Shown here piece after piece: positions 1 through 64,000 of a stretch of DNA of 64,000 bases. The DNA lies in NCBI GenBank assembly GCA_964621395.1, contig CAZULS010000001.1, positions 245,106 to 309,105 of the forward strand. The letters run 5' to 3'. The stretch is from an uncultured Candidatus Saccharibacteria bacterium. Lineage in GTDB: Bacteria > Patescibacteriota > Minisyncoccia > Phycocordibacterales > JACNGX01. The notes below the pieces were generated by a model. It ran no database searches. It saw only the letters and a list, made by a program, of their open reading frames with translations, and had not been told where the DNA came from. Positions within the stretch are counted from its first letter, which is position 1, and each line of letters begins with the position of its first letter. The translations under genes and the position numbers were made by a program.

Positions 1-1194
1 TTGGATCGCAATGACCTTATCTATCAAACAGAAAAAGGGAAATTTACGGCTATTGCGCGCAAGGTAAAAGAGCTTCAAGACAAAGGACAGCCGGTACTCA
101 TCGGTACGGTCTCGGTGGAGAATAACGAGCTTCTTTCGGCGTATCTCACGAAAGAGGGAATTAAACACAACGTGCTCAACGCCAAGCAGCATGAATCTGA
201 AGGTGAGGTAATTGCTCAGGCGGGAAGGAAGGGCTCGGTTGTGGTGGCAACCAACATGGCAGGACGCGGTGTCGATATTAAGCTTGGGGGAAATCCGTGT
301 ACGGAAGAGGAATATGAAGAAATAAAATCACTGGGCGGACTCTTTGTCCTTGGTACTGAGCGTCATGAAGCGCGCCGTATTGATGACCAGCTTCGTGGTC
401 GTGCCGGTAGGCAGGGAGATCCCGGAGAGACGCAATTTTTTGTGTCGCTTGAGGATTCACTTATGCGCGTGTTTGCCTCTGATGCCATTAAATCCATGAT
501 GGGACGTTTTGGAATCCCTGAAGATGAGCCGATTGAAAATAAAATGATTACACGCTCACTTGAGACAGCGCAGAAAAAGATAGAAGGGTTCAACTTCGAC
601 GCTCGTAAGCACGTGCTTGAATTCGATGATGTTTTAAATCGTCAGCGCACATCGATTTATGATCGCCGTCGCATGCTTCTTCTTGGAGAGCGTGAGGATG
701 TGATTGCGTTCTTTGAGGAGATAAAGAATGTGTATCCGGATTTGGAGAAAACGATAGAAGAGAAGAGCGCGCTCATGGGGGAAGAGGGGTTTTGGGAGAC
801 GGCACGCCGTGTGGCGCTTCAGGTGATTGATATGCTCTGGATGGAACACCTTACCACTATGGACCATCTTCGCAGCTCGGTAAACCTTCGCGCCTACGGA
901 CAGCGAGATCCACTTGTTGAATACAAGAAAGAAGGATTGCGCATGTTCCATATTCTTGAGGAGGCCATCTTTGATCAGATTGCGCAGACAGTGCCCAATA
1001 TTGGTGAGGGGGCATTTAAACGTGAAGAACAAAAACTCGAGGAGACGAAAAAGAGCATGGAGAATGCGCGCACTAATACAAACGGCGATGAGAAGGTTGC
1101 TCAAACACCCGTACGTGCCGATGAGAAGGTGGGGCGCAATGATCCATGCCCGTGCGGAAGCGGGAAAAAGTATAAGAAGTGTTGTGGAGCGTAG
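1..1194 (+). CDS. secA: Preprotein translocase SecA, C-terminal portion (5' end outside window)
   Basis: ORF 1..1194 enters from the left edge. The translation has SecA helical-scaffold/C-terminal linker sequence and ends with the zinc-binding tail CPCGSGKKYKKCC typical of SecA. Confidence 0.85.
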   Translation: MDRNDLIYQTEKGKFTAIARKVKELQDKGQPVLIGTVSVENNELLSAYLTKEGIKHNVLNAKQHESEGEVIAQAGRKGSVVVATNMAGRGVDIKLGGNPCTEEEYEEIKSLGGLFVLGTERHEARRIDDQLRGRAGRQGDPGETQFFVSLEDSLMRVFASDAIKSMMGRFGIPEDEPIENKMITRSLETAQKKIEGFNFDARKHVLEFDDVLNRQRTSIYDRRRMLLLGEREDVIAFFEEIKNVYPDLEKTIEEKSALMGEEGFWETARRVALQVIDMLWMEHLTTMDHLRSSVNLRAYGQRDPLVEYKKEGLRMFHILEEAIFDQIAQTVPNIGEGAFKREEQKLEETKKSMENARTNTNGDEKVAQTPVRADEKVGRNDPCPCGSGKKYKKCCGA

Positions 1195-1200
1195 GAATAT

Positions 1201-1503
1201 ATGGAGATGTTGTTTGCATATGAGACACTGCAGGATACTTCTATCTTGAAAGAAGTGATTGGGCGGAGCATGAAGGGAATCCCAGACGTTCTTTGTGGAT
1301 ACGAAAGAGACAAGATTGTTATTGAGGGGGAGACATATGTGGCAATTGTCCCTAATAGCGATTCTTTGGTTGTGGGCAGATGTCTTTCAGTGACGACTGC
1401 TGAATTAAAGATGATTGACGAGTATGAGACGGAAGCGTTTGCGCGTGTGCAAGTGACCCTTGAGAGCGGAGTGAAAGCATGGGTGTATGTGAAAGAAGAG
1501 TAA
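1201..1503 (+). CDS. Gamma-glutamyl cyclotransferase-like (AIG2/GGACT family) small protein
   Basis: 100-aa ORF starting MEMLFAYETLQD, resembling the YGTL N-terminal motif of the GGCT/AIG2 family. It is followed by a UUCG-loop terminator hairpin. Confidence 0.4.
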   Translation: MEMLFAYETLQDTSILKEVIGRSMKGIPDVLCGYERDKIVIEGETYVAIVPNSDSLVVGRCLSVTTAELKMIDEYETEAFARVQVTLESGVKAWVYVKEE

Positions 1504-1536
1504 AAGCGCGGCGACCTTCGGTCGCCGCGCTTTTAC
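1502..1536 (+). terminator. Rho-independent terminator (gcgcggcgacc-ttcg-ggtcgccgcgc + T tract)
   Basis: GC-rich 11-bp stem with a UUCG-type tetraloop followed by tttt, directly after the stop of ORF 1201..1503. Confidence 0.6.
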
Positions 1537-1747
1537 TCTCCCTCTATTATTGTCACCAAGCACCAAACTTATGACTGAGACGACACGGAGAATGTTAAGA
1601 AGTAAAATCACTGAGGATGATATATCAGATTTCAAAAATCATAGATTTGGTGCTCGGTCTCGGGGGAATTATTTCAAAAAGTGGGCCACGAACAAAACCA
1701 AAGACTATCTTTGGTATATATACCAAAGATAGTCTTTGGTTTTGTAA

Positions 1748-1877
1748 GATCCCGCATCACCAGAGCCCCACTTTCACCAATATCATTTGCAGTAAAACAT
1801 CTTTTTCCCCTCTCCTACAATCTACGATTTCTTAATATATTCAGTGAAAGTGAAGCTCGGCAGGAGCCAGGAATGAC
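1748..1877. repeat. MITE-like element, family 1 (about 130 nt, 'cactttcac' family)
   Basis: gatcccgcatcaccagagccccactttcacc...ttcagtgaaagtgaagctcggcaggag... The ends are roughly 35-nt inverted repeats. Near-identical copies lie at 11940..12070, 12337..12468 and 41488..41618. Confidence 0.7.
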
Positions 1878-1935
1878 AAAATTTGTTTTTGTTTCCCTAT
1901 AAGCTATCAGCTAAAAGCTCTAAGCTATAGTGCTC

Positions 1936-1963
1936 TTGACAAACCCCGTCCATCTGCTATAAT
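1936..1963 (+). promoter_or_regulatory. Sigma70-type promoter (TTGACA-16 nt-TATAAT)
   Basis: ttgaca at 1936-1941 and tataat at 1958-1963, preceded by the recurrent 'aagctatcagctaaaagct' motif; drives the small ORF at 1995. Confidence 0.6.
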
Positions 1964-1994
1964 TGACACATTAGTAATTAAGTTGCTTTGTCTT

Positions 1995-2186
1995 ATGGAA
2001 AATCAATTTGATAAAGAAGGATTTCTGAAGACACCGACTGAACAACTTCAGGAGGCGATGGATACATATGGCACCTATGAGAATGTTCCTCAGGAGATAA
2101 AAAATTCACTGGAAGAACAATTTGGTTCTAAGGAACTTGTTCGCATAGAAGTTGAGACAATAGAAGAAAAACTTGAAGCTGCGTAA
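1995..2186 (+). CDS. Hypothetical small acidic protein (63 aa)
   Basis: In-frame ATG inside ORF 1983..2186 (MENQFDKEGFLKTPTEQ...). Strong promoter upstream and terminator downstream; no recognisable family. Confidence 0.3.
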   Translation: MENQFDKEGFLKTPTEQLQEAMDTYGTYENVPQEIKNSLEEQFGSKELVRIEVETIEEKLEAA

Positions 2187-2202
2187 TAAACGAATACACA
2201 AA

Positions 2203-2236
2203 ACAGCGCGGGCGAAAGCCCGCGTTGTTTTTGTGG
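2203..2236 (+). terminator. Rho-independent terminator (cagcgcgggc-gaaa-gcccgcgttg + T tract)
   Basis: GC stem with GAAA loop followed by tttttgtgg. The TTG start of track ORF 2225 lies inside it, so that start is rejected. Confidence 0.6.
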
Positions 2237-2272
2237 TACGAAAATGAGAGCGAGTGCGGTATACTTAATACA

Positions 2273-3568
2273 ATGATTCAAAATCACAACGATATCGCTA
2301 CAACTCCTTTGCGGGAAGATGCACTCGCTATTCTTGAGGCGGGGTATATGGCGATTGACACAAAAGAAGCTATGGGGCGACAGTTTAGAAAAGAGGGCAA
2401 TACGCTTTTCATTGGCGATACCACGTACGATCTTTCTTCCTATAGCCATGTATATGTTGTGGCTTTTGGGAAATGTGCCGCTCTCGCCTCGGAAGTGGTG
2501 GAAGAGGTATTGGAGGAAGTAATCACCGATGGTGTTGTCATTGATGTGCGCAGTGGTGCGGAGCTCTCGCGTTTGCAGTATCACAAGGGAACGCATCCGT
2601 TTCCTTCCGAGGCAAATGTCATGGCAACCCACAATATTGAGGCGATGTTGAAAAAGGCAACGGAAAAAGACTTGGTCGTGGTCGTTGTTTCAGGCGGTGG
2701 CTCTTCTTTACTGTGCTCTCCACACGACATGACATGCGAAGCGCTCACCGATATCACGGATGCGCTCTTCCGCGCGGGCGCAACGATTGATGAATTGAAT
2801 ACCGTACGCAAGCATACATCGCGTGTGCAGGGCGGACAGCTTGCCGCGCTGGCGCATCCTGCGACGGTCGTCTCCTGTGTGTTCTCCGATGTTCCCGGGA
2901 ACAATCTCTCGGTCATTGCTTCGGGTCCAACAATTCTTGACCAAACAACCAAAGAAGATGCGGCACGCGTCCTCGCGAAATACGACATTCTTGAAATATG
3001 CACGCTGCCGGAGTGTGAACTCGTGGAGACACCAAAGGACCCGCATATATTCGCACGTGTCTACCATACGCTTATCGTCACCAACGACAGTATGCTTTCG
3101 GCAATGGCAAAGGAAGCACACAAAAGGGGATATGACGCTCGTATTGAGGGCACCAATGTGCAGGGTGAGGCCTCACGTGTTGGTGCTCGAATTGCACGTA
3201 ATGCATGTGCACGAAAGAGCTGTCTTCTCTATGGCGGAGAAACGACGGTAACCGTCGGCAATGCAAAAGGAAAGGGAGGACGCAATCAAGAGGTGGCGCT
3301 TGGTGCGCTCGTACACATGATAGATTCTCTGGACACACCACAAAAACTGGTACTCGGCGCTGCCTCCGACGGATGGGATAATGGTCCTGTTGCAGGAGCA
3401 ATTGCCGATAGCTCTGTTGCAGCGAGTGCCGCTCTTTCTGGGCTTGATCCGGAAGCATATCTTGAAGCCCATGATGCATATCCATTTTTTGAAGAAACGA
3501 ACGCACACATCATCACTGGACGAACAGGCGCAAATGTTGCCGATGTGTATATGAGTTTGACCGCATAA
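2273..3568 (+). CDS. Glycerate 2-kinase (MOFRL family, GckA/TtuD-like)
   Basis: Internal ATG (MIQNHNDIATTP) of ORF 2225..3568. N-terminal DUF4147-like region (VVAFGKCAALASEV) and C-terminal MOFRL motif (GGETTVTVGNAKGKGGRNQEVAL). Confidence 0.65.
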   Translation: MIQNHNDIATTPLREDALAILEAGYMAIDTKEAMGRQFRKEGNTLFIGDTTYDLSSYSHVYVVAFGKCAALASEVVEEVLEEVITDGVVIDVRSGAELSRLQYHKGTHPFPSEANVMATHNIEAMLKKATEKDLVVVVVSGGGSSLLCSPHDMTCEALTDITDALFRAGATIDELNTVRKHTSRVQGGQLAALAHPATVVSCVFSDVPGNNLSVIASGPTILDQTTKEDAARVLAKYDILEICTLPECELVETPKDPHIFARVYHTLIVTNDSMLSAMAKEAHKRGYDARIEGTNVQGEASRVGARIARNACARKSCLLYGGETTVTVGNAKGKGGRNQEVALGALVHMIDSLDTPQKLVLGAASDGWDNGPVAGAIADSSVAASAALSGLDPEAYLEAHDAYPFFEETNAHIITGRTGANVADVYMSLTA

Positions 3569-3670
3569 ATACTTTTTGTTTTAATCAGGGAAGTTGGAAC
3601 ATTGCATTCGTGTGCAATGTTTGTTTTTTACAGAAAAAAGAATAAAAAGAAAACTACAAGGAGAGAAATT

Positions 3671-5491
3671 ATGTGTGGAATAGTAGGATACATAGGGAAA
3701 AAATCTGCAACTGAAGTCGTACTCGATGCCCTTAAGCGTATGGAGTATCGGGGGTATGATTCTGCCGGATTGTATCTTGACGGTCTGTATGAGCGCGTAA
3801 AGAAAGGTGAGAGTCTCAGGGAAAGAGTTTATCGTCTACCTGGTCATGAAGCTAAAAAGGGGCTTGGTATTGGGCACACTCGTTGGGCAACGCATGGGGT
3901 GGCAAATGAACAGAATGCTCATCCCCATACCGGTATAAATGAACGTGTCTTCGTTGTCCACAATGGCATGATTGAGAATCACACAGCTCTTCGTGATGAG
4001 CTGGAAAAGAAGGGGGTGCAATTTTCTTCCGAAACAGATACGGAAGTTATTCCGCAACTCATTGAGCAGTACCTCCGGGAAGATCTTTCTTTTGAAGACG
4101 CAGTGTACAAGACATTGAGTCGGCTTGAGGGAACATATGGTCTCGTTATTCATGACACTGAGAATCCAGACATGCTGATGGTGGCTCGCATGAGCTCACC
4201 GGTTATTCTTGGTGTAGGAGACGATGAGCACATTGTCGCCTCTGATGTCATTCCGATTGTGCGGTACACAAACAAGGTTATCCATCTTGAAGATGGTGAT
4301 GTTGTGATCATGAGCCCTTCTGGGTATGCAATAAAAAGCAATGGGAGAAGTATCAAGCGGGCGATTGAGACACCTGATGTCGAAGTAGCCGCTTCTGAGA
4401 AAGGGGAATTCCCGCATTATCTCATTAAAGAGATTATGGAGTGCCCCGAAGTATTACAGAACACGCTTCGCGGGCGTGTACTCCCTTCCTATGAAGATGT
4501 GAAGCTGGGTGGTCTTACTGATTATGAGGATGTTCTCAAGAAAGTAGAACGCATCATCATTGTGGGATGTGGGTCAGCACTTCATGCCGGATATGTGGGC
4601 GAGTATCTTTTGGAAGAATACGCTCGTATTTCCGTTGAGGTACAAGACGCGTCCGAATTCGCCGATCGAAACCAGCCGTTTACAGAGGGGACGCTCATTA
4701 TAGCCGTCTCTCAATCGGGGGAGACGGCTGATACACTTCTCGCCATACGAGAAGCGAAGAGAAAAGGTTTACCGGTGATTGGCATTACCAACGTCGTTGG
4801 ATCGACAATTGCTCGTGAGACCGATGCTGGCATATATAATCATGTGGGACCAGAGGTGAGTGTGGCATCAACAAAGGCATTTATCTCACAGGTGATTGTA
4901 TTCATACTCCTTGCCGTGTTTTTCGGTAGACGAAAAGATCTTGCACCTGCAGATGCGAAAGAGATACTTTCAGAACTTACATCCCTGCATGAAAAAGTCG
5001 AGAGGGTCCTTTCCAGGTGGGAAGAGATTGTCGCTGTGGGAAAACAATATGCTTCGTATAACAATGCGTTGTATATCGGAAGAAGGTTAAGTGCTCCTGT
5101 TGCATTGGAGGGGTCTCTGAAACTCAAGGAGATCTCCTACATTCATGCTGAAGGATATTCTGCCGGGGGAATGAAACATGGACCACTGGCACTTATCGAT
5201 GAGGAGTTTCTCACCGTGTGTGTCATTCCGTATGACAATGTCAGGCAGAAGACATTGTCGGCAATGGAGGAGATTAAGGCGCGAAAGGGGAAAATCATCG
5301 CAATTGCGACAGAAGGTGACACTGAAGTCGAAAGACTTGCCGATACTGTTATCTTTATTCCCGAGACGCTGAAGGCGCTGTATCCCATATTGTCTTCCGT
5401 CGTTTTACAACTTTTTGCCTATGGCGCTGCGGTTGAGAGAAAGTGTGATGTCGACCAACCGCGTAATTTGGCAAAGTCGGTTACCGTGTGA
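3671..5491 (+). CDS. glmS: Glutamine--fructose-6-phosphate aminotransferase (GlcN-6-P synthase)
   Basis: Starts MCGIVGY (catalytic Cys2 of the class II amidotransferase domain). Two SIS domains, about 606 aa. The upstream part of track ORF 3602 is a K-rich artefact overlapping the previous terminator. Confidence 0.9.
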   Translation: MCGIVGYIGKKSATEVVLDALKRMEYRGYDSAGLYLDGLYERVKKGESLRERVYRLPGHEAKKGLGIGHTRWATHGVANEQNAHPHTGINERVFVVHNGMIENHTALRDELEKKGVQFSSETDTEVIPQLIEQYLREDLSFEDAVYKTLSRLEGTYGLVIHDTENPDMLMVARMSSPVILGVGDDEHIVASDVIPIVRYTNKVIHLEDGDVVIMSPSGYAIKSNGRSIKRAIETPDVEVAASEKGEFPHYLIKEIMECPEVLQNTLRGRVLPSYEDVKLGGLTDYEDVLKKVERIIIVGCGSALHAGYVGEYLLEEYARISVEVQDASEFADRNQPFTEGTLIIAVSQSGETADTLLAIREAKRKGLPVIGITNVVGSTIARETDAGIYNHVGPEVSVASTKAFISQVIVFILLAVFFGRRKDLAPADAKEILSELTSLHEKVERVLSRWEEIVAVGKQYASYNNALYIGRRLSAPVALEGSLKLKEISYIHAEGYSAGGMKHGPLALIDEEFLTVCVIPYDNVRQKTLSAMEEIKARKGKIIAIATEGDTEVERLADTVIFIPETLKALYPILSSVVLQLFAYGAAVERKCDVDQPRNLAKSVTV

Positions 5492-5505
5492 CAAAAAGCA
5501 TGTGC

Positions 5506-5537
5506 ATGGCCGCCCTAAGAGGCGGCCTTTTTTGCGG
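5506..5537 (+). terminator. Rho-independent terminator after glmS
   Basis: ggccgcc-ctaaga-ggcggcc hairpin followed by ttttttgcg. A second UUCG-like hairpin terminator follows at 5574..5607. Confidence 0.55.
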
Positions 5538-5636
5538 GTTGTGTTTGATAGAGTAAAGGAATATGAAAGCAAAAACGCGGCGACCAAAGGTCGCCACGTT
5601 TTTTTTGGGCAGTGTGCTCTCTAGAACAAATATGTT

Positions 5637-5712
5637 GTCATCCCGCACTTGATGCGGGATCTAAACGTTAAGAAACAATTCTCTCGAGATCCCGCATCAA
5701 GTGCGGGATGAC
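5637..5712. repeat. Hairpin-unit pair (gtcatcccgcacttgatgcgggatc ... gatcccgcatcaagtgcgggatgac), family 1 short form
   Basis: Two 25-nt palindromic units in inverted orientation, separated by 25 nt. The same unit recurs at more than 20 intergenic sites, for example 15504..15529, 15561..15586 and 61088..61220. Confidence 0.7.
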
Positions 5713-5800
5713 AAGATGTGTCTTTTTACCGTTAACTTTTTTTAATCTCCTAATATTTTAATTTTCTTTTTTGTTTGTTCTTCTTTTTTATTCTCCTACT

Positions 5801-5833
5801 GTGCCCGAGCACGACTTGTCGTGCTTTAGGGTC
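5801..5833 (-). repeat. REP-like 30-nt hairpin repeat (gcctaaagcaYgacRagtcRYgctcggcca family)
   Basis: The reverse complement matches copies at 13511..13540 and 47631..47660. Confidence 0.5.
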
Positions 5834-5967
5834 GTTCATCGTTCCTGTTATCAACAGTTCGTAAAAAATTTTTGTAGCACGCATGATATGATTAAGATAC
5901 AAAATTTTATTTTTCGTTTTCAATTTTTTATTTTTCTTTTTACCGTTAATCGTTTATTGTTTTTTAT

Positions 5968-8478
5968 ATGAAAGACAAACGTCACGCGCTCATCCTTCGA
6001 CTCTCGGATCTCTCCAATGATGATGTTGCACTCGTGGGAGGGAAAAATGCATCACTCGGAGAGATGTATAACGCTCTCTCGGGGAAAGGAGTCGTTGTTC
6101 CCGATGCCTTTGTGGTGACGGCCCATGCGTATCGCACGTTTGTTTCGGGAAGCGGCCTCTCGGAGGTTATCAAGAAAGAATTGAAGGGTCTTGATACACA
6201 CGATGTTGTTGCGCTCGCTCGAGCAGGGCGTCGTATCAGGAGCGCTTTCATGCGCAAGCGCATGCCGAAAGTGATTGCCGATGAAATTATCGCTGCATAC
6301 GAAGTATTGTCTCAGGAATACGATATGACGGCGGCTGATGTTGCGGTGCGTTCCTCCGCTACCGCAGAAGACCTTCCCGGCGCATCATTTGCCGGAGAGC
6401 ACGAAACATTCCTCAATGTGCGCGGTGGAAATCACGTGGTAGCTGCAGTGCAAAAAGCGTTCGCCTCACTCTTCACCGACAGGGCGATTTCCTATCGCGT
6501 GGATAAGGGCTTTGCACATACCGACATTGCACTTTCCGTGGGCGTGCAAAAAATGGTGCGCAGTGATAAGGCGTGCTCGGGTGTGATGTTTACTCTCGAC
6601 ACTGAGACGGGCTTCCCACATGTGGTACAAATCTCCGGTTCGTTGGGCTTGGGAGAGATGGTGGTACAAGGAAAGGTGACGCCGGATGAGTTTCTTGTCT
6701 TCAAGCCCTCACTTCTCTCAGGGCATGATGCGATTTTAAAGCGCAGTGTTGGCGCGAAAAAAACGAAGATGATTTACGGCGGTGCGCGCACGGAGCCGAC
6801 ACGCGTGATGCCGGTGCCGGAAGACGAGCGCGGAGAGCTGGTGCTTTCCGACGCGGAAGTCCTCGAGCTTGCGCGCGCGGGCGTGATAATCGAAGAGCAC
6901 TATAGCAAGCGTGCCGGAAAGGCGATGCCGATGGATATGGAATGGGCGAAAGACGGCGAGTCAGGTGATCTCTTTATCGTGCAGGCGCGTCCGGAGACGG
7001 TACAGTCGGAGAAAAAAGGATTTTCATACACGGAGTATCATTTATCACCAACGAAAAAGAAACCGATTGTGGAGGGCATTGCCGTGGGCACAGCCATTAC
7101 CTCAGGGAAGGTGCGTGTGATTGCAAATGCCAATCGCATGGACGAATTCCGTGATGGTGAGGTGCTTGTGGCAACCATGACCGATCCAACGTATGAACCG
7201 ATTATGAAAAAAGCGGCGGCGATTGTCACCGAAAAGGGCGGACGAACCTCACATGCGGCAATCGTTGCTCGTGAGCTCGGTATTCCGGCGGTGATTGGTA
7301 CGGGCAATGCACGGAAGATGCTCAGTACCGGCGACGTGGTCACAGCAGATACATCTTCGGGTGTGGTCGGGCGAATATATCCCGGGAAGATTAAATGGGA
7401 AGAGAAGACATACGACTTCAAGAAAATTCCTTCACTCCGTACGAAGCTGTGTTTGAATGTGGGTGACCCTGAGGGTGCGTTTCGTCTTGGTATGCTGCCG
7501 CAAGAGGGAGTCGGACTTGCTCGAGAAGAGTTTATAATCGCCTCACATATCGGCATTCATCCGCTCGCGCTTCTTCACTTTGACAAAATCTCGAATTGGA
7601 AAGTGAAAGAAGAGATTGAGAAGAAGACAGCAGGATTTAAGGATAAGAAGGAGTTTTTCATTCACACACTTGCTGAAGGCATTGCGCGCATTGGCGCCGG
7701 ATTCTGGGACAAGGATGTAATCGTGCGGTTCTCCGATTTTAAGAGTAATGAATATCGTACGCTTCTCGGAGGAGATCTCTTTGAGCCGGAAGAAGAAAAC
7801 CCAATGATTGGATGGCGCGGGGCGTCGCGCTACGTGCATCCTAATTATGAGAAGGCGTTTCTCTTGGAAGTGGAAGCATTGAGACGCGTGCGTGAAGACA
7901 TGGGCATGACGAATGTGCATGTGATGGTGCCGTTCTGTCGCACCCCCGAAGAAGGGCAAGCGGTACTCGATATTTTGGAAAAGCATGGTCTTTCTCGTGA
8001 ACCAAAGAAGAAAAACGGACTCAAGGTACACGTGATGTGTGAGCTTCCGACCAATGTACTGCGCGCGAATGACTTCCTCGATATCTTTGACGGCTTTTCC
8101 ATTGGTTCCAACGACCTCACGCAGCTTACACTTGGTCTGGATCGCGACTCGGCAATTGTCGCAGGTATTGGAAATGAGAATGATGCGGCGGTGAAAGCAC
8201 TCGTCTCACAAGCCATTGCCGTGTGTCGAAAGCGCAAGAAGTATATTGGCTTCTGCGGACAGGCGCCGTCAGATTATCCCGAATTTTTGCGATTCCTCGT
8301 GGGAGAGAAGATTGAAGCGATCTCACTCTCACCCGACACACTTCTCCCGATGATGAAGGAGGCGGCTAAAGTGGAGAAAGATGAAAAGACGACAATAAGA
8401 AGGATAGTGCCCCAAAAGAAGCCTAAGTCATCGAAGATGACCGGCCAAGGAAAAACAAAGACGACAAAGAAGAAATAA
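5968..8478 (+). CDS. ppsA: Phosphoenolpyruvate synthase (pyruvate, water dikinase)
   Basis: 836 aa. N-terminal VGGKNASLGEM ATP-grasp motif, central phospho-His domain and C-terminal PEP-utilising domain. Unusual Lys-rich C-terminal tail (KKPKSSKMTGQGKTKTTKKK). Confidence 0.85.
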   Translation: MKDKRHALILRLSDLSNDDVALVGGKNASLGEMYNALSGKGVVVPDAFVVTAHAYRTFVSGSGLSEVIKKELKGLDTHDVVALARAGRRIRSAFMRKRMPKVIADEIIAAYEVLSQEYDMTAADVAVRSSATAEDLPGASFAGEHETFLNVRGGNHVVAAVQKAFASLFTDRAISYRVDKGFAHTDIALSVGVQKMVRSDKACSGVMFTLDTETGFPHVVQISGSLGLGEMVVQGKVTPDEFLVFKPSLLSGHDAILKRSVGAKKTKMIYGGARTEPTRVMPVPEDERGELVLSDAEVLELARAGVIIEEHYSKRAGKAMPMDMEWAKDGESGDLFIVQARPETVQSEKKGFSYTEYHLSPTKKKPIVEGIAVGTAITSGKVRVIANANRMDEFRDGEVLVATMTDPTYEPIMKKAAAIVTEKGGRTSHAAIVARELGIPAVIGTGNARKMLSTGDVVTADTSSGVVGRIYPGKIKWEEKTYDFKKIPSLRTKLCLNVGDPEGAFRLGMLPQEGVGLAREEFIIASHIGIHPLALLHFDKISNWKVKEEIEKKTAGFKDKKEFFIHTLAEGIARIGAGFWDKDVIVRFSDFKSNEYRTLLGGDLFEPEEENPMIGWRGASRYVHPNYEKAFLLEVEALRRVREDMGMTNVHVMVPFCRTPEEGQAVLDILEKHGLSREPKKKNGLKVHVMCELPTNVLRANDFLDIFDGFSIGSNDLTQLTLGLDRDSAIVAGIGNENDAAVKALVSQAIAVCRKRKKYIGFCGQAPSDYPEFLRFLVGEKIEAISLSPDTLLPMMKEAAKVEKDEKTTIRRIVPQKKPKSSKMTGQGKTKTTKKK

Positions 8479-8525
8479 CACAAAGCGCGCCCGGAGGGCG
8501 CGCTTTGTGATATCATATACCCATT

Positions 8526-9728
8526 ATGACATACGTACATATCGAACGGATTACGGCTCGCGAAATTCTTGATTCTCGCGGAAAGCCAACGGTTGAGGTT
8601 GAAATCTCGGGTAATGGACACACGGCCAAAGCTGCCGCACCATCGGGGAAGAGTACCGGCGTGAATGAAGCTGTTGAATTGCGCGATGAAAGCGGCGGTG
8701 TCTCTGGGGCACTCAAAGCAATTGAGAAGGATATTGCGTCGAAGCTCATTGCCGGAGAATTTACTTCACAAAAAGAAATTGATGCACTTCTTCGCGATAT
8801 CGACGGCACAGAGAATTTCTCTCGTATTGGTGCAAATGCAGCATTGCCTATTTCCATTGCCGCACTTCGCCTCGCCGCACTAGAAAGGGAGGTAGAGTTA
8901 CGAAACCACATTGCTGATATTGCCGGCACGAAAAAGAGCAAGCAAGCACCTCGTTTGTATGTGAACGTGATAAACGGTGGTGCACATGCAGATTTCACAT
9001 TGCCGTTTCAGGAATATATTATTGTACCGGAACACGAATCGGTACATGATGCCTATGCGTATATTGTAAAAGCAATTGATATTCTCGGCGGGCTCATAGG
9101 AGAGCGATATGGAAATGTGCCGCTTGGCGATGAAGGTGGATATAGTTTTGCATCAGAGAGCATTGAAGAGCCGTTTGAGCTTATTGGAAAAGCGATTGAA
9201 AAAGCAGGTGGAAAGGCCCACATTGCAATTGACGCTGCGGCGTCGGCCTTCTTTGAGGACGGTGCATATACGCTCTCGGGAGGGAAGGTCACCCCTGAAG
9301 GATTGCAAAAGGTGTATGAAAAAATCGTTGCCACATTTCCGCTTAAATCAATCGAAGACCCATTTGAAGAGCTCGATACGAAGCACTTTGCTGCACTTTC
9401 TTCTGCGCTTCCCAATACCCTCATCGTGGGCGACGATTTCACTGTAACCGACCCGGAGCGTATTGCCGATGCTGCCAAGAGAGAGGCGGCAAATGCGGTC
9501 ATCATTAAGCCCAATCAAATTGGCACCGTCTCCGATACACTTGAGGCAATTTCTGCGGCGCACAATGCCGGATGGAAGACAATCGTCTCTCATCGTTCCG
9601 GAGAAACACTCGATACATTTATTGCCGACTTGGCAGTCGGCACCGGTGCATATGCCATGAAAGCCGGCTCACCCCTCCAAGACGTCCGCCGAGTAAAATA
9701 TGAACGACTCCTTGAGATTGTGGAATAA
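8526..9728 (+). CDS. eno: Enolase
   Basis: 400 aa; SRGKPTVEVE, GGAHADF and IKPNQIGT motifs. A terminator hairpin follows at 9729..9757. Confidence 0.9.
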   Translation: MTYVHIERITAREILDSRGKPTVEVEISGNGHTAKAAAPSGKSTGVNEAVELRDESGGVSGALKAIEKDIASKLIAGEFTSQKEIDALLRDIDGTENFSRIGANAALPISIAALRLAALEREVELRNHIADIAGTKKSKQAPRLYVNVINGGAHADFTLPFQEYIIVPEHESVHDAYAYIVKAIDILGGLIGERYGNVPLGDEGGYSFASESIEEPFELIGKAIEKAGGKAHIAIDAAASAFFEDGAYTLSGGKVTPEGLQKVYEKIVATFPLKSIEDPFEELDTKHFAALSSALPNTLIVGDDFTVTDPERIADAAKREAANAVIIKPNQIGTVSDTLEAISAAHNAGWKTIVSHRSGETLDTFIADLAVGTGAYAMKAGSPLQDVRRVKYERLLEIVE

Positions 9729-9757
9729 AAAATACCCACCTCGGTGGGTATTTTGCC

Positions 9758-10261
9758 TCATAACGAAAGTTCTTCCAGCTCCTCTATAGTAAGAGCTGTT
9801 CCGTCCACTCTCTTTCCGATACAGATTCTCGTAATCTGTTCGGTTGTTGTTTTGGGATCAAACTTGATGCTTACCCAACGTTTCTGAGCAAGTTCTTTTG
9901 CTTCGGAAAATGTTGCTGTCCCGTAAAGCACAAGAATGACGGTTGACTCGTGAAATCCTTCTCGCATGTACGCAAAGATATATTTTTCGTCTTTGCGAAG
10001 TGCGACATCCTTAATCTTTTGCGACGGTTTCGGTTTGTCAACGATAGGACTGGCGTCCTTCTCCCACACTTCAAGAGAAGGGTCGCTGATCTCACCGTGT
10101 TTTGAATCATAGCATAACCGCTCCCACAGCAGTATTGCTTCTTCAAGCGCCGCTTCTTTTTCGCGGGCATTAAGAGGCTCTTGAAGGTAGCCCCTGCACC
10201 CTTCTTTGTACTGAAGGACAAATTTTTGTGTTGATCTCAGGTCTTTTGTTGCTTTTGCCAT
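9758..10261 (-). CDS. Hypothetical protein (167 aa)
   Basis: Clean minus-strand ORF between eno and the 2-hydroxyacid dehydrogenase gene, co-directional with the small ORF 10273..10455. No recognisable motif. Confidence 0.35.
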   Translation of the reverse strand: MAKATKDLRSTQKFVLQYKEGCRGYLQEPLNAREKEAALEEAILLWERLCYDSKHGEISDPSLEVWEKDASPIVDKPKPSQKIKDVALRKDEKYIFAYMREGFHESTVILVLYGTATFSEAKELAQKRWVSIKFDPKTTTEQITRICIGKRVDGTALTIEELEELSL

Positions 10262-10272
10262 GTTCGTTGTCT

Positions 10273-10455
10273 TTAGTGTTGATATCTTCTTTCTAACTTT
10301 TCCGCGTATGCGGAGAGTTTTCTTTCTATCCTTGCTACCTTTGGGTTCATCGGTAGTTGTGCTCGCTCTTTCAATGCGAGAGTCGCGAGAGCAATAAGAA
10401 GCCAGTCAGGCATTTTCTCTAGCCATTTTGCGACATCGTTGTCTATGTTTGCCAT
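10273..10455 (-). CDS. Hypothetical small protein (60 aa)
   Basis: Internal ATG (MANIDNDVAKWLEKMPDWLL...) of ORF 10273..10518; contains a hydrophobic helix. Confidence 0.25.
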   Translation of the reverse strand: MANIDNDVAKWLEKMPDWLLIALATLALKERAQLPMNPKVARIERKLSAYAEKLERRYQH

Positions 10456-10784
10456 GGTATTCTTTTTAGGGTTGTGCAAGACTGCTCTTTTTCTACCAAT
10501 TTTGAGATAAAAAAGCAAGGGGAGTGAACGAAGACTTACTCACTTTATTGTCATCCCGCACTTGATGCGGGATCTTCTCGAATAGTACAAAAAACTTTAG
10601 ATTCCCGTTCAAGCTGGGAATGACAGGGGAATAAATGATGTGCAACAAAGTCAGATTCGTATGTTCGTACACATTCGTACTTCGTACCCATTTCAGGAAA
10701 TAAGCCCTATAAGCTATCAGCTAAAAGCTACAAGCCAGATATGATATAATATCAGTGTTTTAATCATTACATTATTAAACCTGT

Positions 10785-11795
10785 ATGAAAATCGTTAGTT
10801 TTTATAATGAGCCGTGGGAGAAGGAATATCTTGCGGAGAAGTTGTCCGCGTATGATATCGTCTTTTACGATGGTATTTTGCAGGACCATACTGATGTCAG
10901 CGATGCTGATGTGGAAGCGATGCTGGTATTTGTGAAGTCGCATGTGGGTGCTGAAGAGATGGATCAATTCCCCAATCTTAAATACATTGCCACACGCTCT
11001 ACAGGCTTTGACCACATTGATTTGGATGAGGCGAAGAAGCGAGGCATTGTCGTGTCTAATGTGCCGACATACGGAGAGAATTCCGTTGCTGAGATGGCAT
11101 TTGCACTTCTTCTTGCTCTTTCCCGCCGTATTTACGACGGCTATAAGCAAGTGGTGGAGGAGAGTAATTTTTCTCCCAAAGGACTCACCGGCTTTGATCT
11201 CAAGGGGAAGACTTTGGGCATTGTTGGGACCGGCCATATCGGCTCGTATGCAATTCGCATGGGGAAGGGTTTTAGTATGGATGTGATTGCATTTGACCCG
11301 AATCGCAATGCCACGCTTGCTCAAGAGCTTGGCTTTCGCTATGTTGATTCGATTGAAGAGCTTTTTGCGCAGTCGGATGTGATTAGCTTGCATGTGCCAC
11401 ACAATGAGCATACACATCACATGATTAATATGGAGAGTATCAGTAAGCTTAAGAGGGGTTCGGTGCTTATCAATACCGCCCGCGGACCGGTGGTTGAGAC
11501 GATGGCAATGGTGAAGGCGCTTGAAGAGGGGATTTTGGCAGGTGCGGGACTCGACGTGCTCGAAGAAGAGGATGTAATGATGGATGAAATGGCGCTTCTT
11601 CGTGAGGAGGTGCCAACGAGCGAAGAATTGCGCAATGTGCTTGCGAATCAGTATTTGATTGATCATCCGCGCGTGATTGTGACGCCGCACAATGCATTCA
11701 ATACCAGAGAGGCACTGCATCGCATCTTGGATACCACGGTGGAAAATATCGAAGGATTTACGAAAGGCGAGCCGGTGAATGTGGTGTCAAAGTAG
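10785..11795 (+). CDS. D-isomer-specific 2-hydroxyacid dehydrogenase (D-lactate/phosphoglycerate dehydrogenase family)
   Basis: 336 aa; NAD-binding GIVGTGHIGS; catalytic-domain similarity to the LdhA/SerA family. Confidence 0.75.
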   Translation: MKIVSFYNEPWEKEYLAEKLSAYDIVFYDGILQDHTDVSDADVEAMLVFVKSHVGAEEMDQFPNLKYIATRSTGFDHIDLDEAKKRGIVVSNVPTYGENSVAEMAFALLLALSRRIYDGYKQVVEESNFSPKGLTGFDLKGKTLGIVGTGHIGSYAIRMGKGFSMDVIAFDPNRNATLAQELGFRYVDSIEELFAQSDVISLHVPHNEHTHHMINMESISKLKRGSVLINTARGPVVETMAMVKALEEGILAGAGLDVLEEEDVMMDEMALLREEVPTSEELRNVLANQYLIDHPRVIVTPHNAFNTREALHRILDTTVENIEGFTKGEPVNVVSK

Positions 11796-11939
11796 AAATA
11801 CGAAAAACGAAATATGAAATATGTATAAGCGGCGCGGGGCTTTCGCCCCGCGCCGCTTTTCTTTTCGTACCTTCTTTCTTTGTCATTCCGGACTTGATCC
11901 GGAATCTTCGACAGGTTGTTTTCGAAGGCTGTTTGGGGA

Positions 11940-12070
11940 GATCCCGCATCACCAGAGCTCCACTTTCACCAATATCATTTGCAGTAAAACATCTTTTGTC
12001 CCCTCTCCTACCGTCTACGATTTCTTAATATATTCAGTGAAAGTCGAGCTCGGCAGGAGTGCGGGATGAC
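11940..12070. repeat. MITE-like element, family 1
   Basis: Same termini and core as 1748..1877. Preceded by a solo hairpin unit gtcattccggacttgatccggaatc (11882..11906). Confidence 0.7.
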
Positions 12071-12107
12071 ACCATATCTTTACTTATACAAAAAAGTATC
12101 GTAAGAT

Positions 12108-12284
12108 ATGGACATGGAACTCTATAGTTACAAAGTCATTATTGAGCCGGAGGAGGACGGCGGATACCACGGATCTGTGCCCTTGCTCAAGGGTGTGCAT
12201 GTGTGTGCCGACACGATTGATGACACAAAAGACGATTTGAAAGAAGCGATTCGATGTCATATTCAGGGGCTTTCGATTGCATAG
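12108..12284 (+). CDS. HicB-like (UPF0150) antitoxin-family small protein
   Basis: 58-aa ORF below the track cut-off: MDMELYSYKVIIEPEEDGGYHGSVPLLKGVHVCADTIDDTKDDLKEAIRCHIQGLSIA. The pattern Y-x-V-I-E-x-E-E-D-G-G-Y, P-L-L-K-G-V, and G-x-T-I-D-E/D-A is the HicB/UPF0150 signature. It sits between two family-1 MITEs. Confidence 0.45.
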   Translation: MDMELYSYKVIIEPEEDGGYHGSVPLLKGVHVCADTIDDTKDDLKEAIRCHIQGLSIA

Positions 12285-12336
12285 ATTCTGTCATTCTGAG
12301 CTCGACTCAGAATCTCCAATATATTTTTTCAGACTA

Positions 12337-12468
12337 GATTCCGCATCACCAGAGCCTCACTTTCACCAATATCATTTGCAGTAAAATATCTTTCATCCCT
12401 TCTCCTACCGTCTACGATATCTTAATGTGTTCAGTGAAAGTGAAGCTCGGCAGGAGTGCGGGATGACA
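12337..12468. repeat. MITE-like element, family 1
   Basis: gattccgcatcaccagagcctcactttcacc...gtgaaagtgaagctcggcaggagtgcgggatgaca. Confidence 0.7.
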
Positions 12469-12514
12469 ATTTCATTTTATGAAGCGGCGCGGCTATGCCG
12501 CGCCGCTTCATATA

Positions 12515-12553
12515 TTAATCTCCTAACATATTAATTTCCTAATCTCCTGACGT
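12515..12553 (+). promoter_or_regulatory. Conserved 5' module (taatctcctaacatattaatttcctaatctcct-N5-ATG)
   Basis: Same about 40-nt sequence immediately 5' of obg, gap (19268..19313), rpiB (20722..20764), ORF 41725 (41683..41724) and, diverged, the csaA-like gene (23555..23620) and rpe. Confidence 0.5.
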
Positions 12554-13516
12554 ATGTCTTTTATCGACGAATACCAGTTTAATGCAAAAGCAGGGAAGGG
12601 CGGCGACGGTGTCGTTCGTTGGTTGCATATGAAAGGAAAAGAATTTGGCGGTCCTGCAGGTGGCGACGGCGGCAAAGGTGGCGACGTGTATATTCGTGGT
12701 GTGCGCGATGTGGCGCTTCTTGCTAAGTATCGCAGTAAGAATGAATTTATCGCTGAACATGGGGAGAGCGGTGGTGGCAAAAAAATGAAAGGAAAAAATG
12801 GAGACGATCTCTATATCGATTTGCCTATCGGTTCGCTCGTCACCAATACCGATACGTATGAGACGTTTGAGATTATGGAAGAAGGAGAGAGTCATTTGGT
12901 TCTTGCCGGAGGTGAGGGTGGTTTGGGCAATGATCGTTTCAAAAGTTCACGAAATATCCGTCCGGAAGAATCCACGCCCGGGCAAGTTGGGCAGGAAGGA
13001 CATTTCTCCGTAGAGCTTCGTCTTATTGCTGATATCGGCTTGGTGGGCATGCCCAATGCCGGAAAGTCGTCGCTCTTGAATGCGCTTACCAAAGCAGAAG
13101 CGAAAATCGGCGCGTATCCTTTCACTACGCTTGAGCCGAATCTCGGCGTGCTCTACGGACGCGTGATTGCCGATATTCCCGGCCTCATCGAAGGTGCGTC
13201 AGAAGGGAAGGGTGTAGGGCACAAATTTCTTCGCCATGTGAGCCGCACACGCATGCTTGTGCATTGTGTCTCGTGTGAACACGAGAATGTGAAAGAAGCG
13301 TATGAAACGATTCGCGCGGAGCTCGAAGCGCACGGTGACGGGCTCTCAGAAAAGAGTGAAATGATCCTTCTCACGAAGACCGATATGTGCACGTCGGAAG
13401 AGGTGCAAGCAAAAAAAGAAGCACTTGCGACATACGGCAAACGTGTGGAAGACGTGACCGTCCTTGATGATGACATGGTGAAGCGGATAGGGGAAATCTT
13501 TGTTGGGAATGCCTAA
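12554..13516 (+). CDS. obg: GTPase Obg/CgtA (short form, no C-terminal OCT/TGS domain)
   Basis: 320 aa. N-terminal Gly-rich Obg fold (AGKGGDGVVRW, GGDGGKGGDV). G domain with GMPNAGKSS (G1) and DIPGLIEGA (G3). Confidence 0.85.
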   Translation: MSFIDEYQFNAKAGKGGDGVVRWLHMKGKEFGGPAGGDGGKGGDVYIRGVRDVALLAKYRSKNEFIAEHGESGGGKKMKGKNGDDLYIDLPIGSLVTNTDTYETFEIMEEGESHLVLAGGEGGLGNDRFKSSRNIRPEESTPGQVGQEGHFSVELRLIADIGLVGMPNAGKSSLLNALTKAEAKIGAYPFTTLEPNLGVLYGRVIADIPGLIEGASEGKGVGHKFLRHVSRTRMLVHCVSCEHENVKEAYETIRAELEAHGDGLSEKSEMILLTKTDMCTSEEVQAKKEALATYGKRVEDVTVLDDDMVKRIGEIFVGNA

Positions 13517-13540
13517 AGCACGACAAGTCGCGCTCGGCCA
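13511..13540 (+). repeat. REP-like hairpin repeat overlapping the obg stop codon
   Basis: gcctaaagcacgacaagtcgcgctcggcca; the taa stop of obg is inside the repeat. Confidence 0.5.
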
Positions 13541-13658
13541 CAGTAGAAAAATGAAATACGAAATATGTATGCGCGGACCTGTCGGTCCGCGCGGGATTAA
13601 AAAATAAGGAGGACAACCAAACAAGGTTGTCCTCTCTGAGTAGGAATAGGTCCGATAC

Positions 13659-13997
13659 CTAATCCATGAAGTAGATTTTCTGAAGGAGGTTCCAGATGAA
13701 CCCTCTCTTTCGTGTTTTTATCACGAAGACACGGAGTTCAGGTCTGAAATTATATCCGACACAGTCACCAGGTTCAACCTGGGACATTTCAGATGCTCCT
13801 CCCTCAGTTTTTTGGTTTTTTGGGAGGAAGACCCTTGAGTGGCATCCTCTTCCAAACTCTTCAAGCGTGACGTTCCCTCTCCTCCTTCCAGGTTCTATTG
13901 TTCCTGGAAAAATGATGTCGTACCCTCTTGCGAGAAGATGAAGAGGGGAAACGATTTCCCGCATTTGTTTCATCTCTTTTTCTTTCATTTCTGTCAT
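13659..13997 (-). CDS. Hypothetical protein (112 aa)
   Basis: Minus-strand ORF between obg and the DHH gene. Possibly an ASCH/PUA-like small domain, but no confident motif. Confidence 0.3.
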   Translation of the reverse strand: MTEMKEKEMKQMREIVSPLHLLARGYDIIFPGTIEPGRRRGNVTLEEFGRGCHSRVFLPKNQKTEGGASEMSQVEPGDCVGYNFRPELRVFVIKTRKRGFIWNLLQKIYFMD

Positions 13998-14154
13998 TTC
14001 TGCTCCTTTTTAAATTTACGGTATCAAGTACCAATTTATCTGCCCTGCGTATATCCTAGCATACTTTATTATATATGTCAACCCCCATAATTTGAAGCAT
14101 TACTTGCATGTGTCTTTTGTCCAATAGGCTCATACACTGTGTTATACTGTCTCA

Positions 14155-15030
14155 ATGAAACAATTTCCTGAAGCGAAGGATGTTGCCATTGTCTACGACG
14201 CTGATTGTCCTGATGGATTTGGCGGGGCGTGGGCGGCGTGGAAGATATTTGGTGATGATGCACTGTATATCCCCGGGCATCATCAAGAGGAACCGACAGA
14301 TGAACTTTTCGGCAAGCATGTATATTTTATTGATTTTTGTTATGAGAAAGAGAGAATCGTTGCGCTCCGTCCGAATGTGGAGAGTATGACACTCATCGAT
14401 CATCATAAGTCACGTGCCGATATGGTGGAGATGAAAGAATTTGACGATACACTTTTTACAATCGAAAATTCAGGCGCGGTCCTTGCATGGCGATATTTTC
14501 ATGGTGAAGAAAAAGTCCCCGACATTCTCCTCCACATTGAGGATTTGGATTTATGGAATTGGGAGCTTGCCGACTCCGCAGAAGTGACGTCAATGCTTTC
14601 AACATACCCGTTTAGTTTTTTGGTGTGGGAAGATATTATTTCAGCGTTTGAAAAAGGAGGAACACTCAAAGAGCGATATATGGCAGAAGGCGCAGCTATT
14701 GTGCGAAAGCGTGATATGAATGTGGAGCGTGTGGTGGATGATGCAGAAGAGGTTGAATTTGAAGGAATTAAATGTCTGCTCGCAAATTCTCGTGAAAGTG
14801 TGTCGCATGTTGGGCATGCACTGGTAAAAGAAATGCCTCCCATTGCAATTATTTGGTCTCGACGCGACCAGCAGCTTATCTGTTCGCTTCGCAGCGATGG
14901 CTCGGTGGACGTCTCCGAGCTTGCCGCAAAGTATGGTGGGGGAGGACATGCGGTAGCAGCAGCATTCCGTATCCACGATCCCGATTTTACGAAACTTCAT
15001 GAGATGTTTAAAGCGAACGATAAACGATAA
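14155..15030 (+). CDS. DHH/DHHA1 family phosphoesterase (NrnA-like nanoRNase/pAp phosphatase)
   Basis: 291 aa; DHH motif (TLIDHHKS) and C-terminal DHHA1 GGGH motif (KYGGGGHAVAAAF). Confidence 0.65.
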   Translation: MKQFPEAKDVAIVYDADCPDGFGGAWAAWKIFGDDALYIPGHHQEEPTDELFGKHVYFIDFCYEKERIVALRPNVESMTLIDHHKSRADMVEMKEFDDTLFTIENSGAVLAWRYFHGEEKVPDILLHIEDLDLWNWELADSAEVTSMLSTYPFSFLVWEDIISAFEKGGTLKERYMAEGAAIVRKRDMNVERVVDDAEEVEFEGIKCLLANSRESVSHVGHALVKEMPPIAIIWSRRDQQLICSLRSDGSVDVSELAAKYGGGGHAVAAAFRIHDPDFTKLHEMFKANDKR

Positions 15031-15043
15031 ACTTTTGAACGAT

Positions 15044-15069
15044 AAAAAAAGCGGCGAAAGCCGCTTTTC
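15044..15069. terminator. Bidirectional terminator hairpin (aaaaaaagcggc-gaaa-gccgctttt)
   Basis: A-tract/stem/T-tract symmetry between the convergent DHH gene (+) and ORF 15068..15388 (-). Preceded by the aacgataaac tandem motif. Confidence 0.55.
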
Positions 15070-15388
15070 AAATGTATCCCTCTGCCTCTGCCCATTGTGT
15101 CCATAATTTTTCTTTTAAACAGAAACGCAACCTGGACCAATCGCTATTATTCATTCCAAAGGGTGGGCCTCCAATGACTGCATATAAGAGCTCGAGATGC
15201 TGTTCTCTTAAAATACGCAGTTCATTAACACGGGTGTTTTTCAGGAAAACAGTACGACAGAAATCTTCTTCCCCCATGCTTTTTCCAAGAGGGACAAGTC
15301 TCTTGGTAAGTGACGAGTTAACTTGTCCTACGCGTATTTCTTTTTCCCACTCAGTGAAGAGTTCCAAGAATTCCTCTGCTGCATTCAT
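15068..15388 (-). CDS. Hypothetical protein (106 aa)
   Basis: Clean minus-strand ORF convergent with the DHH gene. Confidence 0.3.
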   Translation of the reverse strand: MNAAEEFLELFTEWEKEIRVGQVNSSLTKRLVPLGKSMGEEDFCRTVFLKNTRVNELRILREQHLELLYAVIGGPPFGMNNSDWSRLRFCLKEKLWTQWAEAEGYI

Positions 15389-15734
15389 GAGTCGTACCTT
15401 TTGCTTTGATTTTAGTTAATGTACTTTCCACAGCAAGCATAACACATGATTCGTTAGAATGAAACACGCACGGCACGGTAGATATGGGATATACAAATAA
15501 GCTGTCATTCCGGCCTGCGAGCCGGAATCTAGGATTGTGTCTCTGGTGGTGGTTTGCGAAGATCCCGCATCAAGTGCGGGATGACAGGAACCTTTTGTTT
15601 TTAGAAGAAGTGCGCGGCGCCGTAGGCGCCGCGCACTTCTCGCAACAGGGTGCTCACAACTCGAAACTCACAAAAATGACAATATAAGCTATTTCTGCTA
15701 TTCTTAATCCGTAATTCTTAATTCCCTTGGCCGT

Positions 15735-15775
15735 CCAAGCAATACTTTTGCGTAACCGCAGAAGTATTGCTTGGA
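15735..15775 (+). promoter_or_regulatory. Long perfect hairpin (17 bp, one G-U) in the gatB leader
   Basis: tccaagcaatacttttgcg-taacc-gcagaagtattgcttgga, ending 25 nt before the gatB ATG at 15800. Confidence 0.35.
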
Positions 15776-15799
15776 TTAGGCTTTATTCTTCATTCTCCC

Positions 15800-17215
15800 A
15801 TGTCATATATTCCCGTTATCGGTCTTGAGATTCACGCTGAGCTTCATACAAACACGAAGATGTTTTGTTCGTGTAAGAATGATCCTGAAGAAACACGTCC
15901 GAATGTGAATGTGTGCCCGGTGTGTATGGCGCATCCGGGGACGCTTCCCGTTATCAATAAAAAAGCGGTGGAACATGTGCTTCGCGTTGGTTCAGCACTA
16001 GGGGGCGATTTGGCGTGGGATTACACCGAATTTGATCGTAAAAATTATTTCTATCCGGATATTCCAAAAGGATATCAAATCAGCCAATATGCGTATCCGC
16101 TTGTACGGGGAGGATCGCTTGCCGGCGTGGATATTACTCGTGTGCATCTCGAAGAAGACACCGCCACATCAAAGCACGATATGAGCGAGGATTCGCTGAT
16201 GGATTTTAATCGTGGAGGCGTGCCTCTTATGGAGCTTGTCACCGAGCCGGTGATTGCCGATGCTGAGACCGCACTTGCCTTTGCGAAAGAGCTTCGCTTG
16301 CTTCTGCGTACTCTTGGAGCAAGTGAGGCAAATATGGAAAAAGGACAGATGCGCGTAGAGGCGAATATCTCCGTATACAAAGAAGGGGAGGAACGACTTT
16401 CAGGCACAAAGGTGGAAGTGAAAAACCTCAATTCCTTTCGCGTGGTGGGCAGAGCGATTGAATACGAGATCAAGCGTCAGATTGCCGCGCGTGAAGCAGG
16501 TGAGGAAATTGTGCAAGAGACACGCGGTTGGGATGAGAATAAAGGAGAGACATTTTCCCAGCGCAAGAAAGAATCATCACATGATTATCGATATTTCCCG
16601 GATCCGGATTTGCCTAAGCTTGTGCTGAAAGAGATGCAGGGTGAGTTTGATCTCGAACTTCCGGAGCTTCCGTGGGAAAAGCGAGAGCGATACATGAGTG
16701 CATATGGCATTAAGGCGGAAGATGCCGAAAGTTATGTAAACTCCGACGAGATGGGAATGTATTTTGAGAAGGTGGCAGAGCTTCTCGGGGGAGATGCCGA
16801 AAAAGTAAAACTCGCATCCAATTACATCACGTCTGATATGGTGGGATTGAATGCTCAGCGAGATACTTCCATTTTTGTAGATATTCTCCCTGAGCATATT
16901 GCCGAGCTGGTGGAGATGGCACACGGCGGGGAAATCTCTTCGCGCGGTGCCAAAGACATTCTCGCACATATGAGTGAAAAAGGAGGGAGTCCGCAAAGTA
17001 TTGCTGAGAGCGAAGGGTTGTTTCAAAAGAGTGATGAGGGGGAGCTTGGCGAGATTGTGGAGGCAATTATTGCTCGAGAAGAAAAGGCGGTTGCCGAATA
17101 TCGCGCCGGCAAAGTTCAATCAATGCAGTATTTGGTAGGACAGGGCATGAGAGAAACGAAAGGTTCGGCAAACCCAGGCGTGCTCAAGAAGATGTTTGAG
17201 GAGAAATTGGGTTAG
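15800..17215 (+). CDS. gatB: Asp/Glu-tRNA(Asn/Gln) amidotransferase subunit B
   Basis: Internal ATG MSYIPVIGLEIHAELHT (canonical GatB N-terminus). The track ORF begins with a TTG inside the upstream hairpin. C-terminal YqeY-like domain present. Confidence 0.9.
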   Translation: MSYIPVIGLEIHAELHTNTKMFCSCKNDPEETRPNVNVCPVCMAHPGTLPVINKKAVEHVLRVGSALGGDLAWDYTEFDRKNYFYPDIPKGYQISQYAYPLVRGGSLAGVDITRVHLEEDTATSKHDMSEDSLMDFNRGGVPLMELVTEPVIADAETALAFAKELRLLLRTLGASEANMEKGQMRVEANISVYKEGEERLSGTKVEVKNLNSFRVVGRAIEYEIKRQIAAREAGEEIVQETRGWDENKGETFSQRKKESSHDYRYFPDPDLPKLVLKEMQGEFDLELPELPWEKRERYMSAYGIKAEDAESYVNSDEMGMYFEKVAELLGGDAEKVKLASNYITSDMVGLNAQRDTSIFVDILPEHIAELVEMAHGGEISSRGAKDILAHMSEKGGSPQSIAESEGLFQKSDEGELGEIVEAIIAREEKAVAEYRAGKVQSMQYLVGQGMRETKGSANPGVLKKMFEEKLG

Positions 17216-17242
17216 AGATTAGAAGTTAGGAATTAGGAACAC

Positions 17243-17274
17243 AAAAGGCGCGCGACCCTTCGGGTCGCGCGCCT
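17243..17274 (-). terminator. Terminator hairpin (ggcgcgcgaccc-ttcg-ggtcgcgcgcc); T tract on the minus strand
   Basis: Perfect 12-bp GC stem with a UUCG loop. On the minus strand it is followed by ttttgtgtt, so it serves the minus-strand ORF 17315..17767 and possibly gatB. Confidence 0.5.
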
Positions 17275-17314
17275 GTGTATACAAAAAAGTACACCCATTG
17301 AGAGTGTACCCGCT

Positions 17315-17767
17315 TTAGTTTTTCCCCATACTGAATATTTCCTTGATGCCGTAAAAAAGAATACAACATGTCTTCACGGAGTAATCTTCCGTAGGAATAA
17401 CAACAATTCTAACCACAAGGAAATTTTCATTCGTATCATCAAGAGGGGCAATTCTTTTCTCGTATAGATATTGGTTTTCCTTGCAATCATTTTTTGTTGT
17501 AAGAAAAGGAAAGTTTTCTAGACATGTTTGGTCTTTGGGAAAAACGATATTGAACATGTCGCCCAGGAATGCATACATTGATTCCAGGGGCAATTCTTGA
17601 GAATTGCTTATTTCTATTTCCTCCAAAAAACATACTTGGAAAACAGAGACGCAGGACGACGTGAACCCTTGAGCTTCTGGGGCATCTTTAACCCTGGGGG
17701 TTGTTTTGAAGACTTTTGTTTTTTTGATGACGGGACGGAGAGCGTCGAGGAGTGTGACAGTGCTCAT
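17315..17767 (-). CDS. Hypothetical protein (150 aa)
   Basis: Minus-strand ORF, no recognisable motif. Confidence 0.3.
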   Translation of the reverse strand: MSTVTLLDALRPVIKKTKVFKTTPRVKDAPEAQGFTSSCVSVFQVCFLEEIEISNSQELPLESMYAFLGDMFNIVFPKDQTCLENFPFLTTKNDCKENQYLYEKRIAPLDDTNENFLVVRIVVIPTEDYSVKTCCILFYGIKEIFSMGKN

Positions 17768-17865
17768 GAGGATTGGTTTTAAGGTTCTTTAGGATGCTGA
17801 GACCATGTAATCATATCCGCTTAGTTAGGTCAATACTCTGTGCCGGTGCATAATAATTCATAAGT

Positions 17866-17895
17866 AATAAAAAAAGCGGCCCCGAAGAGCCGCCT
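17866..17895 (-). terminator. Terminator for thyX (gcggcc-ccgaaga-ggccgc, T tract on minus strand)
   Basis: Hairpin immediately 3' of the thyX stop. Confidence 0.5.
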
Positions 17896-17898
17896 TGT

Positions 17899-18633
17899 TT
17901 ACGATGTCTTTTCAAAAAATCGCAAGCCGTTTTTGTCTTCCCCCGCTTCAACAAGATTTTCGAAAACGCACGGAGCAAGTTTTTGAAATTCAACGGCGAG
18001 ATTTCCCATAACCCTGCGGATTTCCCAATGCGCGTATCGGGAAGTACGCAAAGCAAGAATATATCGCCATTCACGGAAATTTGCCGTCATGCCGATTTGC
18101 GACCGGAGACCGATAGGCAAAATCTGCCGTGCATCTTCCGGTGCCCACCTCGCTTTTCGAAGTGCGCGGTAGAATTGCTCGATTTCACCAAACATATCTG
18201 CCGCACTCATCTTTCTACCATCCGCGAGAGTAACTTTTTCATGCTCGTCATGGTGCGGAGGAACAACACAGTGAATTTGAAACTCGTCCAAATCCACTTC
18301 TCCTTTCGCGTAGTCCACATATCGGGTGGATTCCTGTGACGGACTCATGAGCCGATGGCGAACAAGTTCGTGGGTGAATCCGCGTGAGCAATTGTTGAAT
18401 CGCACGGAGATGGAACCATGTTCAAGAACACTCTCATGCCCTCGACGGATAATCATACGGATGAATTTTTTAGCCGTTTTTGTTGTAATTCTTCCTTTTT
18501 CTGATTGATAGCAGGTGCGTCCCATGCGTTCAATCTTTCTCATCTGTGCTTCAATTTCCTTTTGGTTTGTGAAAATATCAAACGAACTCTCGTTTTTTAG
18601 TATGTGCATTTTCTTGAAGTCTAAATGTTCCAA
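17899..18633 (-). CDS. thyX: Flavin-dependent thymidylate synthase
   Basis: 244 aa; ThyX signature RHR-x7-S (ELVRHRLMSPSQESTRY). Confidence 0.8.
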   Translation of the reverse strand: MEHLDFKKMHILKNESSFDIFTNQKEIEAQMRKIERMGRTCYQSEKGRITTKTAKKFIRMIIRRGHESVLEHGSISVRFNNCSRGFTHELVRHRLMSPSQESTRYVDYAKGEVDLDEFQIHCVVPPHHDEHEKVTLADGRKMSAADMFGEIEQFYRALRKARWAPEDARQILPIGLRSQIGMTANFREWRYILALRTSRYAHWEIRRVMGNLAVEFQKLAPCVFENLVEAGEDKNGLRFFEKTS

Positions 18634-18703
18634 GAGACTTTACCATACACGACTATATCACAATGAGAGAAAAATAAAAGCGGCTCGGCGGCCGCTTTGT
18701 CTC

Positions 18704-19102
18704 TCAGTACGTAAGGGACAAGAATATTTTCAAATCCATGGGGTTGGATTCAAGATATTCCACAAATTTTCGCCATGCTTTCTCCTTTCCCAATTTTTTC
18801 TCAAAAGAGGCGAGTACTTTTTTCAAATTCCCTTTCAAAACCTGCATGAAGAATATATCAAACCTCTTGAGCTCCTCGAAAGAGAACTTATTACATTCGA
18901 GAGAGGTTATAAAGCGGTCCGCCGGGCTCATATCGTTAATTACTATACCCACGATATTTTCCTGCAACACATCTCTTTCTCCATCTCTCCATTCCTCAAG
19001 CTCTTTCATTGAGGAAAGGGCAACCTTGTCTTTTGTGCCTAACAAGTCAGGGAGGTCTATCTCCCATATGTGCTTGCTCAAAGTGTAAACGTAATAGTGC
19101 AT
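18704..19102 (-). CDS. Hypothetical protein (132 aa)
   Basis: Minus-strand ORF upstream of thyX, possibly co-transcribed; no confident family. Confidence 0.3.
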   Translation of the reverse strand: MHYYVYTLSKHIWEIDLPDLLGTKDKVALSSMKELEEWRDGERDVLQENIVGIVINDMSPADRFITSLECNKFSFEELKRFDIFFMQVLKGNLKKVLASFEKKLGKEKAWRKFVEYLESNPMDLKIFLSLTY

Positions 19103-19313
19103 GAGGTCATCCTGTTTTTTCGGTTAAAAGGTGTTACGTCCTCTCCTTTTGTACCATAAACATGTGGAAAATCAAAATGTGGTATACTGTGTATAAGAGC
19201 TCTTCGGGTTTCTGGTACTGTATGATAAGATTCCGAATCAAGTCCGGAATGACACTCATTGGCTTTTAGGTATTTTTAATTTCCTAATCATTAACCTCCT
19301 AATCTCCTGTACT

Positions 19314-20354
19314 ATGTCTTCACGTATTGCCATCAATGGTTTTGGTCGTATCGGCCGGGCATTTTTCAAGGCCGCGTTTTCTCGCCCTGAGATTGATATT
19401 GTCGCTGTCAACGATCTGGGTGATCCCGATAATCTTGCCTATCTTCTCACATACGACACCGCATATGGGAGAAGTCGGTTTGATGTGCAGGTAGAGGGTG
19501 ACACACTTGTCGTTTCGGGTGGTGAAGAAGAAAAAGAAATTGCGCTCATCTCTGAGCGAGATCCTGCGGCATTGCCGTGGGATGATATGGACATTGATAT
19601 CGTGGTTGAGTGTACGGGCGTGTTTGCCGGCTATGAAAAATCAAAACCACACCTCGAGGCCGGGGCCAAGCGCGTGGTGATTTCCGCTCCGGTAAAAGAT
19701 ACTCCTGAAGAGGCGGGAGTGAGCGGCGCGACGATTATTCCGGGAGTCAATGACGAAGAGTTGGAAACGGCACAAATCTCATCCAATGCATCATGCACAA
19801 CCAATGCGGCAACACCGCTTATCGAAATTCTCCATGAAGGGCTCGGTATTGAAAAAGCGGCGCTCAATACGGTGCATGGATACACCTCAACACAGCGCAC
19901 GGTGGATCTTCCGAATCCAAAAGATTTCAGACGCGGGCGTGCGGCGGCGCAGAACATCATTCCCACAAGCACCGGAGCGGCAATTGCCACAACAAAGGTG
20001 GTGCCGGCTCTCGAAGGAGCCTTCGATGGCTTGGCAATGCGCGTGCCGGTGATTGTTGGCTCTATTGTCGATATCACATTTGTCGCATCGCGGGAGACGA
20101 GTGTGGAAGAAGTGAATGATATTCTCCGAACAGCGGCGGGAGAGGAACGCTGGAAGAGCACACTTTCAACCGTGGAAGAGCCGATTGTGTCGTCTGATAT
20201 CATTGGCTGCCCGTATGCATCGCTTGCTGATTTGTCACTCACCCAGGTGATTGGCGGTACGCTCGTGAAAGTGCTTGCGTGGTATGATAACGAAACCGGC
20301 TATGCCAATGCGCTGACCGAACACGTCATTGCAAGCGCACAATACATAGAATAA
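19314..20354 (+). CDS. gap: Glyceraldehyde-3-phosphate dehydrogenase
   Basis: 346 aa; NGFGRIGR Rossmann motif; active site SNASCTTN. Preceded by the conserved 5' module. Confidence 0.9.
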   Translation: MSSRIAINGFGRIGRAFFKAAFSRPEIDIVAVNDLGDPDNLAYLLTYDTAYGRSRFDVQVEGDTLVVSGGEEEKEIALISERDPAALPWDDMDIDIVVECTGVFAGYEKSKPHLEAGAKRVVISAPVKDTPEEAGVSGATIIPGVNDEELETAQISSNASCTTNAATPLIEILHEGLGIEKAALNTVHGYTSTQRTVDLPNPKDFRRGRAAAQNIIPTSTGAAIATTKVVPALEGAFDGLAMRVPVIVGSIVDITFVASRETSVEEVNDILRTAAGEERWKSTLSTVEEPIVSSDIIGCPYASLADLSLTQVIGGTLVKVLAWYDNETGYANALTEHVIASAQYIE

Positions 20355-20487
20355 AAATTCCAAATAACAAAAAACAAATTTCAAATAATACCAAATATAC
20401 AAGGACTCCGAATATACAAATCATTACAAAAATACAAATGGTACAAATATGTACGAATATGAATTTGTGTTTAAAAATAAATTGTTT

Positions 20488-20619
20488 GTCATTCTGAACT
20501 CCTGCCGAGCTTCACTTTCACTGATTACAGAAGAAAACAATAGACGATAGAAGAAAGAACAGAAAGTATGTGGATGAAAAATGCTATTGGTGAAAGTGGG
20601 GCTCTGGTGATTCAGAATC
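20488..20619. repeat. MITE-like element, family 1 variant (gtcattctgaac...gattcagaatc termini)
   Basis: Part of a composite gap-rpiB spacer (20355..20764): tacaaat/tacgaa-rich stretch, this MITE, a solo hairpin unit (20634..20659), a TTCGTA x4 array, then the 5' module. An about 85% identical composite fills rpiB-rpe (21233..21598). Confidence 0.65.
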
Positions 20620-20764
20620 TAGGAGACGACGAAGATTCCGCATCAAGTGCGGAATGACAATGAAAGTGGATAATGTACTAAAAGTCAGATTCGTATGTTC
20701 GTACACGTTCGTAGTTCGTAACCTTTGTAATCTCCTAACATTTAATTTCCTAATCTCCTCAATT

Positions 20765-21232
20765 ATGCTTATTCACATCGCATCAGATCACGCAGGACTT
20801 GCGCTCAAAGAACATCTTCAGGGCGTGCTTGAGTCTCTCGGGCATGAGGTTGTTGATTATGGTCCGAACGAGTATGACAAAGACGATGACTATCCTGATT
20901 TTGTCCGTCCGGCGGCGGAAGCGGTGGGGGAGGCATATTGCTCAGGACAAACAGACGTGCGCGGTATTGTCATTGGCGGCTCCGGGCAAGGCGAAGCGGT
21001 TGTGGCTAATCGCGTGAAGGGTGTTCGTGCAGCAGTGTGGTATGGTGGCGATATGCACTTGGTTATGCTTTCTCGAGAGCATAATGATGCAAATGTTCTG
21101 TCGCTCGGAGCGCGATTCATGGATAAAGGGATTGCCGAAGAAGTGGTGAAGATGTGGCTTGATACACCGTTTTCCAATGACGAGCGCCATATTCGGAGGA
21201 TTAAAAAAATCGATAAAACGAATTACGAATAA
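20765..21232 (+). CDS. rpiB: Ribose-5-phosphate isomerase B
   Basis: Internal ATG MLIHIASDHAG (RpiB/LacAB family) of ORF 20654..21232. The upstream part of the track ORF is translated repeat sequence. Confidence 0.85.
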   Translation: MLIHIASDHAGLALKEHLQGVLESLGHEVVDYGPNEYDKDDDYPDFVRPAAEAVGEAYCSGQTDVRGIVIGGSGQGEAVVANRVKGVRAAVWYGGDMHLVMLSREHNDANVLSLGARFMDKGIAEEVVKMWLDTPFSNDERHIRRIKKIDKTNYE

Positions 21233-21598
21233 GTACGAATATACGAACGGTACAAATCTCTACAAATATGAATTTACGTTTAAAAGCTCATTATTTGTCA
21301 TTCTGAACTCCTGCCGAGCCCCACTTTCACTGGACACATCAAGAAATCATGAACGATAGAAGAAAAAATGAAAGATATGTTACTGCAAATGATATTGGTG
21401 AAAGTGGGGCTCTGGTGATTCAGAATCTAGAAAACGATGGAGATTCCGCATCACCAAGCACCATTTTCACTAAAGTGAAAAAAGTGCTCGGCACAGAGTG
21501 CGGAATGACAATGAAAGTGGATGATGTGCTAAAAGTCAGATTCGTATGTTCGTACTCATTCGTACTTCGTACCCGATACCATTCTTAATTCTCTTCTC

Positions 21599-22297
21599 AT
21601 GCTTGAAATTATCCCTGCCATTATTCCGGAAAGCGTAGAGGATCTCTCCGAAAAGCTTTCTCGTGTTGCCGGTCTTGCATCTGTTGTGCAAATTGATTTT
21701 GTCGATGGTGTGTTTGTGCCCGATGCCGCTCCTTCGTGGCCGTTTCATGACACAAAAGAAGAAGGGGTGTTCAGCACGCTCGGTACAGAGGAAGAAGGTT
21801 TGCCTTTCTGGGACACTTTTTTCTTTGAAGCTGACCTCATGGTAAAAGAGCCCGAGCATATCATCGACGATATTATCGGTGCCGGATTTTCTCGCGTTAT
21901 TCTCCATGCCGGGAGCTCCGGGAAGATTGCCGAAATCTTCGATACACTGCGATCGTATGACATTGAGACAGGTCTTGCTCTTTCTGTCGGCGACGATATA
22001 GAACAATATGCATCGCTTCTTGAAAAAGCGGATGTCATTCAAGTGATGGGCATTGAGCACATCGGCAGGCAAGGAGAAAGGCTGTCTCCGGACGCACTTC
22101 TTCTCTTATCCACTTTGCGGGGGCAGTATCCCGAGCGTATAATAAGTGTCGATGGAGGCGTGAATGTGGAGAACGCGCCCATTCTCGTTGGCGAGGGAGC
22201 CGACCGTCTTGTCTCAGGTTCCGCACTTTTCGGTAGTGATGATATTGCCGGAGTGCTGGCAAAATTTTATTCTCTGGAAGAACCTGTCTCAAGTTAA
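21599..22297 (+). CDS. rpe: Ribulose-phosphate 3-epimerase-like TIM-barrel protein
   Basis: 232 aa. QIDFVDGVFVP resembles the Rpe HLDVMDGHFVPN metal site. The last 19 nt including the stop lie inside a family-2 MITE. Confidence 0.6.
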   Translation: MLEIIPAIIPESVEDLSEKLSRVAGLASVVQIDFVDGVFVPDAAPSWPFHDTKEEGVFSTLGTEEEGLPFWDTFFFEADLMVKEPEHIIDDIIGAGFSRVILHAGSSGKIAEIFDTLRSYDIETGLALSVGDDIEQYASLLEKADVIQVMGIEHIGRQGERLSPDALLLLSTLRGQYPERIISVDGGVNVENAPILVGEGADRLVSGSALFGSDDIAGVLAKFYSLEEPVSS

Positions 22298-22473
22298 ATG
22301 GCTTATTCTCGTTCCGAGCATTCGAGCGAGTCGAAGTCTCGGAGACTGAAGCGTACTGTCTGTACGATGAAGTTGAGAGACAAGACGCAGCCGGATGCTC
22401 GGTGCGAGAATTGCCAAGCGCACACGAAGTGAGGTGAATATTATGTGGGCGTTTTAACGTGAGACAGGTTCTC
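22279..22473. repeat. MITE-like element, family 2 (about 195 nt)
   Basis: aagaacctgtctcaagttaaatggcttattctcg...gagaattgccaagcg...ttaacgtgagacaggttctcag. Copies at 29928..30125, 32835..32938 (short form), 36680..36877, 43062..43259 and 44526..44724. Confidence 0.7.
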
Positions 22474-22493
22474 AGAAGAACGGATTCAGATAT

Positions 22494-23357
22494 ATGAAAC
22501 ACTTAAGCGATGGCGATGTCCATACAATCATTCAGAAAGCAAATACCATCCGCAGAAGCGTGATTGAAATGCTTCTTGAAGCCGGATCGGGGCACACCGC
22601 CGGACCGCTTGGTATGGCGGATATTTTCGCGCTTCTGTATTTTCATGTCCTTCGACACCGCCCCGATGAGCCGGAGTGGTCAGCACGCGACCGACTGATT
22701 CTTTCCAACGGGCACATTTGTCCGGTGCTCTACGCTGCAATGGCACATGCGGGATATTTTCCGGTATCGGAATTGAAGAGCTTGAGAAAGTTTGGCACAC
22801 GACTCCAGGGACACCCGCATCGTGAATGGCTACCGGGTATTGAAACAAGCTCCGGTCCGCTGGGCTCCGGACTTTCACAAGCAGTCGGGATGGCGCTTGC
22901 TGAGCGCATGGACCGCGGAGTTTCGAGTGATAAATATTTTTATGTCATCCTTGGTGACGGAGAACTTGATGCCGGTCAGGTATGGGAAGCGATGATGCAG
23001 GCAGGGAAGGAACGCCTTTCCAATATTATTGCCATTGTCGACCGCAACAATATCCAAATCGACGGCTTTACCTGGGATGTGATGCCACTTGAGCCGTTGT
23101 TTGAAAAATGGGAGAGCTTTAATTGGCACGTGCAAGAAGTGGACGGACACAATATTGAAGCAATGAATGAAGCGATTGGTGAGGCGCAGTCGGCATATGG
23201 ACAGCCGTCGGTGATTATTGCCCACACGATTCCGGGCAAAGGGGTGCAAGAGTTTGAGCGCGATTTTTCATGGCATGGCAAACCGCCCCGCGCAGAAGAA
23301 GCAAAGCGGGCACTGGAAGAGCTGCGCACATTGGGAGGGAAGATACATTGCGATTAG
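22494..23357 (+). CDS. Transketolase, N-terminal (TPP-binding) subunit
   Basis: 287 aa; GDGE TPP-binding signature (VILGDGELDAGQVWEA). Split-Tkt arrangement with the C-terminal subunit at 24460. Confidence 0.85.
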   Translation: MKHLSDGDVHTIIQKANTIRRSVIEMLLEAGSGHTAGPLGMADIFALLYFHVLRHRPDEPEWSARDRLILSNGHICPVLYAAMAHAGYFPVSELKSLRKFGTRLQGHPHREWLPGIETSSGPLGSGLSQAVGMALAERMDRGVSSDKYFYVILGDGELDAGQVWEAMMQAGKERLSNIIAIVDRNNIQIDGFTWDVMPLEPLFEKWESFNWHVQEVDGHNIEAMNEAIGEAQSAYGQPSVIIAHTIPGKGVQEFERDFSWHGKPPRAEEAKRALEELRTLGGKIHCD

Positions 23358-23620
23358 CAATGAAATGCACAAATCACAAGCATCAAATAACAAATAATAC
23401 TCAAATTCGAAATATCAAAATCTATGAGTTGTCATTCCGGGCTTGACCCGGAATCCAGGAAACACACGAAGATTCCGGATCAAGTCCGGAATGACAATGA
23501 AAGTGGACAATGTGCCAAAAGCTAGATTCGTATGTCCGTACAAATTCGTAGTTCGTAACCTTTTATTCTCCTTATTTACTAACATACTTATCTCCTAACG
23601 TGTGATTTATAATTCTATAT

Positions 23621-24013
23621 ATGACTACCGATACTTCAATAAAAGAACAGAGCGAAGATTCAAAGACAGACGCTTCATCTGCCATCGCCTACGACGATTT
23701 CCTCAAATGTGATATTCGTGTTGGCACTATCGTGAAAGCGGAGCTTTTCCCCGAAGCACGTAAGCCGATGCATAAATTCGAAATTGATTTCGGGGAGGAA
23801 ATTGGCATACGTCGTTCATGCGGACAAATCACCCAAAATTATGAACCGGAAGATTTGGTGGGGAAACAGGTGGTAGGCGTGGTGAATTTTCCGGAGAAGC
23901 AAATTGGTCCGTATACGTCGCAGGCTCTTACTCTTGGTTTTCGTGATGCGGAGGATGGCGTGGTCCTTATTTCACCTGAGAAGGAAGTGCCCAACGGTGA
24001 AAGGCTTTTTTAA
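23621..24013 (+). CDS. tRNA-binding domain protein (CsaA/EMAP-II-like)
   Basis: 130 aa; KCDIRVGTIVKAE...HKFEIDFGEE, the Myf/CsaA OB-fold. Confidence 0.6.
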   Translation: MTTDTSIKEQSEDSKTDASSAIAYDDFLKCDIRVGTIVKAELFPEARKPMHKFEIDFGEEIGIRRSCGQITQNYEPEDLVGKQVVGVVNFPEKQIGPYTSQALTLGFRDAEDGVVLISPEKEVPNGERLF

Positions 24014-24014
24014 T

Positions 24015-24455
24015 ATGATAGATCATTTTGACATTCACAGTCCTGAAATACAGTCACGCCTTATTGTTGAGAACAATCTCGCTTTTGCTTTTCCCACACA
24101 TACCCCTATCGTACCCGGACATGTCCTTATCTGTCCGAAGCGCCCTGCGAAAACATGGGATGAATTAGAGGGAGAAGAGATTGAAGCAATATTTGATTTA
24201 CGAAAGAAATTAAAGCAAGCCATGAAAGAAGTTTTTGATGCTGAGGGATTTAATTATGCGTGGAATGAAGAGAAAATCGGTGGACAAAGCGTGCCCCATG
24301 TTCATCTTCATATGTTGCCAAGGAAAGAGGGTGATGCCGGTATTGTAGAATACGAGCCAAGAAAATTTTTGTACCGTCCCGGTGTAAGAGATGTTTCTCC
24401 CAAAGAGGAACTTTCCGATGTTTCCCGATTATTACGAGACGCGATAATACAATAA
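24015..24455 (+). CDS. HIT family hydrolase
   Basis: Internal ATG MIDHFDIH. Histidine triad HVHLHMLPR. Confidence 0.75.
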   Translation: MIDHFDIHSPEIQSRLIVENNLAFAFPTHTPIVPGHVLICPKRPAKTWDELEGEEIEAIFDLRKKLKQAMKEVFDAEGFNYAWNEEKIGGQSVPHVHLHMLPRKEGDAGIVEYEPRKFLYRPGVRDVSPKEELSDVSRLLRDAIIQ

Positions 24456-24459
24456 CAAT

Positions 24460-25449
24460 ATGCCCATTATTTCTTCCGCACACTTAAATAAAAAAGTATT
24501 TGACGCCGACGTGGAGCACATACCGATTCGTAATGGGTATGGCGAAGGACTTGTTTTGGCTGGGAAGCGTGATGCGCGTGTGGTGGCATTGTGTGCTGAT
24601 CTCACGAGCTCCACGCGCACTGTTCGTTTTGCAAAGGAATTTCCCGATCGTTTTGTGGAGATGGGTATTGGTGAGCAGTCGATGGCATCGGTGGCTTCCG
24701 GTATGGCGGCAATGGGGAAGATTCCGTTTATTGCTTCGTATGCAATGTTTTCTCCCGGTCGCAATTGGGAGCAGATTCGCACCACCGTGTGCTACAACGA
24801 TGCAAACGTGAAGATTGCCGGAGCACATGCCGGCGTGTCTGTGGGTCCTGATGGCGGCACCCATCAGGCGATTGAAGATATTGCACTCACGCGAGTAATC
24901 CCGCGCATGAGTGTGCTCGTGCCCTGCGACGTGCATGAAGCAAAAAGAGCAACACTTGCCGCAGCTGCCCACGACGGACCGGTATACATTCGCTTGGCAC
25001 GTGAGAAAACACCGGTTGTCACCACTGAAGAGACACCATTTGAAATTGGTAAGGCACAACTCTTCTTTGAACCGAAGAAAGGTGTGAAAAAAGAAATTGG
25101 TCTCATTGCAAGCGGTTCACTTATGCACAATGCGCTTATGGCGGCAAAAGAATTGGAGAGTGAGGGTATTGGAGTGTCTGTCTTAAACCTTGCCACCGTG
25201 AAGCCCTTGGACGAAGAAGGAGTGCTCGCATTCGCAAAGAAACACAAGGTTATCGTGACCGTTGAAGAACATCAAATTGCCGGTGGTGTCGGCTCGGCAA
25301 TTGCGGAATTCCTTTCCGAAAAGCATCCTATGCCCGTGCACCGTATTGGCGTGAAAGATCAGTTTGGACAATCAGGCACACCGGAAGAATTGATTGCGCA
25401 TTATGGTATGGATGTGGAAGGGATAAAGCAGACAATACGACTTATATGA
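24460..25449 (+). CDS. Transketolase, C-terminal (pyrimidine-binding + C-terminal) subunit
   Basis: 329 aa; Tkt pyrimidine-binding and C-terminal domains. Its stop overlaps the next gene's start (ATGA). Confidence 0.85.
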   Translation: MPIISSAHLNKKVFDADVEHIPIRNGYGEGLVLAGKRDARVVALCADLTSSTRTVRFAKEFPDRFVEMGIGEQSMASVASGMAAMGKIPFIASYAMFSPGRNWEQIRTTVCYNDANVKIAGAHAGVSVGPDGGTHQAIEDIALTRVIPRMSVLVPCDVHEAKRATLAAAAHDGPVYIRLAREKTPVVTTEETPFEIGKAQLFFEPKKGVKKEIGLIASGSLMHNALMAAKELESEGIGVSVLNLATVKPLDEEGVLAFAKKHKVIVTVEEHQIAGGVGSAIAEFLSEKHPMPVHRIGVKDQFGQSGTPEELIAHYGMDVEGIKQTIRLI

Positions 25450-26288
25450 AACACGTAATCCTTGATACTGATTTGGGTGGAGATGCTGACGATATATTTG
25501 CATTGCTATTTGCTATCCACTCTCCTGAATTGAAAATTGATTTGATTGTAACGAGTGACGAACACAATAGTCACCGAGCAAGATATACTGAAGAATTTCT
25601 TGAATTGATACATGCAGACATCCCAGTTGTTGCTGGGCTTGATGTGGGAAATACAAAGCTGTTTGTTGTGGATGAACAAATAAAAGATAAACAAAGAGTC
25701 GTTAACAATAATTTTTTAGAAGAAATTAAAAAAGTTATTGAAAAAAATGAATTGACCCATTATGTATGTATTGGTCCACAGTCTAATCTTGCGGCATTTA
25801 TCAAAAAGTACCCCGAATTAAAAAGCAAAATAACAATATTATTCATGGGCGGTGCAATAAATTATAGAGTACCCAATTCTCCCGAACATAATGTTAAATA
25901 TGACGTACAATCTGCCATTGATGTTTTTCATTCAGACTGGAATAAAAAGTATGTTCTGAGTGATGTTACATTTAAAGAAGAAATAAAAATTGATAAAAAA
26001 TCAAAAATGTTTAAAGAACTTGAAGAATTAGACAAACCCCACCTAAACTTCATCATTGAATCAATGAATCTTTTATTTAAGAAGGTTACTCCTGAAACGT
26101 ATATGCATGATCCTATTACTCTCTCTTATCTTATAGATAATCAAATAATTAATTTTGAGAGACAAAAACTTAAGATGAGTAAAAGAGGAATTATGCAGAT
26201 TAGTCCGAATGGTCAAGAAACGATTGTGTCTACATCAGCAAATTACGAGGCATTCTTGAGAATATTTAAGGAAAGAATATTGAAATGA
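25446..26288 (+). CDS. Nucleoside hydrolase (IU-NH family)
   Basis: 280 aa; N-terminal DTDLGGDADDIFAL aspartate cluster. The gene is markedly AT-rich (about 35% GC) relative to its neighbours. Confidence 0.7.
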   Translation: MKHVILDTDLGGDADDIFALLFAIHSPELKIDLIVTSDEHNSHRARYTEEFLELIHADIPVVAGLDVGNTKLFVVDEQIKDKQRVVNNNFLEEIKKVIEKNELTHYVCIGPQSNLAAFIKKYPELKSKITILFMGGAINYRVPNSPEHNVKYDVQSAIDVFHSDWNKKYVLSDVTFKEEIKIDKKSKMFKELEELDKPHLNFIIESMNLLFKKVTPETYMHDPITLSYLIDNQIINFERQKLKMSKRGIMQISPNGQETIVSTSANYEAFLRIFKERILK

Positions 26289-26401
26289 GAAAAGGAAATT
26301 AAAGAGGAGATTAGGAGATTAAAAAACGATAAACTGTAAACGATGAACGATAAATAAAAAACTTCAAACAAAAAAACAAAAAGGCGCTGCACGCGCCTTT
26401 T

Positions 26402-26776
26402 CTACAATCGTATTTCGAATCCTACGATGTATTTAAGTACCAAACTTTTAAGTGCGTCAATAAATGTTGGTTTGCAGTAGAGGATATAATCTTCCTCACA
26501 CCCTTCCAGACATTTCCACACATTGGTACTGTTTGGTCCGGTATCCAGTCCGATCCCGTTCATGCTTCCCACCATGGAGAAACCTCTCAGGGTCTGTATA
26601 ATACGGACCGCTTTTCCAGGGTGTTTTTGTTGTACACGGTCTACGAGATCACAGATACGACCGGACCTCTCGGTGACAATAATCTGAAGCAAGTCAAACA
26701 CGAGTGGGTCTACTTCAGATGCTTTTTTGTGCGTAACACGTTTCCCTGTTATAGGTAAAGTTCTCTGTTTTTTCAT
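26402..26776 (-). CDS. Hypothetical basic protein (124 aa)
   Basis: Internal ATG (MKKQRTLPITGKR...) of ORF 26402..26950. Confidence 0.3.
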   Translation of the reverse strand: MKKQRTLPITGKRVTHKKASEVDPLVFDLLQIIVTERSGRICDLVDRVQQKHPGKAVRIIQTLRGFSMVGSMNGIGLDTGPNSTNVWKCLEGCEEDYILYCKPTFIDALKSLVLKYIVGFEIRL

Positions 26777-26871
26777 GGTAACAGTGTTTTGAAGTTTCGA
26801 TGCTACTCCAAAGATATATGAACTCAATGTATTTGTCAAAAATAAACGGCGTTTTTGGCGCCGTTTGTGTG

Positions 26872-27135
26872 CTACTGCACTATTTTTGTTTTTAATGTCG
26901 GAAACGGGGATGGATATGTCTCTGCCATGCGCGCCGGAGTCATCCACCATCGTTCTCCTTCTCTGCCGAACACGATAACGTGCCCGAGCAGTTCACATCT
27001 TTCGATAATAGTCTCGGTCAATTTTTCATGTCGGCCGAGAAAATCGCGGATATCTTGAACTTTTATTTTTGATCGTACCAACATGTACTGCAGTACGTTT
27101 TTTTCTCCCCTTTGTATTTTTTCTGCAACAGTCAT
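26872..27135 (-). CDS. Hypothetical small protein (87 aa), possible wHTH regulator
   Basis: Internal ATG (MTVAEKIQRGEKNVLQYMLVRSKIKVQDIRDFLG...). Confidence 0.25.
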   Translation of the reverse strand: MTVAEKIQRGEKNVLQYMLVRSKIKVQDIRDFLGRHEKLTETIIERCELLGHVIVFGREGERWWMTPARMAETYPSPFPTLKTKIVQ

Positions 27136-27333
27136 GGTCGCTAATTTTTTTGTGAACAAAGATTCAATCGGAACTATATTGAATATATAAGAGGAGATAT
27201 GTCTTTGTCAAGCAGCGCGTGGTAGCGCGTACTAAAAACTAACAACTACCAACCCCACTTCGCCAAGGCTTTGCGGGGCGGGCTAAAAACTGAAAAGCGC
27301 GGGAATGAGGCCCTGCCTCATTCCCGCGCTTTT

Positions 27334-28023
27334 CTAATGCGCCACGGCGCAGCAGATTATTTTTTGTGCACCGGCTTCCTTCAGCGCACGGCGGGCTTCG
27401 GCGAATGTGGCGCCCGTTGTGGTGACGTCGTCGATGACGATAACAACACGCCCAAGAGCACGTTCAGGATTAGGGACAGCGAACGCACCGCGGAGATTTT
27501 CAAGACGGGTTTTACGGTCTTTGGTTGTCATTTGAGATTGTGTTTCGCGAGTCTTTATAAGAACGCAATCACCGTTTTCAGTTTCATTATCCATGAGGTG
27601 CGCCAGTGATTGTGCAATAAGCGCGGATTGATTATAGCCGCGCTCTTTTTCTCTTTCAGGGGAAAGAGGGATTGGAACAAGAATCGGTTTTCGATCACTT
27701 TCCATGAGTGAGGTTTCGGCGATGATTTCGGTGAGTATGTCGGTGAGAGTGTGTGCCGCCGTCTCGGCGAGCGCCGTCTGAGAACGATACTTTAATTTCC
27801 AGAGGATGGTGTGAGCAAGTGTGTCGCGATATGACCATACGGCATATGTTTCGGGGAAAGGGGGTGTTTCAGCACTCTCAATATGCGAAAGACACGCAGA
27901 GCACAGATGGGTACCGAGCGTGCCGCAGCCAATACACCTGGAAGGGAAGAGCGCTTCAATGCAGATGTGAGAAGTGCTTCGAGTAATATCAACGATTCTC
28001 TCATACACATCAACGATTTTCAT
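27334..28023 (-). CDS. comF: ComF family competence protein (phosphoribosyltransferase domain)
   Basis: 229 aa. N-terminal Cys4 zinc finger (CIGCG...CSAC) and PRTase motif VIVIDDVTTTGATF. Divergent from pilM. Confidence 0.75.
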   Translation of the reverse strand: MKIVDVYERIVDITRSTSHICIEALFPSRCIGCGTLGTHLCSACLSHIESAETPPFPETYAVWSYRDTLAHTILWKLKYRSQTALAETAAHTLTDILTEIIAETSLMESDRKPILVPIPLSPEREKERGYNQSALIAQSLAHLMDNETENGDCVLIKTRETQSQMTTKDRKTRLENLRGAFAVPNPERALGRVVIVIDDVTTTGATFAEARRALKEAGAQKIICCAVAH

Positions 28024-28037
28024 GATATAATCGTAGC

Positions 28038-29186
28038 ATGGCTGATTTTCTCAAACAAATCACGTCTTCTTTCTTGTCGGTAAAAAATAGTAGCGTCATT
28101 GGCATCGATATTGGATCGTCGTTTATGAAGGTAGTGCAGTTGAAGCGCAAAGGAGGGAAAGCCGTCTTGGAGACATACGGTGAACTTGCATTGGGACCAT
28201 ATGCTGACGCGGCAATTGGTCAAGCGACACAATTATCTCCCGATAAAATCGCTCCAATTCTTCTCGACCTTCTGAAAGAGGCAAATGCTACAACAAAAAA
28301 TGCCGGTGTGTCGCTGCCACTACAGTCGAGCTTATTGTCGCTTATGAAGATGCCGAATGTCGACGAGAAAAAGCTTGCCCAGATGATTCCACTTGAAGCG
28401 CGGAAATATATTCCGGTTCCTGTTTCCGAAGTGTCACTTGACTGGTGGGTGCTTCCGAAAAGAAAGGAACAGATTGTGGATGGAAGCGATCCAACAAAGG
28501 TGGAAGAAGAGGGGAAAGAGAACAGAGCGCCCGAAGGAAACATGGTTGATGTATTGGTTGTGGCACTTCTCAATGAAACAATCAATAACTATAATACAAT
28601 TATCTCTTCTTCCGGTTTAGAGAACACTTTTCTTGAGCTCGAGGTATTTAGCACGGTGAGGAGCACCTTCGGTCATACGTCTGCTCCGGTTCTCATTTTT
28701 GATATGGGTGCGCGAACAACAAAAATTGCCATTATGGAATACGGCATTATTCGCGCCCAACATATTATCAATCGCGGATCGCAAAATATTACCGTTGCCC
28801 TCTCTGAATCACTCGGTGTGCCAATTGCTCGTGCAGAACAAATCAAACGCGATGTTGGCCTCACTGGAGAGGGAAACAATGCAGACGCGTCGGCAACCGC
28901 ACAGCTTGTTGTTGATCATGTTCTTGCAGAAACACAAACAGTACTTCTTGACTATGAGCGGAAATATAATCGCATGATTAAGCAAATAGTACTCACCGGA
29001 GGAGGAGTGCTCTTGAAAGGGCTGTACGAAAGAGCCGACCGGGAATTTGAGACAGAAGTAACCTACGCTGATCCATTTGCTCGTACCGAAGCGCCGGCAT
29101 TCTTGCACCCTGTTCTTCGTGATGCCGGTCCGGAATTTGCTGTTGCCATTGGGCTGGCTCTGCGTAAACTTGAAGAGCAATCATAA
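28038..29186 (+). CDS. pilM: Type IV pilus assembly protein PilM (actin-like ATPase)
   Basis: 382 aa; GIDIGSSFMKVVQL N-terminus. Confidence 0.8.
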   Translation: MADFLKQITSSFLSVKNSSVIGIDIGSSFMKVVQLKRKGGKAVLETYGELALGPYADAAIGQATQLSPDKIAPILLDLLKEANATTKNAGVSLPLQSSLLSLMKMPNVDEKKLAQMIPLEARKYIPVPVSEVSLDWWVLPKRKEQIVDGSDPTKVEEEGKENRAPEGNMVDVLVVALLNETINNYNTIISSSGLENTFLELEVFSTVRSTFGHTSAPVLIFDMGARTTKIAIMEYGIIRAQHIINRGSQNITVALSESLGVPIARAEQIKRDVGLTGEGNNADASATAQLVVDHVLAETQTVLLDYERKYNRMIKQIVLTGGGVLLKGLYERADREFETEVTYADPFARTEAPAFLHPVLRDAGPEFAVAIGLALRKLEEQS

Positions 29187-29353
29187 TTCAGCCCCGCCCT
29201 TTTGTACCACGTTCGGGAGAATGTATGTCTCAAAGTAACAACATCATTTTCAGTCTAATGCCACAACGTGCTCGGTACAAAAGGGCGGGGCTAGGTTAAT
29301 CCACAAGACATTGCTTTTGTCGAAGAGAAAAAAAGTGCATAATAAAGATACCT

Positions 29354-29923
29354 ATGACACCCGCTACCACTTCTTTTATTCCCAAACAATCAGCCCCTGA
29401 AAAACGAAAACGACGTACGTCGGGTTTACGTTTTCTTGTTGTTATCGGGGGAATTGTCTTCTTCGGTTCACTTGCTGCTGCAGGCGGTGTGTATGGGTAT
29501 GAGCAATTTCTGACAAATCAAATCAGCCAGATGCGCGCATCGCTTGAACACAATCAATCAACACTCAGCGCTAAAGATATCAGCGAATGGAAACGTCTTG
29601 ACGACCGTATCATGACGCTCGAGGATATCCTCCATCAGCACGTCGCCTTCTCATATTTTTTCGGCATACTTGGAGATGCAACATTGAAAAATGTGTGGTT
29701 CTCTCAGTTTGAATATGAATTTTCAAGTGAAGGAGCGCTCATCACGCTCTCCGGTGAAGCGCCCGATTACAGCACGGTCGTTTCTCAATCAGACATCTTT
29801 GGCCGCCACGAAATGATACAGGACCCTATTTTTGCAGACTTAAGTCTCGATGAAGCAGGAAATGTTTCATTTAGTGTAACATTTTCTGTTGATGCGGACG
29901 TTATATTGTACGATGCAAAGTAA
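29354..29923 (+). CDS. PilN-like single-pass membrane protein
   Basis: 189 aa; basic N-terminus, one TM (LVVIGGIVFFGSLAAAGGVYG), coiled-coil periplasmic part. Operon position after pilM. Confidence 0.4.
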   Translation: MTPATTSFIPKQSAPEKRKRRTSGLRFLVVIGGIVFFGSLAAAGGVYGYEQFLTNQISQMRASLEHNQSTLSAKDISEWKRLDDRIMTLEDILHQHVAFSYFFGILGDATLKNVWFSQFEYEFSSEGALITLSGEAPDYSTVVSQSDIFGRHEMIQDPIFADLSLDEAGNVSFSVTFSVDADVILYDAK

Positions 29924-29927
29924 TGTA

Positions 29928-30125
29928 TAGAACTCATCTCATGTTAAACCGCTGGAAACAACACTTTTCACTTCGTTCATATGCTTGGCAATTCTCGCAC
30001 CACATATTCGGCTGCACCTTGTCTCTCAACCGCACCGCACGAACAGTGCGGCACGGTCTCCGAGACATCGGCTCGCTCGAATATTCGGCACGAGAATAAG
30101 CCATTTAATATGAGATGAGTTCTAG
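29928..30125. repeat. MITE-like element, family 2, inserted between the pilN-like and pilO-like genes
   Basis: tagaactcatctcatgttaaa...ccatttaatatgagatgagttctag. Its terminal ATGAGTTCTAG supplies the ATG (30115) of the downstream gene. Confidence 0.7.
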
Positions 30126-30669
30126 TTACACCATGCCATATATTATCTTCACAATTGCACTGCTCGTTGCCGCCGGAGGCGTGTTTTTCGGATTTACCGA
30201 TGAGCGCTACGCGGTGATTCAAAATCTTGAGGAAGAAAAACACGAGCTTGCCCGGGCAGCTGATAAGATGAACGAGCTCAATGAAGTGCGCGATGAGCTT
30301 TTGACACGCCGAGCAGCGTTTTCTGCGCAAGATATTGAACGCCTCGAGAAGGCGCTTCCCGATAATGTCGATAATATTCGTTTAATTAACGATCTGAACG
30401 GTATTGCGTCGCAGTACAATATGTCGGTTCGTGGGGCATCAATATCGTTTGCCACAGACGCTTCCGGCGACATTATTGTCGATGAGGATGCATACGGTGT
30501 TGTGACCGTTGATTTTTCCGTGTCCGGCCCATATCAGACATTTCTCAATTTCCTTGATAAGCTGGAACAGAGCTTGCGCATCGTTGACGTGAGGAGTATT
30601 TCATTTTCTTCCAGCAAAGAAGACTTTTACGATTATCATATTTCCTTACAGACCTACTGGCTTCAGTAA
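30115..30669 (+). CDS. PilO-like membrane protein
   Basis: 184 aa; one N-terminal TM and a coiled coil; operon position. Its first codons (MSSS) are encoded by the MITE terminus. Confidence 0.4.
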   Translation: MSSSYTMPYIIFTIALLVAAGGVFFGFTDERYAVIQNLEEEKHELARAADKMNELNEVRDELLTRRAAFSAQDIERLEKALPDNVDNIRLINDLNGIASQYNMSVRGASISFATDASGDIIVDEDAYGVVTVDFSVSGPYQTFLNFLDKLEQSLRIVDVRSISFSSSKEDFYDYHISLQTYWLQ

Positions 30670-30690
30670 TAGAAGACACATAACAGTCAT

Positions 30691-31020
30691 ATGATGAATA
30701 TTCTTAAAAACAAAAAAATACTGATTGGTATCGCTATTATCATTGTCATTCTTCTGGGATATCAAATGTTTTTTGCTGGCGAAAACAATACCGGACCCTC
30801 TGTGGTCATAAGTAGCGCAGGAACACAATCGGAAACTGAACGTGATATTCTGAGGTTACTGACAGACCTTCGTTCGGTGAATTTAAGTCACGATCTTCTT
30901 GATACAAAAGTATTTTTGAGTCTCAAAGACTATAGTGTCTTTATCGAAGAAGGGCCAACAGGAAGACGTAATCCGTTTGAACCCGTTGGAGGAAATTCTC
31001 TTCCTTTGGAAGGGCAATAA
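30691..31020 (+). CDS. Small membrane protein in the PilP position
   Basis: 109 aa; N-terminal TM (ILIGIAIIIVILLGY). Confidence 0.3.
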   Translation: MMNILKNKKILIGIAIIIVILLGYQMFFAGENNTGPSVVISSAGTQSETERDILRLLTDLRSVNLSHDLLDTKVFLSLKDYSVFIEEGPTGRRNPFEPVGGNSLPLEGQ

Positions 31021-31119
31021 TTATTTTTTTGCTCGTGTATAATGATGCATTAAGCCGACAAGAATATATTTTCTTCCTTTAATTCCGTTGAGATTATAAA
31101 CAGGCTCTTAGTTCCACCC

Positions 31120-32835
31120 ATGGCTTTTCTTGATTATCTCTCACAAAAAAATATTATTGATCAACGCGCGGTGAAAGACGTGCAGAAGCGTGTATTTCAG
31201 GGGGGAGAAAGATTTGAAGAGGTACTTGCTTCTCATGGTGTTGAACCAAATCAGCTCCTTGCGTTTAGAAGTGAATATTCCAGTATTCCTGTGCGAGATC
31301 TTAAGGAAAAAGAGATTTCTTTTAAGTCACTTGAATACGCTCCGGAAGAATCAGCACTTCATTACCGCTTCCTTCCTCTTGGTATTGCGAACGATGTCCT
31401 CGAGGTTGGTATTGTTGATCCCGATAATATCGGTGCTCGTGATGCAGTACAGTTTATCGCCAATAAACTTGATGTGCCATTTAAGTTTTTTCTTATTTCG
31501 GAAGAAGATTTTATTGAGAATGCAAAGAAATACAAAGGTCTTTCCGGTGAAGTGAATAAAGCGCTCTCCGAACTTGAGACAGAGCTCGACGATACCGAGC
31601 GAGCAATTGCCAGCGTTGAGCCGGCACAAGATCTTTCCAAAACACGTATCATTGAGGATGCACCGGTGACGAAAATCGTTGCGGTGATTTTGCGTCATGC
31701 TATTGAAGGAAAAGCTTCCGACGTGCATGTAGAACCGCTCGAAGACAAGATACGAGTCCGTTTTCGTGTTGATGGTACCATGTATACAAGCTTGGTTCTT
31801 CCAAAGCAAGTCAATAATGCCGTCGTTGCCCGCATTAAGATTCTTACCGGAAGTATGAAGCTTGATGAGAAACGAAAGCCCCAAGACGGTCGTTTCTCGG
31901 CACATATTGAAGGAAGAAAAGTTGATTTTCGTGTGTCGACCTTCCCTACCTATTACGGTGAGAAAGTGGTGATGCGTATTTTGGATACGGAAAAAGGAGT
32001 CCTCTCCCTGACCGAACTTGGTATGACAGAGACTCAAAAGAAAGTCGTAGAAAAAGCAATTAATCGTCCGTACGGTATTATTCTTCTCACCGGACCAACC
32101 GGATCGGGAAAAACAACAACATTGTATTCAATGTTGAATGAACTTGATAGAAATTCCAACAATGTGGTGTCACTTGAGGATCCGGTGGAGTATAATATGG
32201 AAGGAGTGAGCCAGTCACAAGTGCGACCTGAGATCGGGTATACGTTTGCAGGAGGTTTGCGAAGTATTTTACGTCAGGACCCCGATATTATCATGGTCGG
32301 TGAGATTCGTGATAAAGAAACGGCACAACTCGCGATTCAGGCCGCGCTCACTGGTCACTTGGTGTTTTCAACACTCCATACCAATACGGCGACGGGTGTG
32401 ATTCCACGACTTGTGGATATGGGTGTTGATCCATACCTCATTGCTCCGACCCTCGTTCTGGCGATTGGTCAGCGCTTGTTGCCACGTATATGTCCGGAGG
32501 CGAAAAAAGAACGGCTGTTTGAAGGAGGTATGAAGGAAATGGTTGAGAAACAAATCGAAGATATGCCGGAAGAAAAGAAAGAGCTCTTTCGGGGGGCTAC
32601 TCATGTGTATGAGGCGCAACCGACAGAAGAGTGTCCTTCGGGGACACGCGGGCGTATCGGTATCTTCGAGATGTTTGAAGTCGATGCGGATATTGAGACT
32701 GTTATTGTTTCTAATCCTGTGGAGGAAGATATCTACGCCATTGCACGAAAGAAGGGTATGCTTACGATGAAAGAAGATGCGGTATTGAAGTCGTTTGATG
32801 GGCAAGTCTCTTTCGATGAAATTAGCTTCTTATAA
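31120..32835 (+). CDS. pilB: Type IV pilus assembly ATPase PilB (GspE family)
   Basis: 571 aa; Walker A GPTGSGKTTTLYSML; Asp and His boxes; tetracysteine motif. Confidence 0.9.
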   Translation: MAFLDYLSQKNIIDQRAVKDVQKRVFQGGERFEEVLASHGVEPNQLLAFRSEYSSIPVRDLKEKEISFKSLEYAPEESALHYRFLPLGIANDVLEVGIVDPDNIGARDAVQFIANKLDVPFKFFLISEEDFIENAKKYKGLSGEVNKALSELETELDDTERAIASVEPAQDLSKTRIIEDAPVTKIVAVILRHAIEGKASDVHVEPLEDKIRVRFRVDGTMYTSLVLPKQVNNAVVARIKILTGSMKLDEKRKPQDGRFSAHIEGRKVDFRVSTFPTYYGEKVVMRILDTEKGVLSLTELGMTETQKKVVEKAINRPYGIILLTGPTGSGKTTTLYSMLNELDRNSNNVVSLEDPVEYNMEGVSQSQVRPEIGYTFAGGLRSILRQDPDIIMVGEIRDKETAQLAIQAALTGHLVFSTLHTNTATGVIPRLVDMGVDPYLIAPTLVLAIGQRLLPRICPEAKKERLFEGGMKEMVEKQIEDMPEEKKELFRGATHVYEAQPTEECPSGTRGRIGIFEMFEVDADIETVIVSNPVEEDIYAIARKKGMLTMKEDAVLKSFDGQVSFDEISFL

Positions 32836-32938
32836 GAACCAGTTTCAGAAAAACGGCTTGTTCTTACGCCCAAACAGCGAGTGCGTAGCTCCGAAATGAG
32901 ATCATCTCATTTTACAAGGTTTTCAGTGAGACTGGTTC
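32835..32938. repeat. MITE-like element, family 2 short form (about 104 nt)
   Basis: agaaccagtttcagaaaaacggcttgttcttacgcc...cagtgagactggttc, between pilB and the receiver gene. Confidence 0.6.
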
Positions 32939-32957
32939 AAGGTATAATACTTTGTGT

Positions 32958-33347
32958 ATGGCACAAGAAACACACAAACCAACAGTTCTTATCATCGATG
33001 ATGACAAATTTCTCCTGGACATGTATGCTTTAAAGTTTTCTCAGGATGGTTTTTCCGTTGTGGCTGAGCCGGCGGCGGACCGTGCCCTTGAGCGTCTACG
33101 TGATGGATTTCTCCCCGACGTCATTCTCACTGATGTACTCATGCCGGGAGTGGACGGCTTTACCTTTCTGAAGCATATTCAGAACGAGAAGTTGGCTCAA
33201 AAGTCAAAGATTATCGTATTATCCAATAAGGGTGAAAAACACGATATTGATCAGGGGGTGTCGCTTGGTGCTGATGGCTACATTATCAAGGCAAGCATGA
33301 TCCCATCTGAGGTTGTTGACAAAGTGCGTTCGATAATGGATAAGTAA
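32958..33347 (+). CDS. Response regulator receiver domain protein (CheY-like, stand-alone)
   Basis: ATG 8 nt after a TATAAT box (32944-32949). VLIIDDD, phospho-acceptor Asp in ILTDVLMPGVDG, conserved Lys. Confidence 0.7.
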   Translation: MAQETHKPTVLIIDDDKFLLDMYALKFSQDGFSVVAEPAADRALERLRDGFLPDVILTDVLMPGVDGFTFLKHIQNEKLAQKSKIIVLSNKGEKHDIDQGVSLGADGYIIKASMIPSEVVDKVRSIMDK

Positions 33348-33528
33348 CTTTTATCCACAGAGGGTGCTTTTAGGGTATATAAAATGGTATAATGAACCTA
33401 TCCTGTTTATAAAGGTGTTCGGCATATGGTTTGGCGATAAGAGCGCTCTTGTCGTGTCATCGTGTGCTGAACGGTATGTGTGATAAAAACGTACCACTTT
33501 TAACCATTTATTTCTTTTTATTTTCATT

Positions 33529-33978
33529 ATGATGAAACCCAATCGAGGTTTTACCCTCATTGAACTTCTTGTGGTGATCGCAATCATCGGTATCCTTTCT
33601 TCCGTTGTGCTTGCATCACTCAATTCTGCACGTGAGAAATCACGTGACGCACGTCGTATCTCCGACATTAAACAGCTTCAGCTTGCTCTTGAGCTGTACT
33701 TTGACGACAACAGTGCATATCCGTCGGCGACAACATCGGGATTGGCGCCAACATACATTCCGGCGGTTCCGGTTGATCCGTTGGGTGATCCGTACCCGTA
33801 TGCAAACGCGACAACAGGTACTGACGGCTATTGTGTCGGTGCAAACCTTGAAGACACGACTCACAATGCACTACAGACCGATGCGGATGAAACGCAATGT
33901 GACAACTTCGATGGCGAAGATGACTCCGACGGTTGTGGCGGTGAAACAAATGTTGCGTGTTACGACATTCGTGACTAA
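33529..33978 (+). CDS. pilA: Type IV major pilin (PilA-like)
   Basis: MMKPNRGFTLIELLVVIAIIGIL: a class III signal with G-1, F+1 and E+5. 149 aa with C-terminal Cys pairs. Confidence 0.75.
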   Translation: MMKPNRGFTLIELLVVIAIIGILSSVVLASLNSAREKSRDARRISDIKQLQLALELYFDDNSAYPSATTSGLAPTYIPAVPVDPLGDPYPYANATTGTDGYCVGANLEDTTHNALQTDADETQCDNFDGEDDSDGCGGETNVACYDIRD

Positions 33979-34087
33979 TGATTGTCTCAGAGCCTGTTCA
34001 TAGTCTCAACGTAAAAAAATACGAACAGGCTCTTACCAACACCAAAAAATCCGCCCGAGGCGGATTTTTTGGTGTATACTGTAGGGA

Positions 34088-34912
34088 ATGATAACTCTTG
34101 CATATATCCTCGTTTTTGTATTCGGCGCAATCATAGGGAGCTTTCTCAATGTGCTTATTTTGCGTCATGGTACCGGTCGCTCCTTCGTTTCTGACCGTTC
34201 AGCGTGTTGGAGTTGTGGGAAAACTCTCGGGTGGTATGAGCTTGTGCCAATTGTGAGTTATGTCGTTTTGCGTGGGAAGTGTTCCGCATGTAAGACGCGT
34301 ATTTCCCTCCAATATCCGATTGTTGAGTTTCTCACAGGAGCGCTTTTTGTGCTCGGTACATGGAGTATTATTGATATACTGTTTCTCCCTCTGTGGGGAA
34401 TTGTTTCCTTGGCGGTGCTCCTTGCCCTCATCATATCGCTTTCTGTCATGATCACATTCTACGATATTCGCCACACCATTATTCCCAATATGTGGGTCTA
34501 TGTGTTCGCCGCTACCACTCTTCTCTATACGGCAGTCTTTCATATGGCTGCATACGGCACTCTCGCAGAGTGGTCGGTGTGGGACATGGCAGCCGGACCA
34601 ATCCTCTCATTGCCATTTGTTGCTCTTTGGCTCTTTTCCAAGGGAAAGGTAATGGGTCTGGGAGACGCAAAGCTCGTCCTTGGTATCGGCTGGCTTCTTG
34701 GACTCATGGGCGGACTCTCGGCGCTCATCCTTGGATTTTGGTGTGGAGCAATTACAGGACTCATACTCATGGGTATGCACAGGGTAAAAGGATTGTTCGG
34801 TATACAGAAACGGTTTACAATGAAGAGTGAAATTCCTTTCGGTCCGTTTCTTCTCCTTGGTATGTATATTGTTTTCTTTTTTCACATTCAAGCACTCTAT
34901 CTCTTTATTTAA
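34088..34912 (+). CDS. pilD: Prepilin peptidase (A24 family, PilD)
   Basis: 274 aa; N-terminal CxxC...CxxC zinc motif (CWSCGKT...CSACKT); multi-TM with catalytic Asp pair. Confidence 0.8.
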   Translation: MITLAYILVFVFGAIIGSFLNVLILRHGTGRSFVSDRSACWSCGKTLGWYELVPIVSYVVLRGKCSACKTRISLQYPIVEFLTGALFVLGTWSIIDILFLPLWGIVSLAVLLALIISLSVMITFYDIRHTIIPNMWVYVFAATTLLYTAVFHMAAYGTLAEWSVWDMAAGPILSLPFVALWLFSKGKVMGLGDAKLVLGIGWLLGLMGGLSALILGFWCGAITGLILMGMHRVKGLFGIQKRFTMKSEIPFGPFLLLGMYIVFFFHIQALYLFI

Positions 34913-34915
34913 GAC

Positions 34916-35566
34916 ATGAGCACATTTTCATTACCGAGCATAAAAGGATTTACCCTCATCGAACTTATGGTTGTCGTCGGTATTTTCGCATTCATGAGCG
35001 CGCTTATTCTCGCGAATTACCCTCGATTCAACGCACAAATCATCCTTGAGAATACGGCACATGAAGTGGCACTTGAAGTGCGCCAAGCTCAAAGCTTCGG
35101 ACTCGGTGTGCGTGAGACATCTCGTGGTTCAGAGGAGTATCCGGCGTATGGTGTATATATTGATGAGATTGACGGTGATTCTGAAAACAAAACAAAAGTA
35201 CATCTCTATGCTGATGAAGATGAAAGTCAAACGTATACAAACATGGCAGAACGCATCGAAGTTCTCACCCTCCGCAATCATTATGTGGCGGCATTGTGTG
35301 GGGATATGAAAAAAGATTACCCTTCAGTTGGTCCATTTCGAACAATCGATGAGGTTATTGATTTCAGTAATGCACATCCTTTGTATTGTGATAAAGACAG
35401 TATTGATATTCTCTTCACGCGCCCAAATCCGGATGCTGCATTAAAGAGTTACATCGATGGTGGGTCGGAAACTGAACACAATGATATCGCTATTATTGTA
35501 TCAACACCAAAGGGGGATGTGCGGAGTGTCGTGGTGTGGTCGACAGGGCAAATTACCGTTGAATAA
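34916..35566 (+). CDS. Pseudopilin / minor pilin (prepilin-type N-terminal cleavage/methylation domain)
   Basis: KGFTLIELMVVVGIFAFMSALIL. Confidence 0.6.
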   Translation: MSTFSLPSIKGFTLIELMVVVGIFAFMSALILANYPRFNAQIILENTAHEVALEVRQAQSFGLGVRETSRGSEEYPAYGVYIDEIDGDSENKTKVHLYADEDESQTYTNMAERIEVLTLRNHYVAALCGDMKKDYPSVGPFRTIDEVIDFSNAHPLYCDKDSIDILFTRPNPDAALKSYIDGGSETEHNDIAIIVSTPKGDVRSVVVWSTGQITVE

Positions 35567-35572
35567 CATACT

Positions 35573-36106
35573 ATGCAAACTTCTTTCCATATACATATCC
35601 ATACCAGAGGTTTTACACTCGTTGAAATGATTGTGTCAGTGGCTATTTTTGCGACGGTAGTCTTAATTGCCGTTGGCGCACTTCTTTCGATTATCGATGT
35701 GAACAGAAAAGCAAATGAACTCCGGGTTGTGATGGAAAATCTCAATTTCGCTGTCGAAAGTATTGCACGCGATGTCCGTACGGGAACAGATTATGGATGT
35801 GCAACCATCCCGGGGAATTGTGATGATGGGAGCGAACTTTACTTTATTGATCAAGGAGGAGACGATGTAAGGTACGCACTTACAGGCACTGCTATCACTC
35901 GACGTGTAGAGAGTGGAGGAGACGTGATCCCTGTGACCTCCTCAGAAATTATTATTGAGGGTCTTCACTTTTGGGTACGTGGTGTGGGTCCTGACCAAAA
36001 ACAACCCCGTGTACTTATGACCGTACAGGGCATGGCGGGTGTGGAAGGAAAGAATGAGACGCGGTTTAGCTTGCAGACGACGATTTCACAACGCGATACT
36101 GAATAA
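35573..36106 (+). CDS. Pseudopilin / minor pilin
   Basis: RGFTLVEMIVSVAIFATVVLIAV. Confidence 0.6.
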   Translation: MQTSFHIHIHTRGFTLVEMIVSVAIFATVVLIAVGALLSIIDVNRKANELRVVMENLNFAVESIARDVRTGTDYGCATIPGNCDDGSELYFIDQGGDDVRYALTGTAITRRVESGGDVIPVTSSEIIIEGLHFWVRGVGPDQKQPRVLMTVQGMAGVEGKNETRFSLQTTISQRDTE

Positions 36107-36108
36107 CT

Positions 36109-36648
36109 ATGAGAAAAAAGGTAACAAACACAAGAGGGTTCTCACTCATCGAAACACTGATTGCAGTGTCGGTGCTTATGATGGCTGTTGCCGGACCGCT
36201 TTCAATTGCGGCGCGTGGGCTTATTTCTGCGCAATTTGCTCGAGATCAAATTATTGCATTTCATTTGGCACGGGAAGCAACCGAACTTATCCGTAACAAG
36301 CGGGATGCGAATATTCTTGCGGGGCAAGGCTGGCTCGAAGGAATGACAGCGTTACCGAATTGTCTTACGCCGAATGTGTGTCGTGTAAGTCCAACAGAAG
36401 GGGATGTAACGTTTACATTATGCTCAGGGGGTGTGTGTGATCCACTCTCTATACACACAACAAACGGTGTGTACGATTACGATTCAGGAACTGATTGGCG
36501 AGAATCACGATTTATACGAAGTATTTCTTTCGAACAAGTTCCCAATCATGCAGATAATGAAATCATTGCCAATATAACAATTGAGTGGAGTACAGGATCG
36601 CTTTCAAAAGAGTTTACCATTACCGAACATTTCTTCAACTGGAAATAG
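36109..36648 (+). CDS. Pseudopilin / minor pilin
   Basis: RGFSLIETLIAVSVLMMAVAGPL. Confidence 0.6.
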   Translation: MRKKVTNTRGFSLIETLIAVSVLMMAVAGPLSIAARGLISAQFARDQIIAFHLAREATELIRNKRDANILAGQGWLEGMTALPNCLTPNVCRVSPTEGDVTFTLCSGGVCDPLSIHTTNGVYDYDSGTDWRESRFIRSISFEQVPNHADNEIIANITIEWSTGSLSKEFTITEHFFNWK

Positions 36649-36679
36649 GTATACATATATCGTATGACGTATCATCTTT

Positions 36680-36877
36680 CTAGAACCAGTCTCACTGAAA
36701 ATGGCTTGTTCTCACGCCCAAACAGCGAGCGAGCCGACGTCGCGGAGACCGTGCCGCACTGCCGTGCGGTGCGGTTGAGCGACAAGGCGCAGCCGCCACG
36801 TGGGCGTGGGAACTGCCAAGCGCAGCTCTTGAATATGTTTCCATTATTTTTCAATGTTTTCAGTGAGACTGGTTCTA
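36680..36877. repeat. MITE-like element, family 2
   Basis: ctagaaccagtctcactgaaaatggcttgttctcacgcc...gggaactgccaagcg...cagtgagactggttcta. It overlaps the 5' part of track ORF 36664 and contains the only in-frame ATG (36835) for the downstream pilin-like gene. Confidence 0.7.
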
Positions 36878-37401
36878 ACAATGTACACAATCGAGGGTTC
36901 GCTATTTTGTTTGCCGTGCTTGTTTCTGGTATTCTCCACACGATTGGTTTGGGTATTTTTAGTATTACCTATAAAGAACTTCTCCTTTCGTCATCTGATC
37001 GCGAATCGCAAGTTGCTTTTTATGCGGCTGATACGGGAACGGAATGTGCACTCTACTGGGATATTCAGCACCCTGATACGCCATATAGTGTATTTGGCCT
37101 TGTGCTATCTCCGGCGACAACAAGTCCTCCAGACGAAAGTAGCCCTATCTTGTGCGGGAATCAGGACGTTATATTAAACGGATACTGGAGTCCGGGAGGG
37201 ATGGCAGCGCCAATTGAGACAACGTTTCGTATTGAGAACATTGGTGGGACGAGTGCATGTGCTGATGTGACGGTTACGAAAGATTATGATTCAGGGGAGG
37301 GAAAGAGGACAACTCAAATTGATTCACGTGGATTTAACACGTGTGACACCAATGCATCACGACGCGCCGAGCGTGGTTTGCGGGTTGAGTATTCGATATA
37401 A
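36835..37401 (+). CDS. Degenerate pilin-like protein
   Basis: MFPLFFNVFSETGSNNVHNRGFAILFAVLVSGILHTIGL: a pilin-like G-F hydrophobic N-terminus lacking E+5. The start codon is inside the MITE. The rest of track ORF 36664 is translated MITE. Confidence 0.35.
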   Translation: MFPLFFNVFSETGSNNVHNRGFAILFAVLVSGILHTIGLGIFSITYKELLLSSSDRESQVAFYAADTGTECALYWDIQHPDTPYSVFGLVLSPATTSPPDESSPILCGNQDVILNGYWSPGGMAAPIETTFRIENIGGTSACADVTVTKDYDSGEGKRTTQIDSRGFNTCDTNASRRAERGLRVEYSI

Positions 37402-37437
37402 CACAAGGAGAATAGGAGATTAAATATTAATCATTAA

Positions 37438-39504
<2,067 letters not shown>

Positions 39505-39698
39505 ATACATTATCACTGTCATTCCCGCCCCCGAGCTGGAATCCTGCTGTAATTGATTCGGAAGATAAGTTAGAAAGAAGCCGCGACACTAAAGGTGCCG
39601 CGACATCTTTTTCTTTTTTACATATTTATATCTGTCATCCAAATTTCCCTCTAAGCTAAAAGCTATCAGCTACAAGCTCTATATGCTATACTACCCCT

Positions 39699-39986
39699 AT
39701 GACACAAGAGGAATTGCAGAATCTGGCAAATCTCTGCCGGATTGATATGGATGAAAAAGAGCTCGAAGCTATCGGAGGGGACATCGCCTCCATTTTGTCG
39801 TATGTGGAGCATATTTCCGAGGCAACGACTGACGATCACCGCGCAGAAGCAGGCATCCACAGAAATGTCATGCGTGAAGATGAGAACCCGGCAGAAAGCG
39901 GCACCCACACTGAAGATATCCTGAAAGCAGCACCGCGCACGGAGAACGGTTTTATTGCGGTGAAAAATATGTTTAAGAAATCATGA
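39699..39986 (+). CDS. gatC: Asp/Glu-tRNA amidotransferase subunit C
   Basis: 95 aa; LANLCRIDMDEKELEAIGGDIASILSYVEHI. Its stop overlaps the gatA start (ATGA). Confidence 0.75.
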   Translation: MTQEELQNLANLCRIDMDEKELEAIGGDIASILSYVEHISEATTDDHRAEAGIHRNVMREDENPAESGTHTEDILKAAPRTENGFIAVKNMFKKS

Positions 39987-41437
39987 GCGAGCAAGATATT
40001 ACAAAAAAATCCATAAAAGAATTGCAAGAGCTTATGGAAAGCGGAGAGCTCACATCTGAGCTCACCGTCTCCGCATATCTCGAAGAAATCAAAAAGCGAG
40101 ATGGCGATATTCATGCATTTTTGGAAGTGTATGATGATGCTCTCGCACAGGCAAAATATGCTGATGCTCGTCGTGCTTCCGGAGAGAAGGGAACGCTTCT
40201 GGGTATTCCCGTGGCTCTTAAGGATAATCTCTTGGTGAAGGGGAGAGTGGCGAGCGCTGCCTCAAAGATTCTTGAGCACTATGTTGCCGTATATGATGCC
40301 GAAGTGGTGGAGCGACTCAAAGATGCCGGTGCGGTGCTTATTGGTCGCACCAATATGGATGAGTTTGCCATGGGGTCATCAACGGAAAATTCGGCTTTTG
40401 GACCCACGAAAAATCCACACGATACATCGCGCGTGCCGGGAGGGTCGTCGGGAGGATCGGCGGCGGCTGTCGCGGCAGAGTTTGTACCCCTTGCACTCGG
40501 AAGCGATACAGGAGGCTCCATCAGGCAGCCGGCGGCTTTGTGTGGAGTTGTGGGATTGAAGCCCACGTATGGCGCCGTGTCACGTCGTGGTGTGATGGCA
40601 ATGGGCTCGTCGCTTGACCAGATTGGTCCTTTTGCGCGGAGCGTGGAGGAAGCGGAGATGTTGTTTGAAGTGATTGCCGGCTATGATGAAAAAGACAGTA
40701 CCTCGCTTCCCGAAAGAACACGCAAAGAAATTCGCGGCGACAAGCCACTTTCTAAAAACATGCGCATTGGTGTGCCGGAAGATTTTGTCTATGCTGAAGG
40801 AATTGATGAGGATGTTAAGAGGCGATTCACGGAGACGCTTGCAGCACTGAAAGCGCAAGGGCATGAGGTTTCGCCGATAACGCTTCCTACAGCGAAATAC
40901 GGACTCGCGGCATATTACATCATTATGCCGGCGGAAGTCTCCACCAACCTTGCTCGTTTCGATGGCATTCGCTACGGACTCTCTGAAGATGCAGACGACA
41001 TTGTGAGTGTGTACACAAAGACGCGCGGAAAAGGATTTGGCAAAGAGACACGACGCCGTGTCATGCTTGGCACCTATGTACTCTCGGCAGGATATTACGA
41101 TGCGTATTATAATAAAGCTATTAAGGTACGTGAAAGTATTCGTGAAGATTTTGCGAAGGCGTTCGAAAACGTGGATGTGATCGTGACTCCTACATCACCG
41201 ACACCGGCATTCAAAGCGGGGGAGAAGACAGATGATCCGCTTCAGATGTATATGGCTGATATCTTTACCGTGCCGGTGAATATCGCGGGTGTGCCGGCAT
41301 TGTCGGTGCCTATGGGGGAGGTGGAGCGTGAAGGAGCAACACTTCCGATAGGATTTCAGATCATTGCCCCCGACATGCGCGAAGACATGCTCTTTACCCT
41401 CGGGAAAGACGTAGAAAAGGTGTACGCTAAGAAATAA
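39983..41437 (+). CDS. gatA: Glu-tRNA(Gln)/Asp-tRNA(Asn) amidotransferase subunit A
   Basis: 484 aa; amidase signature GGSSGGSAAAVA; catalytic Ser-cisSer-Lys triad context. Confidence 0.9.
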   Translation: MSEQDITKKSIKELQELMESGELTSELTVSAYLEEIKKRDGDIHAFLEVYDDALAQAKYADARRASGEKGTLLGIPVALKDNLLVKGRVASAASKILEHYVAVYDAEVVERLKDAGAVLIGRTNMDEFAMGSSTENSAFGPTKNPHDTSRVPGGSSGGSAAAVAAEFVPLALGSDTGGSIRQPAALCGVVGLKPTYGAVSRRGVMAMGSSLDQIGPFARSVEEAEMLFEVIAGYDEKDSTSLPERTRKEIRGDKPLSKNMRIGVPEDFVYAEGIDEDVKRRFTETLAALKAQGHEVSPITLPTAKYGLAAYYIIMPAEVSTNLARFDGIRYGLSEDADDIVSVYTKTRGKGFGKETRRRVMLGTYVLSAGYYDAYYNKAIKVRESIREDFAKAFENVDVIVTPTSPTPAFKAGEKTDDPLQMYMADIFTVPVNIAGVPALSVPMGEVEREGATLPIGFQIIAPDMREDMLFTLGKDVEKVYAKK

Positions 41438-41487
41438 TTAAGATGTTGTCATTCCGGCCCCCGAGCCGGAATCCAAAAAATCACGAA

Positions 41488-41618
41488 GATTCCGCATCAC
41501 CAGAGCCCTACTTTCACCAGTATCATTTGCAGCAAAACATTTTTCATTCCTTCTTCTACCGTCTACGATTTCTTAATGTATCTAGTGAAAGTGAGGCTCG
41601 GCAAGAGTACGGAATGAC
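41488..41618. repeat. MITE-like element, family 1
   Basis: gattccgcatcaccagagccctactttcacc...agtgaaagtgaggctcggcaagagtacggaatgaca, followed by the TTCGTA array and the 5' module. Confidence 0.7.
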
Positions 41619-41724
41619 AATAGAAGTGGATAATGTACTAAAGGTCAGATTCGTATGTTCGTACCGATTCGTAGTTCGTAACCTTTTTATTCTCCTAACC
41701 TTTAATTTCCTAATCTCCTGATGT

Positions 41725-42330
41725 ATGGAAGGCCCCTTCATTGATCTTGAATACGTGTTTTACCAAATATATTCATTTGTATTTGGTATTCCTTCTGCAA
41801 CATCGACCGAAAACGCAACGTCCACGGGTCTATTATCGACTATCACCTCTTTTGACCCAAACCCGACATTTATCATTGCAAAAAATGTGATATCGCTTGT
41901 CATATTACTGCTGATTGCGGGCATTGTGTATGTGCTTGTGCGTCTCTGGGAAGTACAAAAAGAAGAAGAGGCGCAATTTGTCTTCGCTGAGCCTGAACAC
42001 GGACATGGAGAAATTAAGAACGAGCAATGGGAGCTCATTGAAGAGCACATCTCGTCAGAGAATACTTCGGATTGGCGTGTGGCAATCCTTGAGGCAGATA
42101 ATATGCTTGAAGACATGCTGGTGCGCATGGGCTACGACGGTGAGAGCATTGCCGATCGCTTGCGTGCGGTAGAACCAAGCGACTTTACTCATATCCAAAG
42201 TGCATGGGAGGCGCATAGAGTGCGTAATCAGATTGCGCATGAAGGAGTGAATTTTGTCGTTACTCAACGTGAAGCCCGCAGAGTGATTGAGCTGTATCGA
42301 AAAGTGTTTGAGGAATTCCACTATATTTAG
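41725..42330 (+). CDS. Hypothetical membrane-anchored protein with HEPN-like R-x4-H motif
   Basis: 201 aa; one TM (ISLVILLLIAGIVYVLV); C-terminal AWEAHRVRNQIAHEG. Confidence 0.35.
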   Translation: MEGPFIDLEYVFYQIYSFVFGIPSATSTENATSTGLLSTITSFDPNPTFIIAKNVISLVILLLIAGIVYVLVRLWEVQKEEEAQFVFAEPEHGHGEIKNEQWELIEEHISSENTSDWRVAILEADNMLEDMLVRMGYDGESIADRLRAVEPSDFTHIQSAWEAHRVRNQIAHEGVNFVVTQREARRVIELYRKVFEEFHYI

Positions 42331-42657
42331 GAACTAGAATAAAGAATGAAGAATTATGCCTAGCCCGTGCCGAGCCACGGTCGGCCTAGGGAATAAAGAA
42401 TAAAAGGTGCGGCTCACGCCGCACCTTTTATGTATCCCACTTGTCATTTCGTACCCAAACTCTGTCATTCCGGGCTTGACCCGGAATCTCAAAAACAATC
42501 CCACACCTCTCAACACTTCAGAAAATAAAAAAAGCCCGCGGCTTTTGCCAAGGCTCCGCGGGGCACTCGTGCGGCTTGCGTAATAAAAGAGGATATGGTA
42601 CTATCGTGTATACGAAGCCGAGAACGGCTTTTTCATTTGAAATATATGGTATTCCAT

Positions 42658-42728
42658 AGGGGGGTAGAGAAGTAGTATCTCGGGAGGCTCATAACCTCCA
42701 GACCTAGGTGCAATTCCTAGCCCCCCTA
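42658..42728 (+). ncRNA. tRNA-like cloverleaf, anticodon CAT, non-canonical D/T loops (possible pseudo-tRNA or att remnant)
   Basis: Hand fold: 7-bp acceptor (AGGGGGG/CCCCCCT), U8, 3-bp D stem, 5-bp anticodon stem ggagg/cctcc with loop cUCAUAa (U33, A37), 4-nt variable loop, 5-bp T stem ctagg/cctag with loop tGcaatt (G at position 55), discriminator A then CC. Confidence 0.3.
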
Positions 42729-43040
42729 CCTGTACACCAAAAAGACACGACAAGCGTGTCTTTTTGGTGTATACAGGAGGGAGGGATGAGAATGCATTTA
42801 TGCATTCTCATTAGGAATTGCAAGCCGCAGCCATATCGGAGCAACTTGTTGCGACGATGGCGAGGCCGGGCAGGAGCCACACGCACTTTTCCGAGCTTTT
42901 GCGAAGGAAAAGGGCGATGTGAGCTGCGCCAATTCCTAGCCCCCCTACACCCGAATACAAAAACGGCACAAATGTGCCGTTTTTGTGTTTTAGGGTACAA
43001 ATGTAAATTGCGCCAATTGCAAGCCGAAAAAAGTTGAGAA
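42700..43040. repeat. Diverged tandem duplication of a (tRNA-3'-end)-(long hairpin)-(aattgcaagccg) module
   Basis: aattcctagcccccctac at 42712 and 42925. Hairpins caccaaaaagacacg-acaag-cgtgtctttttggtg (42735-42769) and acaaaaacggcac-aaat-gtgccgtttttgt (42950-42979). aattgcaagccg at 42815 and 43015. Confidence 0.5.
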
Positions 43041-43061
43041 TACACCAAAAACCTGGTATGC

Positions 43062-43259
43062 TAGAACCCATCTCATATTAAATGGTGTATTCTCGCGCTC
43101 TCTCGCTGAGCGAGTCGATGTCGCGGAGACCGTGCCGCACTTTCGTGCGGTGCGGTTGAGCGACGAGACGCAGCCAGCGAGAGAGTGCGAGAATTGCCAA
43201 GCATGATACACAGAGTGTAGAAGTATTGTTTCTGGCGGTTTAATGTGAGATGGGTTCTG
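43062..43259. repeat. MITE-like element, family 2
   Basis: ctagaacccatctcatattaaatgg...gagaattgccaagc...taatgtgagatgggttctg; lies 8 nt before tRNA-Met. Confidence 0.7.
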
Positions 43260-43267
43260 TACACCTT

Positions 43268-43344
43268 GCCGGGGTAGCTCAGTCGGTTAGAGCGAAGGAC
43301 TCATAAGCCTTAGGTCGTGGGTTCGATCCCCACCCCCGGCACCA
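43268..43344 (+). tRNA. tRNA-Met (anticodon CAT; elongator, initiator or Ile2 not distinguishable)
   Basis: Cloverleaf by hand: acceptor gccgggg/ccccggc, D arm gctc-agtcggtta-gagc, anticodon loop cucauaa, T arm gtggg-ttcgatc-cccac, discriminator A, encoded CCA. A terminator hairpin follows at 43345..43392. Confidence 0.8.
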
Positions 43345-43431
43345 CTCCGCAAAAAAAACTCCTTGAGGAGTTTTTTTACGGAGTGGTGCCGGACAAGCCC
43401 GGCTTACATTACCCTATTCAAACACAAGGTA

Positions 43432-43460
43432 TTGACATGATTCCCATACTATGTTAGGAT
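43432..43460 (+). promoter_or_regulatory. Sigma70-type promoter (TTGACA-17 nt-TAGGAT) for ORF 43620
   Basis: ttgaca at 43432-43437 and taggat at 43455-43460. A 14-bp leader hairpin tgccatagcagaaa...tttctgctatggca follows (43488-43538), and an AGGAG RBS lies 8 nt before the ATG. Confidence 0.55.
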
Positions 43461-43619
43461 GTCTACAGGATTCCTTGTAAGACTCGCGTCTGCCATAGCA
43501 GAAAGTGTCTAATTCTTGGACTTTTTCTGCTATGGCAAACCTCAATATCGAGTGAGGCCCGCTGGCACGTGACTATTTGTCCAATATGGACTACTTGTCA
43601 CAAAATCAGGAGACTAATA

Positions 43620-44195
43620 ATGAGTACTGAACTTACTCTTGGTGTCAAACTGGCCGGCAAACTCCAGGATGCCCTGGAGCGCAATGGTATTACCGACCTG
43701 GCTGATGTTGACTGGCTCGCGTCCGGTGACAACGTCGCCAAGATGCGCCGTGTGCGACTCGGTCACGCCGAAATCGTGACCCCCGAGCACGTCATCGACT
43801 GCGATGTCGATCCGTTCGTCCCTGACGGCTGGTCTGTCGAGGAGCACCGCAGGGGAGGCATGGTCAAATGGGACCCCACCCTCGTCTGGCTGTACCTTGA
43901 CAGGCTCCAGAAGAGCGGCGTAGTCGGGGGCGACAAGCTCCACAAGGCACTGGCGAAAAAGCCGGTGTTGAATGCAAATGTGCTCGATTACCTGCTCGCG
44001 TACCCGCACCTCATCCCAGAGGAGTGGGAAGGTAAGTACGTCTTCTTTTGGGGGACGATTTACCGCCGCCGCGGCCGGTACGGCCGCCTCTACGTCCGCT
44101 TCCTCCTTCGGCGCGGTGGTGAGTGGCACTGGCACTTCTACTCGCTCGGCCGTGTTTGGGGCGGCGTTGACCCAGCTCTTCTCCTCGCAAGTTGA
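43620..44195 (+). CDS. Hypothetical W/R/G-rich protein, GC-rich (about 62% GC), likely horizontally acquired
   Basis: Internal ATG (MSTELTLGVKLAGKLQDALERNG...) of ORF 43569..44195; own promoter, RBS and terminator (44214..44249). Composition contrasts sharply with the flanks. Confidence 0.4.
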   Translation: MSTELTLGVKLAGKLQDALERNGITDLADVDWLASGDNVAKMRRVRLGHAEIVTPEHVIDCDVDPFVPDGWSVEEHRRGGMVKWDPTLVWLYLDRLQKSGVVGGDKLHKALAKKPVLNANVLDYLLAYPHLIPEEWEGKYVFFWGTIYRRRGRYGRLYVRFLLRRGGEWHWHFYSLGRVWGGVDPALLLAS

Positions 44196-44365
44196 GCCTT
44201 GTTCTTTTGTTTCTGGCTCCATATTAACAACATGGAGCCAGTTTTTTATGAAATGGTTTTGGTAAACACGGCAAGCAGACTTTCATTTTCCTTGCATTCC
44301 AAGAATATCTATAGTATGCTATGTCGCACGTGCTTTTGCTTTGAATATTGAAGGCACTCACTACT

Positions 44366-44524
44366 ATGTCACAGGATAGACTCATTAAATTGGCTTGTGC
44401 GGACTGTAAGCGAATCAATTATTGGTCCCGCAAGAACAAAAAGAAAGTTGAGCGCAAGATTGAGCTCGACAAGTATTGTAAGTGGTGCAAGAAGCACACA
44501 ACACATAAAGAGACGAAGAAGTAA
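44366..44524 (+). CDS. rpmG: 50S ribosomal protein L33
   Basis: 52-aa ORF below the track cut-off: [53 protein letters not shown]33 Cys4 zinc ribbon (C..C...C..C) with the KNK and HKE context. Confidence 0.7.
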
Positions 44525-44525
44525 T

Positions 44526-44724
44526 CAGAACTCATCTCACATTACATGGCTTGTTCTCGCGCCAAGGATTCGAGCGAGTCGCAGTCTCGGAGACCGAAGC
44601 GTACTATTGTACGATGAGGTTGAGAGGCAAGACGCAGCCGAATACTTGGCGCGAGAACTGCCAAGCGATTATGCGTAGCGTGAGAATATCACTACCTTAG
44701 CGGTGTAATGTGAGATGAGTTCTG
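44526..44724. repeat. MITE-like element, family 2
   Basis: Starts 2 nt after the rpmG stop and ends 16 nt before tRNA-Asp: cagaactcatctcacattacatggcttgttctcgcgcc...gcgcgagaactgccaagcg...taatgtgagatgagttctgg. Confidence 0.7.
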
Positions 44725-44739
44725 GTGTCGTTTAGAGCT

Positions 44740-44814
44740 GCGGCCGTGGTGTAGCTCGGTTAACACGTCGCTCTGTCACAGCGAAGATCGCCGGTTCAAA
44801 TCCGGTCGGCCGCG
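44740..44814 (+). tRNA. tRNA-Asp (GTC)
   Basis: Acceptor gcggccg/cggccgc, D stem gtgt/acac, anticodon stem tcgct/agcga with loop cuGUCac, T arm gccgg-ttcaaat-ccggt, discriminator G; no encoded CCA. Confidence 0.85.
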
Positions 44815-44934
44815 CAAAAACAAAAAACACTAGCTCTCGCTAGTGTTTTTTGTTTTTGGCAAAGCGGCCGAACGGAACTTCACTGTGATTTTTTTCTTGA
44901 AAACCGTTACCAAATATAGTACTCTATACAGCAC

Positions 44935-45007
44935 GCCAAGATAGCTCAGTTGGTAGAGCACACCCATGGTAAGGGTGAGGTCCCGGGTTCAAACCCCGGT
45001 CTTGGCT
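44935..45007 (+). tRNA. tRNA-Thr (GGT)
   Basis: Acceptor gccaaga/tcttggc, D arm gctc-agttggta-gagc, anticodon stem caccc/gggtg with loop auGGUaa, T arm ccggg-ttcaaac-cccgg. Confidence 0.85.
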
Positions 45008-45447
45008 CACGAGCATAGCGAGTGAACCAAGACAGAAAGCCCACTGCTGGGCTTTCGTCGGGGTTTGAACGGCGGAGTATGTCTGAGTGGCTTGCCACGA
45101 AGACAGCGAGCCGCGTCCAGCGATACTTATCAGAATACGAGCCCTTGGGCGAAGTATTATGATTAGTAATCGTGGGACAACCCCGGTTGCGGATTGCGAA
45201 TACCTGGAGCAATACGCTTAATAACTCCGGGACAACCCCGGCCCTGTTGTGGCTCACGAGCTCCTCGGACCGAGCACCATCCAAGCACCACTTTCACCAA
45301 CTACTCTATAATTTGTTAAAGAGGAGTTTAAGAATTTCCTTTCCAAAAAGTTGATGATAGGGTGTAATAGTGAAAGTGGTGCTCGGTGGTGCTTGGGAAG
45401 CGAGTGTATTCTTAATTCTTAACTCCTAATTCTTCATTCTAATCATC

Positions 45448-45520
45448 GCCACCTTAGCTCAGTTGGTAGAGCGATCGCTTCGTAAGCGATAGGTCCCCAG
45501 TTCAATCCTGGGAGGTGGCT
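45448..45520 (+). tRNA. tRNA-Thr (CGT)
   Basis: Acceptor gccacct/aggtggc, anticodon stem atcgc/gcgat with loop uuCGUaa, T arm cccag-ttcaatc-ctggg. Confidence 0.85.
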
Positions 45521-45748
45521 CAGAAAATCAAAAGACAAAAAACAATAGTCAAATACCAAATAAAAAGGAAATATCAAACACAAAAACACAAAAGCGGCGC
45601 GTAGCGTCGCTTTTTGATACACGGCATTATTTGTCATTCCCAGCTTGACTGGGAATCTTCGCTGTTTTGTTTTTAGAGGTTATTCGAGAAGATCCCGCAT
45701 CAAGTGCGGGATGACAGGATATGTGTGTTCCGTGCTATACTGTCCACT

Positions 45749-46645
45749 ATGACAGACACGCGGACAAAAGAGGAGAAGCAAATGCGACTCAAGGAGATTG
45801 AGGCGGCAATGAATAGCGCCGATTTTTGGAGCGATAAAGACAAAGCACAATCGCTTATTGCCGAAATGCAGGAGCTGAAAGACGATATTGAAGGTGTCTC
45901 AAAATATGATCGCATGGGCGCTATCATTTCATTTGTTGCCGGTGCGGGGGGAGACGACGCGGAAGATTTTGTGGCGATGCTGTATCGGATGTATGCGAAG
46001 TATGCGGAGAATCGTGGGTGGAGCATGGAGGTGCTCCATAAAAATGAAAATGATCATGGCGGTATTCGCAATCTCACCGCAGAGATTACAACGAAGAATG
46101 CATACGGCACACTCAAGCATGAATCAGGGATCCATCGACTCGTGCGCCTCTCTCCTTTTAATGCCAAGAGTCAGCGACACACGTCTTTTGCACTTGTGGA
46201 AGTGGTGCCGAAAATCGACAAGCGCGGCGGTATCGACATTAGAGACGAAGATGTGAAGGTGGAATTTGCACGATCATCAGGTCCGGGCGGGCAGAATGTG
46301 AATAAGCGGGAGACGGCAGTGCGTATTGTGCATCTGCCGACCAATATCGCCGTCCACGCCGAATCAGAGCGCACACAGGAGCGCAATCGCGATAAGGCAA
46401 TGGAGATTCTCGAAGGACGCTTGATTCGCAAGCAGGAAGACGACCGTGCTCGCGAGCTTGCCGGATTGTCTGTGTCAAAGACAGTGCAGATTGAATGGGG
46501 GAATCAGATTCGCTCGTATGTCCTTCACCCATATAAAATGGTGAAAGACCACCGAACGGATGTGGAAGTGCGCGATGCCGAAAAGGTCTTGGAGGATGGT
46601 GTTATTGAGCCATTTTTGGACGCTGAAAAAGAGCTTTCACAGTAA
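45749..46645 (+). CDS. prfB: Peptide chain release factor 2 (N-terminally short, no frameshift site evident)
   Basis: ATG 8 nt after TATACT (45735-45740). SPF tripeptide motif (RLSPFNAKSQRHTSFA) and GGQ (SGPGGQNVNK). The alignment begins at about residue 25-30 of E. coli RF2. The track's GTG start at 45704 lies inside a hairpin repeat. Confidence 0.8.
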   Translation: MTDTRTKEEKQMRLKEIEAAMNSADFWSDKDKAQSLIAEMQELKDDIEGVSKYDRMGAIISFVAGAGGDDAEDFVAMLYRMYAKYAENRGWSMEVLHKNENDHGGIRNLTAEITTKNAYGTLKHESGIHRLVRLSPFNAKSQRHTSFALVEVVPKIDKRGGIDIRDEDVKVEFARSSGPGGQNVNKRETAVRIVHLPTNIAVHAESERTQERNRDKAMEILEGRLIRKQEDDRARELAGLSVSKTVQIEWGNQIRSYVLHPYKMVKDHRTDVEVRDAEKVLEDGVIEPFLDAEKELSQ

Positions 46646-46910
46646 CGCCTTTCGTGTTCAGTATTGTCAAAAAAGCGAAGATCCCGCATCAAGTGCGGGA
46701 TGACAGGTACTTTTATTGTTTATTTTCCATTGTTTGTTCGTAGGCATTTTTTGCTTTTTTCGTTTTGGTGTATAATACTCTTACGAACGTACAAATTGTT
46801 ACATATCTACAAATGGTACGAATAATACAAATCCGTTTCTAACGCCAGGTGGTCATTTGTATTATTCGTACCATTTGTAAATTAGTATGTATTCGTAGAT
46901 TTGGAGTCTT

Positions 46911-47603
46911 ATGATTCACTTCGATCATGTGTCAAAAGAATATCGCGACAATGGCAACGGAGTAACACTTGCGCTCGATGACATCTCTCTCGGTATTGAG
47001 AGAGGTGAGTTTGCCTCCATCGTGGGGCATTCCGGTGCAGGGAAGACAACACTTCTCAAAATGCTTTTTGCCGAAGAGTCGCCGTCGACCGGAGCGGTCT
47101 ATTTCGAAGAGCGCGATGTGCACACCATGCCGGAGAAAGAAATTCCGACACTGCGCCGCCGTATTGGTACTGTCTTCCAGGATTTCAAGCTTCTCCCGAA
47201 TAAAACCGCATACGAAAATATTGCATTTGCCATGGAGGCGGCAGGGCGCACTGATGCGGAGATTGCCGCCGACGTTCCTCAGGCGCTTGAACTTGTGGAT
47301 TTGGAAGATAAGATTTGGAACTTTCCACACCAGCTTTCCGGAGGGGAAAGACAGCGCGTGGCAATTGCTCGTGCCATCATCAATCAGCCCGACCTCCTCA
47401 TTGCCGACGAGCCCACAGGAAACCTCGACCCAATCAACACGCAAGACATTGTAAATATTTTGCGAAAGATTAATGAACTCGGCACGACGATTCTCTTGAC
47501 GACTCACAATAAAGGAGTGATTGATTCTCTCGGCAAGCGCGTGATTACCATGGATGAAGGGAAGATTGTCCGTGACGATAATAAGGGGAGGTATGTGTTA
47601 TGA
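46911..47603 (+). CDS. ftsE: Cell division ATP-binding protein FtsE (ABC ATPase)
   Basis: 230 aa; Walker A GHSGAGKTT; ABC signature LSGGERQRVAIARA; Walker B LLIADEPTGNLD. Confidence 0.85.
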   Translation: MIHFDHVSKEYRDNGNGVTLALDDISLGIERGEFASIVGHSGAGKTTLLKMLFAEESPSTGAVYFEERDVHTMPEKEIPTLRRRIGTVFQDFKLLPNKTAYENIAFAMEAAGRTDAEIAADVPQALELVDLEDKIWNFPHQLSGGERQRVAIARAIINQPDLLIADEPTGNLDPINTQDIVNILRKINELGTTILLTTHNKGVIDSLGKRVITMDEGKIVRDDNKGRYVL

Positions 47604-47630
47604 GAACGATGAACGGTAAACGATAAACGA

Positions 47631-47660
47631 GCCTAAAGCATGACGAGTCATGCTCGGCCA
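47631..47660 (+). repeat. REP-like hairpin repeat (gcctaaagcatgacgagtcatgctcggcca)
   Basis: Third copy of this family; preceded by the aacggtaaacgataaacg motif. Followed by a family-1 MITE variant (47685..47751) and a solo hairpin unit (47765..47789). Confidence 0.5.
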
Positions 47661-47840
47661 CGTAAAAATAATTTGTCATTCTGAACTCTCGCCGAGCTCG
47701 ACCCAGCTCTTTCTCGGAAAGGGCTGGGTGGGGCTCTGGTGATTCAGAATCTAAGAATTCTTGGATTCCGGGTCGAGCCCGGAATGACCGCAGAGCCGCG
47801 GAGCGGCGATTCCTAGAAGCTAAAAGCTATTTCCTAATAT

Positions 47841-48767
47841 ATGTTATTCACCCACATCAAACGCATCAGTAAAGCCGGCTTCGTGAGCTTCTGGCGCAAC
47901 GGCGTTGTTTCGGTAACATCCGTGCTTATGATGACGGTCACGCTCTTTGTCATTGGCATCACCATTTTCCTCGGTGCTCTCTTGAACAGCTCTCTGGAAT
48001 ATATTAAAGATAAGGTTGATGTGAATATCTATTTTGTGACCGATGCAGCTGAGGAAGATATGCTCGCGCTGCGGGCGGCGATTGATGCATTGCCGGAGGT
48101 TGCAAGCACAGTCTTCATCTCTCGAGAAGAAGCGTTGGAGAATTTCCGTACACGACATGAAAATGATTACGTGACAATTCAAGCACTTGATGAGCTTGAA
48201 GAAAATCCGCTCGGTGCCTCACTGTCTATCAAAGCAAAAGAAACATCACAATACGAAACAATCGCTCGTTTTTTGGAGGATAATAACGCGCTCGGAGAAA
48301 GTGAGGAGAGTATCGTTGATAAGGTGAACTTCTATCAAAATGAAGTTGCCATCAATAAATTGACCAATATCATACACGGTGTGGAGCTGATCAGTTTGGT
48401 CATTACCATTTTCTTGGTTGTCGTCTCGGTGCTCATTACCTTTAATACGATTCGCTTGGCGATTTATACTTCGCGTGAGGAAATCGGTGTGATGCGTTTG
48501 GTGGGGGCGGGAAATGCGTATGTGCGCGGTCCGTTTCTTGTGGAAGGGTTTCTGTATGGCGTGGTTGCCGCAATCATTACACTCATCGCGCTCTATCCGG
48601 CAACAGCATGGCTTGGAGACGCCACCGAGCGTTTCTTCGGCACGATGAACATTTTCAATTACTACATGGATAATGCCGGATGGTTTGCGCTTATCATTCT
48701 CCTTGCCGGTATCGCACTCGGTGTCATTGCAAGCTTTTTGGCAGTCCGCCGATATCTGAAGAAATAA
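47841..48767 (+). CDS. ftsX: Cell division permease FtsX
   Basis: 308 aa; N-terminal TM, large periplasmic loop and three C-terminal TMs; adjacent to ftsE. Confidence 0.7.
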   Translation: MLFTHIKRISKAGFVSFWRNGVVSVTSVLMMTVTLFVIGITIFLGALLNSSLEYIKDKVDVNIYFVTDAAEEDMLALRAAIDALPEVASTVFISREEALENFRTRHENDYVTIQALDELEENPLGASLSIKAKETSQYETIARFLEDNNALGESEESIVDKVNFYQNEVAINKLTNIIHGVELISLVITIFLVVVSVLITFNTIRLAIYTSREEIGVMRLVGAGNAYVRGPFLVEGFLYGVVAAIITLIALYPATAWLGDATERFFGTMNIFNYYMDNAGWFALIILLAGIALGVIASFLAVRRYLKK

Positions 48768-48772
48768 TTTCT

Positions 48773-50524
48773 ATGGCACCATCTCGCAACACACCAAAAT
48801 CAACCGCGCGCGCTTCAAAGAAGCGCGCGCGAAAATATATCTTCGTCGTCGGCGGTGTTATCTCCGGCGTGGGGAAGGGAGTAACGGCATCATCGATTGC
48901 CAAAATCATTCAAAGCCGTGGCTTCAATGTCACGGCAATCAAAATCGATCCGTATGTGAATGTCGATGCCGGCACCATGAACCCCACAGAACATGGCGAA
49001 GTGTTTGTGTTGAATGATGGCTACGAAACGGATCAGGACCTCGGAAACTACGAGCGATTTTTGAATATTACCTTGCCGTCGAAGAATTATATGACCACCG
49101 GTCGGGTGTACCAAGCGGTGATTGAGCGTGAACGCAACCTCGGCTATAAAGGAAAATGTGTGCAAGTGGTGCCGCATATTCCGCTTGAAGTGGTATCGCG
49201 TATTAAAAAGGCTGCAAAAGATGCTGATGCTGATGTGACCGTGGTGGAAGTCGGTGGCACCGTGGGTGAGTATGAAAATATTTTGTATCTCGAAGCAGCC
49301 CGCATGCTCAAGAGTGAAGACCCAAAGAGCGTCATGACGGTCATGGTCTCATATTTGCCAACGCCACCAAAGGTGGGGGAAATGAAAACAAAGCCAACAC
49401 AGCATGCGAGCCGCTTGCTCAATTCTGCCGGTTTGAATGCGGACATTATCATTGCTCGATCAGAAATGCCGATTGATAAAAAACGCAAGGAAAAAATTGC
49501 TACGTTCTGCAGCATTCTCCCTGAGCGAGTGATCTCCGCACCCGATGCCGATAGTATTTATGATATTCCGGTCAACTTTGAAAAAGACAATCTCGGCGAT
49601 ATCATGCTCGATTTGCTCGCACTTCCGAAGCGTGATCGCGATATGGCACACTGGCGTGCGTATGCATCGCTCGTAAAGCGTGTGTCGGAACCGGTGCATG
49701 TGGCGATTGTAGGAAAATATTTCAGCACGGGCGACTTTGTACTCTCCGATGCATATATTTCGGTCATTGAATCAATCAAGCACGCCGCCTACGGACTCAA
49801 GAAAAAGCCGAAAATCTCATGGCTCTCGGCAGAACAGTTTGAAGACACAAAAAATCTCAGAGAGCTCAAAAAGTATGATGCGATTTTGGTGCCGGGTGGT
49901 TTTGGTGAGCGCGGTATTGAGGGGAAACTCAATGTCATTTGCTACGCGCGCGAGCAAAAGATTCCGTATTTCGGACTCTGCTACGGTATGCAGCTTTTGG
50001 TAACTGAATTTGCTCGACACAAAGCAGGTCTCAAGGGCGCCAACACCGCTGAAATCGATGAAAACGCTCCGCATGTGGTAATTGATATTATGGACGACCA
50101 AAAGAAGAAACTCGAAGAAGGCGACTACGGCGGCAGTATGCGTTTGGGTGCGTACCCGGCGGTGCTTCGTAAAGGCACCATTGCGCGCAAGGCATATAAA
50201 TCAGAGGACATCAGCGAACGACACCGTCATCGCTATGAAGTGAATCCCAATTATATTGCCAAGCTCGAGGATGCCGGTTTGATATTCTCCGGCACCTCGC
50301 CCGACGGCAGACTCATGGAAATTGCCGAGCTTCCCGCAAGCAAACATCCGTTCTTCCTCGGAAGCCAATTCCACCCCGAATTCAAATCACGTCCGCTCCA
50401 CCCCCATCCGCTTTTCACCGCATTTATGAAAGCAGCTTCAAATCGTGCACTCTCGCGCAAGTCCAAAAGCACCAAACCGGCCAAAGTTTCAAATAAGAAG
50501 AGGAAGTCCAAGAGTAGAAAATAA
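48773..50524 (+). CDS. pyrG: CTP synthase
   Basis: Internal ATG (MAPSRN...KYIFVVGGVISGVGKG). Synthetase domain plus glutamine amidotransferase domain (GLCYGMQ, HPEF). Basic 22-aa N-terminal extension and Lys-rich C-terminal tail (SRKSKSTKPAKVSNKKRKSKSRK). Confidence 0.9.
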   Translation: MAPSRNTPKSTARASKKRARKYIFVVGGVISGVGKGVTASSIAKIIQSRGFNVTAIKIDPYVNVDAGTMNPTEHGEVFVLNDGYETDQDLGNYERFLNITLPSKNYMTTGRVYQAVIERERNLGYKGKCVQVVPHIPLEVVSRIKKAAKDADADVTVVEVGGTVGEYENILYLEAARMLKSEDPKSVMTVMVSYLPTPPKVGEMKTKPTQHASRLLNSAGLNADIIIARSEMPIDKKRKEKIATFCSILPERVISAPDADSIYDIPVNFEKDNLGDIMLDLLALPKRDRDMAHWRAYASLVKRVSEPVHVAIVGKYFSTGDFVLSDAYISVIESIKHAAYGLKKKPKISWLSAEQFEDTKNLRELKKYDAILVPGGFGERGIEGKLNVICYAREQKIPYFGLCYGMQLLVTEFARHKAGLKGANTAEIDENAPHVVIDIMDDQKKKLEEGDYGGSMRLGAYPAVLRKGTIARKAYKSEDISERHRHRYEVNPNYIAKLEDAGLIFSGTSPDGRLMEIAELPASKHPFFLGSQFHPEFKSRPLHPHPLFTAFMKAASNRALSRKSKSTKPAKVSNKKRKSKSRK

Positions 50525-50757
50525 AAGACCACCAGGTTTAACCTCGGGCTTGTCCCGAGGTTAAACCTTGGGAACGTGAAGCAATACATAAAACACAAGA
50601 GCGCGGAGACATGAAATGTCTCCGCGCCCTTGTGTTTTGTCCGTCATTCCACACATGATCCTAAACCGCAAGCGGTCGGATACAATGCGGGATTTCGTAA
50701 TACTGCACCACGCCACGCTGGAAAAACGCTATATTGTATGCTATTCTATGAAAACCT

Positions 50758-50831
50758 TGCCGGGTCATCTAGTGGTAGGATGCGAGTTTCTGGCACTCGT
50801 CACCGGGGTTCGAATCCCTGCCCGGCAGCCA
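50758..50831 (+). tRNA. tRNA-Gln (CTG)
   Basis: U1:A72 acceptor (tgccggg/cccggca) typical of bacterial tRNA-Gln, anticodon stem cgagt/actcg with loop uuCUGgc, T arm ccggg-gttcgaatcc-ctg, discriminator G, encoded CCA. Track ORF 50616..50837 overlapping it is spurious. Confidence 0.8.
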
Positions 50832-50881
50832 ATTTGAGATAGGTTCAGAATCCGAGTACCATATCTCAGATAAGAAACAAT

Positions 50882-51586
50882 ATGACTAAAGAACAACACT
50901 TTCTTCCTGAACACGCACAAGGGCAATTTCATTGCCCACATTGCGGTGTTTATGCAAAACAGCGATGGTCGCACTTAAGTGCAGTGGGTGACGTGCATAC
51001 CACCAAATGGGGTGGCGGCTCTGTTAAGAATGCCTCAAGTATTCTCGGAACTACTCTTACTAACGGCAATCTCACAGATGATTGGTCCCTCTCTGTTTGC
51101 GAGCACTGTAATGGATTATCTATATGGCATAAACGTCGAATGATTTATCCAGAAAAGATTATTGTTGAGGAGCCCAATGCAGATTTGTCGGGAGAGATTC
51201 AAAAGGACTACCTGGAAGCCGCGAATGTACTTGCCAATTCACCACGCTCAGCAGCAGCGATTCTACGGCTTGCTCTCCAAAAACTTTGTAAACAGCTGGG
51301 CGAGAAAGGAGAAAACATAAACGATGATATTGGTGCACTTGTAAAGAAAGGGCTTAATCCTGCGATCCAAAAATCTCTCGATGCGCTTCGTATCACTGGG
51401 AATAACGCTGTTCATCCAGGGGAACTCGACATTACAGAAGAACCAGGGCGGGTCATTAAGCTTTTTGGTCTTCTGAATTTTATTGCAGAAAAAATGATTA
51501 CCGAACCGAAGGAAATTGACTCATTCTACGAAGGATTACCAGATGGTGCGAAACAAGCGGTAGAAAAGCGTGATCAAGACAAATAA
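50882..51586 (+). CDS. Zinc-ribbon + putative HEPN/DUF4145-like protein
   Basis: 234 aa; N-terminal Cys4 (CPHCG...CEHCNG); C-terminal alpha-helical region with AILRLALQKL and LRITGNNAVHPGE (R...GN..H). First gene 3' of tRNA-Gln. Confidence 0.35.
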   Translation: MTKEQHFLPEHAQGQFHCPHCGVYAKQRWSHLSAVGDVHTTKWGGGSVKNASSILGTTLTNGNLTDDWSLSVCEHCNGLSIWHKRRMIYPEKIIVEEPNADLSGEIQKDYLEAANVLANSPRSAAAILRLALQKLCKQLGEKGENINDDIGALVKKGLNPAIQKSLDALRITGNNAVHPGELDITEEPGRVIKLFGLLNFIAEKMITEPKEIDSFYEGLPDGAKQAVEKRDQDK

Positions 51587-51695
51587 CGGATCCCAACTTT
51601 TTACTGGTTTAAAGTAAAAGAAGTAGAGAAAGAAATAATCAAAATGAAACAAAGTCTCATTTTGAGCGAAAAATATATGGCACTAGATTTTTTGT

Positions 51696-52076
51696 ATGAA
51701 AATAAGAAAAGAAAACATATTAATTCGAGCGATAGGGTTTCTACTTTCTCTTGTTTGGTTTGGTATAAGTTTTATCAAAATGTTATTTTCAATGCTTAAG
51801 GAAAAAATACAAAAAAGAAAGAAAATGACACTAGAAGAGACTGATGAGTTTTTAAATAAAGAAATAAAACGTGTCATTAAACATCTCGTCGAATCTTTTG
51901 AAAGAGGCGAAGTGGATGAAGATCAGCTTCTTGGTGAGCGCAGGATCGTCATTGCTATTGTCTTCGACAGGGAAAGATTGCTCCCTGACGGTTTTACCAA
52001 AGAAGAAGCAATGGAAAGATTGACACCTTCGTGGCGTGAGGAAGTGAGGTATCACTACAGGCTTCGCCATAAATAA
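51696..52076 (+). CDS. Small membrane protein (126 aa)
   Basis: N-terminal TM (AIGFLLSLVWFGISFIKMLF), charged C-terminus. Its stop lies 2 nt before the Nudix start. Confidence 0.3.
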   Translation: MKIRKENILIRAIGFLLSLVWFGISFIKMLFSMLKEKIQKRKKMTLEETDEFLNKEIKRVIKHLVESFERGEVDEDQLLGERRIVIAIVFDRERLLPDGFTKEEAMERLTPSWREEVRYHYRLRHK

Positions 52077-52078
52077 CT

Positions 52079-52663
52079 ATGGACATCCAAAAACCAAAAT
52101 CAGCACAGCCAATTCCTGAACACGCCAAGTGTGTGTTTAAGGGCGTGATGTTTGACGTGTATCAATGGGAGCAGGAATTATATAACGGAACAACGACGAC
52201 GTTTGAGAAATTGAAGCGTGCTGATACGGTGATGGTGTATCCAGTACTTCCCGATGGCAAAATTCTTTTAGCCGAACAAGAACAGCCCGGTAAAGAACCC
52301 TTTATAAGTGCTGCGGGTGGTCGTGTTGACGAGGGGGAAGAAGTGTTTGACGCGGCGAAGCGTGAACTTTTGGAGGAGACGGGATATGAGGCAGATGAAT
52401 GGACTCTTTGGAAAGCAGTACAGCCGGGAAGTAAAATTGATTGGGCGGTCTATTCTTTCATTGCTAAGGGACTACGGAAGGTTGCTGATTTGAATCTCGA
52501 TGGTGGCGAGAAGATTACTCCCAAGCCGGTGACATTCGAAGAGTTTCTTGAGATGGGCACGAATGACCGGTTCGGTGAAAAGGAAATTGTTCCCGAACTT
52601 CTCCTGGCGAAAATTGATTCGGAAAAAGAGAGGGAAATAAGAGCATTATTTTCCGCAGATTAA
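52079..52663 (+). CDS. Nudix hydrolase
   Basis: Nudix box GGRVDEGEEVFDAAKRELLEETG (G-x5-E-x7-REUxEExGU). Confidence 0.7.
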   Translation: MDIQKPKSAQPIPEHAKCVFKGVMFDVYQWEQELYNGTTTTFEKLKRADTVMVYPVLPDGKILLAEQEQPGKEPFISAAGGRVDEGEEVFDAAKRELLEETGYEADEWTLWKAVQPGSKIDWAVYSFIAKGLRKVADLNLDGGEKITPKPVTFEEFLEMGTNDRFGEKEIVPELLLAKIDSEKEREIRALFSAD

Positions 52664-52698
52664 GGTCTCACCTTAATCTAATCCTTAATCAAGATTTG

Positions 52699-52740
52699 AA
52701 GCGTATCAAACGCTTGCTTTTATCGTATCACAATGATACG
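52699..52740 (+). promoter_or_regulatory. Two palindromic operator-like sites sharing CGTATCA half-sites
   Basis: aagcgtatcaaacgctt (52699-52717) and cgtatcacaatgatacg (52724-52740), about 100 nt 5' of the AbiEi-like gene. Confidence 0.45.
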
Positions 52741-52838
52741 AAAAATGACCTGAGATGATACGATATTTCTTGCTTTTGAGGGGAAACGGGTTGTTGTTTG
52801 ACACTGTATTTCACATATGATACACTATTGTCATACTT

Positions 52839-53456
52839 ATGAAAAGCAAAGAAAATTTGTTATATCAGTTGAATCTCTTGCCTCATTTTACCAAAGACAC
52901 GGTATATCGTCTTGGAGAGCAGTTGGGGCTTCGGAAAAGCACGGTTGACACATATATCAGCCGGTTTTTGAAGCGCAAGGAAATAATACGATTGAAAAAA
53001 GGATTGTACATATCGTCGGTGTTTTATTCGACACATGTAAGCGATATGTCGTATCTGTTTTGTCTTGCCAATATTCTCCGAACGCCTTCATATGTAAGTT
53101 CATGGACAGCGCTTCAGTATTATAATCTTACAACCGAAGTGATACACCCGATTATATCAACAACGACAAAAGTGACACGGACGCAGGAAACGAAGGTGGG
53201 GACGTTTTCGTATCAGTCAATTCGGAACGATCTTTTTTCAGATTATGTGCGTGTGAACGGGGCATTTGATTTTTTCATTGCGACACCGTCGAAGGCATTG
53301 TTCGATCTCTTGTACTTCAGGACACGGCAATTTCGCGGCGTGAACCGCGGGGATATTGATCGCATAGTTGAAGAACTGCGGATTGATATTGACGAAATAA
53401 ACGATACCGAGCGAAGCAAGTTTTACACGTATATCAAAGAATACATTCATGAGTAA
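52839..53456 (+). CDS. AbiEi-like antitoxin (type IV TA / abortive infection, N-terminal wHTH)
   Basis: 205 aa. 8-nt overlap with the downstream NTase-fold gene. Size and architecture match the AbiEi_4-type partner of AbiEii; family assignment is from motif memory only. Confidence 0.45.
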   Translation: MKSKENLLYQLNLLPHFTKDTVYRLGEQLGLRKSTVDTYISRFLKRKEIIRLKKGLYISSVFYSTHVSDMSYLFCLANILRTPSYVSSWTALQYYNLTTEVIHPIISTTTKVTRTQETKVGTFSYQSIRNDLFSDYVRVNGAFDFFIATPSKALFDLLYFRTRQFRGVNRGDIDRIVEELRIDIDEINDTERSKFYTYIKEYIHE

Positions 53457-54732
53457 TCATATTATTGCCATGCTGAAAAAACGAATCGAGGAGCTTGATA
53501 TGTATGACACACTGGATGCCGAGACTCGTCGCAATGTGCTCAAAGAAGAGCTGCAGTTTTACGTGCTTGATTTCATCTATCATCATCCCGAATATCATAG
53601 ATGGATTATGTACGGCGGTTCCGCATTGCGTATTCTGCACGGATTGAATCGCATGTCGGTGGATTTGGATTTTGAAGTGTCGCGCGCGGTAACGAATGAT
53701 TTTTTGCAGACACTTAAGAATGAGATTGAAACTCACTTCTCACAGACGTACGGGACCGATACTGATTTTCTCACAGCCAAGGTCGTTGGTGGCAGAGGGC
53801 TGAAACTCAAGTTTCATATTGGTGAAATGCTCGGTATTGACCACCCTTCGAAACAGGTTCATGTAAAGATTGACCTCAATCGCTTTGTCGCGCCAAAAAC
53901 GGTGACCGAACGAATACCGGTGTCTCGCAATCAGCTTTCTTTTGTGATTCTGACGTACAATATGTCGGCGCTTATGGCAAGTAAAATCGCCGCCATTGTA
54001 TTGCGCGGTGCACGCATAGTCGGCAAAAACGTGTATGAAGAGAAAGGGAGAGATATATACGACCTTCTGTGGTATATGGAGAAAAAAATTGTACCCGATT
54101 TTGATTATTTGGTTGCCAAAGAGATTGATATTCGCAACCTTCGTGCGCTTTTTGACACGCTGACGCTTCGTATGAACACGGTAAGCACGGAGAATCTCAA
54201 GCAGGATCTTACTCCTTTGTTTGAGCATAAAACATTTATCGATAATTGGATGACGCATTGGCTGGAACAGTATTTTCATCTTCTTGAAGAATATCATATT
54301 CGGACGGTAACCGATGTGAAGCGTATAGGAGTATACCGGGATTTCTCGTCCGATAATTTCTACTTTACGTATACCTATGATACAGAGGAAAAAGATCCGA
54401 TACGAGTGATATACGCGATGAGCGATTATTGGATTGACTTTGCGCCTCATGCACTGCCGAATGATGTTGATGAAAAGATAGCATCACTGATTGGGTTTGG
54501 TGGCAACGGCATGACAAGCCATCCTTCTTCTGAGGAAATGATAAAGAAGTATACAACGTTGTTTTTTAAGAAGACGGAAGAGTATTTTAAGAAAACACAT
54601 AACGTAGTGGTGGGAGATATGCTGGAGACGAAACTGATACGCATGACGGCGGACAATCTCAATCGCAATACAGAGATTGTTCTTACGATGCCGACGCTTT
54701 TGTCATGCGAACTCGATGATTTGTTGAAGTAG
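53449..54732 (+). CDS. AbiEii/AbiGii-family nucleotidyltransferase toxin-like protein (DUF1814-like)
   Basis: 427 aa; N-terminal NTase signature YGGSALRILHGLNRMSVDLDFEV (GG[ST]-x9-R-x-S-x-D-x-D); long C-terminal extension. Confidence 0.55.
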   Translation: MSNHIIAMLKKRIEELDMYDTLDAETRRNVLKEELQFYVLDFIYHHPEYHRWIMYGGSALRILHGLNRMSVDLDFEVSRAVTNDFLQTLKNEIETHFSQTYGTDTDFLTAKVVGGRGLKLKFHIGEMLGIDHPSKQVHVKIDLNRFVAPKTVTERIPVSRNQLSFVILTYNMSALMASKIAAIVLRGARIVGKNVYEEKGRDIYDLLWYMEKKIVPDFDYLVAKEIDIRNLRALFDTLTLRMNTVSTENLKQDLTPLFEHKTFIDNWMTHWLEQYFHLLEEYHIRTVTDVKRIGVYRDFSSDNFYFTYTYDTEEKDPIRVIYAMSDYWIDFAPHALPNDVDEKIASLIGFGGNGMTSHPSSEEMIKKYTTLFFKKTEEYFKKTHNVVVGDMLETKLIRMTADNLNRNTEIVLTMPTLLSCELDDLLK

Positions 54733-54741
54733 TTATCATCT

Positions 54742-56910
54742 ATGAGTACGCTCTCAAAACAGGAACGGATTGATCTTTTTAGAGATTTGTTTCGCGGTCG
54801 GGAGGATGTGTTTGCGCGGCGATGGGAGAAATACGGCGGAGGAGTAAGCGGGTACGCGCCGGTGTACATGGACTGGCGGAAGAAGGAGGCATATGTACCA
54901 CTTTCGGATGCGCACATCGAGCGACATTTGACCGGCAACGCTACGCTCGGCGTGTACGCGCTTATTGAAGACAACACCTCGCGTTTTCTTGTCGTTGATT
55001 TCGACGGTGACGGATGGCGGAGCGACGCGCGGAAGTTTTGTGATGTGTGTGCCCCGCGAGGAGTGCCGGTATATGTGGAGCAGTCGCGGTCGGGGAACGG
55101 CGCGCATGTATGGTGCTTTTTCTCCGAGCCGGTTCAGGCGTATATGAGCCGCGCCGTCTTTTTCCGGCTGCTGCGTGAGGCGCGGCACATTGGTGAGTAT
55201 GAAAGGGATGATAGTTTTGACCGGCTGTTCCCCAATCAGGATTATCTTTCGGGAAAAGGGCTGGGGAATTTGATTGCGCTTCCCTTGCAGGGGAAGTCGC
55301 GCAAGGAAGGAAATACGGTGTTTGTGAATCCCGACGATGATTTTGCCGTGTATCCCGATCAGTGGGAGTTTTTGACGAATGTGAAGCGTGTGTCGCGCGG
55401 CGAGATGGAATTGCTGTACGCGGATGGTGTCGCGGATAGCGAATACGGTTCTGGAAAGGGCGATGCAAGGAGGAAGGGGAGGCGCGCGCAGCTTCGCGGC
55501 GCGCGCAATCCGTCCGCCATTCACATCACGCTCGCGCACGACCTCACGATTCCGAAAAAAGATGTTCCTCCAACAATTGCCGCGTATCTGCGCGACGAGC
55601 TGAATTTTTTCAACGCACAGTACGCGATCAAACAGCGCATGGGATTCAGTCCGCACGGCGTGGAAAAATATATCCGCGCCGTCTACGACGATGACACACA
55701 TGTGCATATTCCGCGCGGGTGGTTATCAAACGTTAAAGAGAAATGCGCCGAAGAAGGGTTGGCGGTCGATATCTCGGATATGCGATCTGACGGCGCGCGT
55801 GTCGCGTACACGCCGAGCATTACGCTTCGTCCGTACCAGAAAAAAGCGGTTGACACACTCACTGCAGAAGGAGGTGGCGTGCTTGTTGCGCCGCCCGGCG
55901 CGGGAAAAACGATTATCGGCATCATGGCTGCGGCGAAACTGAAACGCTCCGTGCTTATTCTTACGCATCGCGCGCAAATCTTTAATCAGTGGATCGACGC
56001 GGCGGAATCTTTCCTGGGTATGCCAAAGAAAGACATCGGTCGGTATTCGGGAGCGGAAAAACGCGAAGGAAAAGGATATGTCACCGTTGCCATGGTGCAG
56101 ACAATCGCGCGGATGTCCGATGAAGATACGCGGGTGCTTCGCGACAGATTCGGCATGGTGATATTGGACGAATGCCATCATGTACCGGCGCGTATGTTTC
56201 GCGATTGTGTCGCGCGTTTCAATCCGCGGTATCTCTACGGGCTCACGGCAACGCCAAAGCGCATGGGCAACGACGAAAAACTCATCACCGCGTATCTCGG
56301 GGATACGGCGCATGTGGTTGAGCCGGCGGACATGTGCGGAAATGCGGAAGGAAAAAGCGGGAACGCACAAACACTCGATATCGCAGTACGCGAGACGAAA
56401 CTATCGCTGCCGTTTTCGCCAAAAGCGACCGACATGCCGACGCTTGGGCGTATTGTCTCTCACGACGCCGAGCGGAACGCGCTAATTTCTGCAGACGTGA
56501 GAAAAGAAGTCGAGAAAGGGAATGCGTGTCTTGTTCTCACCGAGCGGAAAGAGCATGCCGATGTGCTGGCATGGTACTTGAGACGCCACGCGGACACAGC
56601 GCTCTTTACCGGAGACCTTTCGGGACGAAAACGGCGGGATACCGAAGCGCGGATAAAGAAGGGGGATTTCGACGTGATTGTGGCAACTGGACACATGCTC
56701 GGCGAAGGAGCCGATATCCCCGCTCTTTCACGACTCTTTCTCGCGTTCCCGTTTTCATTCGAGGGTAAGCTGATTCAATACCTCGGCCGTGTCGGACGAA
56801 ACGATTTGCCCTCGCGCGTCTACGACTACCGCGACAGCAACATTCCGCTTTTGGAAAAGAAATTCACCGCGCGTCGCAGACGGTACCGAAAAATGACAGA
56901 TGCTATATAA
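54742..56910 (+). CDS. Archaeo-eukaryotic primase (AEP/PrimPol)-like domain fused to SF2 DEXH-box helicase
   Basis: 722 aa. N-terminal AEP motifs: FLVVDFDGDG (motif I, DxD), SGNGAHVWCFF (motif II, sGxGxH), DRLFPNQD (motif III candidate). C-terminal helicase: LRPYQ (Q motif), APPGAGKT (I), ILDECHH (II), GLTATP (III), QYLGRVGR (VI). GC-rich (about 58-60%). Confidence 0.6.
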   Translation: MSTLSKQERIDLFRDLFRGREDVFARRWEKYGGGVSGYAPVYMDWRKKEAYVPLSDAHIERHLTGNATLGVYALIEDNTSRFLVVDFDGDGWRSDARKFCDVCAPRGVPVYVEQSRSGNGAHVWCFFSEPVQAYMSRAVFFRLLREARHIGEYERDDSFDRLFPNQDYLSGKGLGNLIALPLQGKSRKEGNTVFVNPDDDFAVYPDQWEFLTNVKRVSRGEMELLYADGVADSEYGSGKGDARRKGRRAQLRGARNPSAIHITLAHDLTIPKKDVPPTIAAYLRDELNFFNAQYAIKQRMGFSPHGVEKYIRAVYDDDTHVHIPRGWLSNVKEKCAEEGLAVDISDMRSDGARVAYTPSITLRPYQKKAVDTLTAEGGGVLVAPPGAGKTIIGIMAAAKLKRSVLILTHRAQIFNQWIDAAESFLGMPKKDIGRYSGAEKREGKGYVTVAMVQTIARMSDEDTRVLRDRFGMVILDECHHVPARMFRDCVARFNPRYLYGLTATPKRMGNDEKLITAYLGDTAHVVEPADMCGNAEGKSGNAQTLDIAVRETKLSLPFSPKATDMPTLGRIVSHDAERNALISADVRKEVEKGNACLVLTERKEHADVLAWYLRRHADTALFTGDLSGRKRRDTEARIKKGDFDVIVATGHMLGEGADIPALSRLFLAFPFSFEGKLIQYLGRVGRNDLPSRVYDYRDSNIPLLEKKFTARRRRYRKMTDAI

Positions 56911-56919
56911 TGGACATGT

Positions 56920-57459
56920 ATGATTGCGTTTGAAACACATGCGGGGAAGGAGATTAATCTTGATGCCGTGGAAGCGGTGATGCTCGGGAAACATGCCGAG
57001 CCGCGCTTTTTGGACGTGGTGACGGGGCGGGTTGAGAGTGAGCCGAGTGTGACGCGCATGGAGATTCCGGTGATATCCAAGGAGCGATTTGAAAAAGAAA
57101 TGCGGTCGTTTATTGATATGATGGCGGTATGGGAGAATGATGAATCCGATGCGTGTATAATTGAGAAACTAACAGCGCTTCTTTCAGGAAAAGAGGTGTA
57201 TGATAAGGCGATGCAGATACTTCAAACGGACGAAGCATGGATGATTGGCTGGCGCGAATGGATTTCCACAAGCGTGTGGGAAGAAATGCGCGCGTGGCTG
57301 CTTTCCGCCGATAACGGTATCGTTGAGGTTGCAACATTCAATTGCTCATGCGCGCTCTGTCACGACATGGCGCAAGGCATGAAAGGCAATGAACGTATTC
57401 GTGTGGATTGGAATTTGGATAATATGAATGAGGATGGAAATGATAAGCTAGAAAAATGA
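56920..57459 (+). CDS. Hypothetical protein (179 aa) coupled to the AEP-helicase gene
   Basis: Starts 10 nt after the helicase stop; same GC-rich composition. Acidic, with a Cys cluster CSCALCH near the C-terminus. No known family recognised. Confidence 0.35.
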   Translation: MIAFETHAGKEINLDAVEAVMLGKHAEPRFLDVVTGRVESEPSVTRMEIPVISKERFEKEMRSFIDMMAVWENDESDACIIEKLTALLSGKEVYDKAMQILQTDEAWMIGWREWISTSVWEEMRAWLLSADNGIVEVATFNCSCALCHDMAQGMKGNERIRVDWNLDNMNEDGNDKLEK

Positions 57460-57506
57460 AATGTGCATAAGGCACTTTCGCGTCCATTTTGGTATACTAG
57501 ACCGGT

Positions 57507-58721
57507 ATGATTAGCTTCTTAGCCGAGCGGCGGGCACTTATGTCGCTGTATGGTGGACGAGTATTCCTTTCCATGGCGGAGACCATGGTGGGGATTTTTC
57601 TTGCCATTTTCATTTTTGAGCTCTTCGGACGGCAGCTCTGGCCTGTTTTCGCGTATTATCTTTTTCGTCATCTTGCCTATGGTCTTCTTGTGCCACTCGG
57701 CGGCATTATCCTTGATCGTATCGGCTCACGCGTGCCGCTTGTCTTGGGAGTATGTTCATCGGCTGCGTTTATCACCTCGCTCTATGGTGTTACAACAAGT
57801 GAAGGGACAACACAGCTTCTCTTCCTCGGAGCAGCACTTATCTTTACCGTCACCTTTCGTGTGTTTTTCTGGACACCATTTCATGTGGATGTGGCGACAC
57901 ATACAAATCGTGCCGTGCGCGGAAAAGAAACCGGTGTGCTTCTTGCGGCCCTTACTGTCGTGTCGGCAACAGCGCCGGCAATCGGTGGCTTCCTCATTTC
58001 CTCGTATGGGTATGCCATGTTGTTTATCGTTGCGGTATTTGTGAGCCTTGCAGCAATTATTCCTTTTATCTCCGTGCCCAAGCGCGACGAAACATTCTCT
58101 TGGGGATATGGAGAGACGTTTCGTCGTGTCTTGGCTCCCGAGAGCAGACGCCTTGTTGTCTCAAGCATGCTCCTTGGCGCTGAAAACATTATTGGTGTTC
58201 TCATCTGGCCGCTCTTTATCTTCTTGCTGCTCGACGGACAGTATTTGGATGTTGGTATTATTTCATCGCTCATCGTGATTGGTACGGCGATGTTTCAGCT
58301 TGTTGTCGGCGACAGATTAGACAAGCATGCCAAGGCGGATGTGATGCGCGGGTGGACACCGTTTACAGCAGTTGCCTGGGTGCTTAAAATTTTTGTGGCA
58401 ACGGCATTTCAGATTTTTATTGTTGGCGCATATCACAGTATTGTGCGCTCGTTTCGAAGCGTATCATATGAGGCGTTTTTCTATGAGCTTGCCGCCGACG
58501 GTGGACAGTATGTCGATGAGTATACGGTTGTGCGTGAAATGGCCATTCAGTTTTCAAAAGTAATCACCGTTGCAATCATTGCTCCCATCGCCTTTTTCTT
58601 TGGCTTACAGTGGACTTTTCTCATCGGATTCATCACATCAATCCTTCTGAACATGTTTTTGAAGCATGATACTGAGGAGGAGATGCAGGAGAAGGCGCGG
58701 GAGGTAAATATTAGAAATTAG
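57507..58721 (+). CDS. Multi-pass membrane transporter (MFS-like)
   Basis: 404 aa, about 12 predicted TM segments. A TATACT box lies 8 nt 5' of the ATG. Confidence 0.45.
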   Translation: MISFLAERRALMSLYGGRVFLSMAETMVGIFLAIFIFELFGRQLWPVFAYYLFRHLAYGLLVPLGGIILDRIGSRVPLVLGVCSSAAFITSLYGVTTSEGTTQLLFLGAALIFTVTFRVFFWTPFHVDVATHTNRAVRGKETGVLLAALTVVSATAPAIGGFLISSYGYAMLFIVAVFVSLAAIIPFISVPKRDETFSWGYGETFRRVLAPESRRLVVSSMLLGAENIIGVLIWPLFIFLLLDGQYLDVGIISSLIVIGTAMFQLVVGDRLDKHAKADVMRGWTPFTAVAWVLKIFVATAFQIFIVGAYHSIVRSFRSVSYEAFFYELAADGGQYVDEYTVVREMAIQFSKVITVAIIAPIAFFFGLQWTFLIGFITSILLNMFLKHDTEEEMQEKAREVNIRN

Positions 58722-58794
58722 AAAATAAGCACTTCGTTTCGTTTGTGTTGCAAGTCTATGCCTGTACTGTTAGTATTGTCGCATATCCATAAGT

Positions 58795-59217
58795 GTGAAT
58801 CTCTATATGAATATGAATTCCTCAAACATAATTGTTATCCTAGCGTTACTTCTTGGAGTGTCCGTCTATTTTAATGTGCAAGGATCCAAGAAAAAGGATT
58901 TAATTTTTGAGAACAACTTGAGATGCGCACAATATATTGAGCAGGAGAATGAAGAAGCGGACAGAATCGCAGACTTGCCTATTAATCAGACAAGAATAGT
59001 GTCTGTTCCCAAAGTATTTTATAGTCCCGTATTGAATACATGTGTTAGTGCTCTTAGGATTGATGATTTTAGAGAAGGTTTCAGTAGTTATTATGTTATT
59101 AAGGATCTGTTGATTAACGAGTCCATTTTGGAGGTAAATGGACTCAGAAATGAAATATCCGGTCAAATTGCATCGGACCAGTATCATGCAAAACTGGAGG
59201 AGTTAAGCGGCCGATAG
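58795..59217 (+). CDS. Hypothetical signal-anchored protein (140 aa)
   Basis: N-terminal hydrophobic segment IIVILALLLGVSVYF; very AT-rich. Confidence 0.3.
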   Translation: MNLYMNMNSSNIIVILALLLGVSVYFNVQGSKKKDLIFENNLRCAQYIEQENEEADRIADLPINQTRIVSVPKVFYSPVLNTCVSALRIDDFREGFSSYYVIKDLLINESILEVNGLRNEISGQIASDQYHAKLEELSGR

Positions 59218-59261
59218 CCAGAGCATAAAGACAAGGAAATCGGGAACTAGAAATTAAAAAT

Positions 59262-59822
59262 ATGGTACTGAAGAAACTATCAAGAATCGTTGACGAAATA
59301 CTTCCGCGCTCTGAATTTTTGGAGATGCATGGTTATCATATCGAGTCTTTTTATCTCTTGGCCGCAATATTAGAAATAGAAATAGAACGCCTGCTCTCTC
59401 TATATGAACAAAATGTTTCTTTTTTTGTTGAGAAAGGAGAAAGCGAAAGTGATTTTAGTTTTGATGTAGAGTCTTTTAAGAAAAGGTATCTAAGGAATAA
59501 GATGACGATTGGACAATCTATTGAATACATGTCATTTTTCTGTAAAGACGACAAGATTCTAAAAGAATTACAATATTTTAACGACTTACGACGGAAGTGT
59601 GTTCACGGACTTTTTGACGAGAAAAATAATTTATCAGAATTGGACATTCTTGTTTCTGGAGACCAGGAAAGATTTTTTAAATTATTGGAAGATATAGATA
59701 AGTTACAAGGTGAGTTAATTGATTCGCTGATGGAGAAGTGTGAATGTATGAGAGGAAGGGAAGAAAAAGAGTGTCTCAGTAAACTGTATGACTTTGATTT
59801 TCTTCGAGACAACAAAGAGTAA
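59262..59822 (+). CDS. Hypothetical acidic protein with R-x4-H (possible HEPN-like) motif
   Basis: 186 aa; NDLRRKCVHGLF; AT-rich. Confidence 0.25.
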   Translation: MVLKKLSRIVDEILPRSEFLEMHGYHIESFYLLAAILEIEIERLLSLYEQNVSFFVEKGESESDFSFDVESFKKRYLRNKMTIGQSIEYMSFFCKDDKILKELQYFNDLRRKCVHGLFDEKNNLSELDILVSGDQERFFKLLEDIDKLQGELIDSLMEKCECMRGREEKECLSKLYDFDFLRDNKE

Positions 59823-59827
59823 TCACC

Positions 59828-61075
59828 ATGGAAAAACGTGATGCAAACGAATATGTGGATGTGATTGTGATTGGGGGTGGGGCTTCGGGGCTTTTTGCTG
59901 CCGGGAGGGTCGCTGAGCGCGGGAAGAAGGTGCTTGTTCTGGAGAAGAATCCCTCATGCGGCAAGAAGCTGCTTCTTACCGGCGGTGGCAGGTGTAATAT
60001 TACCAATGAATGTGACACACGCACCTTTCTTGAGCATTTGGGTAAGGGGACGGAAGCGCTTTTTTCGGCATTTGCGCAGTTTGATGTGAAAGACACTTTT
60101 ACTTTCTTTGAGGAGCGAGGATTGCCTTTGGTGGTGGAGGCGCGCGGAAGAGCTTTTCCGAAGTCGCAGCGCGCACAAGATGTGCTTTCTGTGCTTGAGA
60201 AGTATGTGCGCGACAATGGCGGCACCATTCGCACGAAGGCAAAGGTAAAGAAAGTGAAGGTAGATGAAAGCGGGGTATTGGTGGAGACACAGAGTGCGAC
60301 GATTGCCGCCGACTCACTCATTATCGCTACGGGCGGTTTATCGCATCCTGAGACCGGCTCCACAGGGGACGGCTTCCGATTCTGCGAATCACTTGGTCAC
60401 AGCGTGTTTGAGCCGAGTGCTGATTTGGTGCCGATTGAGGCCCTAGACGAGTGGGTAAAGCGCCTCTCAGGTACGTCGTTGTCATTTATGAAAATGACAG
60501 TATTTCTCAATGGAAAGAAACAATTCTCTAAAAAGGGGAAGGTGCTCTTCACACACTTTGGCCTTTCCGGACCGCTTATCCTAAACAGTGCGCGAAGCAT
60601 CGGCGAGCTTCTGAAGAAGGGAAGCGTGATGATTTCAATCGACGCGTATCCCGATACCGACATTGCCGAGCTTGATGAAAGAATCGTGAAGGTATTTGAA
60701 AAATCGAAGAACAGAATGATAAAGAACGTTGCCGATGAGATTGTGCCGCACGGTATGGCGGATATTTTCTCACTTCTCTTCCCGAATATTGAGGGCGGAA
60801 AGAAAGTGCACAGTGTCTCAAAAGAAGAACGTCAAACGATTGCGCGCACATTAAAAGCGCTTCCAGTGCATGTGAGCGGGCTTATGGGCATGGATAGGGC
60901 GATTGTCTCTGATGGCGGTGTCCCTCTCGAAGAAATCGATACCAAATACATGCGTTCACGATTGCACCCTCATGTGTATGTCACCGGCGACATGCTCCAC
61001 ATCAATCGCAAGTCGGGTGGGTATTCACTTCAAATCGCATGGACAACCGGTTATGTGGCGGGGGATTCGGCGTAG
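59828..61075 (+). CDS. HI0933/BaiN-family FAD-dependent oxidoreductase (aminoacetone oxidase family flavoprotein)
   Basis: 415 aa; VIVIGGGASGLFAAGRVAERGKKVLVLEKN dinucleotide fold; CGKKLLLTGGGRCNITN signature. Confidence 0.7.
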   Translation: MEKRDANEYVDVIVIGGGASGLFAAGRVAERGKKVLVLEKNPSCGKKLLLTGGGRCNITNECDTRTFLEHLGKGTEALFSAFAQFDVKDTFTFFEERGLPLVVEARGRAFPKSQRAQDVLSVLEKYVRDNGGTIRTKAKVKKVKVDESGVLVETQSATIAADSLIIATGGLSHPETGSTGDGFRFCESLGHSVFEPSADLVPIEALDEWVKRLSGTSLSFMKMTVFLNGKKQFSKKGKVLFTHFGLSGPLILNSARSIGELLKKGSVMISIDAYPDTDIAELDERIVKVFEKSKNRMIKNVADEIVPHGMADIFSLLFPNIEGGKKVHSVSKEERQTIARTLKALPVHVSGLMGMDRAIVSDGGVPLEEIDTKYMRSRLHPHVYVTGDMLHINRKSGGYSLQIAWTTGYVAGDSA

Positions 61076-61087
61076 ACCTTTTTCTCC

Positions 61088-61220
61088 GTCATCCCGCACT
61101 TGATGCGGGATCTCCAATATATTTTCACTAAAAACTGTTTGAAAACCAAAGTTGAGCTTTGATATGAATACCAAAGCTCAACTTTGGTTTTCTGGATCCC
61201 GCATCAAGTGCGGGATGACA
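61088..61220. repeat. Hairpin-unit pair element (family 1 short form) with an internal 16-bp hairpin
   Basis: gtcatcccgcacttgatgcgggatc ... accaaagttgagctttg-N14-caaagctcaactttggt ... ggatcccgcatcaagtgcgggatgaca. Confidence 0.65.
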
Positions 61221-61267
61221 AGTGGAAAATAATTGACAGTAAACTGAGAAAAATAAAAACCCCGTCA

Positions 61268-61546
61268 TTATAACGGGTTTCGCAAATTAGTTAGAAAGAC
61301 CACCAAAAGAGCTGGAATATGCACAATGGGAATGAAAAAAAATGTTCCCACGACGCTAATTTGCATCGTCGTATGGACGAATCCTCCGGTTAGTCCCGAA
61401 AGGATGAAAAAAGCAAACATTACTCTGACACTTTCTTTCCTGCTTTTGGGCTCCCAGGTTGTGTAGTAGAGCCCAATACCGGCGAATGCCGTTAACCATA
61501 CGAGCATCAAAAATTGTACGGTCGGTTCAAAGATCTCGATAACCAT
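61268..61546 (-). CDS. Small membrane protein (92 aa)
   Basis: Three predicted TM helices. Confidence 0.3.
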   Translation of the reverse strand: MVIEIFEPTVQFLMLVWLTAFAGIGLYYTTWEPKSRKESVRVMFAFFILSGLTGGFVHTTMQISVVGTFFFIPIVHIPALLVVFLTNLRNPL

Positions 61547-61644
61547 AATTTCAAATTTAAGTTTCCCGAGGGTGTTTTTCCATTCTGTAAGGTATCATGT
61601 CATACGTAACATGTCAATGGACAGTGCATGATATTATTACATAC

Positions 61645-62739
61645 ATGAACATACCATTTCGAATCATGTTTCTCACATTGTTGCTCATCGCAATGCCGTT
61701 TTCGATGTGTTTTGCACAAACGAATGAGATGGTGGAAACCGTCCGTGCCGAGGTGGTGGAAGTATTTGACGTGCGTGATGAAATTATTTTTGGCACAGAG
61801 GCGTCGCATACCATTCAAGATATTGAAGTGCGGATTCTTGAAGGAAGTAAAAAGGGAGAAACGGTGCGTTTTGACAATGACTTTATTATGCTCGAGCGGG
61901 GAGATTCTTTTTATCTCCGCATCACCACACAAGGGAGTGGCACTATCGGTTATAGAGTGGAAGAATATGACCGACGCGGGGTGTTGTGGGGACTTTTTGC
62001 ACTATTTGGCGTCTTGATTGTGCTTTTTGCCGGCAAGCAAGGGCTTCGCTCGCTCGGCGCGCTTCTTGCGAGTTTGCTTGTGGTCGGTTTCATTCTTGTG
62101 CCGTCGCTTGCTTCCGGTGTTTCTCCGGTGCCGGTGTCGATTGGTGTTGCTGCAATCGTTCTTCTTTTTGCCATCGGCATGACACATGGAGTGAATAAAG
62201 GATCGGTCATTGCCTATATCGGTACCATGGTTGCCGTTGTGTTTGCCGGTGGGCTTGCATCTCTCTCTATTTTAGGTGGACATTTGAGCGGAAATGTAAG
62301 CGATGAGACACTTGCGCTCTTGGTGCAAACGGGTGGCTCCATTGATCTTGGCGGACTTCTTCTTGCGGCTATGATTATCGGTATGCTTGGAGTACTCGAT
62401 GATGTGGCAATTACACAAGTGTCGGTGGTGCGGGAACTTTTTGACGCCAATGGTGGCATGAGTCGAAAAGAAACATATAAACGTGCCATGCGTGTGGGGA
62501 GGGATCATATCGGCTCGCTTATTAACACGCTGGTACTCGCGTATACGGGAGCCGCATTACCGCTCCTCATTCTCTTTTCATACGGTGAGAGCGACTTTTT
62601 CCATATCATGAACAGCGAAATCGTGGCAACGGAGATTGTCCGCGCGCTCGTGGGAAGCATCGGCCTCATCATCGCCGTGCCGGTGACGACGGGACTGGCG
62701 GTGTGGGCGCATAAATCACAAATCTCAAGCACCAAATAG
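61645..62739 (+). CDS. YibE/F-family multi-pass membrane protein
   Basis: Internal ATG MNIPFRIMFLTLLLIAMPF (signal-like). Gly-rich TM helices typical of YibE/F. Confidence 0.5.
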   Translation: MNIPFRIMFLTLLLIAMPFSMCFAQTNEMVETVRAEVVEVFDVRDEIIFGTEASHTIQDIEVRILEGSKKGETVRFDNDFIMLERGDSFYLRITTQGSGTIGYRVEEYDRRGVLWGLFALFGVLIVLFAGKQGLRSLGALLASLLVVGFILVPSLASGVSPVPVSIGVAAIVLLFAIGMTHGVNKGSVIAYIGTMVAVVFAGGLASLSILGGHLSGNVSDETLALLVQTGGSIDLGGLLLAAMIIGMLGVLDDVAITQVSVVRELFDANGGMSRKETYKRAMRVGRDHIGSLINTLVLAYTGAALPLLILFSYGESDFFHIMNSEIVATEIVRALVGSIGLIIAVPVTTGLAVWAHKSQISSTK

Positions 62740-62850
62740 CAAATAATATCAAAATACCAAAGCTTAAAATCAAAACACGACGGCACCTGTCCCTCAGTGT
62801 CACCATATTTTGTGATACAATAAAAGATATTGGTAATACTCTTTTATTGT

Positions 62851-63279
62851 ATGAAAATCTCCACACAGCTTCCTCAGTGTACAGACGAACCGACGCTTCT
62901 GTGTACGCTCGGACGACGGCTCTCTGTTTTCTATGTTGCCTATAGCGGCGCGATTGAAAAGGTCGCGAGTGTTGAGCAGGAAAGGCGTAAGTATAGCGAT
63001 AGAGAAGGAATGTTTGTCTCCGGTAAAAGTAAACGCGGTGCGGTGTATGAAATGCCGCGCGAAGAGACACGCCGTCGCTTTGCGAAAATGGTTGCCGAGA
63101 AAGCGCGTGATATGGTGAAAGTGCATGGAGTGAGTCGTGTGTATCTCTTTGAGCCGTCGTATATGAAAGGGGAGATTGAACATGCACTTGCCGCTAATGT
63201 GAAGAAACTCATTGTACGAAGGTTCTCAGGTAATTTTACGAAAGCACATCCGTTTGATTTGCTGAAGAAGATAACATAA
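62851..63279 (+). CDS. Hypothetical protein (142 aa)
   Basis: Internal ATG (MKISTQLPQ...) of ORF 62830..63279. Followed by aacgataaac motifs and a terminator hairpin agcagcgcgggacc-tttg-gccccgcgctgct. Confidence 0.3.
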   Translation: MKISTQLPQCTDEPTLLCTLGRRLSVFYVAYSGAIEKVASVEQERRKYSDREGMFVSGKSKRGAVYEMPREETRRRFAKMVAEKARDMVKVHGVSRVYLFEPSYMKGEIEHALAANVKKLIVRRFSGNFTKAHPFDLLKKIT

Positions 63280-64000
63280 GACGATTAACGATAAACTTTT
63301 AGACGATAAAGAAGCAGCGCGGGACCTTTGGCCCCGCGCTGCTTTCGATTCCGGTTCTATACTGTCATCCTGCACTTGATTCTATATTGCCGCGCGGATG
63401 CAATGCGGTATCTTTGCAGATTCTGAATCAAGTTCAGAATGACAAAAATAATGTATATGTCACAAAAAAGCCGCGCTATACGCGCGGCTCTTGTCATCTT
63501 GTGTCCCATCGTGTTGCGGCAAAAAACGCAATCTGGGCGAGTATTTCCGCATTAGGCACTAAGGCTTCCGCAGACTCTTTGTCCGGAAAGGTGTCTTCCG
63601 ACTTAGAATCTTTTCTCTGATGCTCCTGCTTTTTCGTTTCCTCATTTTCATCCCCCGACATTATTACCACCTCCCTTTTTGAAGCACGAGTAGGTTATGG
63701 ATTCTCTAATCTCCTCCACAACATCCCCCGAGCCGTTCGCTCGTCTCCTAGCTTTGTCTTTTTTCGATTTCTTATCTGTCAGGGAGCATTTACATTCTCC
63801 CTTCTGTCTCTTGTCGTTTCCCGTACTGTGTGTACAGACGTGATAACCTGTGTCTGCCATACGTTTTTATTTTTTGAGGATTTACAAATATTACAAAAAG
63901 AACATAAAATATAACCTCCTTAGTAAATCATATATTGCTTTGTAAATCAATTGTTCTTTTCTTCTATACGTCAATTTGATATACTGGACATGTTATGGGA

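Follow-up and report, generated by a model that had tools for sequence, protein, structure and literature searches.

Diversity-generating retroelements (DGRs) of Patescibacteria (CPR) have already been described, including target proteins that lack recognisable domains or membrane segments (PMC8144416, PMC5758913). Roux et al. 2021 (PMC8144416) list the Patescibacteria group as 'DGR clade 2', and much of the CPR DGR set in Wu et al. 2018 (PMC5758913) was taken from Paul et al. 2017. Among the CPR DGRs of the 2017 survey, there was no remote target lying more than 100 kb from the reverse transcriptase (RT) (PMC5758913). Surveys that require an adjacent RT miss targets, as noted by the authors of PMC8144416. 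Outside this group, the DGR of Bordetella phage BPP-1 (Mtd, TR, avd and brt) and the protein TvpA of Treponema denticola, a case of remote targets, offer further points of comparison.

The gene described here lies in a stretch of 64 kb, and 'the window' denotes this whole stretch as analysed. Like the CPR DGRs (PMC8144416, PMC5758913), it belongs to the same host phylum and encodes a small target without a recognisable Pfam domain, signal peptide or membrane segment, and its related loci possess a target, a TR, avd, an RVT_1 RT and adenine-specific mismatches between TR and variable region (VR). Unlike them, the window copy is devoid of TR, avd and RT within 64 kb. Compared to BPP-1, the family element is cellular and not phage-borne, its avd lies on the opposite strand after the TR, and its hairpin follows the VR after ~20-50 nt, whereas that of BPP-1 is directly adjacent. 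Moreover, the window product has 191 aa and is probably cytoplasmic, whereas the BPP-1 product is the tail-fibre tip, and the window copy has no retroelement. TvpA is a lipoprotein with a Pfam-recognised domain of the FGE-sulfatase type, whereas the window protein has neither a Pfam match nor a lipobox and is a candidate for trans-targeting only. To our knowledge, a hairpin in the 5' leader and an excess of C at third codon positions (C3) limited to the coding sequence (CDS) are undescribed for CPR DGRs. The findings in the window do not overturn the current knowledge of DGRs; they make an orphan GC-rich ORF interpretable as a DGR variable protein that has lost its retroelement or sits far from it. 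The features of the locus are as follows.

43432..43460, + strand: predicted sigma70-like promoter TTGACA-17-TAGGAT, with TG ahead of the -10 hexamer and 10 of 12 consensus matches
43487..43541, + strand: 5'-leader RNA hairpin (model R1), from covariation across 31 aligned loci
43541..43567, + strand: second, smaller leader hairpin (CCTCA..TGAGG) with the conserved box GCCCGCTGGCA on its 3' side, from the alignment
43608..43612, + strand: Shine-Dalgarno (SD) sequence AGGAG, 7 nt 5' of the ATG
43620..44195, + strand: CDS of the DGR variable (target) protein, 191 aa; predicted N-terminal three-helix segment at about aa 9-46 and C-terminal domain of ~135 aa, weakly C-type-lectin-like
44061..44190, + strand: VR, codons Y148-A190, homologous to the 123-nt VR/TR repeat of relatives
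44076..44081, + strand: 6-nt insertion CGG TAC (R153-Y154) in the VR, unique to the window copy
44167..44190, + strand: invariant 3' end of the VR, CCAGCTCTTCTCCTCGCAA, free of A sites and in an IMH-like position, where VR/TR homology ends
44213..44247, + strand: post-VR hairpin (10-bp stem and 9-nt loop, 44213-44241) followed by T6, intrinsic-terminator-like, -22 kcal/mol, z = -3.5

The ORF, which ends in ...LGRVWGGVDPALLLAS, is flanked by tRNA-Met (43268-43344) on one side and by rpmG (44366-44524) and tRNA-Asp (44740-44815) on the other. It forms a transcription unit of its own, and its deviation in composition is genuine. The GC content of the CDS is 0.608 against 0.465 for the window, and its GC3 of 0.729 stands well above the mean of ~0.46 (sd 0.07) in the other long ORFs of the window (z ~3.8), the next-highest value among real window genes being 0.609. 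The 600-nt bin 43601-44200 forms the maximum of the entire GC profile. In a sequence scan, the predicted promoter outscores all promoter-like sites in 42500-45700. The post-VR terminator was missed by a simple scanner because its loop is longer than 8 nt. Much of an earlier note on this DNA is thereby borne out, as it had described a GC-rich ORF with its own promoter, structured leader, SD and terminator, placed between tRNA-Met and rpmG/tRNA-Asp and far from the local composition. All of these features are present: the near-consensus promoter is the top site of the scanned region, the 14-bp leader hairpin carries a 6-bp apical stem in addition (z = -6.0), the AGGAG site is unlike most window genes, and the terminator has its 10-bp stem and T6. 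The '192-aa, ~62% GC' of that note was right as to a GC-rich ORF (60.8%), while the length has to be corrected to 191 aa.

The protein belongs to a large family. A word-indexed search yielded 1171 proteins of ~185-200 aa with 50-79% identity over their full length, and the organism names, where given among these matches, are those of Patescibacteria (CPR) lineages. A profile of 40 members matched 4286 cluster representatives at E <= 0.001, of which 1179 also pass E <= 1e-30; in some of the representatives, the ~135-aa core occurs in two to four tandem copies. Altogether, 345 species-representative genomes encode a relative, and six-frame translation revealed one family member in the window. 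The family is found in many different genomic contexts, which implies that it has been mobile over long time scales. It is rare in viral contigs, with only two weak loci in IMG/VR, and a search of metagenome contigs for related loci recovered one distant locus only. Scans of the protein against Pfam, PHROGs, NCBIfam and PADLOC gave no match at E <= 1, the family profile found nothing among PDB sequences at E <= 10, Foldseek returned no significant match in the PDB, and Pfam scans of longer multi-domain relatives revealed no informative extra domains. Signal peptide, membrane segment and lipobox are absent from the target protein. The AlphaFold2 model is confident (pLDDT 94.3); the fold assignment is suggestive only, since the Foldseek and PDB profile searches were negative. 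None of the four curated HMM libraries matches the ORF, but its relatives identify it as a probable DGR target gene and not an orphan. Indels in the family alignment keep the reading frame, and the C-terminal 40 residues consist of invariant scaffold residues interleaved with hypervariable positions.

The nature of the family becomes apparent from the related loci, each of which was searched for a duplicate of the gene's 3' end. In 39 loci, this 3' end (the VR) is repeated downstream as a TR of ~123 nt with 80-93% identity, at a VR-to-TR spacing of 317-405 nt downstream of the gene. As many as 707 of the 821 VR/TR mismatches in these loci fall at TR adenines, and the non-adenine mismatches come mostly from two tandem-paralogue pairs. 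Complete cassettes are arranged in the order target gene, spacer of ~320-400 nt, 123-nt TR, avd on the opposite strand and reverse transcriptase. The latter matches RVT_1 at 3.6e-25 and has a YADD motif, and the Avd gives a bAvd-like match at 3.4e-8, below Pfam's cutoff; RT and a bAvd-like gene adjoin the TR in 28 of 65 relatives. Owing to the VR/TR repeat, the adenine mismatches, the bAvd-like gene and the RVT_1 RT, the related loci are recognised as DGRs. Within the 90%-identity cluster of one relative (10 aligned members), hardly anything varies between the N-terminus and the VR, the differences being concentrated at positions within the VR. Judged by these homologues, the ORF of the window is a predicted variable-protein (target) gene of a Patescibacteria-type DGR. 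In such an element, TR RNA would be reverse-transcribed with misincorporation at adenines, and the cDNA would replace the last 41 codons of the target, which constitute the VR. Some twelve positions would thereby be randomised on a surface that binds the ligand and bears a weak resemblance to C-type lectins. Mutagenic cDNA replacement of this kind is shown by the cassettes of relatives, the window copy being the target gene alone.

The VR and TR consensus sequences are identical up to ...GCAA and then diverge, with GTTGA in the VR and CTCTC in the TR. By analogy with BPP-1 (PMC3240598), the 3' end of the VR may serve as an IMH. Most relatives have, after the VR, a T/G-rich spacer of ~50 nt, a GC-rich stem of 10-14 bp, often with a GAAA loop, and a T-run. 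The arrangement of an invariant 3' VR end followed by a hairpin or cruciform, which is a DGR feature, is present in the window copy at the level of sequence. The outer GGCTCC/GGAGCC pairs are kept there, while the inner, GC-rich stem is gone along with ~35 nt of the spacer, and the window hairpin appears to be a weaker, degenerate homologue of the GC-rich hairpin of relatives.

The window VR is poor in adenine (8% A vs 21% in the rest of the gene). It differs from the family TR consensus at 26 of 33 A sites and at 21 of 90 other sites (OR 12, p = 3.5e-8), an adenine signal which is a footprint against a family consensus and not a direct VR/TR pair. By this comparison, the VR bears the marks of earlier mutagenesis at adenines. 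Outside the VR, dN/dS is 0.12-0.13 with synonymous change saturated, and this part of the gene is under purifying selection; inside the VR, dN/dS is 0.75-2.9 with lower dS.

The most striking property of the window copy is that it stands alone. Self-comparison of the 64-kb window and 41 TR queries (39 TRs with 150-nt flanks, the family TR consensus and one inferred clade TR) matched only the VR itself, and tblastn for RT and Avd in the window gave nothing better than E = 0.2. A degenerate 29-nt pattern for a clade-specific TR matched nothing in a collection of metagenome contigs, from which the contig of the relative L083 is likewise missing. The locus consists of the target gene with promoter, leader RNA, SD and terminator hairpin only, between tRNA-Met and rpmG. 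Since no TR, RT or Avd was seen for the source genome, of which the 64-kb window is visible, the DGR membership of this copy rests on homology and on the VR footprint. Such copies are common in the family, because 31 of the 65 related loci with at least 2 kb of downstream sequence have neither TR nor RT within 10 kb, while a TR is found in 32. Across species-representative genomes of Patescibacteria, about half of the family genes have no retroelement next to them, and most of these are free of decay; therefore, surveys that depend on an adjacent RT miss many targets or fixed former targets.

L083, the closest relative with context, shares 76% aa identity and ~74% nt identity across the gene region, and its order of tRNA-Met, tRNA-Met, gene, rpmG and tRNA-Asp equals the synteny of the window; the GC content of its gene is 0.555 and GC3 is 0.67. 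The stand-alone arrangement predates the split between the window and L083, and the gene is therefore not a recent acquisition. In L085 (79% identity), the spacer that separates VR and TR in complete cassettes has been retained, and the contig breaks off 2 nt short of the expected TR. Thus, the retroelement half was either lost or never with the gene, with a breakpoint just 3' of the post-VR hairpin. Differences among the window, L083 and L085 fall at 48-58% of TR-adenine sites and at 11-16% of other sites (OR 6-10, p <= 2e-4), in line with a DGR target, although such a concentration could also stem from relaxed or diversifying selection on binding residues.

On balance, the window gene is probably a DGR target that has become detached from its retroelement and whose VR is most likely frozen. 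The VR is held to be frozen because of its 6-nt insertion and the remodelled hairpin downstream. The insertion CGG TAC is absent from all 39 other aligned family members as well as from L083 and L085. The same reading also draws on the shortened spacer, the third-position change, a scaffold change from Trp to Arg and the protein cluster with one member. The characters are few and come from a single sampled sequence variant; sampling is thin, the Logan contig being recorded from two samples. An identical contig of 2.2 kb is present in the Logan assembly of SRR8146440. A frozen VR would mean that the gene encodes a binding protein of fixed specificity, kept by purifying selection. Across the family, scaffold lesions amount to 0.73 in orphans and 0.21 in TR-linked copies (p = 0.012), although 18 of 30 orphans have no scaffold lesion and the A content of their VR equals that of TR-linked copies.

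Distinctly less probable, but deserving consideration, is that the VR is still being rewritten in trans, the gene being a remote target of a DGR whose TR, avd and RT lie elsewhere in the genome, at a distance of over 43 kb on the upstream side or over 20 kb on the downstream side. Other bacteria do possess remote DGR targets (PMC5758913), and about half of the family (31/65) stands alone with a VR scaffold that is mostly intact (18/30 with no lesion) and equally low in A. The comparison of the window with L083 and L085 speaks in the same direction. Of 11 AAY-type codons, 10 have the same third base in all three genes but different bases at positions 1-2, the shared third bases including those of T-ending codons. 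L083 has the same orphan synteny as the window, and yet its third positions differ from those of L085 by only 7% in the VR vs 30% elsewhere (p = 0.002); because VR third positions differ so little, it is suggested that both VRs were rewritten from similar TRs after the genes had diverged. The window copy departs from this pattern, as its third-position divergence in the VR (0.20 and 0.24, the latter against L085) exceeds the difference between L083 and L085, and against L085 the value of 0.24 is not below the 0.29 of the rest of the gene (0.37 in the other comparison). Additionally, although the 3' VR end and the downstream hairpin are retained, the hairpin is weakened and the spacer truncated. 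Homing would overwrite the private 6-nt insertion unless the TR carries the same, and with a cluster of one member no VR variants of the window protein are on record.

Whichever state the VR is in, the signals for expression are conserved features across the gene family, namely promoter, leader, SD and terminator. The R1 hairpin comprises a 14-bp basal stem TGCCATAGCAGAAA/TTTCTGCTATGGCA, an internal loop and an apical stem of 5-6 bp, and the leader has a minimum free energy of -60 kcal/mol against -37.8 +/- 3.7 for shuffles (z = -6.0). Across the 31 aligned loci, compensatory changes occur in 7-8 of its 18-19 pairs and 96.9% of the cells are paired. The covariation score of 0.309 compares with 0.162 for shuffles, none of 500 of which reach it, and with 0.065-0.10 for slid controls. 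The covariance model matches the + strand 70-145 nt 5' of the family gene at ~57 loci, TR-linked and stand-alone copies both being represented, and scores lower on the - strand; a search of 1.26 Mb gave one further match besides the family-gene loci. An RNA is favoured over a DNA cruciform owing to the G-U pairs and the strand asymmetry of the scores. At more than 30 loci, 43482-43573 is conserved in nucleotide sequence even though the encoded proteins share only 50-65% identity with the window protein, and the sequence of the stem is conserved more than pairing alone requires. Downstream, the box GCCCGCTGGCA is conserved in ~20 of the 31 aligned loci, and the small second stem shows, when read by eye, the compensatory pairs CTC/GAG, CCG/CGG, CCCTC/GAGGG and TGC/GCA. 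Furthermore, a GGAG-type SD precedes 59 of 66 family members vs 4 of 53 window ORFs, the latter count being an underestimate that considers a 4-mer core upstream of the first ATG of each ORF.

We infer that the leader is a cis-regulatory RNA, undescribed and absent from Rfam. Like cis-regulatory 5'-UTR motifs of the Rfam type, it covaries and keeps a constant distance to the genes of the single family that it precedes; unlike them, it matches none of the 4227 families of Rfam 15. The Rfam search that had been proposed in the earlier note for a riboregulator thus named no family, though the hairpin covaries. Rfam searches by E-value with the leader and with one complete cassette gave chance matches to miRNA-like hairpins only, a search with the repeat element found nothing, and the whole window at gathering score contained tRNAs only. 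More tentatively, and with the odds against it, the leader hairpin (43487-43541), the GCCCGCTGGCA box, the near-universal SD in SD-poor genomes and a small AUG stem may together form a new riboregulator for Patescibacteria DGR variable-protein genes, with the stand-alone copies being remote targets serviced in trans. If this were true, the surplus of C-ending codons, restricted to the CDS, would add another signature specific to the family and awaiting a mechanism. The covarying leader RNA provides a handle on the control of expression of hypervariable proteins in Patescibacteria episymbionts.

The compositional anomaly is also a property of the family. In 76 of the 80 related loci, from hosts with a GC content of 0.32-0.62, the GC content of the gene exceeds that of its flanks; the mean excess is +0.10, and it reaches +0.26 in one genome of 32% GC. 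The excess is confined to the CDS, beginning at the start codon and ending at the stop codon. For the VR, it amounts to +0.19-0.20 with 12-14% A and is expected from A-to-N mutagenesis, which depletes adenine. The remainder of the gene has an excess of +0.075 in GC and +0.21 in GC3, mainly due to C3 (+0.14) with A3 and T3 both reduced, while RT and Avd of the related cassettes lie 0.035 below their flanks in GC. This C3/GC3 excess outside the VR is family-wide and is left unexplained by the DGR model. Several candidate explanations were considered. GC richness as a property of a mobile cassette was rejected with RT and Avd at or below host GC, and a gradient of biased gene conversion from the VR was rejected with an excess that is flat across the non-VR part and has sharp CDS edges. 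Expression-linked codon bias was unsupported, ribosomal protein genes having a GC3 of 0.35-0.58, and avoidance of adenine outside the VR was rejected with T3 depleted as much as A3. Being specific to the target CDS, the GC/C3 excess renders compositional outliers in Patescibacteria genomes unreliable as evidence of recent transfer.

These results bear on the proposal of the earlier note that a foreign cassette was recently acquired at a tRNA recombination hotspot and encodes an arginine- and aromatic-rich protein that could bind nucleic acid, a proposal which we now regard as very improbable. The strong compositional deviation that speaks for it was confirmed by the comparison of GC and codon usage; as the excess belongs to the target CDS in 76 of 80 loci, setting in abruptly with the start codon and breaking off at the stop codon, and the adjoining RT and Avd are at host GC, it is not the signature of a donor. 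In the 2017 survey, about 20% of DGRs deviated by at least 5% from host GC, which was read by the authors as relatively recent horizontal transfer (PMC5758913), and the many genomic contexts of the family likewise point to mobility, though over the long term. The promoter and terminator of its own would suit a cassette; however, the relative L083 has the gene at the same site, with the same synteny and similar composition, which the note itself had named as grounds for giving up a recent origin. Neither an integrase nor direct repeats were seen near the ORF, and the two IMG/VR matches make the family rare in viral contigs. The C-terminus taken for a nucleic-acid-binding tail is the VR, which lies on a predicted folded beta-sheet domain. 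The hotspot component fares no better, because adjacency to tRNA genes, tried as a family trait, was rejected with a tRNA within ~500 nt in only 2 of 60 loci.

Finally, a spurious ORF within a GC-rich structured non-coding RNA or repeat is scarcely credible: GC-rich islands of AT-richer genomes are often RNA genes and an antisense ORF of 202 aa (43614-44222) is also open, but there is no Rfam match, dN/dS is 0.12 with synonymous change saturated, family indels preserve the frame and the AlphaFold2 pLDDT is 94, while an open antisense frame is the usual by-product of high GC3 and is expected here.

Most genes of the genome that carries the window appear to initiate translation independently of an SD, since a four-nucleotide SD core lies within 20 nt of the first ATG in just 4 of the 53 long window ORFs, a count regarded as an underestimate. 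The DGR target family stands out against this background by its conserved SD. Additionally, family genes often have their AUG in or beside the loop of a putative small stem, the two arms of which, as judged by eye, change together (for instance in the related loci L011, L024, L037, and L065). Examples of such stems include GTTAGC-TATG-GCTAAC and GTAGAC-TAT-GTCTAC, and a putative counterpart was recognized by eye in the window:

43612-43632, putative stem at the AUG of the target gene

The target CDS also has a distinctive codon bias. In its part outside the variable region (VR), C-ending codons are in excess across the family (related loci L003-L082), at a fraction of 0.38 compared to 0.24 in flanking ORFs. 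This excess is limited to the target gene, whereas the genes for RT, Avd, and ribosomal proteins lack it.

The encoded proteins vary in architecture. In some members (P0121 with 481 aa, P0122 with 804 aa, P0123, and P0124), the roughly 135-aa core domain occurs two to four times in tandem, and in many others the N-terminal three-helix segment is replaced by unrelated sequence. Pfam returned no match for these variant-architecture members.

The cassettes are variable as well. Five related loci (L032, L049, L064, L071, and L077) possess a template repeat (TR) with mismatches at A only, and neither RT nor Avd was detected in the 8–10 kb that follow. In L003, a TR and Avd are present, with no match for RT. 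These loci may represent decaying cassettes, or their RTs may be too divergent for the single tblastn query used. In L020 (10001-11510) and L070 (6389-7640), tandem paralogous target genes precede one TR, each paralogue in L020 having a separate leader hairpin, and L026 (10001-17264) holds two TR/Avd sets inside 7 kb. The sole match of the leader-hairpin covariance model lacking a family gene downstream is at 6001-6051 (+) of L017, a locus in a closed Kaiserbacteria chromosome, where it is found upstream of an unrelated 177-aa ORF, 4 kb from a stand-alone target.

Near the target gene, a long inverted repeat takes in the 3' end of tRNA-Met, CCA included, as its 5' arm and encloses an A8/T7-flanked hairpin that could be a bidirectional terminator:

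43330-43395, long inverted repeat GGCACCACTCCG ... CGGAGTGGTGCC

In addition, a structured, rod-like repeat about 195 nt long occurs five times in the window, once immediately upstream of tRNA-Met and once immediately upstream of tRNA-Asp:

22287-22472, structured repeat copy
29925-30117 (-), structured repeat copy
36699-36821, structured repeat copy
43067-43262, structured repeat copy
44533-44724, structured repeat copy

The repeat has the termini AGAAC..CATCTCA / TGAGATG..GTTCT and an unpaired box, TGCCAAGC, and compensatory changes occur at 26 of its 71 predicted pairs in an alignment of just these five copies. L083, a relative sharing the order tRNA-Met, target gene, rpmG, and tRNA-Asp, lacks both tRNA-adjoining copies at the orthologous positions; no copies were found in any other related locus retrieved, and Rfam gave no matches. 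The repeat has the appearance of either a mobile element akin to a MITE or a structured RNA with multiple copies.

Another GC-rich gene (GC 0.55, GC3 0.61), ranking second in the window for GC richness, matches AEP-TOTE of Pfam at 2e-75:

54742-56910 (+), archaeo-eukaryotic primase domain of the TOTE conflict-system type, in fusion with a ResIII/DEAD helicase

What the first reader, a model, noticed from the sequence alone, without database searches (positions are those of the whole stretch)
50832..57459. Compositionally mosaic accessory island directly 3' of tRNA-Gln with defence-type gene content and no integrase
Every gene in the 6.6 kb after the tRNA-Gln 3' end is of the kind found in anti-phage or mobile islands, not in core metabolism. 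In order they are: a Zn-ribbon plus HEPN/DUF4145-like protein, a small membrane protein and a Nudix hydrolase separated by only 2 nt, an AbiEi/AbiEii-like pair, and an AEP-SF2 helicase fusion with a coupled partner. Composition is mosaic: the Abi-like genes are about 40% GC, the AEP-helicase module about 58-60%, the genome about 45%, all by eye. tRNA 3' ends are classic integration sites, yet I could not find a tyrosine/serine recombinase or a direct repeat of the tRNA-Gln 3' end downstream. Possible explanations are an old, decayed integration, an integrase outside the window, or a recombinase-independent hotspot.
Basis: partly seen in the sequence, partly recalled or inferred. Interest (0 to 1): 0.8.

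Follow-up and report, generated by a model that had tools for sequence, protein, structure and literature searches.

The report
Defence-gene hotspot beside tRNA-Gln in CPR bacterium
A 6.1 kb stretch right after a tRNA-Gln gene in a small-genome (Patescibacteria/CPR) bacterium is a swap-in/swap-out slot carrying two known anti-phage systems and a homolog of the E. coli IS-excision enhancer; this is an ordinary kind of defence hotspot, though in an unusual host.

Summary
tRNA-Gln(CTG) lies at 50758-50831. Seven co-oriented genes follow it, and I found no recombinase and no repeat of the tRNA end.

The genes can now be named:
- RAZR/PD-T7-4, 45% identical to the solved E. coli protein.
- An ORFan.
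- A NudE/NudF-like Nudix hydrolase.
- AbiEi and AbiEii.
- A full-length homolog of the E. coli IS-excision enhancer IEE (AEP plus SF2 helicase; 33% identity, E 9e-116).

The 179-aa "coupled partner" is not a partner. It is a divergent relative of the UPF0158 family and belongs to the conserved backbone.

A close relative (PyrG 92% identical) keeps pyrG, tRNA-Gln, this 179-aa gene and the MFS gene. Between the tRNA 3' end and the 179-aa start codon it carries entirely different genes. The island proper is therefore 50832-56917.

In four of 27 more distant relatives, the same tRNA-Gln site holds small defence cassettes next to a large serine recombinase. Such recombinases leave no long repeats.

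Only the IEE-like gene is a clear compositional outlier.

Verdict: a tRNA-flanked defence hotspot, filled in several steps. It is a new member of a known kind. One new lead: IEE-family genes often sit directly downstream of AbiEii or Fic genes.

The parts
48827..50524 (+). pyrG (CTP synthase): conserved left-flank core gene
   Evidence: NCBIfam PRK05380 2.5e-207. The order prfB-ftsE-ftsX-pyrG-tRNA-Gln recurs in dozens of Patescibacteria loci. 80% nt identity to L086.
50758..50831 (+). tRNA-Gln(CTG): left boundary of the variable slot
   Evidence: ARAGORN and Rfam 52.6 bits. Similarity to L086 and L082 ends at the tRNA 3' end.
50882..51586 (+). RAZR / PD-T7-4 homolog (Zn-ribbon plus DUF4145/HEPN RNase)
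   Evidence: PADLOC PD-T7-4 5.1e-82. PDB 9y9c (the only PDB match; 24 chains of a 219-aa DUF4145 protein, taken to be the E. coli RAZR of PMC13017515) E 4e-50, 45% identity over 196 aligned residues. CPHC at 18 and CEHC at 73. R170-x7-H178 aligns to the catalytic R146/H154.
51696..52076 (+). 126-aa ORFan with a possible N-terminal membrane anchor
   Evidence: No hit in Pfam, PADLOC, NCBIfam or PHROGs. The only hit among 5.8 billion proteins is itself, annotated there as 83 aa. GC 36%, z -2.7.
52079..52663 (+). Nudix hydrolase, NudE/NudF (ADP-ribose pyrophosphatase) type
   Evidence: Pfam NUDIX 1.3e-13. NCBIfam NudE 5e-16 over the full length. PDB NudF 3e-14. Canonical Nudix box at residues 81-102.
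52798..52826 (+). Best sigma-70-like promoter match of the region, just upstream of abiEi
   Evidence: TTGACA-17-TACACT with an extended TG. This is a consensus match only.
52839..53456 (+). AbiEi antitoxin/regulator
   Evidence: PADLOC AbiEi 2e-34. The Pfam AbiEi_4 match is below cutoff. Overlaps abiEii by 8 nt.
53449..54732 (+). AbiEii (DUF1814 nucleotidyltransferase toxin) with a ~150-aa C-terminal extension
   Evidence: Pfam AbiEii 2.1e-21, 77 bits against a cutoff of 22.5. PADLOC AbiEii 1.1e-31, match covering residues 15-277.
54742..56910 (+). IEE-family protein: N-terminal AEP (PrimPol-type) fused to an XPB-like SF2 helicase
   Evidence: BLASTP to E. coli O157 IEE (ECs_1305): 33% identity over 754 aa, E 9e-116, end to end. 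Pfam AEP-TOTE 2e-75, ResIII and Helicase_C. Catalytic D86/D88/H122/D160 and K389/DECH/R683 are invariant in 26 homologs. GC 55%, tetranucleotide z 5.0.
56920..57459 (+). 179-aa UPF0158-like protein: right-flank backbone gene, not part of the island
57507..58721 (+). MFS transporter: right-flank backbone gene
   Evidence: Pfam MFS_1 6.5e-17. 76% aa and 72% nt identity to L086.

Best explanation
The interval between the 3' end of tRNA-Gln (50831) and the start codon of a conserved UPF0158-like gene (56920) is a chromosomal hotspot for accessory, mostly defence-type genes in a Patescibacteria (CPR) genome. It is bounded by conserved core genes: pyrG and tRNA-Gln on the left, the 179-aa gene and MFS on the right.

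**Origin (inferred).** The present 6.1 kb content was assembled in more than one acquisition.
- Low-GC3 block: RAZR plus the ORFan.
- Host-like block: Nudix plus AbiEi/AbiEii.
- Clearly foreign, high-GC gene: the IEE-like gene.
- No resident recombinase remains. Cargo is probably exchanged in two ways: by homologous recombination in the conserved flanks after DNA uptake, and by small serine-recombinase elements that target this same tRNA-Gln site in related species.

**Function (inferred from homology).**
- RAZR is an abortive-infection HEPN RNase, switched on when it assembles around phage ring proteins such as the portal.
- AbiEi/AbiEii is a toxin-antitoxin abortive-infection pair whose nucleotidyltransferase toxin blocks translation.
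- The IEE-like enzyme is a DNA-dependent ATPase and error-prone primase-polymerase. It acts on transposition or replication intermediates of mobile DNA and joins ends by microhomology.
- The Nudix and the ORFan have no demonstrated role in defence.
For: **Shown**
- Host. PyrG is 60-68% identical to 80 Patescibacteria MAGs, and gene order is conserved from the tRNA-Met/Asp/Thr cluster through prfB-ftsE-ftsX-pyrG to tRNA-Gln.
- Replacement in a close relative. L086 keeps both flanks. Between them it has a 252-aa gene, an IS1595 transposase, DUF2202, PGA_cap, PRiA4_ORF3 and others. The breakpoints fall exactly at the tRNA 3' end and 2 nt before the 179-aa ATG.
- L088 shows a third arrangement: Fic directly upstream of the 179-aa homolog.
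- Island genes are absent from all 80 related pyrG loci.
- The region after tRNA-Gln is non-syntenic in all 27 relatives with enough sequence.
- Four of those 27 carry a large serine recombinase 1.1-3.2 kb after the tRNA. The cargo between tRNA and recombinase is Hypoth_Ymh+DUF4145, Hypoth_Ymh, GmrSD_N or a methyltransferase; an AlbA_2 gene lies just beyond the recombinase in L030.
- These recombinases are 51-75% identical to one another, and their similarity is incongruent with PyrG.
- L082 has an IEE homolog directly after the same tRNA-Gln.
- Composition. The IEE-like gene has GC3 0.61 against a backbone mean of 0.47 (0.53-0.55 in the adjacent core genes), and tetranucleotide z 5.0. Its homologs in L082, L083 and L085 match their hosts' GC.
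- Gene identities.

**From the literature**
- RAZR mechanism: PMC13017515.
- AbiE: bioRxiv 10.64898/2026.01.19.700257.
- IEE: PMC9943667.
- Core defence hotspots flanked by tRNA/tmRNA genes, of which 29-47% have no detectable mobility gene: PMC10250203.
Against: - Only one genus-level relative (L086) spans both flanks. How often the slot turns over is therefore unknown.
- RAZR, Nudix and AbiE are not compositional outliers. "Several acquisitions" rests mainly on the IEE-like gene and the ORFan.
- No activity of any gene was tested.
- The Nudix may be a housekeeping gene that happens to lie here.
- No att site or recombination scar could be identified, in the window or in the recombinase-bearing relatives. 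The mode of exchange is therefore inferred.
Confidence: 0.6

Rival explanations
1. Decayed single integrative element. The whole block 50832-56917 arrived at once on an element integrated next to tRNA-Gln by a large serine recombinase, as seen in relatives. The recombinase gene was later deleted.
For: - Four of 27 relatives have a serine recombinase with defence cargo at the same site.
- Serine integrases leave no long direct repeats (established knowledge), so the negative repeat search does not argue against this.
- All seven genes are co-oriented and tightly packed.
Against: - No recombinase remnant was found by tblastn.
- The elements in relatives carry only about two cargo genes (~3 kb), not six.
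- The block falls into three composition classes, with a sharp GC step exactly at the abiEii/IEE junction.
- AbiE-IEE and IEE alone occur as separate units elsewhere.
Confidence: 0.2
2. IS-delivered cassettes immobilised by the resident IEE. The genes came in on IS-flanked (compound-transposon-like) units. The IEE-like enzyme then promoted excision of the flanking IS copies, with small microhomology deletions. This left tightly abutting genes, no transposase and almost no scar.
For: - The island encodes a full-length IEE homolog with its catalytic residues intact.
- IEE removes IS3/IS1/IS30-family elements and causes adjacent deletions (PMC9943667).
- IEE together with IS3 can fuse genes into operons (PMC8860574, listed).
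- Junctions between compositionally different genes are only 9 nt long.
- The relative L086 still has an IS1595 transposase in its version of the slot.
Against: - No IS or transposase fragment was found anywhere in the 64 kb window with the queries tried.
- IEE activity is known only for copy-out-paste-in IS families in E. coli.
- CPR genomes are compact in any case, so short spacers need no special explanation.
Confidence: 0.12
3. Ancestral locus with differential loss. The IEE-like gene (and perhaps others) is an old vertical resident of this neighbourhood in the lineage, and relatives such as L086 lost it.
For: - L082 has an IEE homolog directly after the same pyrG-tRNA-Gln.
- L083 has one among prfB, HI0933, gatA and ligA, which are also window backbone genes.
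- IEE identity (50-54%) is similar to that of the core genes (53-63%) in the same genome pairs.
Against: - The window copy is compositionally foreign, whereas the L082, L083 and L085 copies match their hosts.
- It is absent near pyrG in all 80 representative species and in the closest relative.
- Homologs are common on plasmids next to transposases and recombinases.
Confidence: 0.06
4. Assembly or binning chimera that joins foreign DNA to a CPR backbone.
For: The source is a metagenome-derived genome, and the IEE-like gene has deviant composition.
Against: - An independent Logan assembly contig (13.4 kb, seen in 2 samples) contains ftsX through HI0933 with the identical sequence.
- Both flanks are contiguous with CPR core genes.
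- The best IEE homologs are themselves from CPR genomes.
Confidence: 0.02

Closest known systems
Core defence hotspots / defence islands at tRNA-flanked sites (P. aeruginosa cDHS1/cDHS2, PMC10250203; E. coli hotspots, PMC10121019)
   Same: - Conserved core flanks that include a tRNA gene.
- Different cargo in related genomes.
- Several defence systems side by side.
- No mobility gene in the occupied site; 29-47% of cDHS sites likewise have none.
   Different: - The host is a ~1 Mb-class Patescibacteria genome.
- The slot is small (6 kb).
- Only one close relative is available, so occupancy statistics cannot be given.
- Relatives use a specific family of large serine recombinases at the site.
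RAZR (PD-T7-4), ring-activated zinc-finger RNase (PMC13017515; PDB 9y9c)
   Same: - Full-length homology (E 4e-50, 45% identity).
- Cys4 zinc ribbon.
- DUF4145/HEPN domain with R-x7-H aligned to the catalytic R146/H154.
- A single-gene system.
   Different: - A 22-residue insertion inside the zinc ribbon.
- The host phylum differs.
- The phage trigger and the activity are untested.
AbiE (AbiEi/AbiEii) toxin-antitoxin abortive infection system
   Same: Overlapping two-gene operon: an AbiEi-type regulator/antitoxin followed by a DUF1814 nucleotidyltransferase.
   Different: - AbiEii is 427 aa, with an unassigned ~150-aa C-terminal extension.
- AbiEi matches Pfam only below the cutoff.
- It is immediately followed (9 nt) by an IEE-family gene, an arrangement that recurs elsewhere.
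IS-excision enhancer IEE of E. coli O157:H7 (ECs_1305; PMC9943667)
   Same: - The same two-domain architecture over the full length (AEP plus SF2 helicase).
- 33% identity, E 9e-116.
- All catalytic residues conserved.
- Horizontally spread and often found next to mobile-element genes.
   Different: - 722 aa against 786 aa; it lacks the N-terminal ~40 residues of IEE.
- No IS element lies nearby.
- It is embedded among abortive-infection genes in a CPR chromosome.
- Its activity on IS elements is untested.
TOTE conflict systems (TPR, OB, TBP, Effector; Aravind, Iyer and Burroughs 2022, as cited in PMC12458937)
   Same: The AEP domain matches the Pfam family named after these systems (AEP-TOTE, 2e-75).
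   Different: - No TPR-OB protein and no TBP protein lies next to it.
- This holds in the window and in 79 homologous loci.
- The neighbouring 179-aa protein is a helical UPF0158-like fold, not a TBP.

Membership tests
RAZR / PD-T7-4 | N-terminal Cys4 zinc-ribbon domain | tested here: met
   CPHC at 18-21 and CEHC at 73-76 align to the two CxxC pairs of PDB 9y9c, with a 22-residue insertion between them.
RAZR / PD-T7-4 | C-terminal DUF4145 (divergent HEPN) domain with catalytic Arg and His (R146/H154 in E. coli) | tested here: met
   Pfam DUF4145 7.4e-15. RITGNNAVH (R170...H178) aligns to RIVGNQAVH. Residue roles come from PMC13017515.
RAZR / PD-T7-4 | Phage protection through activation by ring-shaped phage proteins | not testable with these tools
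   Needs phage assays and biochemistry.
AbiE toxin-antitoxin | DUF1814/AbiEii nucleotidyltransferase toxin | tested here: met
   Pfam AbiEii, 77.4 bits against a cutoff of 22.5. PADLOC 1.1e-31.
AbiE toxin-antitoxin | Upstream AbiEi antitoxin/regulator in the same operon | tested here: met
   PADLOC AbiEi 2e-34 over residues 13-202. 8-nt overlap with abiEii. Pfam AbiEi_4 scores only 19.3 bits, below the cutoff of 25.
AbiE toxin-antitoxin | Toxicity neutralised by the antitoxin; abortive infection | not testable with these tools
   Experimental.
IEE (IS-excision enhancer) | N-terminal AEP domain with the metal-binding DxD and D, and the nucleotide-binding His | tested here: met
   D86/D88, H122 and D160 align to IEE D142/D144, H178 and D216. 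They are invariant in 26 homologs.
IEE (IS-excision enhancer) | C-terminal SF2 helicase-like ATPase (Walker A Lys, DExH, Arg finger) in the same polypeptide | tested here: met
   K389, DECH 476-479 and R683 align to IEE K451 and R735. ResIII 1.5e-27 and Helicase_C 1.8e-10.
IEE (IS-excision enhancer) | End-to-end sequence homology to the characterised E. coli protein | tested here: met
   33% identity over 754 columns, E 9e-116, residues 1-718 against 42-773.
IEE (IS-excision enhancer) | Transposase-dependent enhancement of IS excision; microhomology end joining | not testable with these tools
   Experimental. No IS or transposase was detected in the 64 kb window with IS629, IS600, IS66 and IS1595 queries. 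The rest of the genome is not available.
TOTE conflict system | AEP-TOTE-type effector domain | tested here: met
   Pfam PF22548, 2.1e-75.
TOTE conflict system | Adjacent TPR-OB (cold-shock domain) protein | tested here: not met
   No TPR or CSD hit in any island protein. Neither family appears among those matched by two or more of the 194 genes flanking 78 other homologous loci, so each occurs in at most one.
TOTE conflict system | Adjacent TBP-domain protein | tested here: not met
   The 179-aa neighbour is UPF0158-like. It has a mostly helical fold (pLDDT 92) with no TBP match.
Integrase-mediated tRNA-site genomic island | Location at the 3' end of a tRNA gene and absence from close relatives | tested here: met
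Integrase-mediated tRNA-site genomic island | Resident tyrosine or serine recombinase gene | tested here: not met
   Every ORF of the interval on either strand is accounted for. tblastn with four serine recombinases, two tyrosine integrases and transposases gave nothing.
Integrase-mediated tRNA-site genomic island | Direct repeat of the tRNA 3' end at the distal boundary | tested here: not met
   This feature is expected only for tyrosine integrases, not for serine integrases.
Core defence hotspot | Conserved flanking core genes with differing cargo between related genomes | tested here: met
   Window compared with L086, L088 and L082. 27 more distant loci.
Core defence hotspot | Cargo enriched in defence systems across genomes | tested here: inconclusive
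   - Window: RAZR, AbiE and the IEE-like gene.
- Relatives: Hypoth_Ymh, DUF4145, GmrSD_N, AlbA_2 and N6_Mtase in some.
- Many other loci have metabolic or unknown genes after the tRNA.
- No background rate was computed.

The most novel reading that the evidence does not exclude
AbiEi-AbiEii (or, alternatively, a Fic protein) together with an IEE-family primase-helicase form a functional unit. In this unit a nucleotidyl-transferring toxin module is coupled to an enzyme that senses or processes mobile-DNA intermediates.

Evidence for a recurrent arrangement:
- In 79 IEE-family loci from unrelated metagenomes, AbiEii lies immediately upstream on the same strand in 7, and never at +1 or +2.
- AbiEi lies at -2 in at least 4.
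- Fic lies immediately upstream in 6, often 3-15 nt away.
- Two of the AbiE-linked copies are 47% identical to E. coli IEE itself.
- The IEE overview preprint that I searched does not mention AbiE or Fic at all.

A second, related reading concerns mobility. The tRNA-Gln site of Paceibacteria-type CPR genomes may be served by a dedicated family of roughly 3 kb serine-recombinase 'mini-elements' that shuttle one or two defence genes.
Probability: 0.25. Interest if true: 0.6.

Novelty: new member of a known kind. Interest (0 to 1): 0.4.

Why it matters
CPR/Patescibacteria have tiny genomes and, to my knowledge, are usually described as poor in phage defence. This locus shows a compact, exchangeable defence slot at a conserved tRNA-Gln site in such a genome.

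- It carries a close homolog of the recently solved RAZR RNase, an AbiE pair, and an IEE homolog.
- It gives a concrete, testable picture of how streamlined genomes may keep a small rotating arsenal without resident mobility genes.
- It links an enzyme known only from E. coli IS biology (IEE) to abortive-infection modules across phyla. If that link is functional, the view of what IEE-family proteins do would widen.

Taken by itself, however, a tRNA-adjacent defence hotspot made of known systems is not surprising.

Tried and rejected
1. **The 179-aa gene as partner of the AEP-helicase, or as the TBP component of TOTE: rejected.**
   - Its homologs (68% and 67% identical) lie next to PRiA4_ORF3/163-aa genes or Fic, never next to an AEP-helicase.
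   - It shares backbone-level nucleotide identity with L086.
   - It is UPF0158-like with a helical fold.
   - A first single-sequence AF2 run was useless (pLDDT 36).
2. **A replicative or housekeeping primase: rejected.** The gene is sporadic, absent from the closest relative and from 80 related loci, plasmid-borne elsewhere, and homologous to IEE.
3. **A phage-borne origin of the AEP-helicase.** No IMG/VR contig was found with the close-relative search.
4. **A conserved membrane-protein plus Nudix pair.** The 126-aa ORF has no homolog at all, so no conserved pair can be claimed.
5. **att sites.**
   - No repeat of the tRNA 3' half in the window.
   - No convincing direct or inverted repeats bound the recombinase cassettes of L030, L034, L076 or L080.
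6. **Dispersed hairpin repeats as island boundaries.** The copies (45688, 46677, 61088, 61192, 63416) do not flank the island.
7. **Non-coding RNAs in the island.** No Rfam family other than the tRNA.
8. **SpLE1 genes upstream of E. coli iee as AbiE/Fic relatives.** No match to my local profiles.
9. **Aravind et al. 2022.** The review that defines TOTE is not held in the library. TOTE's definition is therefore taken second-hand from PMC12458937.

Full report
**1. What is in the sequence**

ARAGORN and Rfam place tRNA-Gln(CTG) at 50758-50831. It ends a conserved run: tRNA-Met, Met, Asp, Thr, Thr, then prfB (45704-46645), ftsE, ftsX and pyrG (48827-50524).

Seven co-oriented ORFs follow, separated by very short spacers. 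All were checked against Pfam, PADLOC, NCBIfam and PHROGs.

No other sizeable ORF in the interval on either strand has a family match. No Rfam family other than the tRNA is found.

**2. The host**

PyrG is 60-68% identical to 80 Patescibacteria (CPR) MAGs, mostly Parcubacteria/Paceibacteria-type.

The order prfB-ftsE-ftsX-pyrG is present in 44-55 of these loci. A tRNA-Gln on the same strand follows pyrG within 6 kb in 36 of them. The left flank is therefore an old, conserved backbone of this bacterial class.

**3. Gene identities**

- **50882-51586 is a RAZR/PD-T7-4 homolog.**
  - PADLOC 5e-82.
  - PDB 9y9c is the only PDB match (24 chains of a 219-aa DUF4145 protein), which I take to be the E. 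coli RAZR-Gp77 ring of PMC13017515. E 4e-50, 45% identity over 196 aligned residues.
  - It has two CxxC pairs.
  - R170-x7-H178 aligns to the catalytic R146/H154.
  - RAZR is an abortive-infection HEPN RNase that is activated by assembling around phage portal-like rings (PMC13017515).
- **51696-52076 is an ORFan.** Its only database hit is itself, annotated there as 83 aa without the hydrophobic N-terminus.
- **52079-52663 is a Nudix hydrolase of the NudE/NudF ADP-ribose-pyrophosphatase type.** Its Nudix box is intact. Nothing ties it to defence.
- **52839-53456 and 53449-54732 are AbiEi and AbiEii.** They overlap by 8 nt. AbiEii carries an unexplained ~150-aa C-terminal extension.
- **54742-56910 is an AEP fused to an XPB-like SF2 helicase.**
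  - Pfam calls the AEP "AEP-TOTE".
  - The closest solved AEP is a Pfam/PDB entry labelled only "TPR_REGION domain-containing protein" (7nqd), which from memory is the CRISPR-associated PrimPol.
  - The helicase resembles XPB/Rad25.
  - The decisive result: it is a full-length homolog of the E. coli O157 IS-excision enhancer IEE (ECs_1305). Identity is 33% over 754 columns, E 9e-116, with every catalytic residue aligned. Those residues are invariant in 26 homologs.
  - IEE is an AEP-SF2 fusion. It promotes transposase-dependent excision of IS3/IS1/IS30-family elements. It has Mn-dependent error-prone polymerase, DNA-dependent ATPase and microhomology end-joining activities (PMC9943667).

**4. 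Island boundaries, and why the "partner" is not one**

The 179-aa protein has only two close homologs among 5.8 billion proteins.

One of them lies on L086, a contig from a close relative. There, PyrG is 92% identical, pyrG 80% at nucleotide level, and MFS 76% at amino-acid level.

L086 reads: ftsX, pyrG, a 216-aa gene, tRNA-Gln, then a 252-aa gene, an IS1595 transposase, 168-aa and 89-aa genes, DUF2202, PGA_cap, PRiA4_ORF3 and a 163-aa gene. Then come the 177-aa homolog, a 420-aa gene, a DEAD helicase and MFS.

- Nucleotide similarity to the window stops at the tRNA 3' end.
- It resumes 2 nt before the ATG of the 179-aa gene, at 77.7%, the same level as the backbone.
- In L088 the homolog follows a Fic gene with overlapping stop and start codons.

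The 179-aa gene is therefore backbone, and the island proper is 50832-56917.

**5. Composition**

| Gene | GC | GC3 |
|---|---|---|
| RAZR | 0.44 | 0.36 |
| ORFan | 0.36 | 0.34 |
| Nudix | 0.46 | 0.44 |
| AbiEi | 0.41 | 0.47 |
| AbiEii | 0.43 | 0.49 |
| IEE-like | 0.55 | 0.61 |
| 179-aa gene | 0.48 | 0.53 |
| Adjacent core genes (prfB, ftsE, ftsX, pyrG) | 0.47-0.50 | 0.53-0.54 |

Compared with the 43 other genes of the window, only the IEE-like gene and the ORFan are outliers. The 2 kb window 55001-57000 has the largest tetranucleotide distance in the whole 64 kb (z 5.0).

IEE homologs in L082, L083 and L085 have the GC content of their hosts. The deviation is therefore a property of this copy, which points to recent import.

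The mosaic claim is correct for this gene but weak for the Abi genes.

**6. Is there a recombinase, and does the site matter?**

Nothing was found in the window.

The region after tRNA-Gln is non-syntenic in all 27 related loci that have at least 3 kb of sequence there. Four of them (L030, L034, L076, L080) carry a large serine recombinase (Resolvase, Recombinase and Zn_ribbon_recom domains). It lies 1.1-3.2 kb after the tRNA, on the opposite strand.

| Locus | Genes between tRNA-Gln and the recombinase |
|---|---|
| L030 | Hypoth_Ymh + DUF4145 (AlbA_2 lies just beyond the recombinase) |
| L076 | Hypoth_Ymh + a 191-aa gene |
| L080 | GmrSD_N + a 232-aa gene |
| L034 | a methyltransferase + a 90-aa gene |

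- The four recombinases are 51-75% identical to one another.
- Their similarity is incongruent with PyrG: L034 and L080 share 75% in the recombinase but 58% in PyrG.

This looks like a family of small elements that target this tRNA-Gln site.

Large serine integrases leave no long direct repeats (established knowledge). The missing repeat therefore says little. I could not define att sites.

In L082, which carries the closest IEE homolog from JGI (54-55% identical), the IEE gene lies directly after the same pyrG-tRNA-Gln.

**7. The IEE family in context**

- Thousands of full-length homologs exist, many of them in CPR genomes.
- 216 PLSDB plasmids carry one.
- In five of five plasmids sampled, it lies beside tyrosine or serine recombinases or IS transposases.
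- In 79 loci analysed (L082, L083, L085, the metagenome loci and the window), the family is mostly solitary and never accompanied by TPR, cold-shock or TBP genes. It is therefore not a canonical TOTE locus as defined in PMC12458937.

There is a positional pattern:

| Neighbour | Position relative to the IEE-family gene | Loci |
|---|---|---|
| AbiEii | -1, always the same strand; never +1 or +2 | 7 of 71 with upstream sequence (window included) |
| AbiEi | -2 | 4 |
| Fic | -1 | 6 |
| AlbA_2 | either side | 7 |
| CcbP-like small protein | +1 | 6 |

Two of the AbiE-linked copies (L128, L166) are 47% identical to E. coli IEE. The IEE overview preprint contains no mention of AbiE or Fic.

Whether this reflects a functional unit or only shared island residence is open. 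In the window the two parts differ in composition, which argues that they were joined here rather than imported together.

**8. Interpretation**

The best-supported reading is a tRNA-flanked hotspot of the kind described for P. aeruginosa cDHS1/2, where 29-47% of occupied sites lack any mobility gene (PMC10250203). E. coli has comparable hotspots (PMC10121019). Here the hotspot lies in a CPR genome and was filled in more than one step.

Shown:
- The conserved flanks and the exact breakpoints.
- Replacement of the content in relatives.
- Recombinase cassettes at the same site in other species.
- The gene identities.
- The foreign composition of the IEE-like gene.

Inferred:
- The mode of exchange (flank homologous recombination and/or serine-recombinase elements).
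- The defence roles.
- Any cooperation between AbiE and the IEE-like enzyme.

One appealing rival is only weakly supported: the resident IEE homolog may itself have erased flanking IS copies, leaving a scar-less, immobile island. No IS remnant was found in the window.

**9. Verdict**

An accessory defence-type island without an integrase is correct. The right boundary, the "partner", the "every gene is defence" claim and the strength of the mosaic needed correction.
- It is a new member of a known kind and of moderate interest.
- The AbiE/Fic-IEE adjacency and the tRNA-Gln serine-recombinase cassettes are the leads worth following.

Noticed in passing
window 58795-59822: Two ORFs lie between the MFS gene and the HI0933 flavoprotein: 140 aa with an N-terminal hydrophobic segment, and 186 aa. 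Their GC is very low (0.37 and 0.34; z -2.4 and -3.2). They have no hit in Pfam, PADLOC, NCBIfam or PHROGs and are absent from all related loci. This may be a second small accessory insert just outside the finding.
   Followed up: partly
window 43345-44739: A 1.4 kb stretch with ~59% GC carries ORFs on both strands, with no Pfam or Rfam match. It lies between tRNA-Met and tRNA-Asp, which are only about 25-510 nt apart in several relatives. It also contains nested inverted repeats (44526-44724). This looks like another tRNA-adjacent insert or an unknown RNA.
   Followed up: partly
window 45688-45718, 46677-46707, 61088-61113 (inverted), 61192-61222, 63416-63446: A dispersed hairpin repeat, GATCCCGCATCAAGTGCGGGATGAC, occurs in intergenic regions. 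Related ~70-nt elements are shared with the relative L086. It resembles a REP-like or terminator-like element. The copies do not bound the island.
   Followed up: partly
window 25446-26288: A 280-aa ORF has 31% GC (z -3.7), the strongest low-GC outlier of the window.
   Followed up: no
window 54280-54732 (AbiEii residues ~278-427): AbiEii has a ~150-aa C-terminal extension beyond the DUF1814 model, with no family match. The AbiEii proteins next to IEE homologs elsewhere are 240-315 aa.
   Followed up: no
L030, L034, L076, L080 (1.1-3.2 kb after tRNA-Gln): A family of large serine recombinases (51-75% identical to one another) sits at the same tRNA-Gln site in four divergent Patescibacteria. 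Each has one or two defence-type genes between the tRNA and the recombinase. The recombinase similarity is incongruent with PyrG similarity. No att repeats were found.
   Followed up: partly
L004-L080, pyrG to tRNA-Gln spacer: The distance between pyrG and tRNA-Gln varies from 88 to 4489 nt among relatives. L086 has a 216-aa gene there and L082 a 78-aa GIY-YIG gene. Insertions therefore also occur on the 5' side of the tRNA.
   Followed up: no
L172-L176 (PLSDB plasmids): In five of five sampled plasmids the IEE-family homolog lies directly beside tyrosine or serine recombinases or IS5/IS630/IS3 transposases. One case (Gemmobacter) has three tandem tyrosine recombinases.
   Followed up: partly
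L086 9310-10340, L088 313-1913, window 54742-57459: The conserved UPF0158-like gene always starts within 9 nt of (or overlapping) the stop of a different, unrelated upstream gene: the IEE-like gene, a 163-aa gene, or Fic. Similarity begins 2 nt before its ATG. Either this is a fixed recombination point, or it simply reflects the compactness of the genome.
   Followed up: partly

Follow-up and report, generated by a model that had tools for sequence, protein, structure and literature searches.

AbiE is among the most abundant anti-phage systems reported in the literature, and its mechanism is under revision, moving from a type IV toxin-antitoxin scheme to type VII together with tRNA nucleotidylation. 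The locus analysed here belongs to a 64,000-nt stretch of DNA (the window) and combines two overlapping genes with conspicuous palindromes upstream. It raises the question of whether the two genes form an AbiE system, whether the palindromes are its operators, and what role is played by the long C-terminal part of the second protein.

The AbiE gene pair

The two open reading frames described in the earlier note, encoding 205 aa (52839-53456) and 427 aa (53449-54732), are both present, and so is their 8-nt overlap (ATGAGTAA), which suggests translational coupling. Their assignment to AbiEi and AbiEii is borne out by profile searches. The 205-aa protein matches the PADLOC AbiEi profile at 2e-34 (residues 13-202), and the 427-aa protein matches the PADLOC AbiEii profile at 1e-31 (residues 15-277) and PF08843 with 77.4 bits, above the cut-off of 22.5 (E 2.1e-21, residues 45-242). 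The nucleotidyltransferase fold, whose absence the earlier note had named as grounds for abandoning the assignment, is thus found in the profile search that it had proposed, as a DUF1814 domain above the cut-off; none of the NCBIfam models matched the toxin. On the 205-aa protein, Pfam AbiEi_4 covers residues 38-58 only (19.3 bits, under the cut-off of 25) and NCBIfam TAA_AbiEi scores far under its cut-off, so the AbiEi assignment leans on the PADLOC profiles. Sequence searches of the PDB with AbiEi or with its family profile found no solved AbiEi. Judged by its sequence, the pair is an AbiE-type toxin-antitoxin (abortive-infection) system, with roles in growth arrest and phage defence assigned by homology.

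Table 1 Features of the AbiE locus and its upstream region, in window coordinates
Feature	Position	Strand	Description
Orphan Fic-type promoter/operator	52699-52765	+	half-sites and register match; outside the conserved AbiE cassette
CGTATCA half-sites	52702-52708, 52724-52730	+	exact 7-mers
-35-like TTGCTT	52714-52719	+	within the Fic-type array
TGATACG half-sites	52734-52740, 52756-52762	+	exact 7-mers
-10-like TACGAA	52737-52742	+	within the Fic-type array
-35 hexamer TTGACA	52798-52803	+	left edge of the conserved AbiE cassette
Candidate AbiEi operator	52808-52835	+	ATTTCA (52808-52813) and imperfect dyad TATGATACA-ctat-TGTCATA (52816-52835)
Extended -10 TGATACACT	52818-52826	+	TG, one base, TACACT at 52821-52826; promoter scan and conservation
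abiEi	52839-53456	+	205 aa; N-terminal winged helix and AbiEi-type C-terminal domain
abiEii NTase core, residues 1-282	53449-54294	+	DUF1814 nucleotidyltransferase
abiEii C-terminal extension, residues 283-427 and stop codon	54295-54732	+	family-specific alpha+beta domain

The organization of the pair resembles that of the AbiE systems of S. agalactiae and Lactococcus lactis (COG5340 and DUF1814), which likewise form an antitoxin-first bicistronic operon with overlapping genes and possess a winged-helix antitoxin with an AbiEi-type C-terminal domain. The window antitoxin differs from the AbiEi of these systems in being recognised by the PADLOC profiles only.

The nucleotidyltransferase signature noticed earlier, GGSALRILHGLNRMSVDLDF, corresponds to residues 56-75 of the toxin. 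The toxin motifs comprise G56-G57, R68-x-S70-x-D72-x-D74, K179-x6-R186 and R201-D202-x-x-D205, among which G56, G57, R68, S70, D72, D74, K179, R186, D202 and D205 show no or almost no variation among members as distant as 30% identity. They correspond to motifs I-IV as defined in PMC3985639 (hG[G/S]..DhD with Arg, K..R and +DxxD), mutation of which abolishes AbiEii toxicity. In S. agalactiae AbiEii, residues G49, R63, T65, D67, D69, K173, R180 and D192 are needed for toxicity or phosphorylation, and the equivalents of all of them are found in the window toxin. Particularly, S70 (codon 53656-53658) is invariant in 23 sequences with identity down to 30%, and S70-V-D72-L-D74 places a serine phospho-acceptor two residues ahead of the first catalytic aspartate, as the type VII pattern requires. 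The same S-x-D-x-D pattern is formed by S78/D80/D82 of M. tuberculosis MenT3 (Rv1045/TglT), for which PDB titles list the variants S78A and D82A. The "type IV" label of the earlier note is contested, since S. agalactiae AbiE has been moved to type VII in a 2026 preprint, with antitoxin-induced auto-phosphorylation of the toxin.

The AlphaFold2 model of the toxin adopts the DUF1814/pol-beta-like nucleotidyltransferase fold (pLDDT 88.9, pTM 0.85). This final model was obtained from a diverse alignment, whereas a shallow alignment gave a poor model (pLDDT 61). A profile of the toxin family has no match among PDB sequences at E <= 1, and with a more diverse toxin alignment JHP933 is the sole match, at motif I. 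MenT3 and MenT4 (Rv2826c) share only 10-16% sequence identity with the window toxin.

The toxin family is tightly conserved, about 427 aa in length, and is found mostly in Patescibacteria MAGs, unlike the S. agalactiae and L. lactis systems. Its members share 60-66% identity across many lineages, a level that a core function could in principle explain, and the toxicity of this AbiEii subfamily is inferred from homologues; the 427-aa protein might on these grounds be a non-toxic housekeeping nucleotidyltransferase, and the pair no toxin-antitoxin system. We regard this as highly improbable. In a collection that spans 185,579 species genomes, relatives turned up in only 288 stretches, and their genomic neighbourhoods are completely variable, with recombinases, methyltransferases and a DUF262-like gene among the flanking genes. 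The AbiE cassette has a GC content of 39-46%, against 47-57% in its flanks. Moreover, the toxin gene is always accompanied by an AbiEi gene and a promoter of its own, the AbiEi homologue lying immediately upstream in 79 of 80 loci, and every residue essential for AbiEii toxicity is retained.

Genes for TOTE, PD-T7-4 and NUDIX adjoin the pair in none of the 80 loci, which have no window neighbour in common, and this rules out the AEP-TOTE helicase or PD-T7-4 as a third component. A search for an att-like repeat of the tRNA-Gln 3' end found none (longest match 12 nt), and the Rfam matches are tRNAs only.

The C-terminal extension of the toxin

The earlier note described the toxin as about 130 aa longer than typical AbiEii, in line with the span of the PADLOC AbiEii profiles (147-310 positions) and the length of MenT3/MenT4 (288-292 aa). 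The 427 aa of the window toxin, compared with about 300 aa in S. agalactiae and L. lactis, result from an extra 145-aa C-terminal domain, which is also lacking in the MenT proteins of about 290 aa. Structure prediction, which had been suggested for this region, yields a confident model (pLDDT mostly 88-95 within the toxin model of pTM 0.85) and indicates that the extension is a real, separately folding domain.

A search with the extension retrieved 57 matches among 1.84 billion representatives. In every full-length match the domain lies at about residues 270-420, in proteins mostly 418-437 aa long. It is found at the C-terminus of the AbiEii family only, never alone and never in other fusions, and the short matches that were checked are contig-edge fragments. 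Searched by itself, the domain matches nothing significantly in Pfam or among PDB sequences, and Foldseek comparison with the PDB and BFVD gives only weak gelsolin-like or gp25/IraD-like resemblances. Its conserved residues include Y368, F372, K375, K382, T394, K395, R398, T400 and D402. The net charge of the domain is near-neutral, so RNA binding is not particularly favoured.

The C-terminal 145 aa could constitute an additional effector or trigger-sensing domain, making the protein not a plain AbiEii but a fusion of sensor and toxin. In favour of such a role, the extension is predicted with high confidence to fold as a discrete domain, its length and position are strictly kept across the family, polar residues (K375, K395, R398, T400 and D402) are conserved in it, and it has no counterpart in characterised AbiEii or MenT proteins. 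However, it contains no catalytic-looking motif and matches no known enzyme or sensor family, and its occurrence, never standalone or otherwise fused, suits an accessory substrate- or partner-binding module. We therefore regard the effector or sensor role as possible, though rather doubtful. Our best guess, weakly founded, is that the extension is an integral module of the family that docks a substrate or partner and is not a second enzyme, with a docking patch that may be formed by K375, K382, K395, R398, T394, T400 and D402.

The core promoter and the upstream half-site array

Promoter scanning identifies a sigma-70-like promoter, TTGACA-17-TACACT with an upstream TG (10/12 matches), directly before abiEi. 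The abiEi ATG is located 12 nt past the -10 hexamer, compared with a 26-nt leader in S. agalactiae. Among 52 distinct related promoters, conservation sets in abruptly 41 nt before the ATG, where the information content jumps from <=0.1 to 1.3-1.75 bits at the -35 hexamer, and is nil farther upstream. The conserved unit extends from the -35 hexamer at 52798 (-41) to the toxin stop codon, with nothing beyond. Of 65 related loci, 57 have TGATAC at -21 or -20 from the start codon, the third -10 position is C in 91% of loci, and 52808-52835 is near-invariant beyond promoter needs.

The imperfect dyad at 52816-52835 spans both the -10 hexamer and the site where transcription is expected to start. 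Distant family members have clear palindromes at the same place in the promoter, with 17-nt arms in L203/L204 and the form TATAATACA-aaag-TGTATTATA in L205. AbiEi is known from the literature to bind inverted repeats within its own promoter, and dyad symmetry on the promoter is common to the window locus and the S. agalactiae and L. lactis systems. The window AbiEi is presumed to be an autorepressor, and the dyad on the core promoter is likely its operator, a candidate whose binding is suggested by conservation. This candidate spans about 20-28 bp on the -10 hexamer and start site, whereas that of the S. agalactiae and L. lactis type consists of two 23-bp repeats 3 bp apart. Inspection by eye of positions -22 and -5 in the related upstream regions revealed no compensation between the arms, and promoter and start-site context alone could account for much of the conserved 44 nt. 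A position-matrix scan for the core promoter detects upstream copies in the window and a few loci only.

Upstream of the conserved unit lie the two palindromes that the earlier note had taken for AbiEi operators. Both exist and are non-random: AAGCGT-atcaa-ACGCTT spans 52699-52715, and CGTATCA-caa-TGATACG, located at 52724-52740, can be lengthened to 12-nt arms with 92% complementarity. The first is flagged as a terminator-like hairpin with a 6-bp stem only, and may be incidental, since the stem is absent from related arrays elsewhere. A fourth exact half-site, TGATACG at 52756-52762, had been overlooked. The four exact 7-mers are oriented > > < <, with start spacings of 22/10/22 and a dyad centre at 52732, and a fifth related site, TGATACA (52818-52824), is located inside the AbiE promoter. 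The window contains 16 copies of the CGTATCA 7-mer, where 6.8 +/- 3.0 are expected; 0 of 100 shuffles reach 16, and four copies in 61 nt have an estimated probability of about 1e-10 per 61-nt stretch, or <1e-3 after correction for all stretches and all 7-mers.

Arrays of a matching type precede a Fic gene. In 16 distinct loci the array ahead of this gene agrees with that of the window, in register, at 31 of 35 conserved positions, and window positions 52680-52770 display the Fic-type architecture of a -35-like CTTG, ATCGTATCA-N3-TGATACGA and a second ATGATACGA about 22 nt downstream. Fic (PF02661) loci such as L191, L172, L144 and L007 contain the same type of array, and the outer-left GTATCA of the window is like that of L191, L173 and L174. 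Among the matches listed from a metagenome scan, which is a sample and not a census, about 20 of the 120 loci retrieved by the array pattern have a winged-helix Fic gene as the next gene after the array, and none of the 120 encodes AbiE. In the Fic loci a 350-aa Fic gene begins 2-10 nt after the last site, whereas in the window the AbiE cassette follows 36 nt later instead, and the -10-like hexamer is a degraded TACGAA in place of TACGAT. No Fic homologue was found in the window at E <= 1e-5, nor any remnant near the array at E <= 50, so the array is regarded as an orphan.

That the half-sites at 52699-52762 serve AbiEi in autoregulation, as first proposed, finds support in several observations. 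The array shares ATGATAC with the family-conserved core, 11 of 13 positions being the same in ATGATACGATATT (52755-52767) and the core ATGATACACTATT; in M. tuberculosis, according to the literature, Rv2827c makes use of four repeats between -1 and -131; and TATCA-N2-8-TGATA is about 13-fold enriched upstream of family promoters (the window, L002, L017, L020 and L043), although the background of this estimate is mostly coding and two of the five matches (L017 and L020) are mutually related. Against this, the palindromes fall beyond the conserved unit, the window is the only locus with the four half-sites upstream of AbiEi, the other 65 upstream regions lacking them, and the array fits the Fic consensus in register, -35 included, and adjoins Fic genes, not AbiE, in the sampled loci. 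An AbiEi-operator function of the array therefore appears unlikely. Given the ATGATAC common to the Fic-type array and the AbiE core promoter, cross-recognition of the array by AbiEi is conceivable.

Proposed mechanism and significance

We consider it probable that 52798-54732 is a self-contained Patescibacteria-type AbiE cassette, in which the dyad on the core promoter is the operator and the upstream array is a leftover Fic operator. The abiEi ATG is so near the sigma-70-like promoter that the bicistronic mRNA would have a leader of about 5-7 nt and no Shine-Dalgarno sequence, with transcription predicted to start at about 52832-52834. Judging by conservation, AbiEi probably represses the operon through the dyad at 52808-52835, over the -10 hexamer and transcription start. 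By homology, AbiEi would also neutralise the toxin by direct binding, triggering auto-phosphorylation of S70. MenT4, reported in the literature as lacking phosphorylation and as not bound by its antitoxin, indicates that the mode of neutralisation is not automatically transferable to the window toxin. Free AbiEii most probably nucleotidylates the 3' ends of tRNAs, an activity drawn from the literature and suggested here by analogy with MenT toxins and S. agalactiae AbiEii, and would thereby stop translation. The half-sites at 52702-52762 would be what remains of a promoter/operator that once served a winged-helix Fic gene; the AbiE cassette either now adjoins this promoter/operator or has replaced the Fic gene.

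A more far-reaching interpretation treats the extension as a new trigger-sensing or target-selecting module that makes this a mechanistically distinct AbiE variant, and additionally places the orphan operator under a Fic regulator encoded elsewhere. This combination seems improbable; if the operator did answer to such a winged-helix Fic regulator, two toxin modules would be wired together.

The reassignment of the window palindromes to Fic by cross-locus comparison cautions that conspicuous palindromes beside a regulator gene may belong to another family. The promoter and two genes of the preferred AbiE cassette constitute a well-defined minimal unit for expression studies of unculturable organisms. 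The subfamily, with its constant 427-aa toxin and extra folded domain, is a naturally occurring variant of the known AbiE system in which to study how DUF1814 toxins select their substrates or sense infection.

The AbiE pair and its toxin

The two reading frames proposed in the earlier note were borne out, including their 8-nt overlap (ATGAGTAA) and the signature string GGSALRILHGLNRMSVDLDF, which corresponds to residues 56-75 of the 427-residue protein. Their assignment as AbiEi and AbiEii was likewise right. The larger protein matches the Pfam AbiEii family (PF08843) at 2.1e-21, far over the curated cut-off, and its residues 15-277 match the full-length PADLOC AbiEii profile at 1e-31, which strongly supports the assignment of the toxin. 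The 205-residue protein matches PADLOC AbiEi profiles over nearly its whole length (2e-34); its Pfam and NCBIfam matches fall under their thresholds, so it is a divergent AbiEi. By all features testable here, the pair is an AbiE system.

Features in and around the AbiE cassette (window coordinates)
Feature	Position	Detail
tRNA-Gln	50758-50831	
DUF4145 gene	50882-51586	PADLOC PD-T7-4, 5e-82
Stretch with hairpin across NUDIX stop codon and repeat	52657-52690	perfect, 10 bp
Repeated CCTTAATC	52671 and 52683	
Region matching Fic array consensus	52680-52770	includes -35-like CTTG
CGTATCA half-sites	start 52702, 52724	exact 7-mer
TGATACG half-sites	start 52734, 52756	exact complement 7-mer
-35 hexamer	52798	position -41
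Imperfect dyad	52816-52835	
Related TGATACA	start 52818	
abiEi, 205-aa ORF	52839-53456	PADLOC AbiEi profiles
abiEii, 427-aa ORF	53449-54732	PF08843 and PADLOC AbiEii
AEP-TOTE primase + SF2 helicase fusion, 722 aa	54742-57459	PF22548 (2e-75), ResIII, Helicase_C

AlphaFold2 modelled the toxin with confidence from a diverse alignment (pLDDT 88.9, pTM 0.85). Residues G56, G57, R68, S70, D72, D74, K179, R186, D202, and D205 are invariant in an alignment reaching down to 30% identity, and pair one-to-one with residues of the S. agalactiae AbiEii, with which the toxin also shares the spacing of the R-x-S-x-D-x-D motif. Mutating G49, R63, D67, D69, K173, R180, or D192 abolishes toxicity of the S. agalactiae protein (PMC3985639), and its phospho-acceptor is T65 (bioRxiv 10.64898/2026.01.19.700257). 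Both the catalytic and the phospho-acceptor residues are intact in the window toxin.

Residues 283-427 of the toxin form a separate alpha+beta domain in the AlphaFold2 model (pLDDT mostly about 90), composed of three long antiparallel strands, a long helix (residues 362-382), a hairpin, and short terminal helices. Searching 1.84 billion representative proteins with this domain only (phmmer) gave just 57 matches. In every full-length match the domain is C-terminal, starting from about residue 270; most of these proteins contain 418-437 residues and one contains 487, while the two short matches checked are fragments at contig ends. The domain has a near-neutral net charge, and a few of its polar residues are conserved (K375, K382, T394, K395, R398, T400, and D402). 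We tentatively favour an accessory role, docking a partner or substrate, rather than a second enzymatic activity. It may instead be an additional effector or sensor domain, as the earlier note suggested. No published description of the long AbiEii variant was found in a literature search.

A mobile two-gene module

Searching 5.8 billion protein clusters yielded 1714 matches, and 288 relatives turned up when a single genome was scanned for each species. The best 120 of the 1714 are nearly all exactly 427 residues long and share 61-66% identity with the window protein; named members among these 120 belong mostly to Patescibacteria (for example Giovannoni-, Berkel-, Kerfeld-, and Zambryskibacteria). 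Family members already carry the database label AbiEii/AbiGii family proteins.

Of 80 family loci fetched for comparison (L001-L080), 79 contain an AbiEi homologue immediately upstream of the toxin. The genes flanking the cassette are highly diverse, and homologues of its other neighbours in the window (AEP-TOTE helicase, PD-T7-4, NUDIX, and orf179) lie beside it in none of the 80 loci. Large serine recombinases are the most frequent flanking family (six loci); adenine methyltransferases, DUF262-like, GIY-YIG, and Fic genes also recur, in keeping with a location in mobile or defence regions. The GC content of the cassette is 39-46%, versus 47-57% in its neighbours. The cassette is an accessory module of two genes that moves horizontally. 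A housekeeping enzyme was rejected in view of the variable flanks, the near-constant AbiEi partner, and the distinct GC content.

In L016, L017, L023, L038, L058, and L071, a small ORF lies a few nucleotides after the toxin stop codon. Its product starts with MSQEIANKTKK, carries a zinc ribbon-like CxxC motif (KCKKCGDEIF), and could form a third component of the cassettes in this sub-lineage. The window lacks this ORF. In addition, the DNA just before the cassette promoter in L203 (1700-1770) and upstream of the L046 cassette resembles the 3' end of a tRNA gene (GGTTCGAGTCC...), and its presence in at least two family loci suggests that cassettes may often reside beside tRNA genes. In the window, the DUF4145 gene, a match to the PADLOC defence candidate PD-T7-4, directly follows tRNA-Gln. 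With the mosaic GC content across 51000-57000 also considered, this arrangement resembles a small defence island next to a tRNA gene; a search for att-like repeats there was negative. The AEP-TOTE fusion (GC 55-57%) starts only 10 nt past the AbiEii stop codon, and is followed by an unannotated 179-residue ORF with C-terminal Cys/His residues.

Core promoter and upstream half-sites

Alignment of abiEi upstream DNA in 66 sequences reveals about 44 nearly invariant nucleotides, comprising TTGACA, 4 nt, (A/G)TTTCA(C/G)AT(A/C)TGATACACTAnTGTCATA, 2-3 nt, and ATG. Information content is at most 0.1 bits upstream of the -35 hexamer, jumps precisely there to over 1.3 bits, and stays high up to the ATG; conservation stops at the toxin stop codon. 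The mobile unit therefore consists of the promoter and the two genes; the cassette is autonomous and its promoter is conserved. Since only 12 nt separate the end of the -10 hexamer from the ATG, a leader of about 5-7 nt is expected, without room for a Shine-Dalgarno sequence.

Conservation beyond promoter need is found in the spacer TTTCA, at the C in the third -10 position (91% of loci), and in TGTCATA after the -10 hexamer, which together make the imperfect dyad TATGATACA-ctat-TGTCATA. Distant members have clear palindromes at the same place: 17-nt arms bracket the -10 hexamer in L203 and L204 (toxin 43% identical), and TATAATACA-aaag-TGTATTATA covers the -10 hexamer and start site in L205 (31% identical). 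The core promoter is therefore the most likely site of the family's candidate AbiEi operator, matching the location of the operators in S. agalactiae and M. tuberculosis (PMC7319586). Visual comparison of one outer pair of arm positions (-22/-5) in the aligned promoters found no compensating change. Another palindrome, CTATATCA-N6-TGATATAGTAATTT, lies shortly ahead of the -35 hexamer in L002, L016, L017, and L020 (about -77 to -50 relative to the abiEi ATG); it may serve as an accessory operator or, like the window array, be left over from the promoter of a different gene.

The earlier note had placed the AbiEi operators on two palindromes further upstream. Both are present, but the description was incomplete, as the region holds four exact 7-mers in a symmetric array (start spacings 22/10/22). 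The window contains more copies of the 7-mer than expected (16 versus 6.8; 0 of 100 shuffles reach 16), and chance cannot explain four of them in 61 nt. The stem of the first hairpin (AAGCGT/ACGCTT) is just 6 bp long, and this hairpin is also flagged as terminator-like. Nearby, the NUDIX stop codon falls within a perfect hairpin (AGATTAAGGT / ACCTTAATCT), which is followed by a repeated short sequence.

A metagenome scan for three half-sites with their spacings matched at least 120 loci, and among the 120 matches listed a Fic gene lies directly downstream of the array in at least about 20. The Fic protein, of about 350 residues, combines an N-terminal winged helix with a Fic domain (PF02661). 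In 16 distinct Fic loci the array consensus is cTTG, 7 nt, ATCGTATCA, 3 nt, TGATACGATtA, about 11 nt, and ATGATACGA, with the start codon 2-10 nt past the last element. Window positions 52680-52770 match 31 of the 35 positions conserved at 80% or more, in the same register, and no Fic homologue or remnant was found in the window. The simplest reading of this match is that the window array represents an orphaned Fic-type promoter/operator, beside which the AbiE cassette landed or whose Fic gene it replaced. In locus L172, a single example, the array is followed in turn by Fic, DUF3800, and the AEP-TOTE helicase, with Fic roughly in the place of the window AbiE, which is only suggestive. ATGATAC is common to the array and the AbiE core promoter, so AbiEi might cross-recognise both; however, the half-sites lie at -137 to -77 relative to the ATG, outside the conserved unit, they occur in none of the family's other abiEi upstream regions, and no AbiEi or AbiEii is found among the 120 array matches listed. 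That these half-sites are AbiEi operators is thus improbable, and the earlier inference is most likely wrong.

In winged-helix Fic loci (L191 6588-7705; L172 5935-7050; L144, L182, L118, L197, L129, L007, and others), the promoter/operator is strongly conserved: ATCGTATCA-N3-TGATACGAT is followed by a second ATGATACGA directly ahead of the start codon. This family of 350-residue proteins with its promoter/operator is probably an autoregulated Fic module.

Proposed action of the window AbiE

The window AbiE differs from characterised members in its extra C-terminal domain, its putative very short leader, and its host range. By homology with MenT toxins and the S. agalactiae AbiEii, the toxin would nucleotidylate tRNA 3' ends and thereby arrest translation. 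Homology likewise predicts that AbiEi would bind the toxin, leading to phosphorylation of S70 (type VII), and would repress its own promoter.
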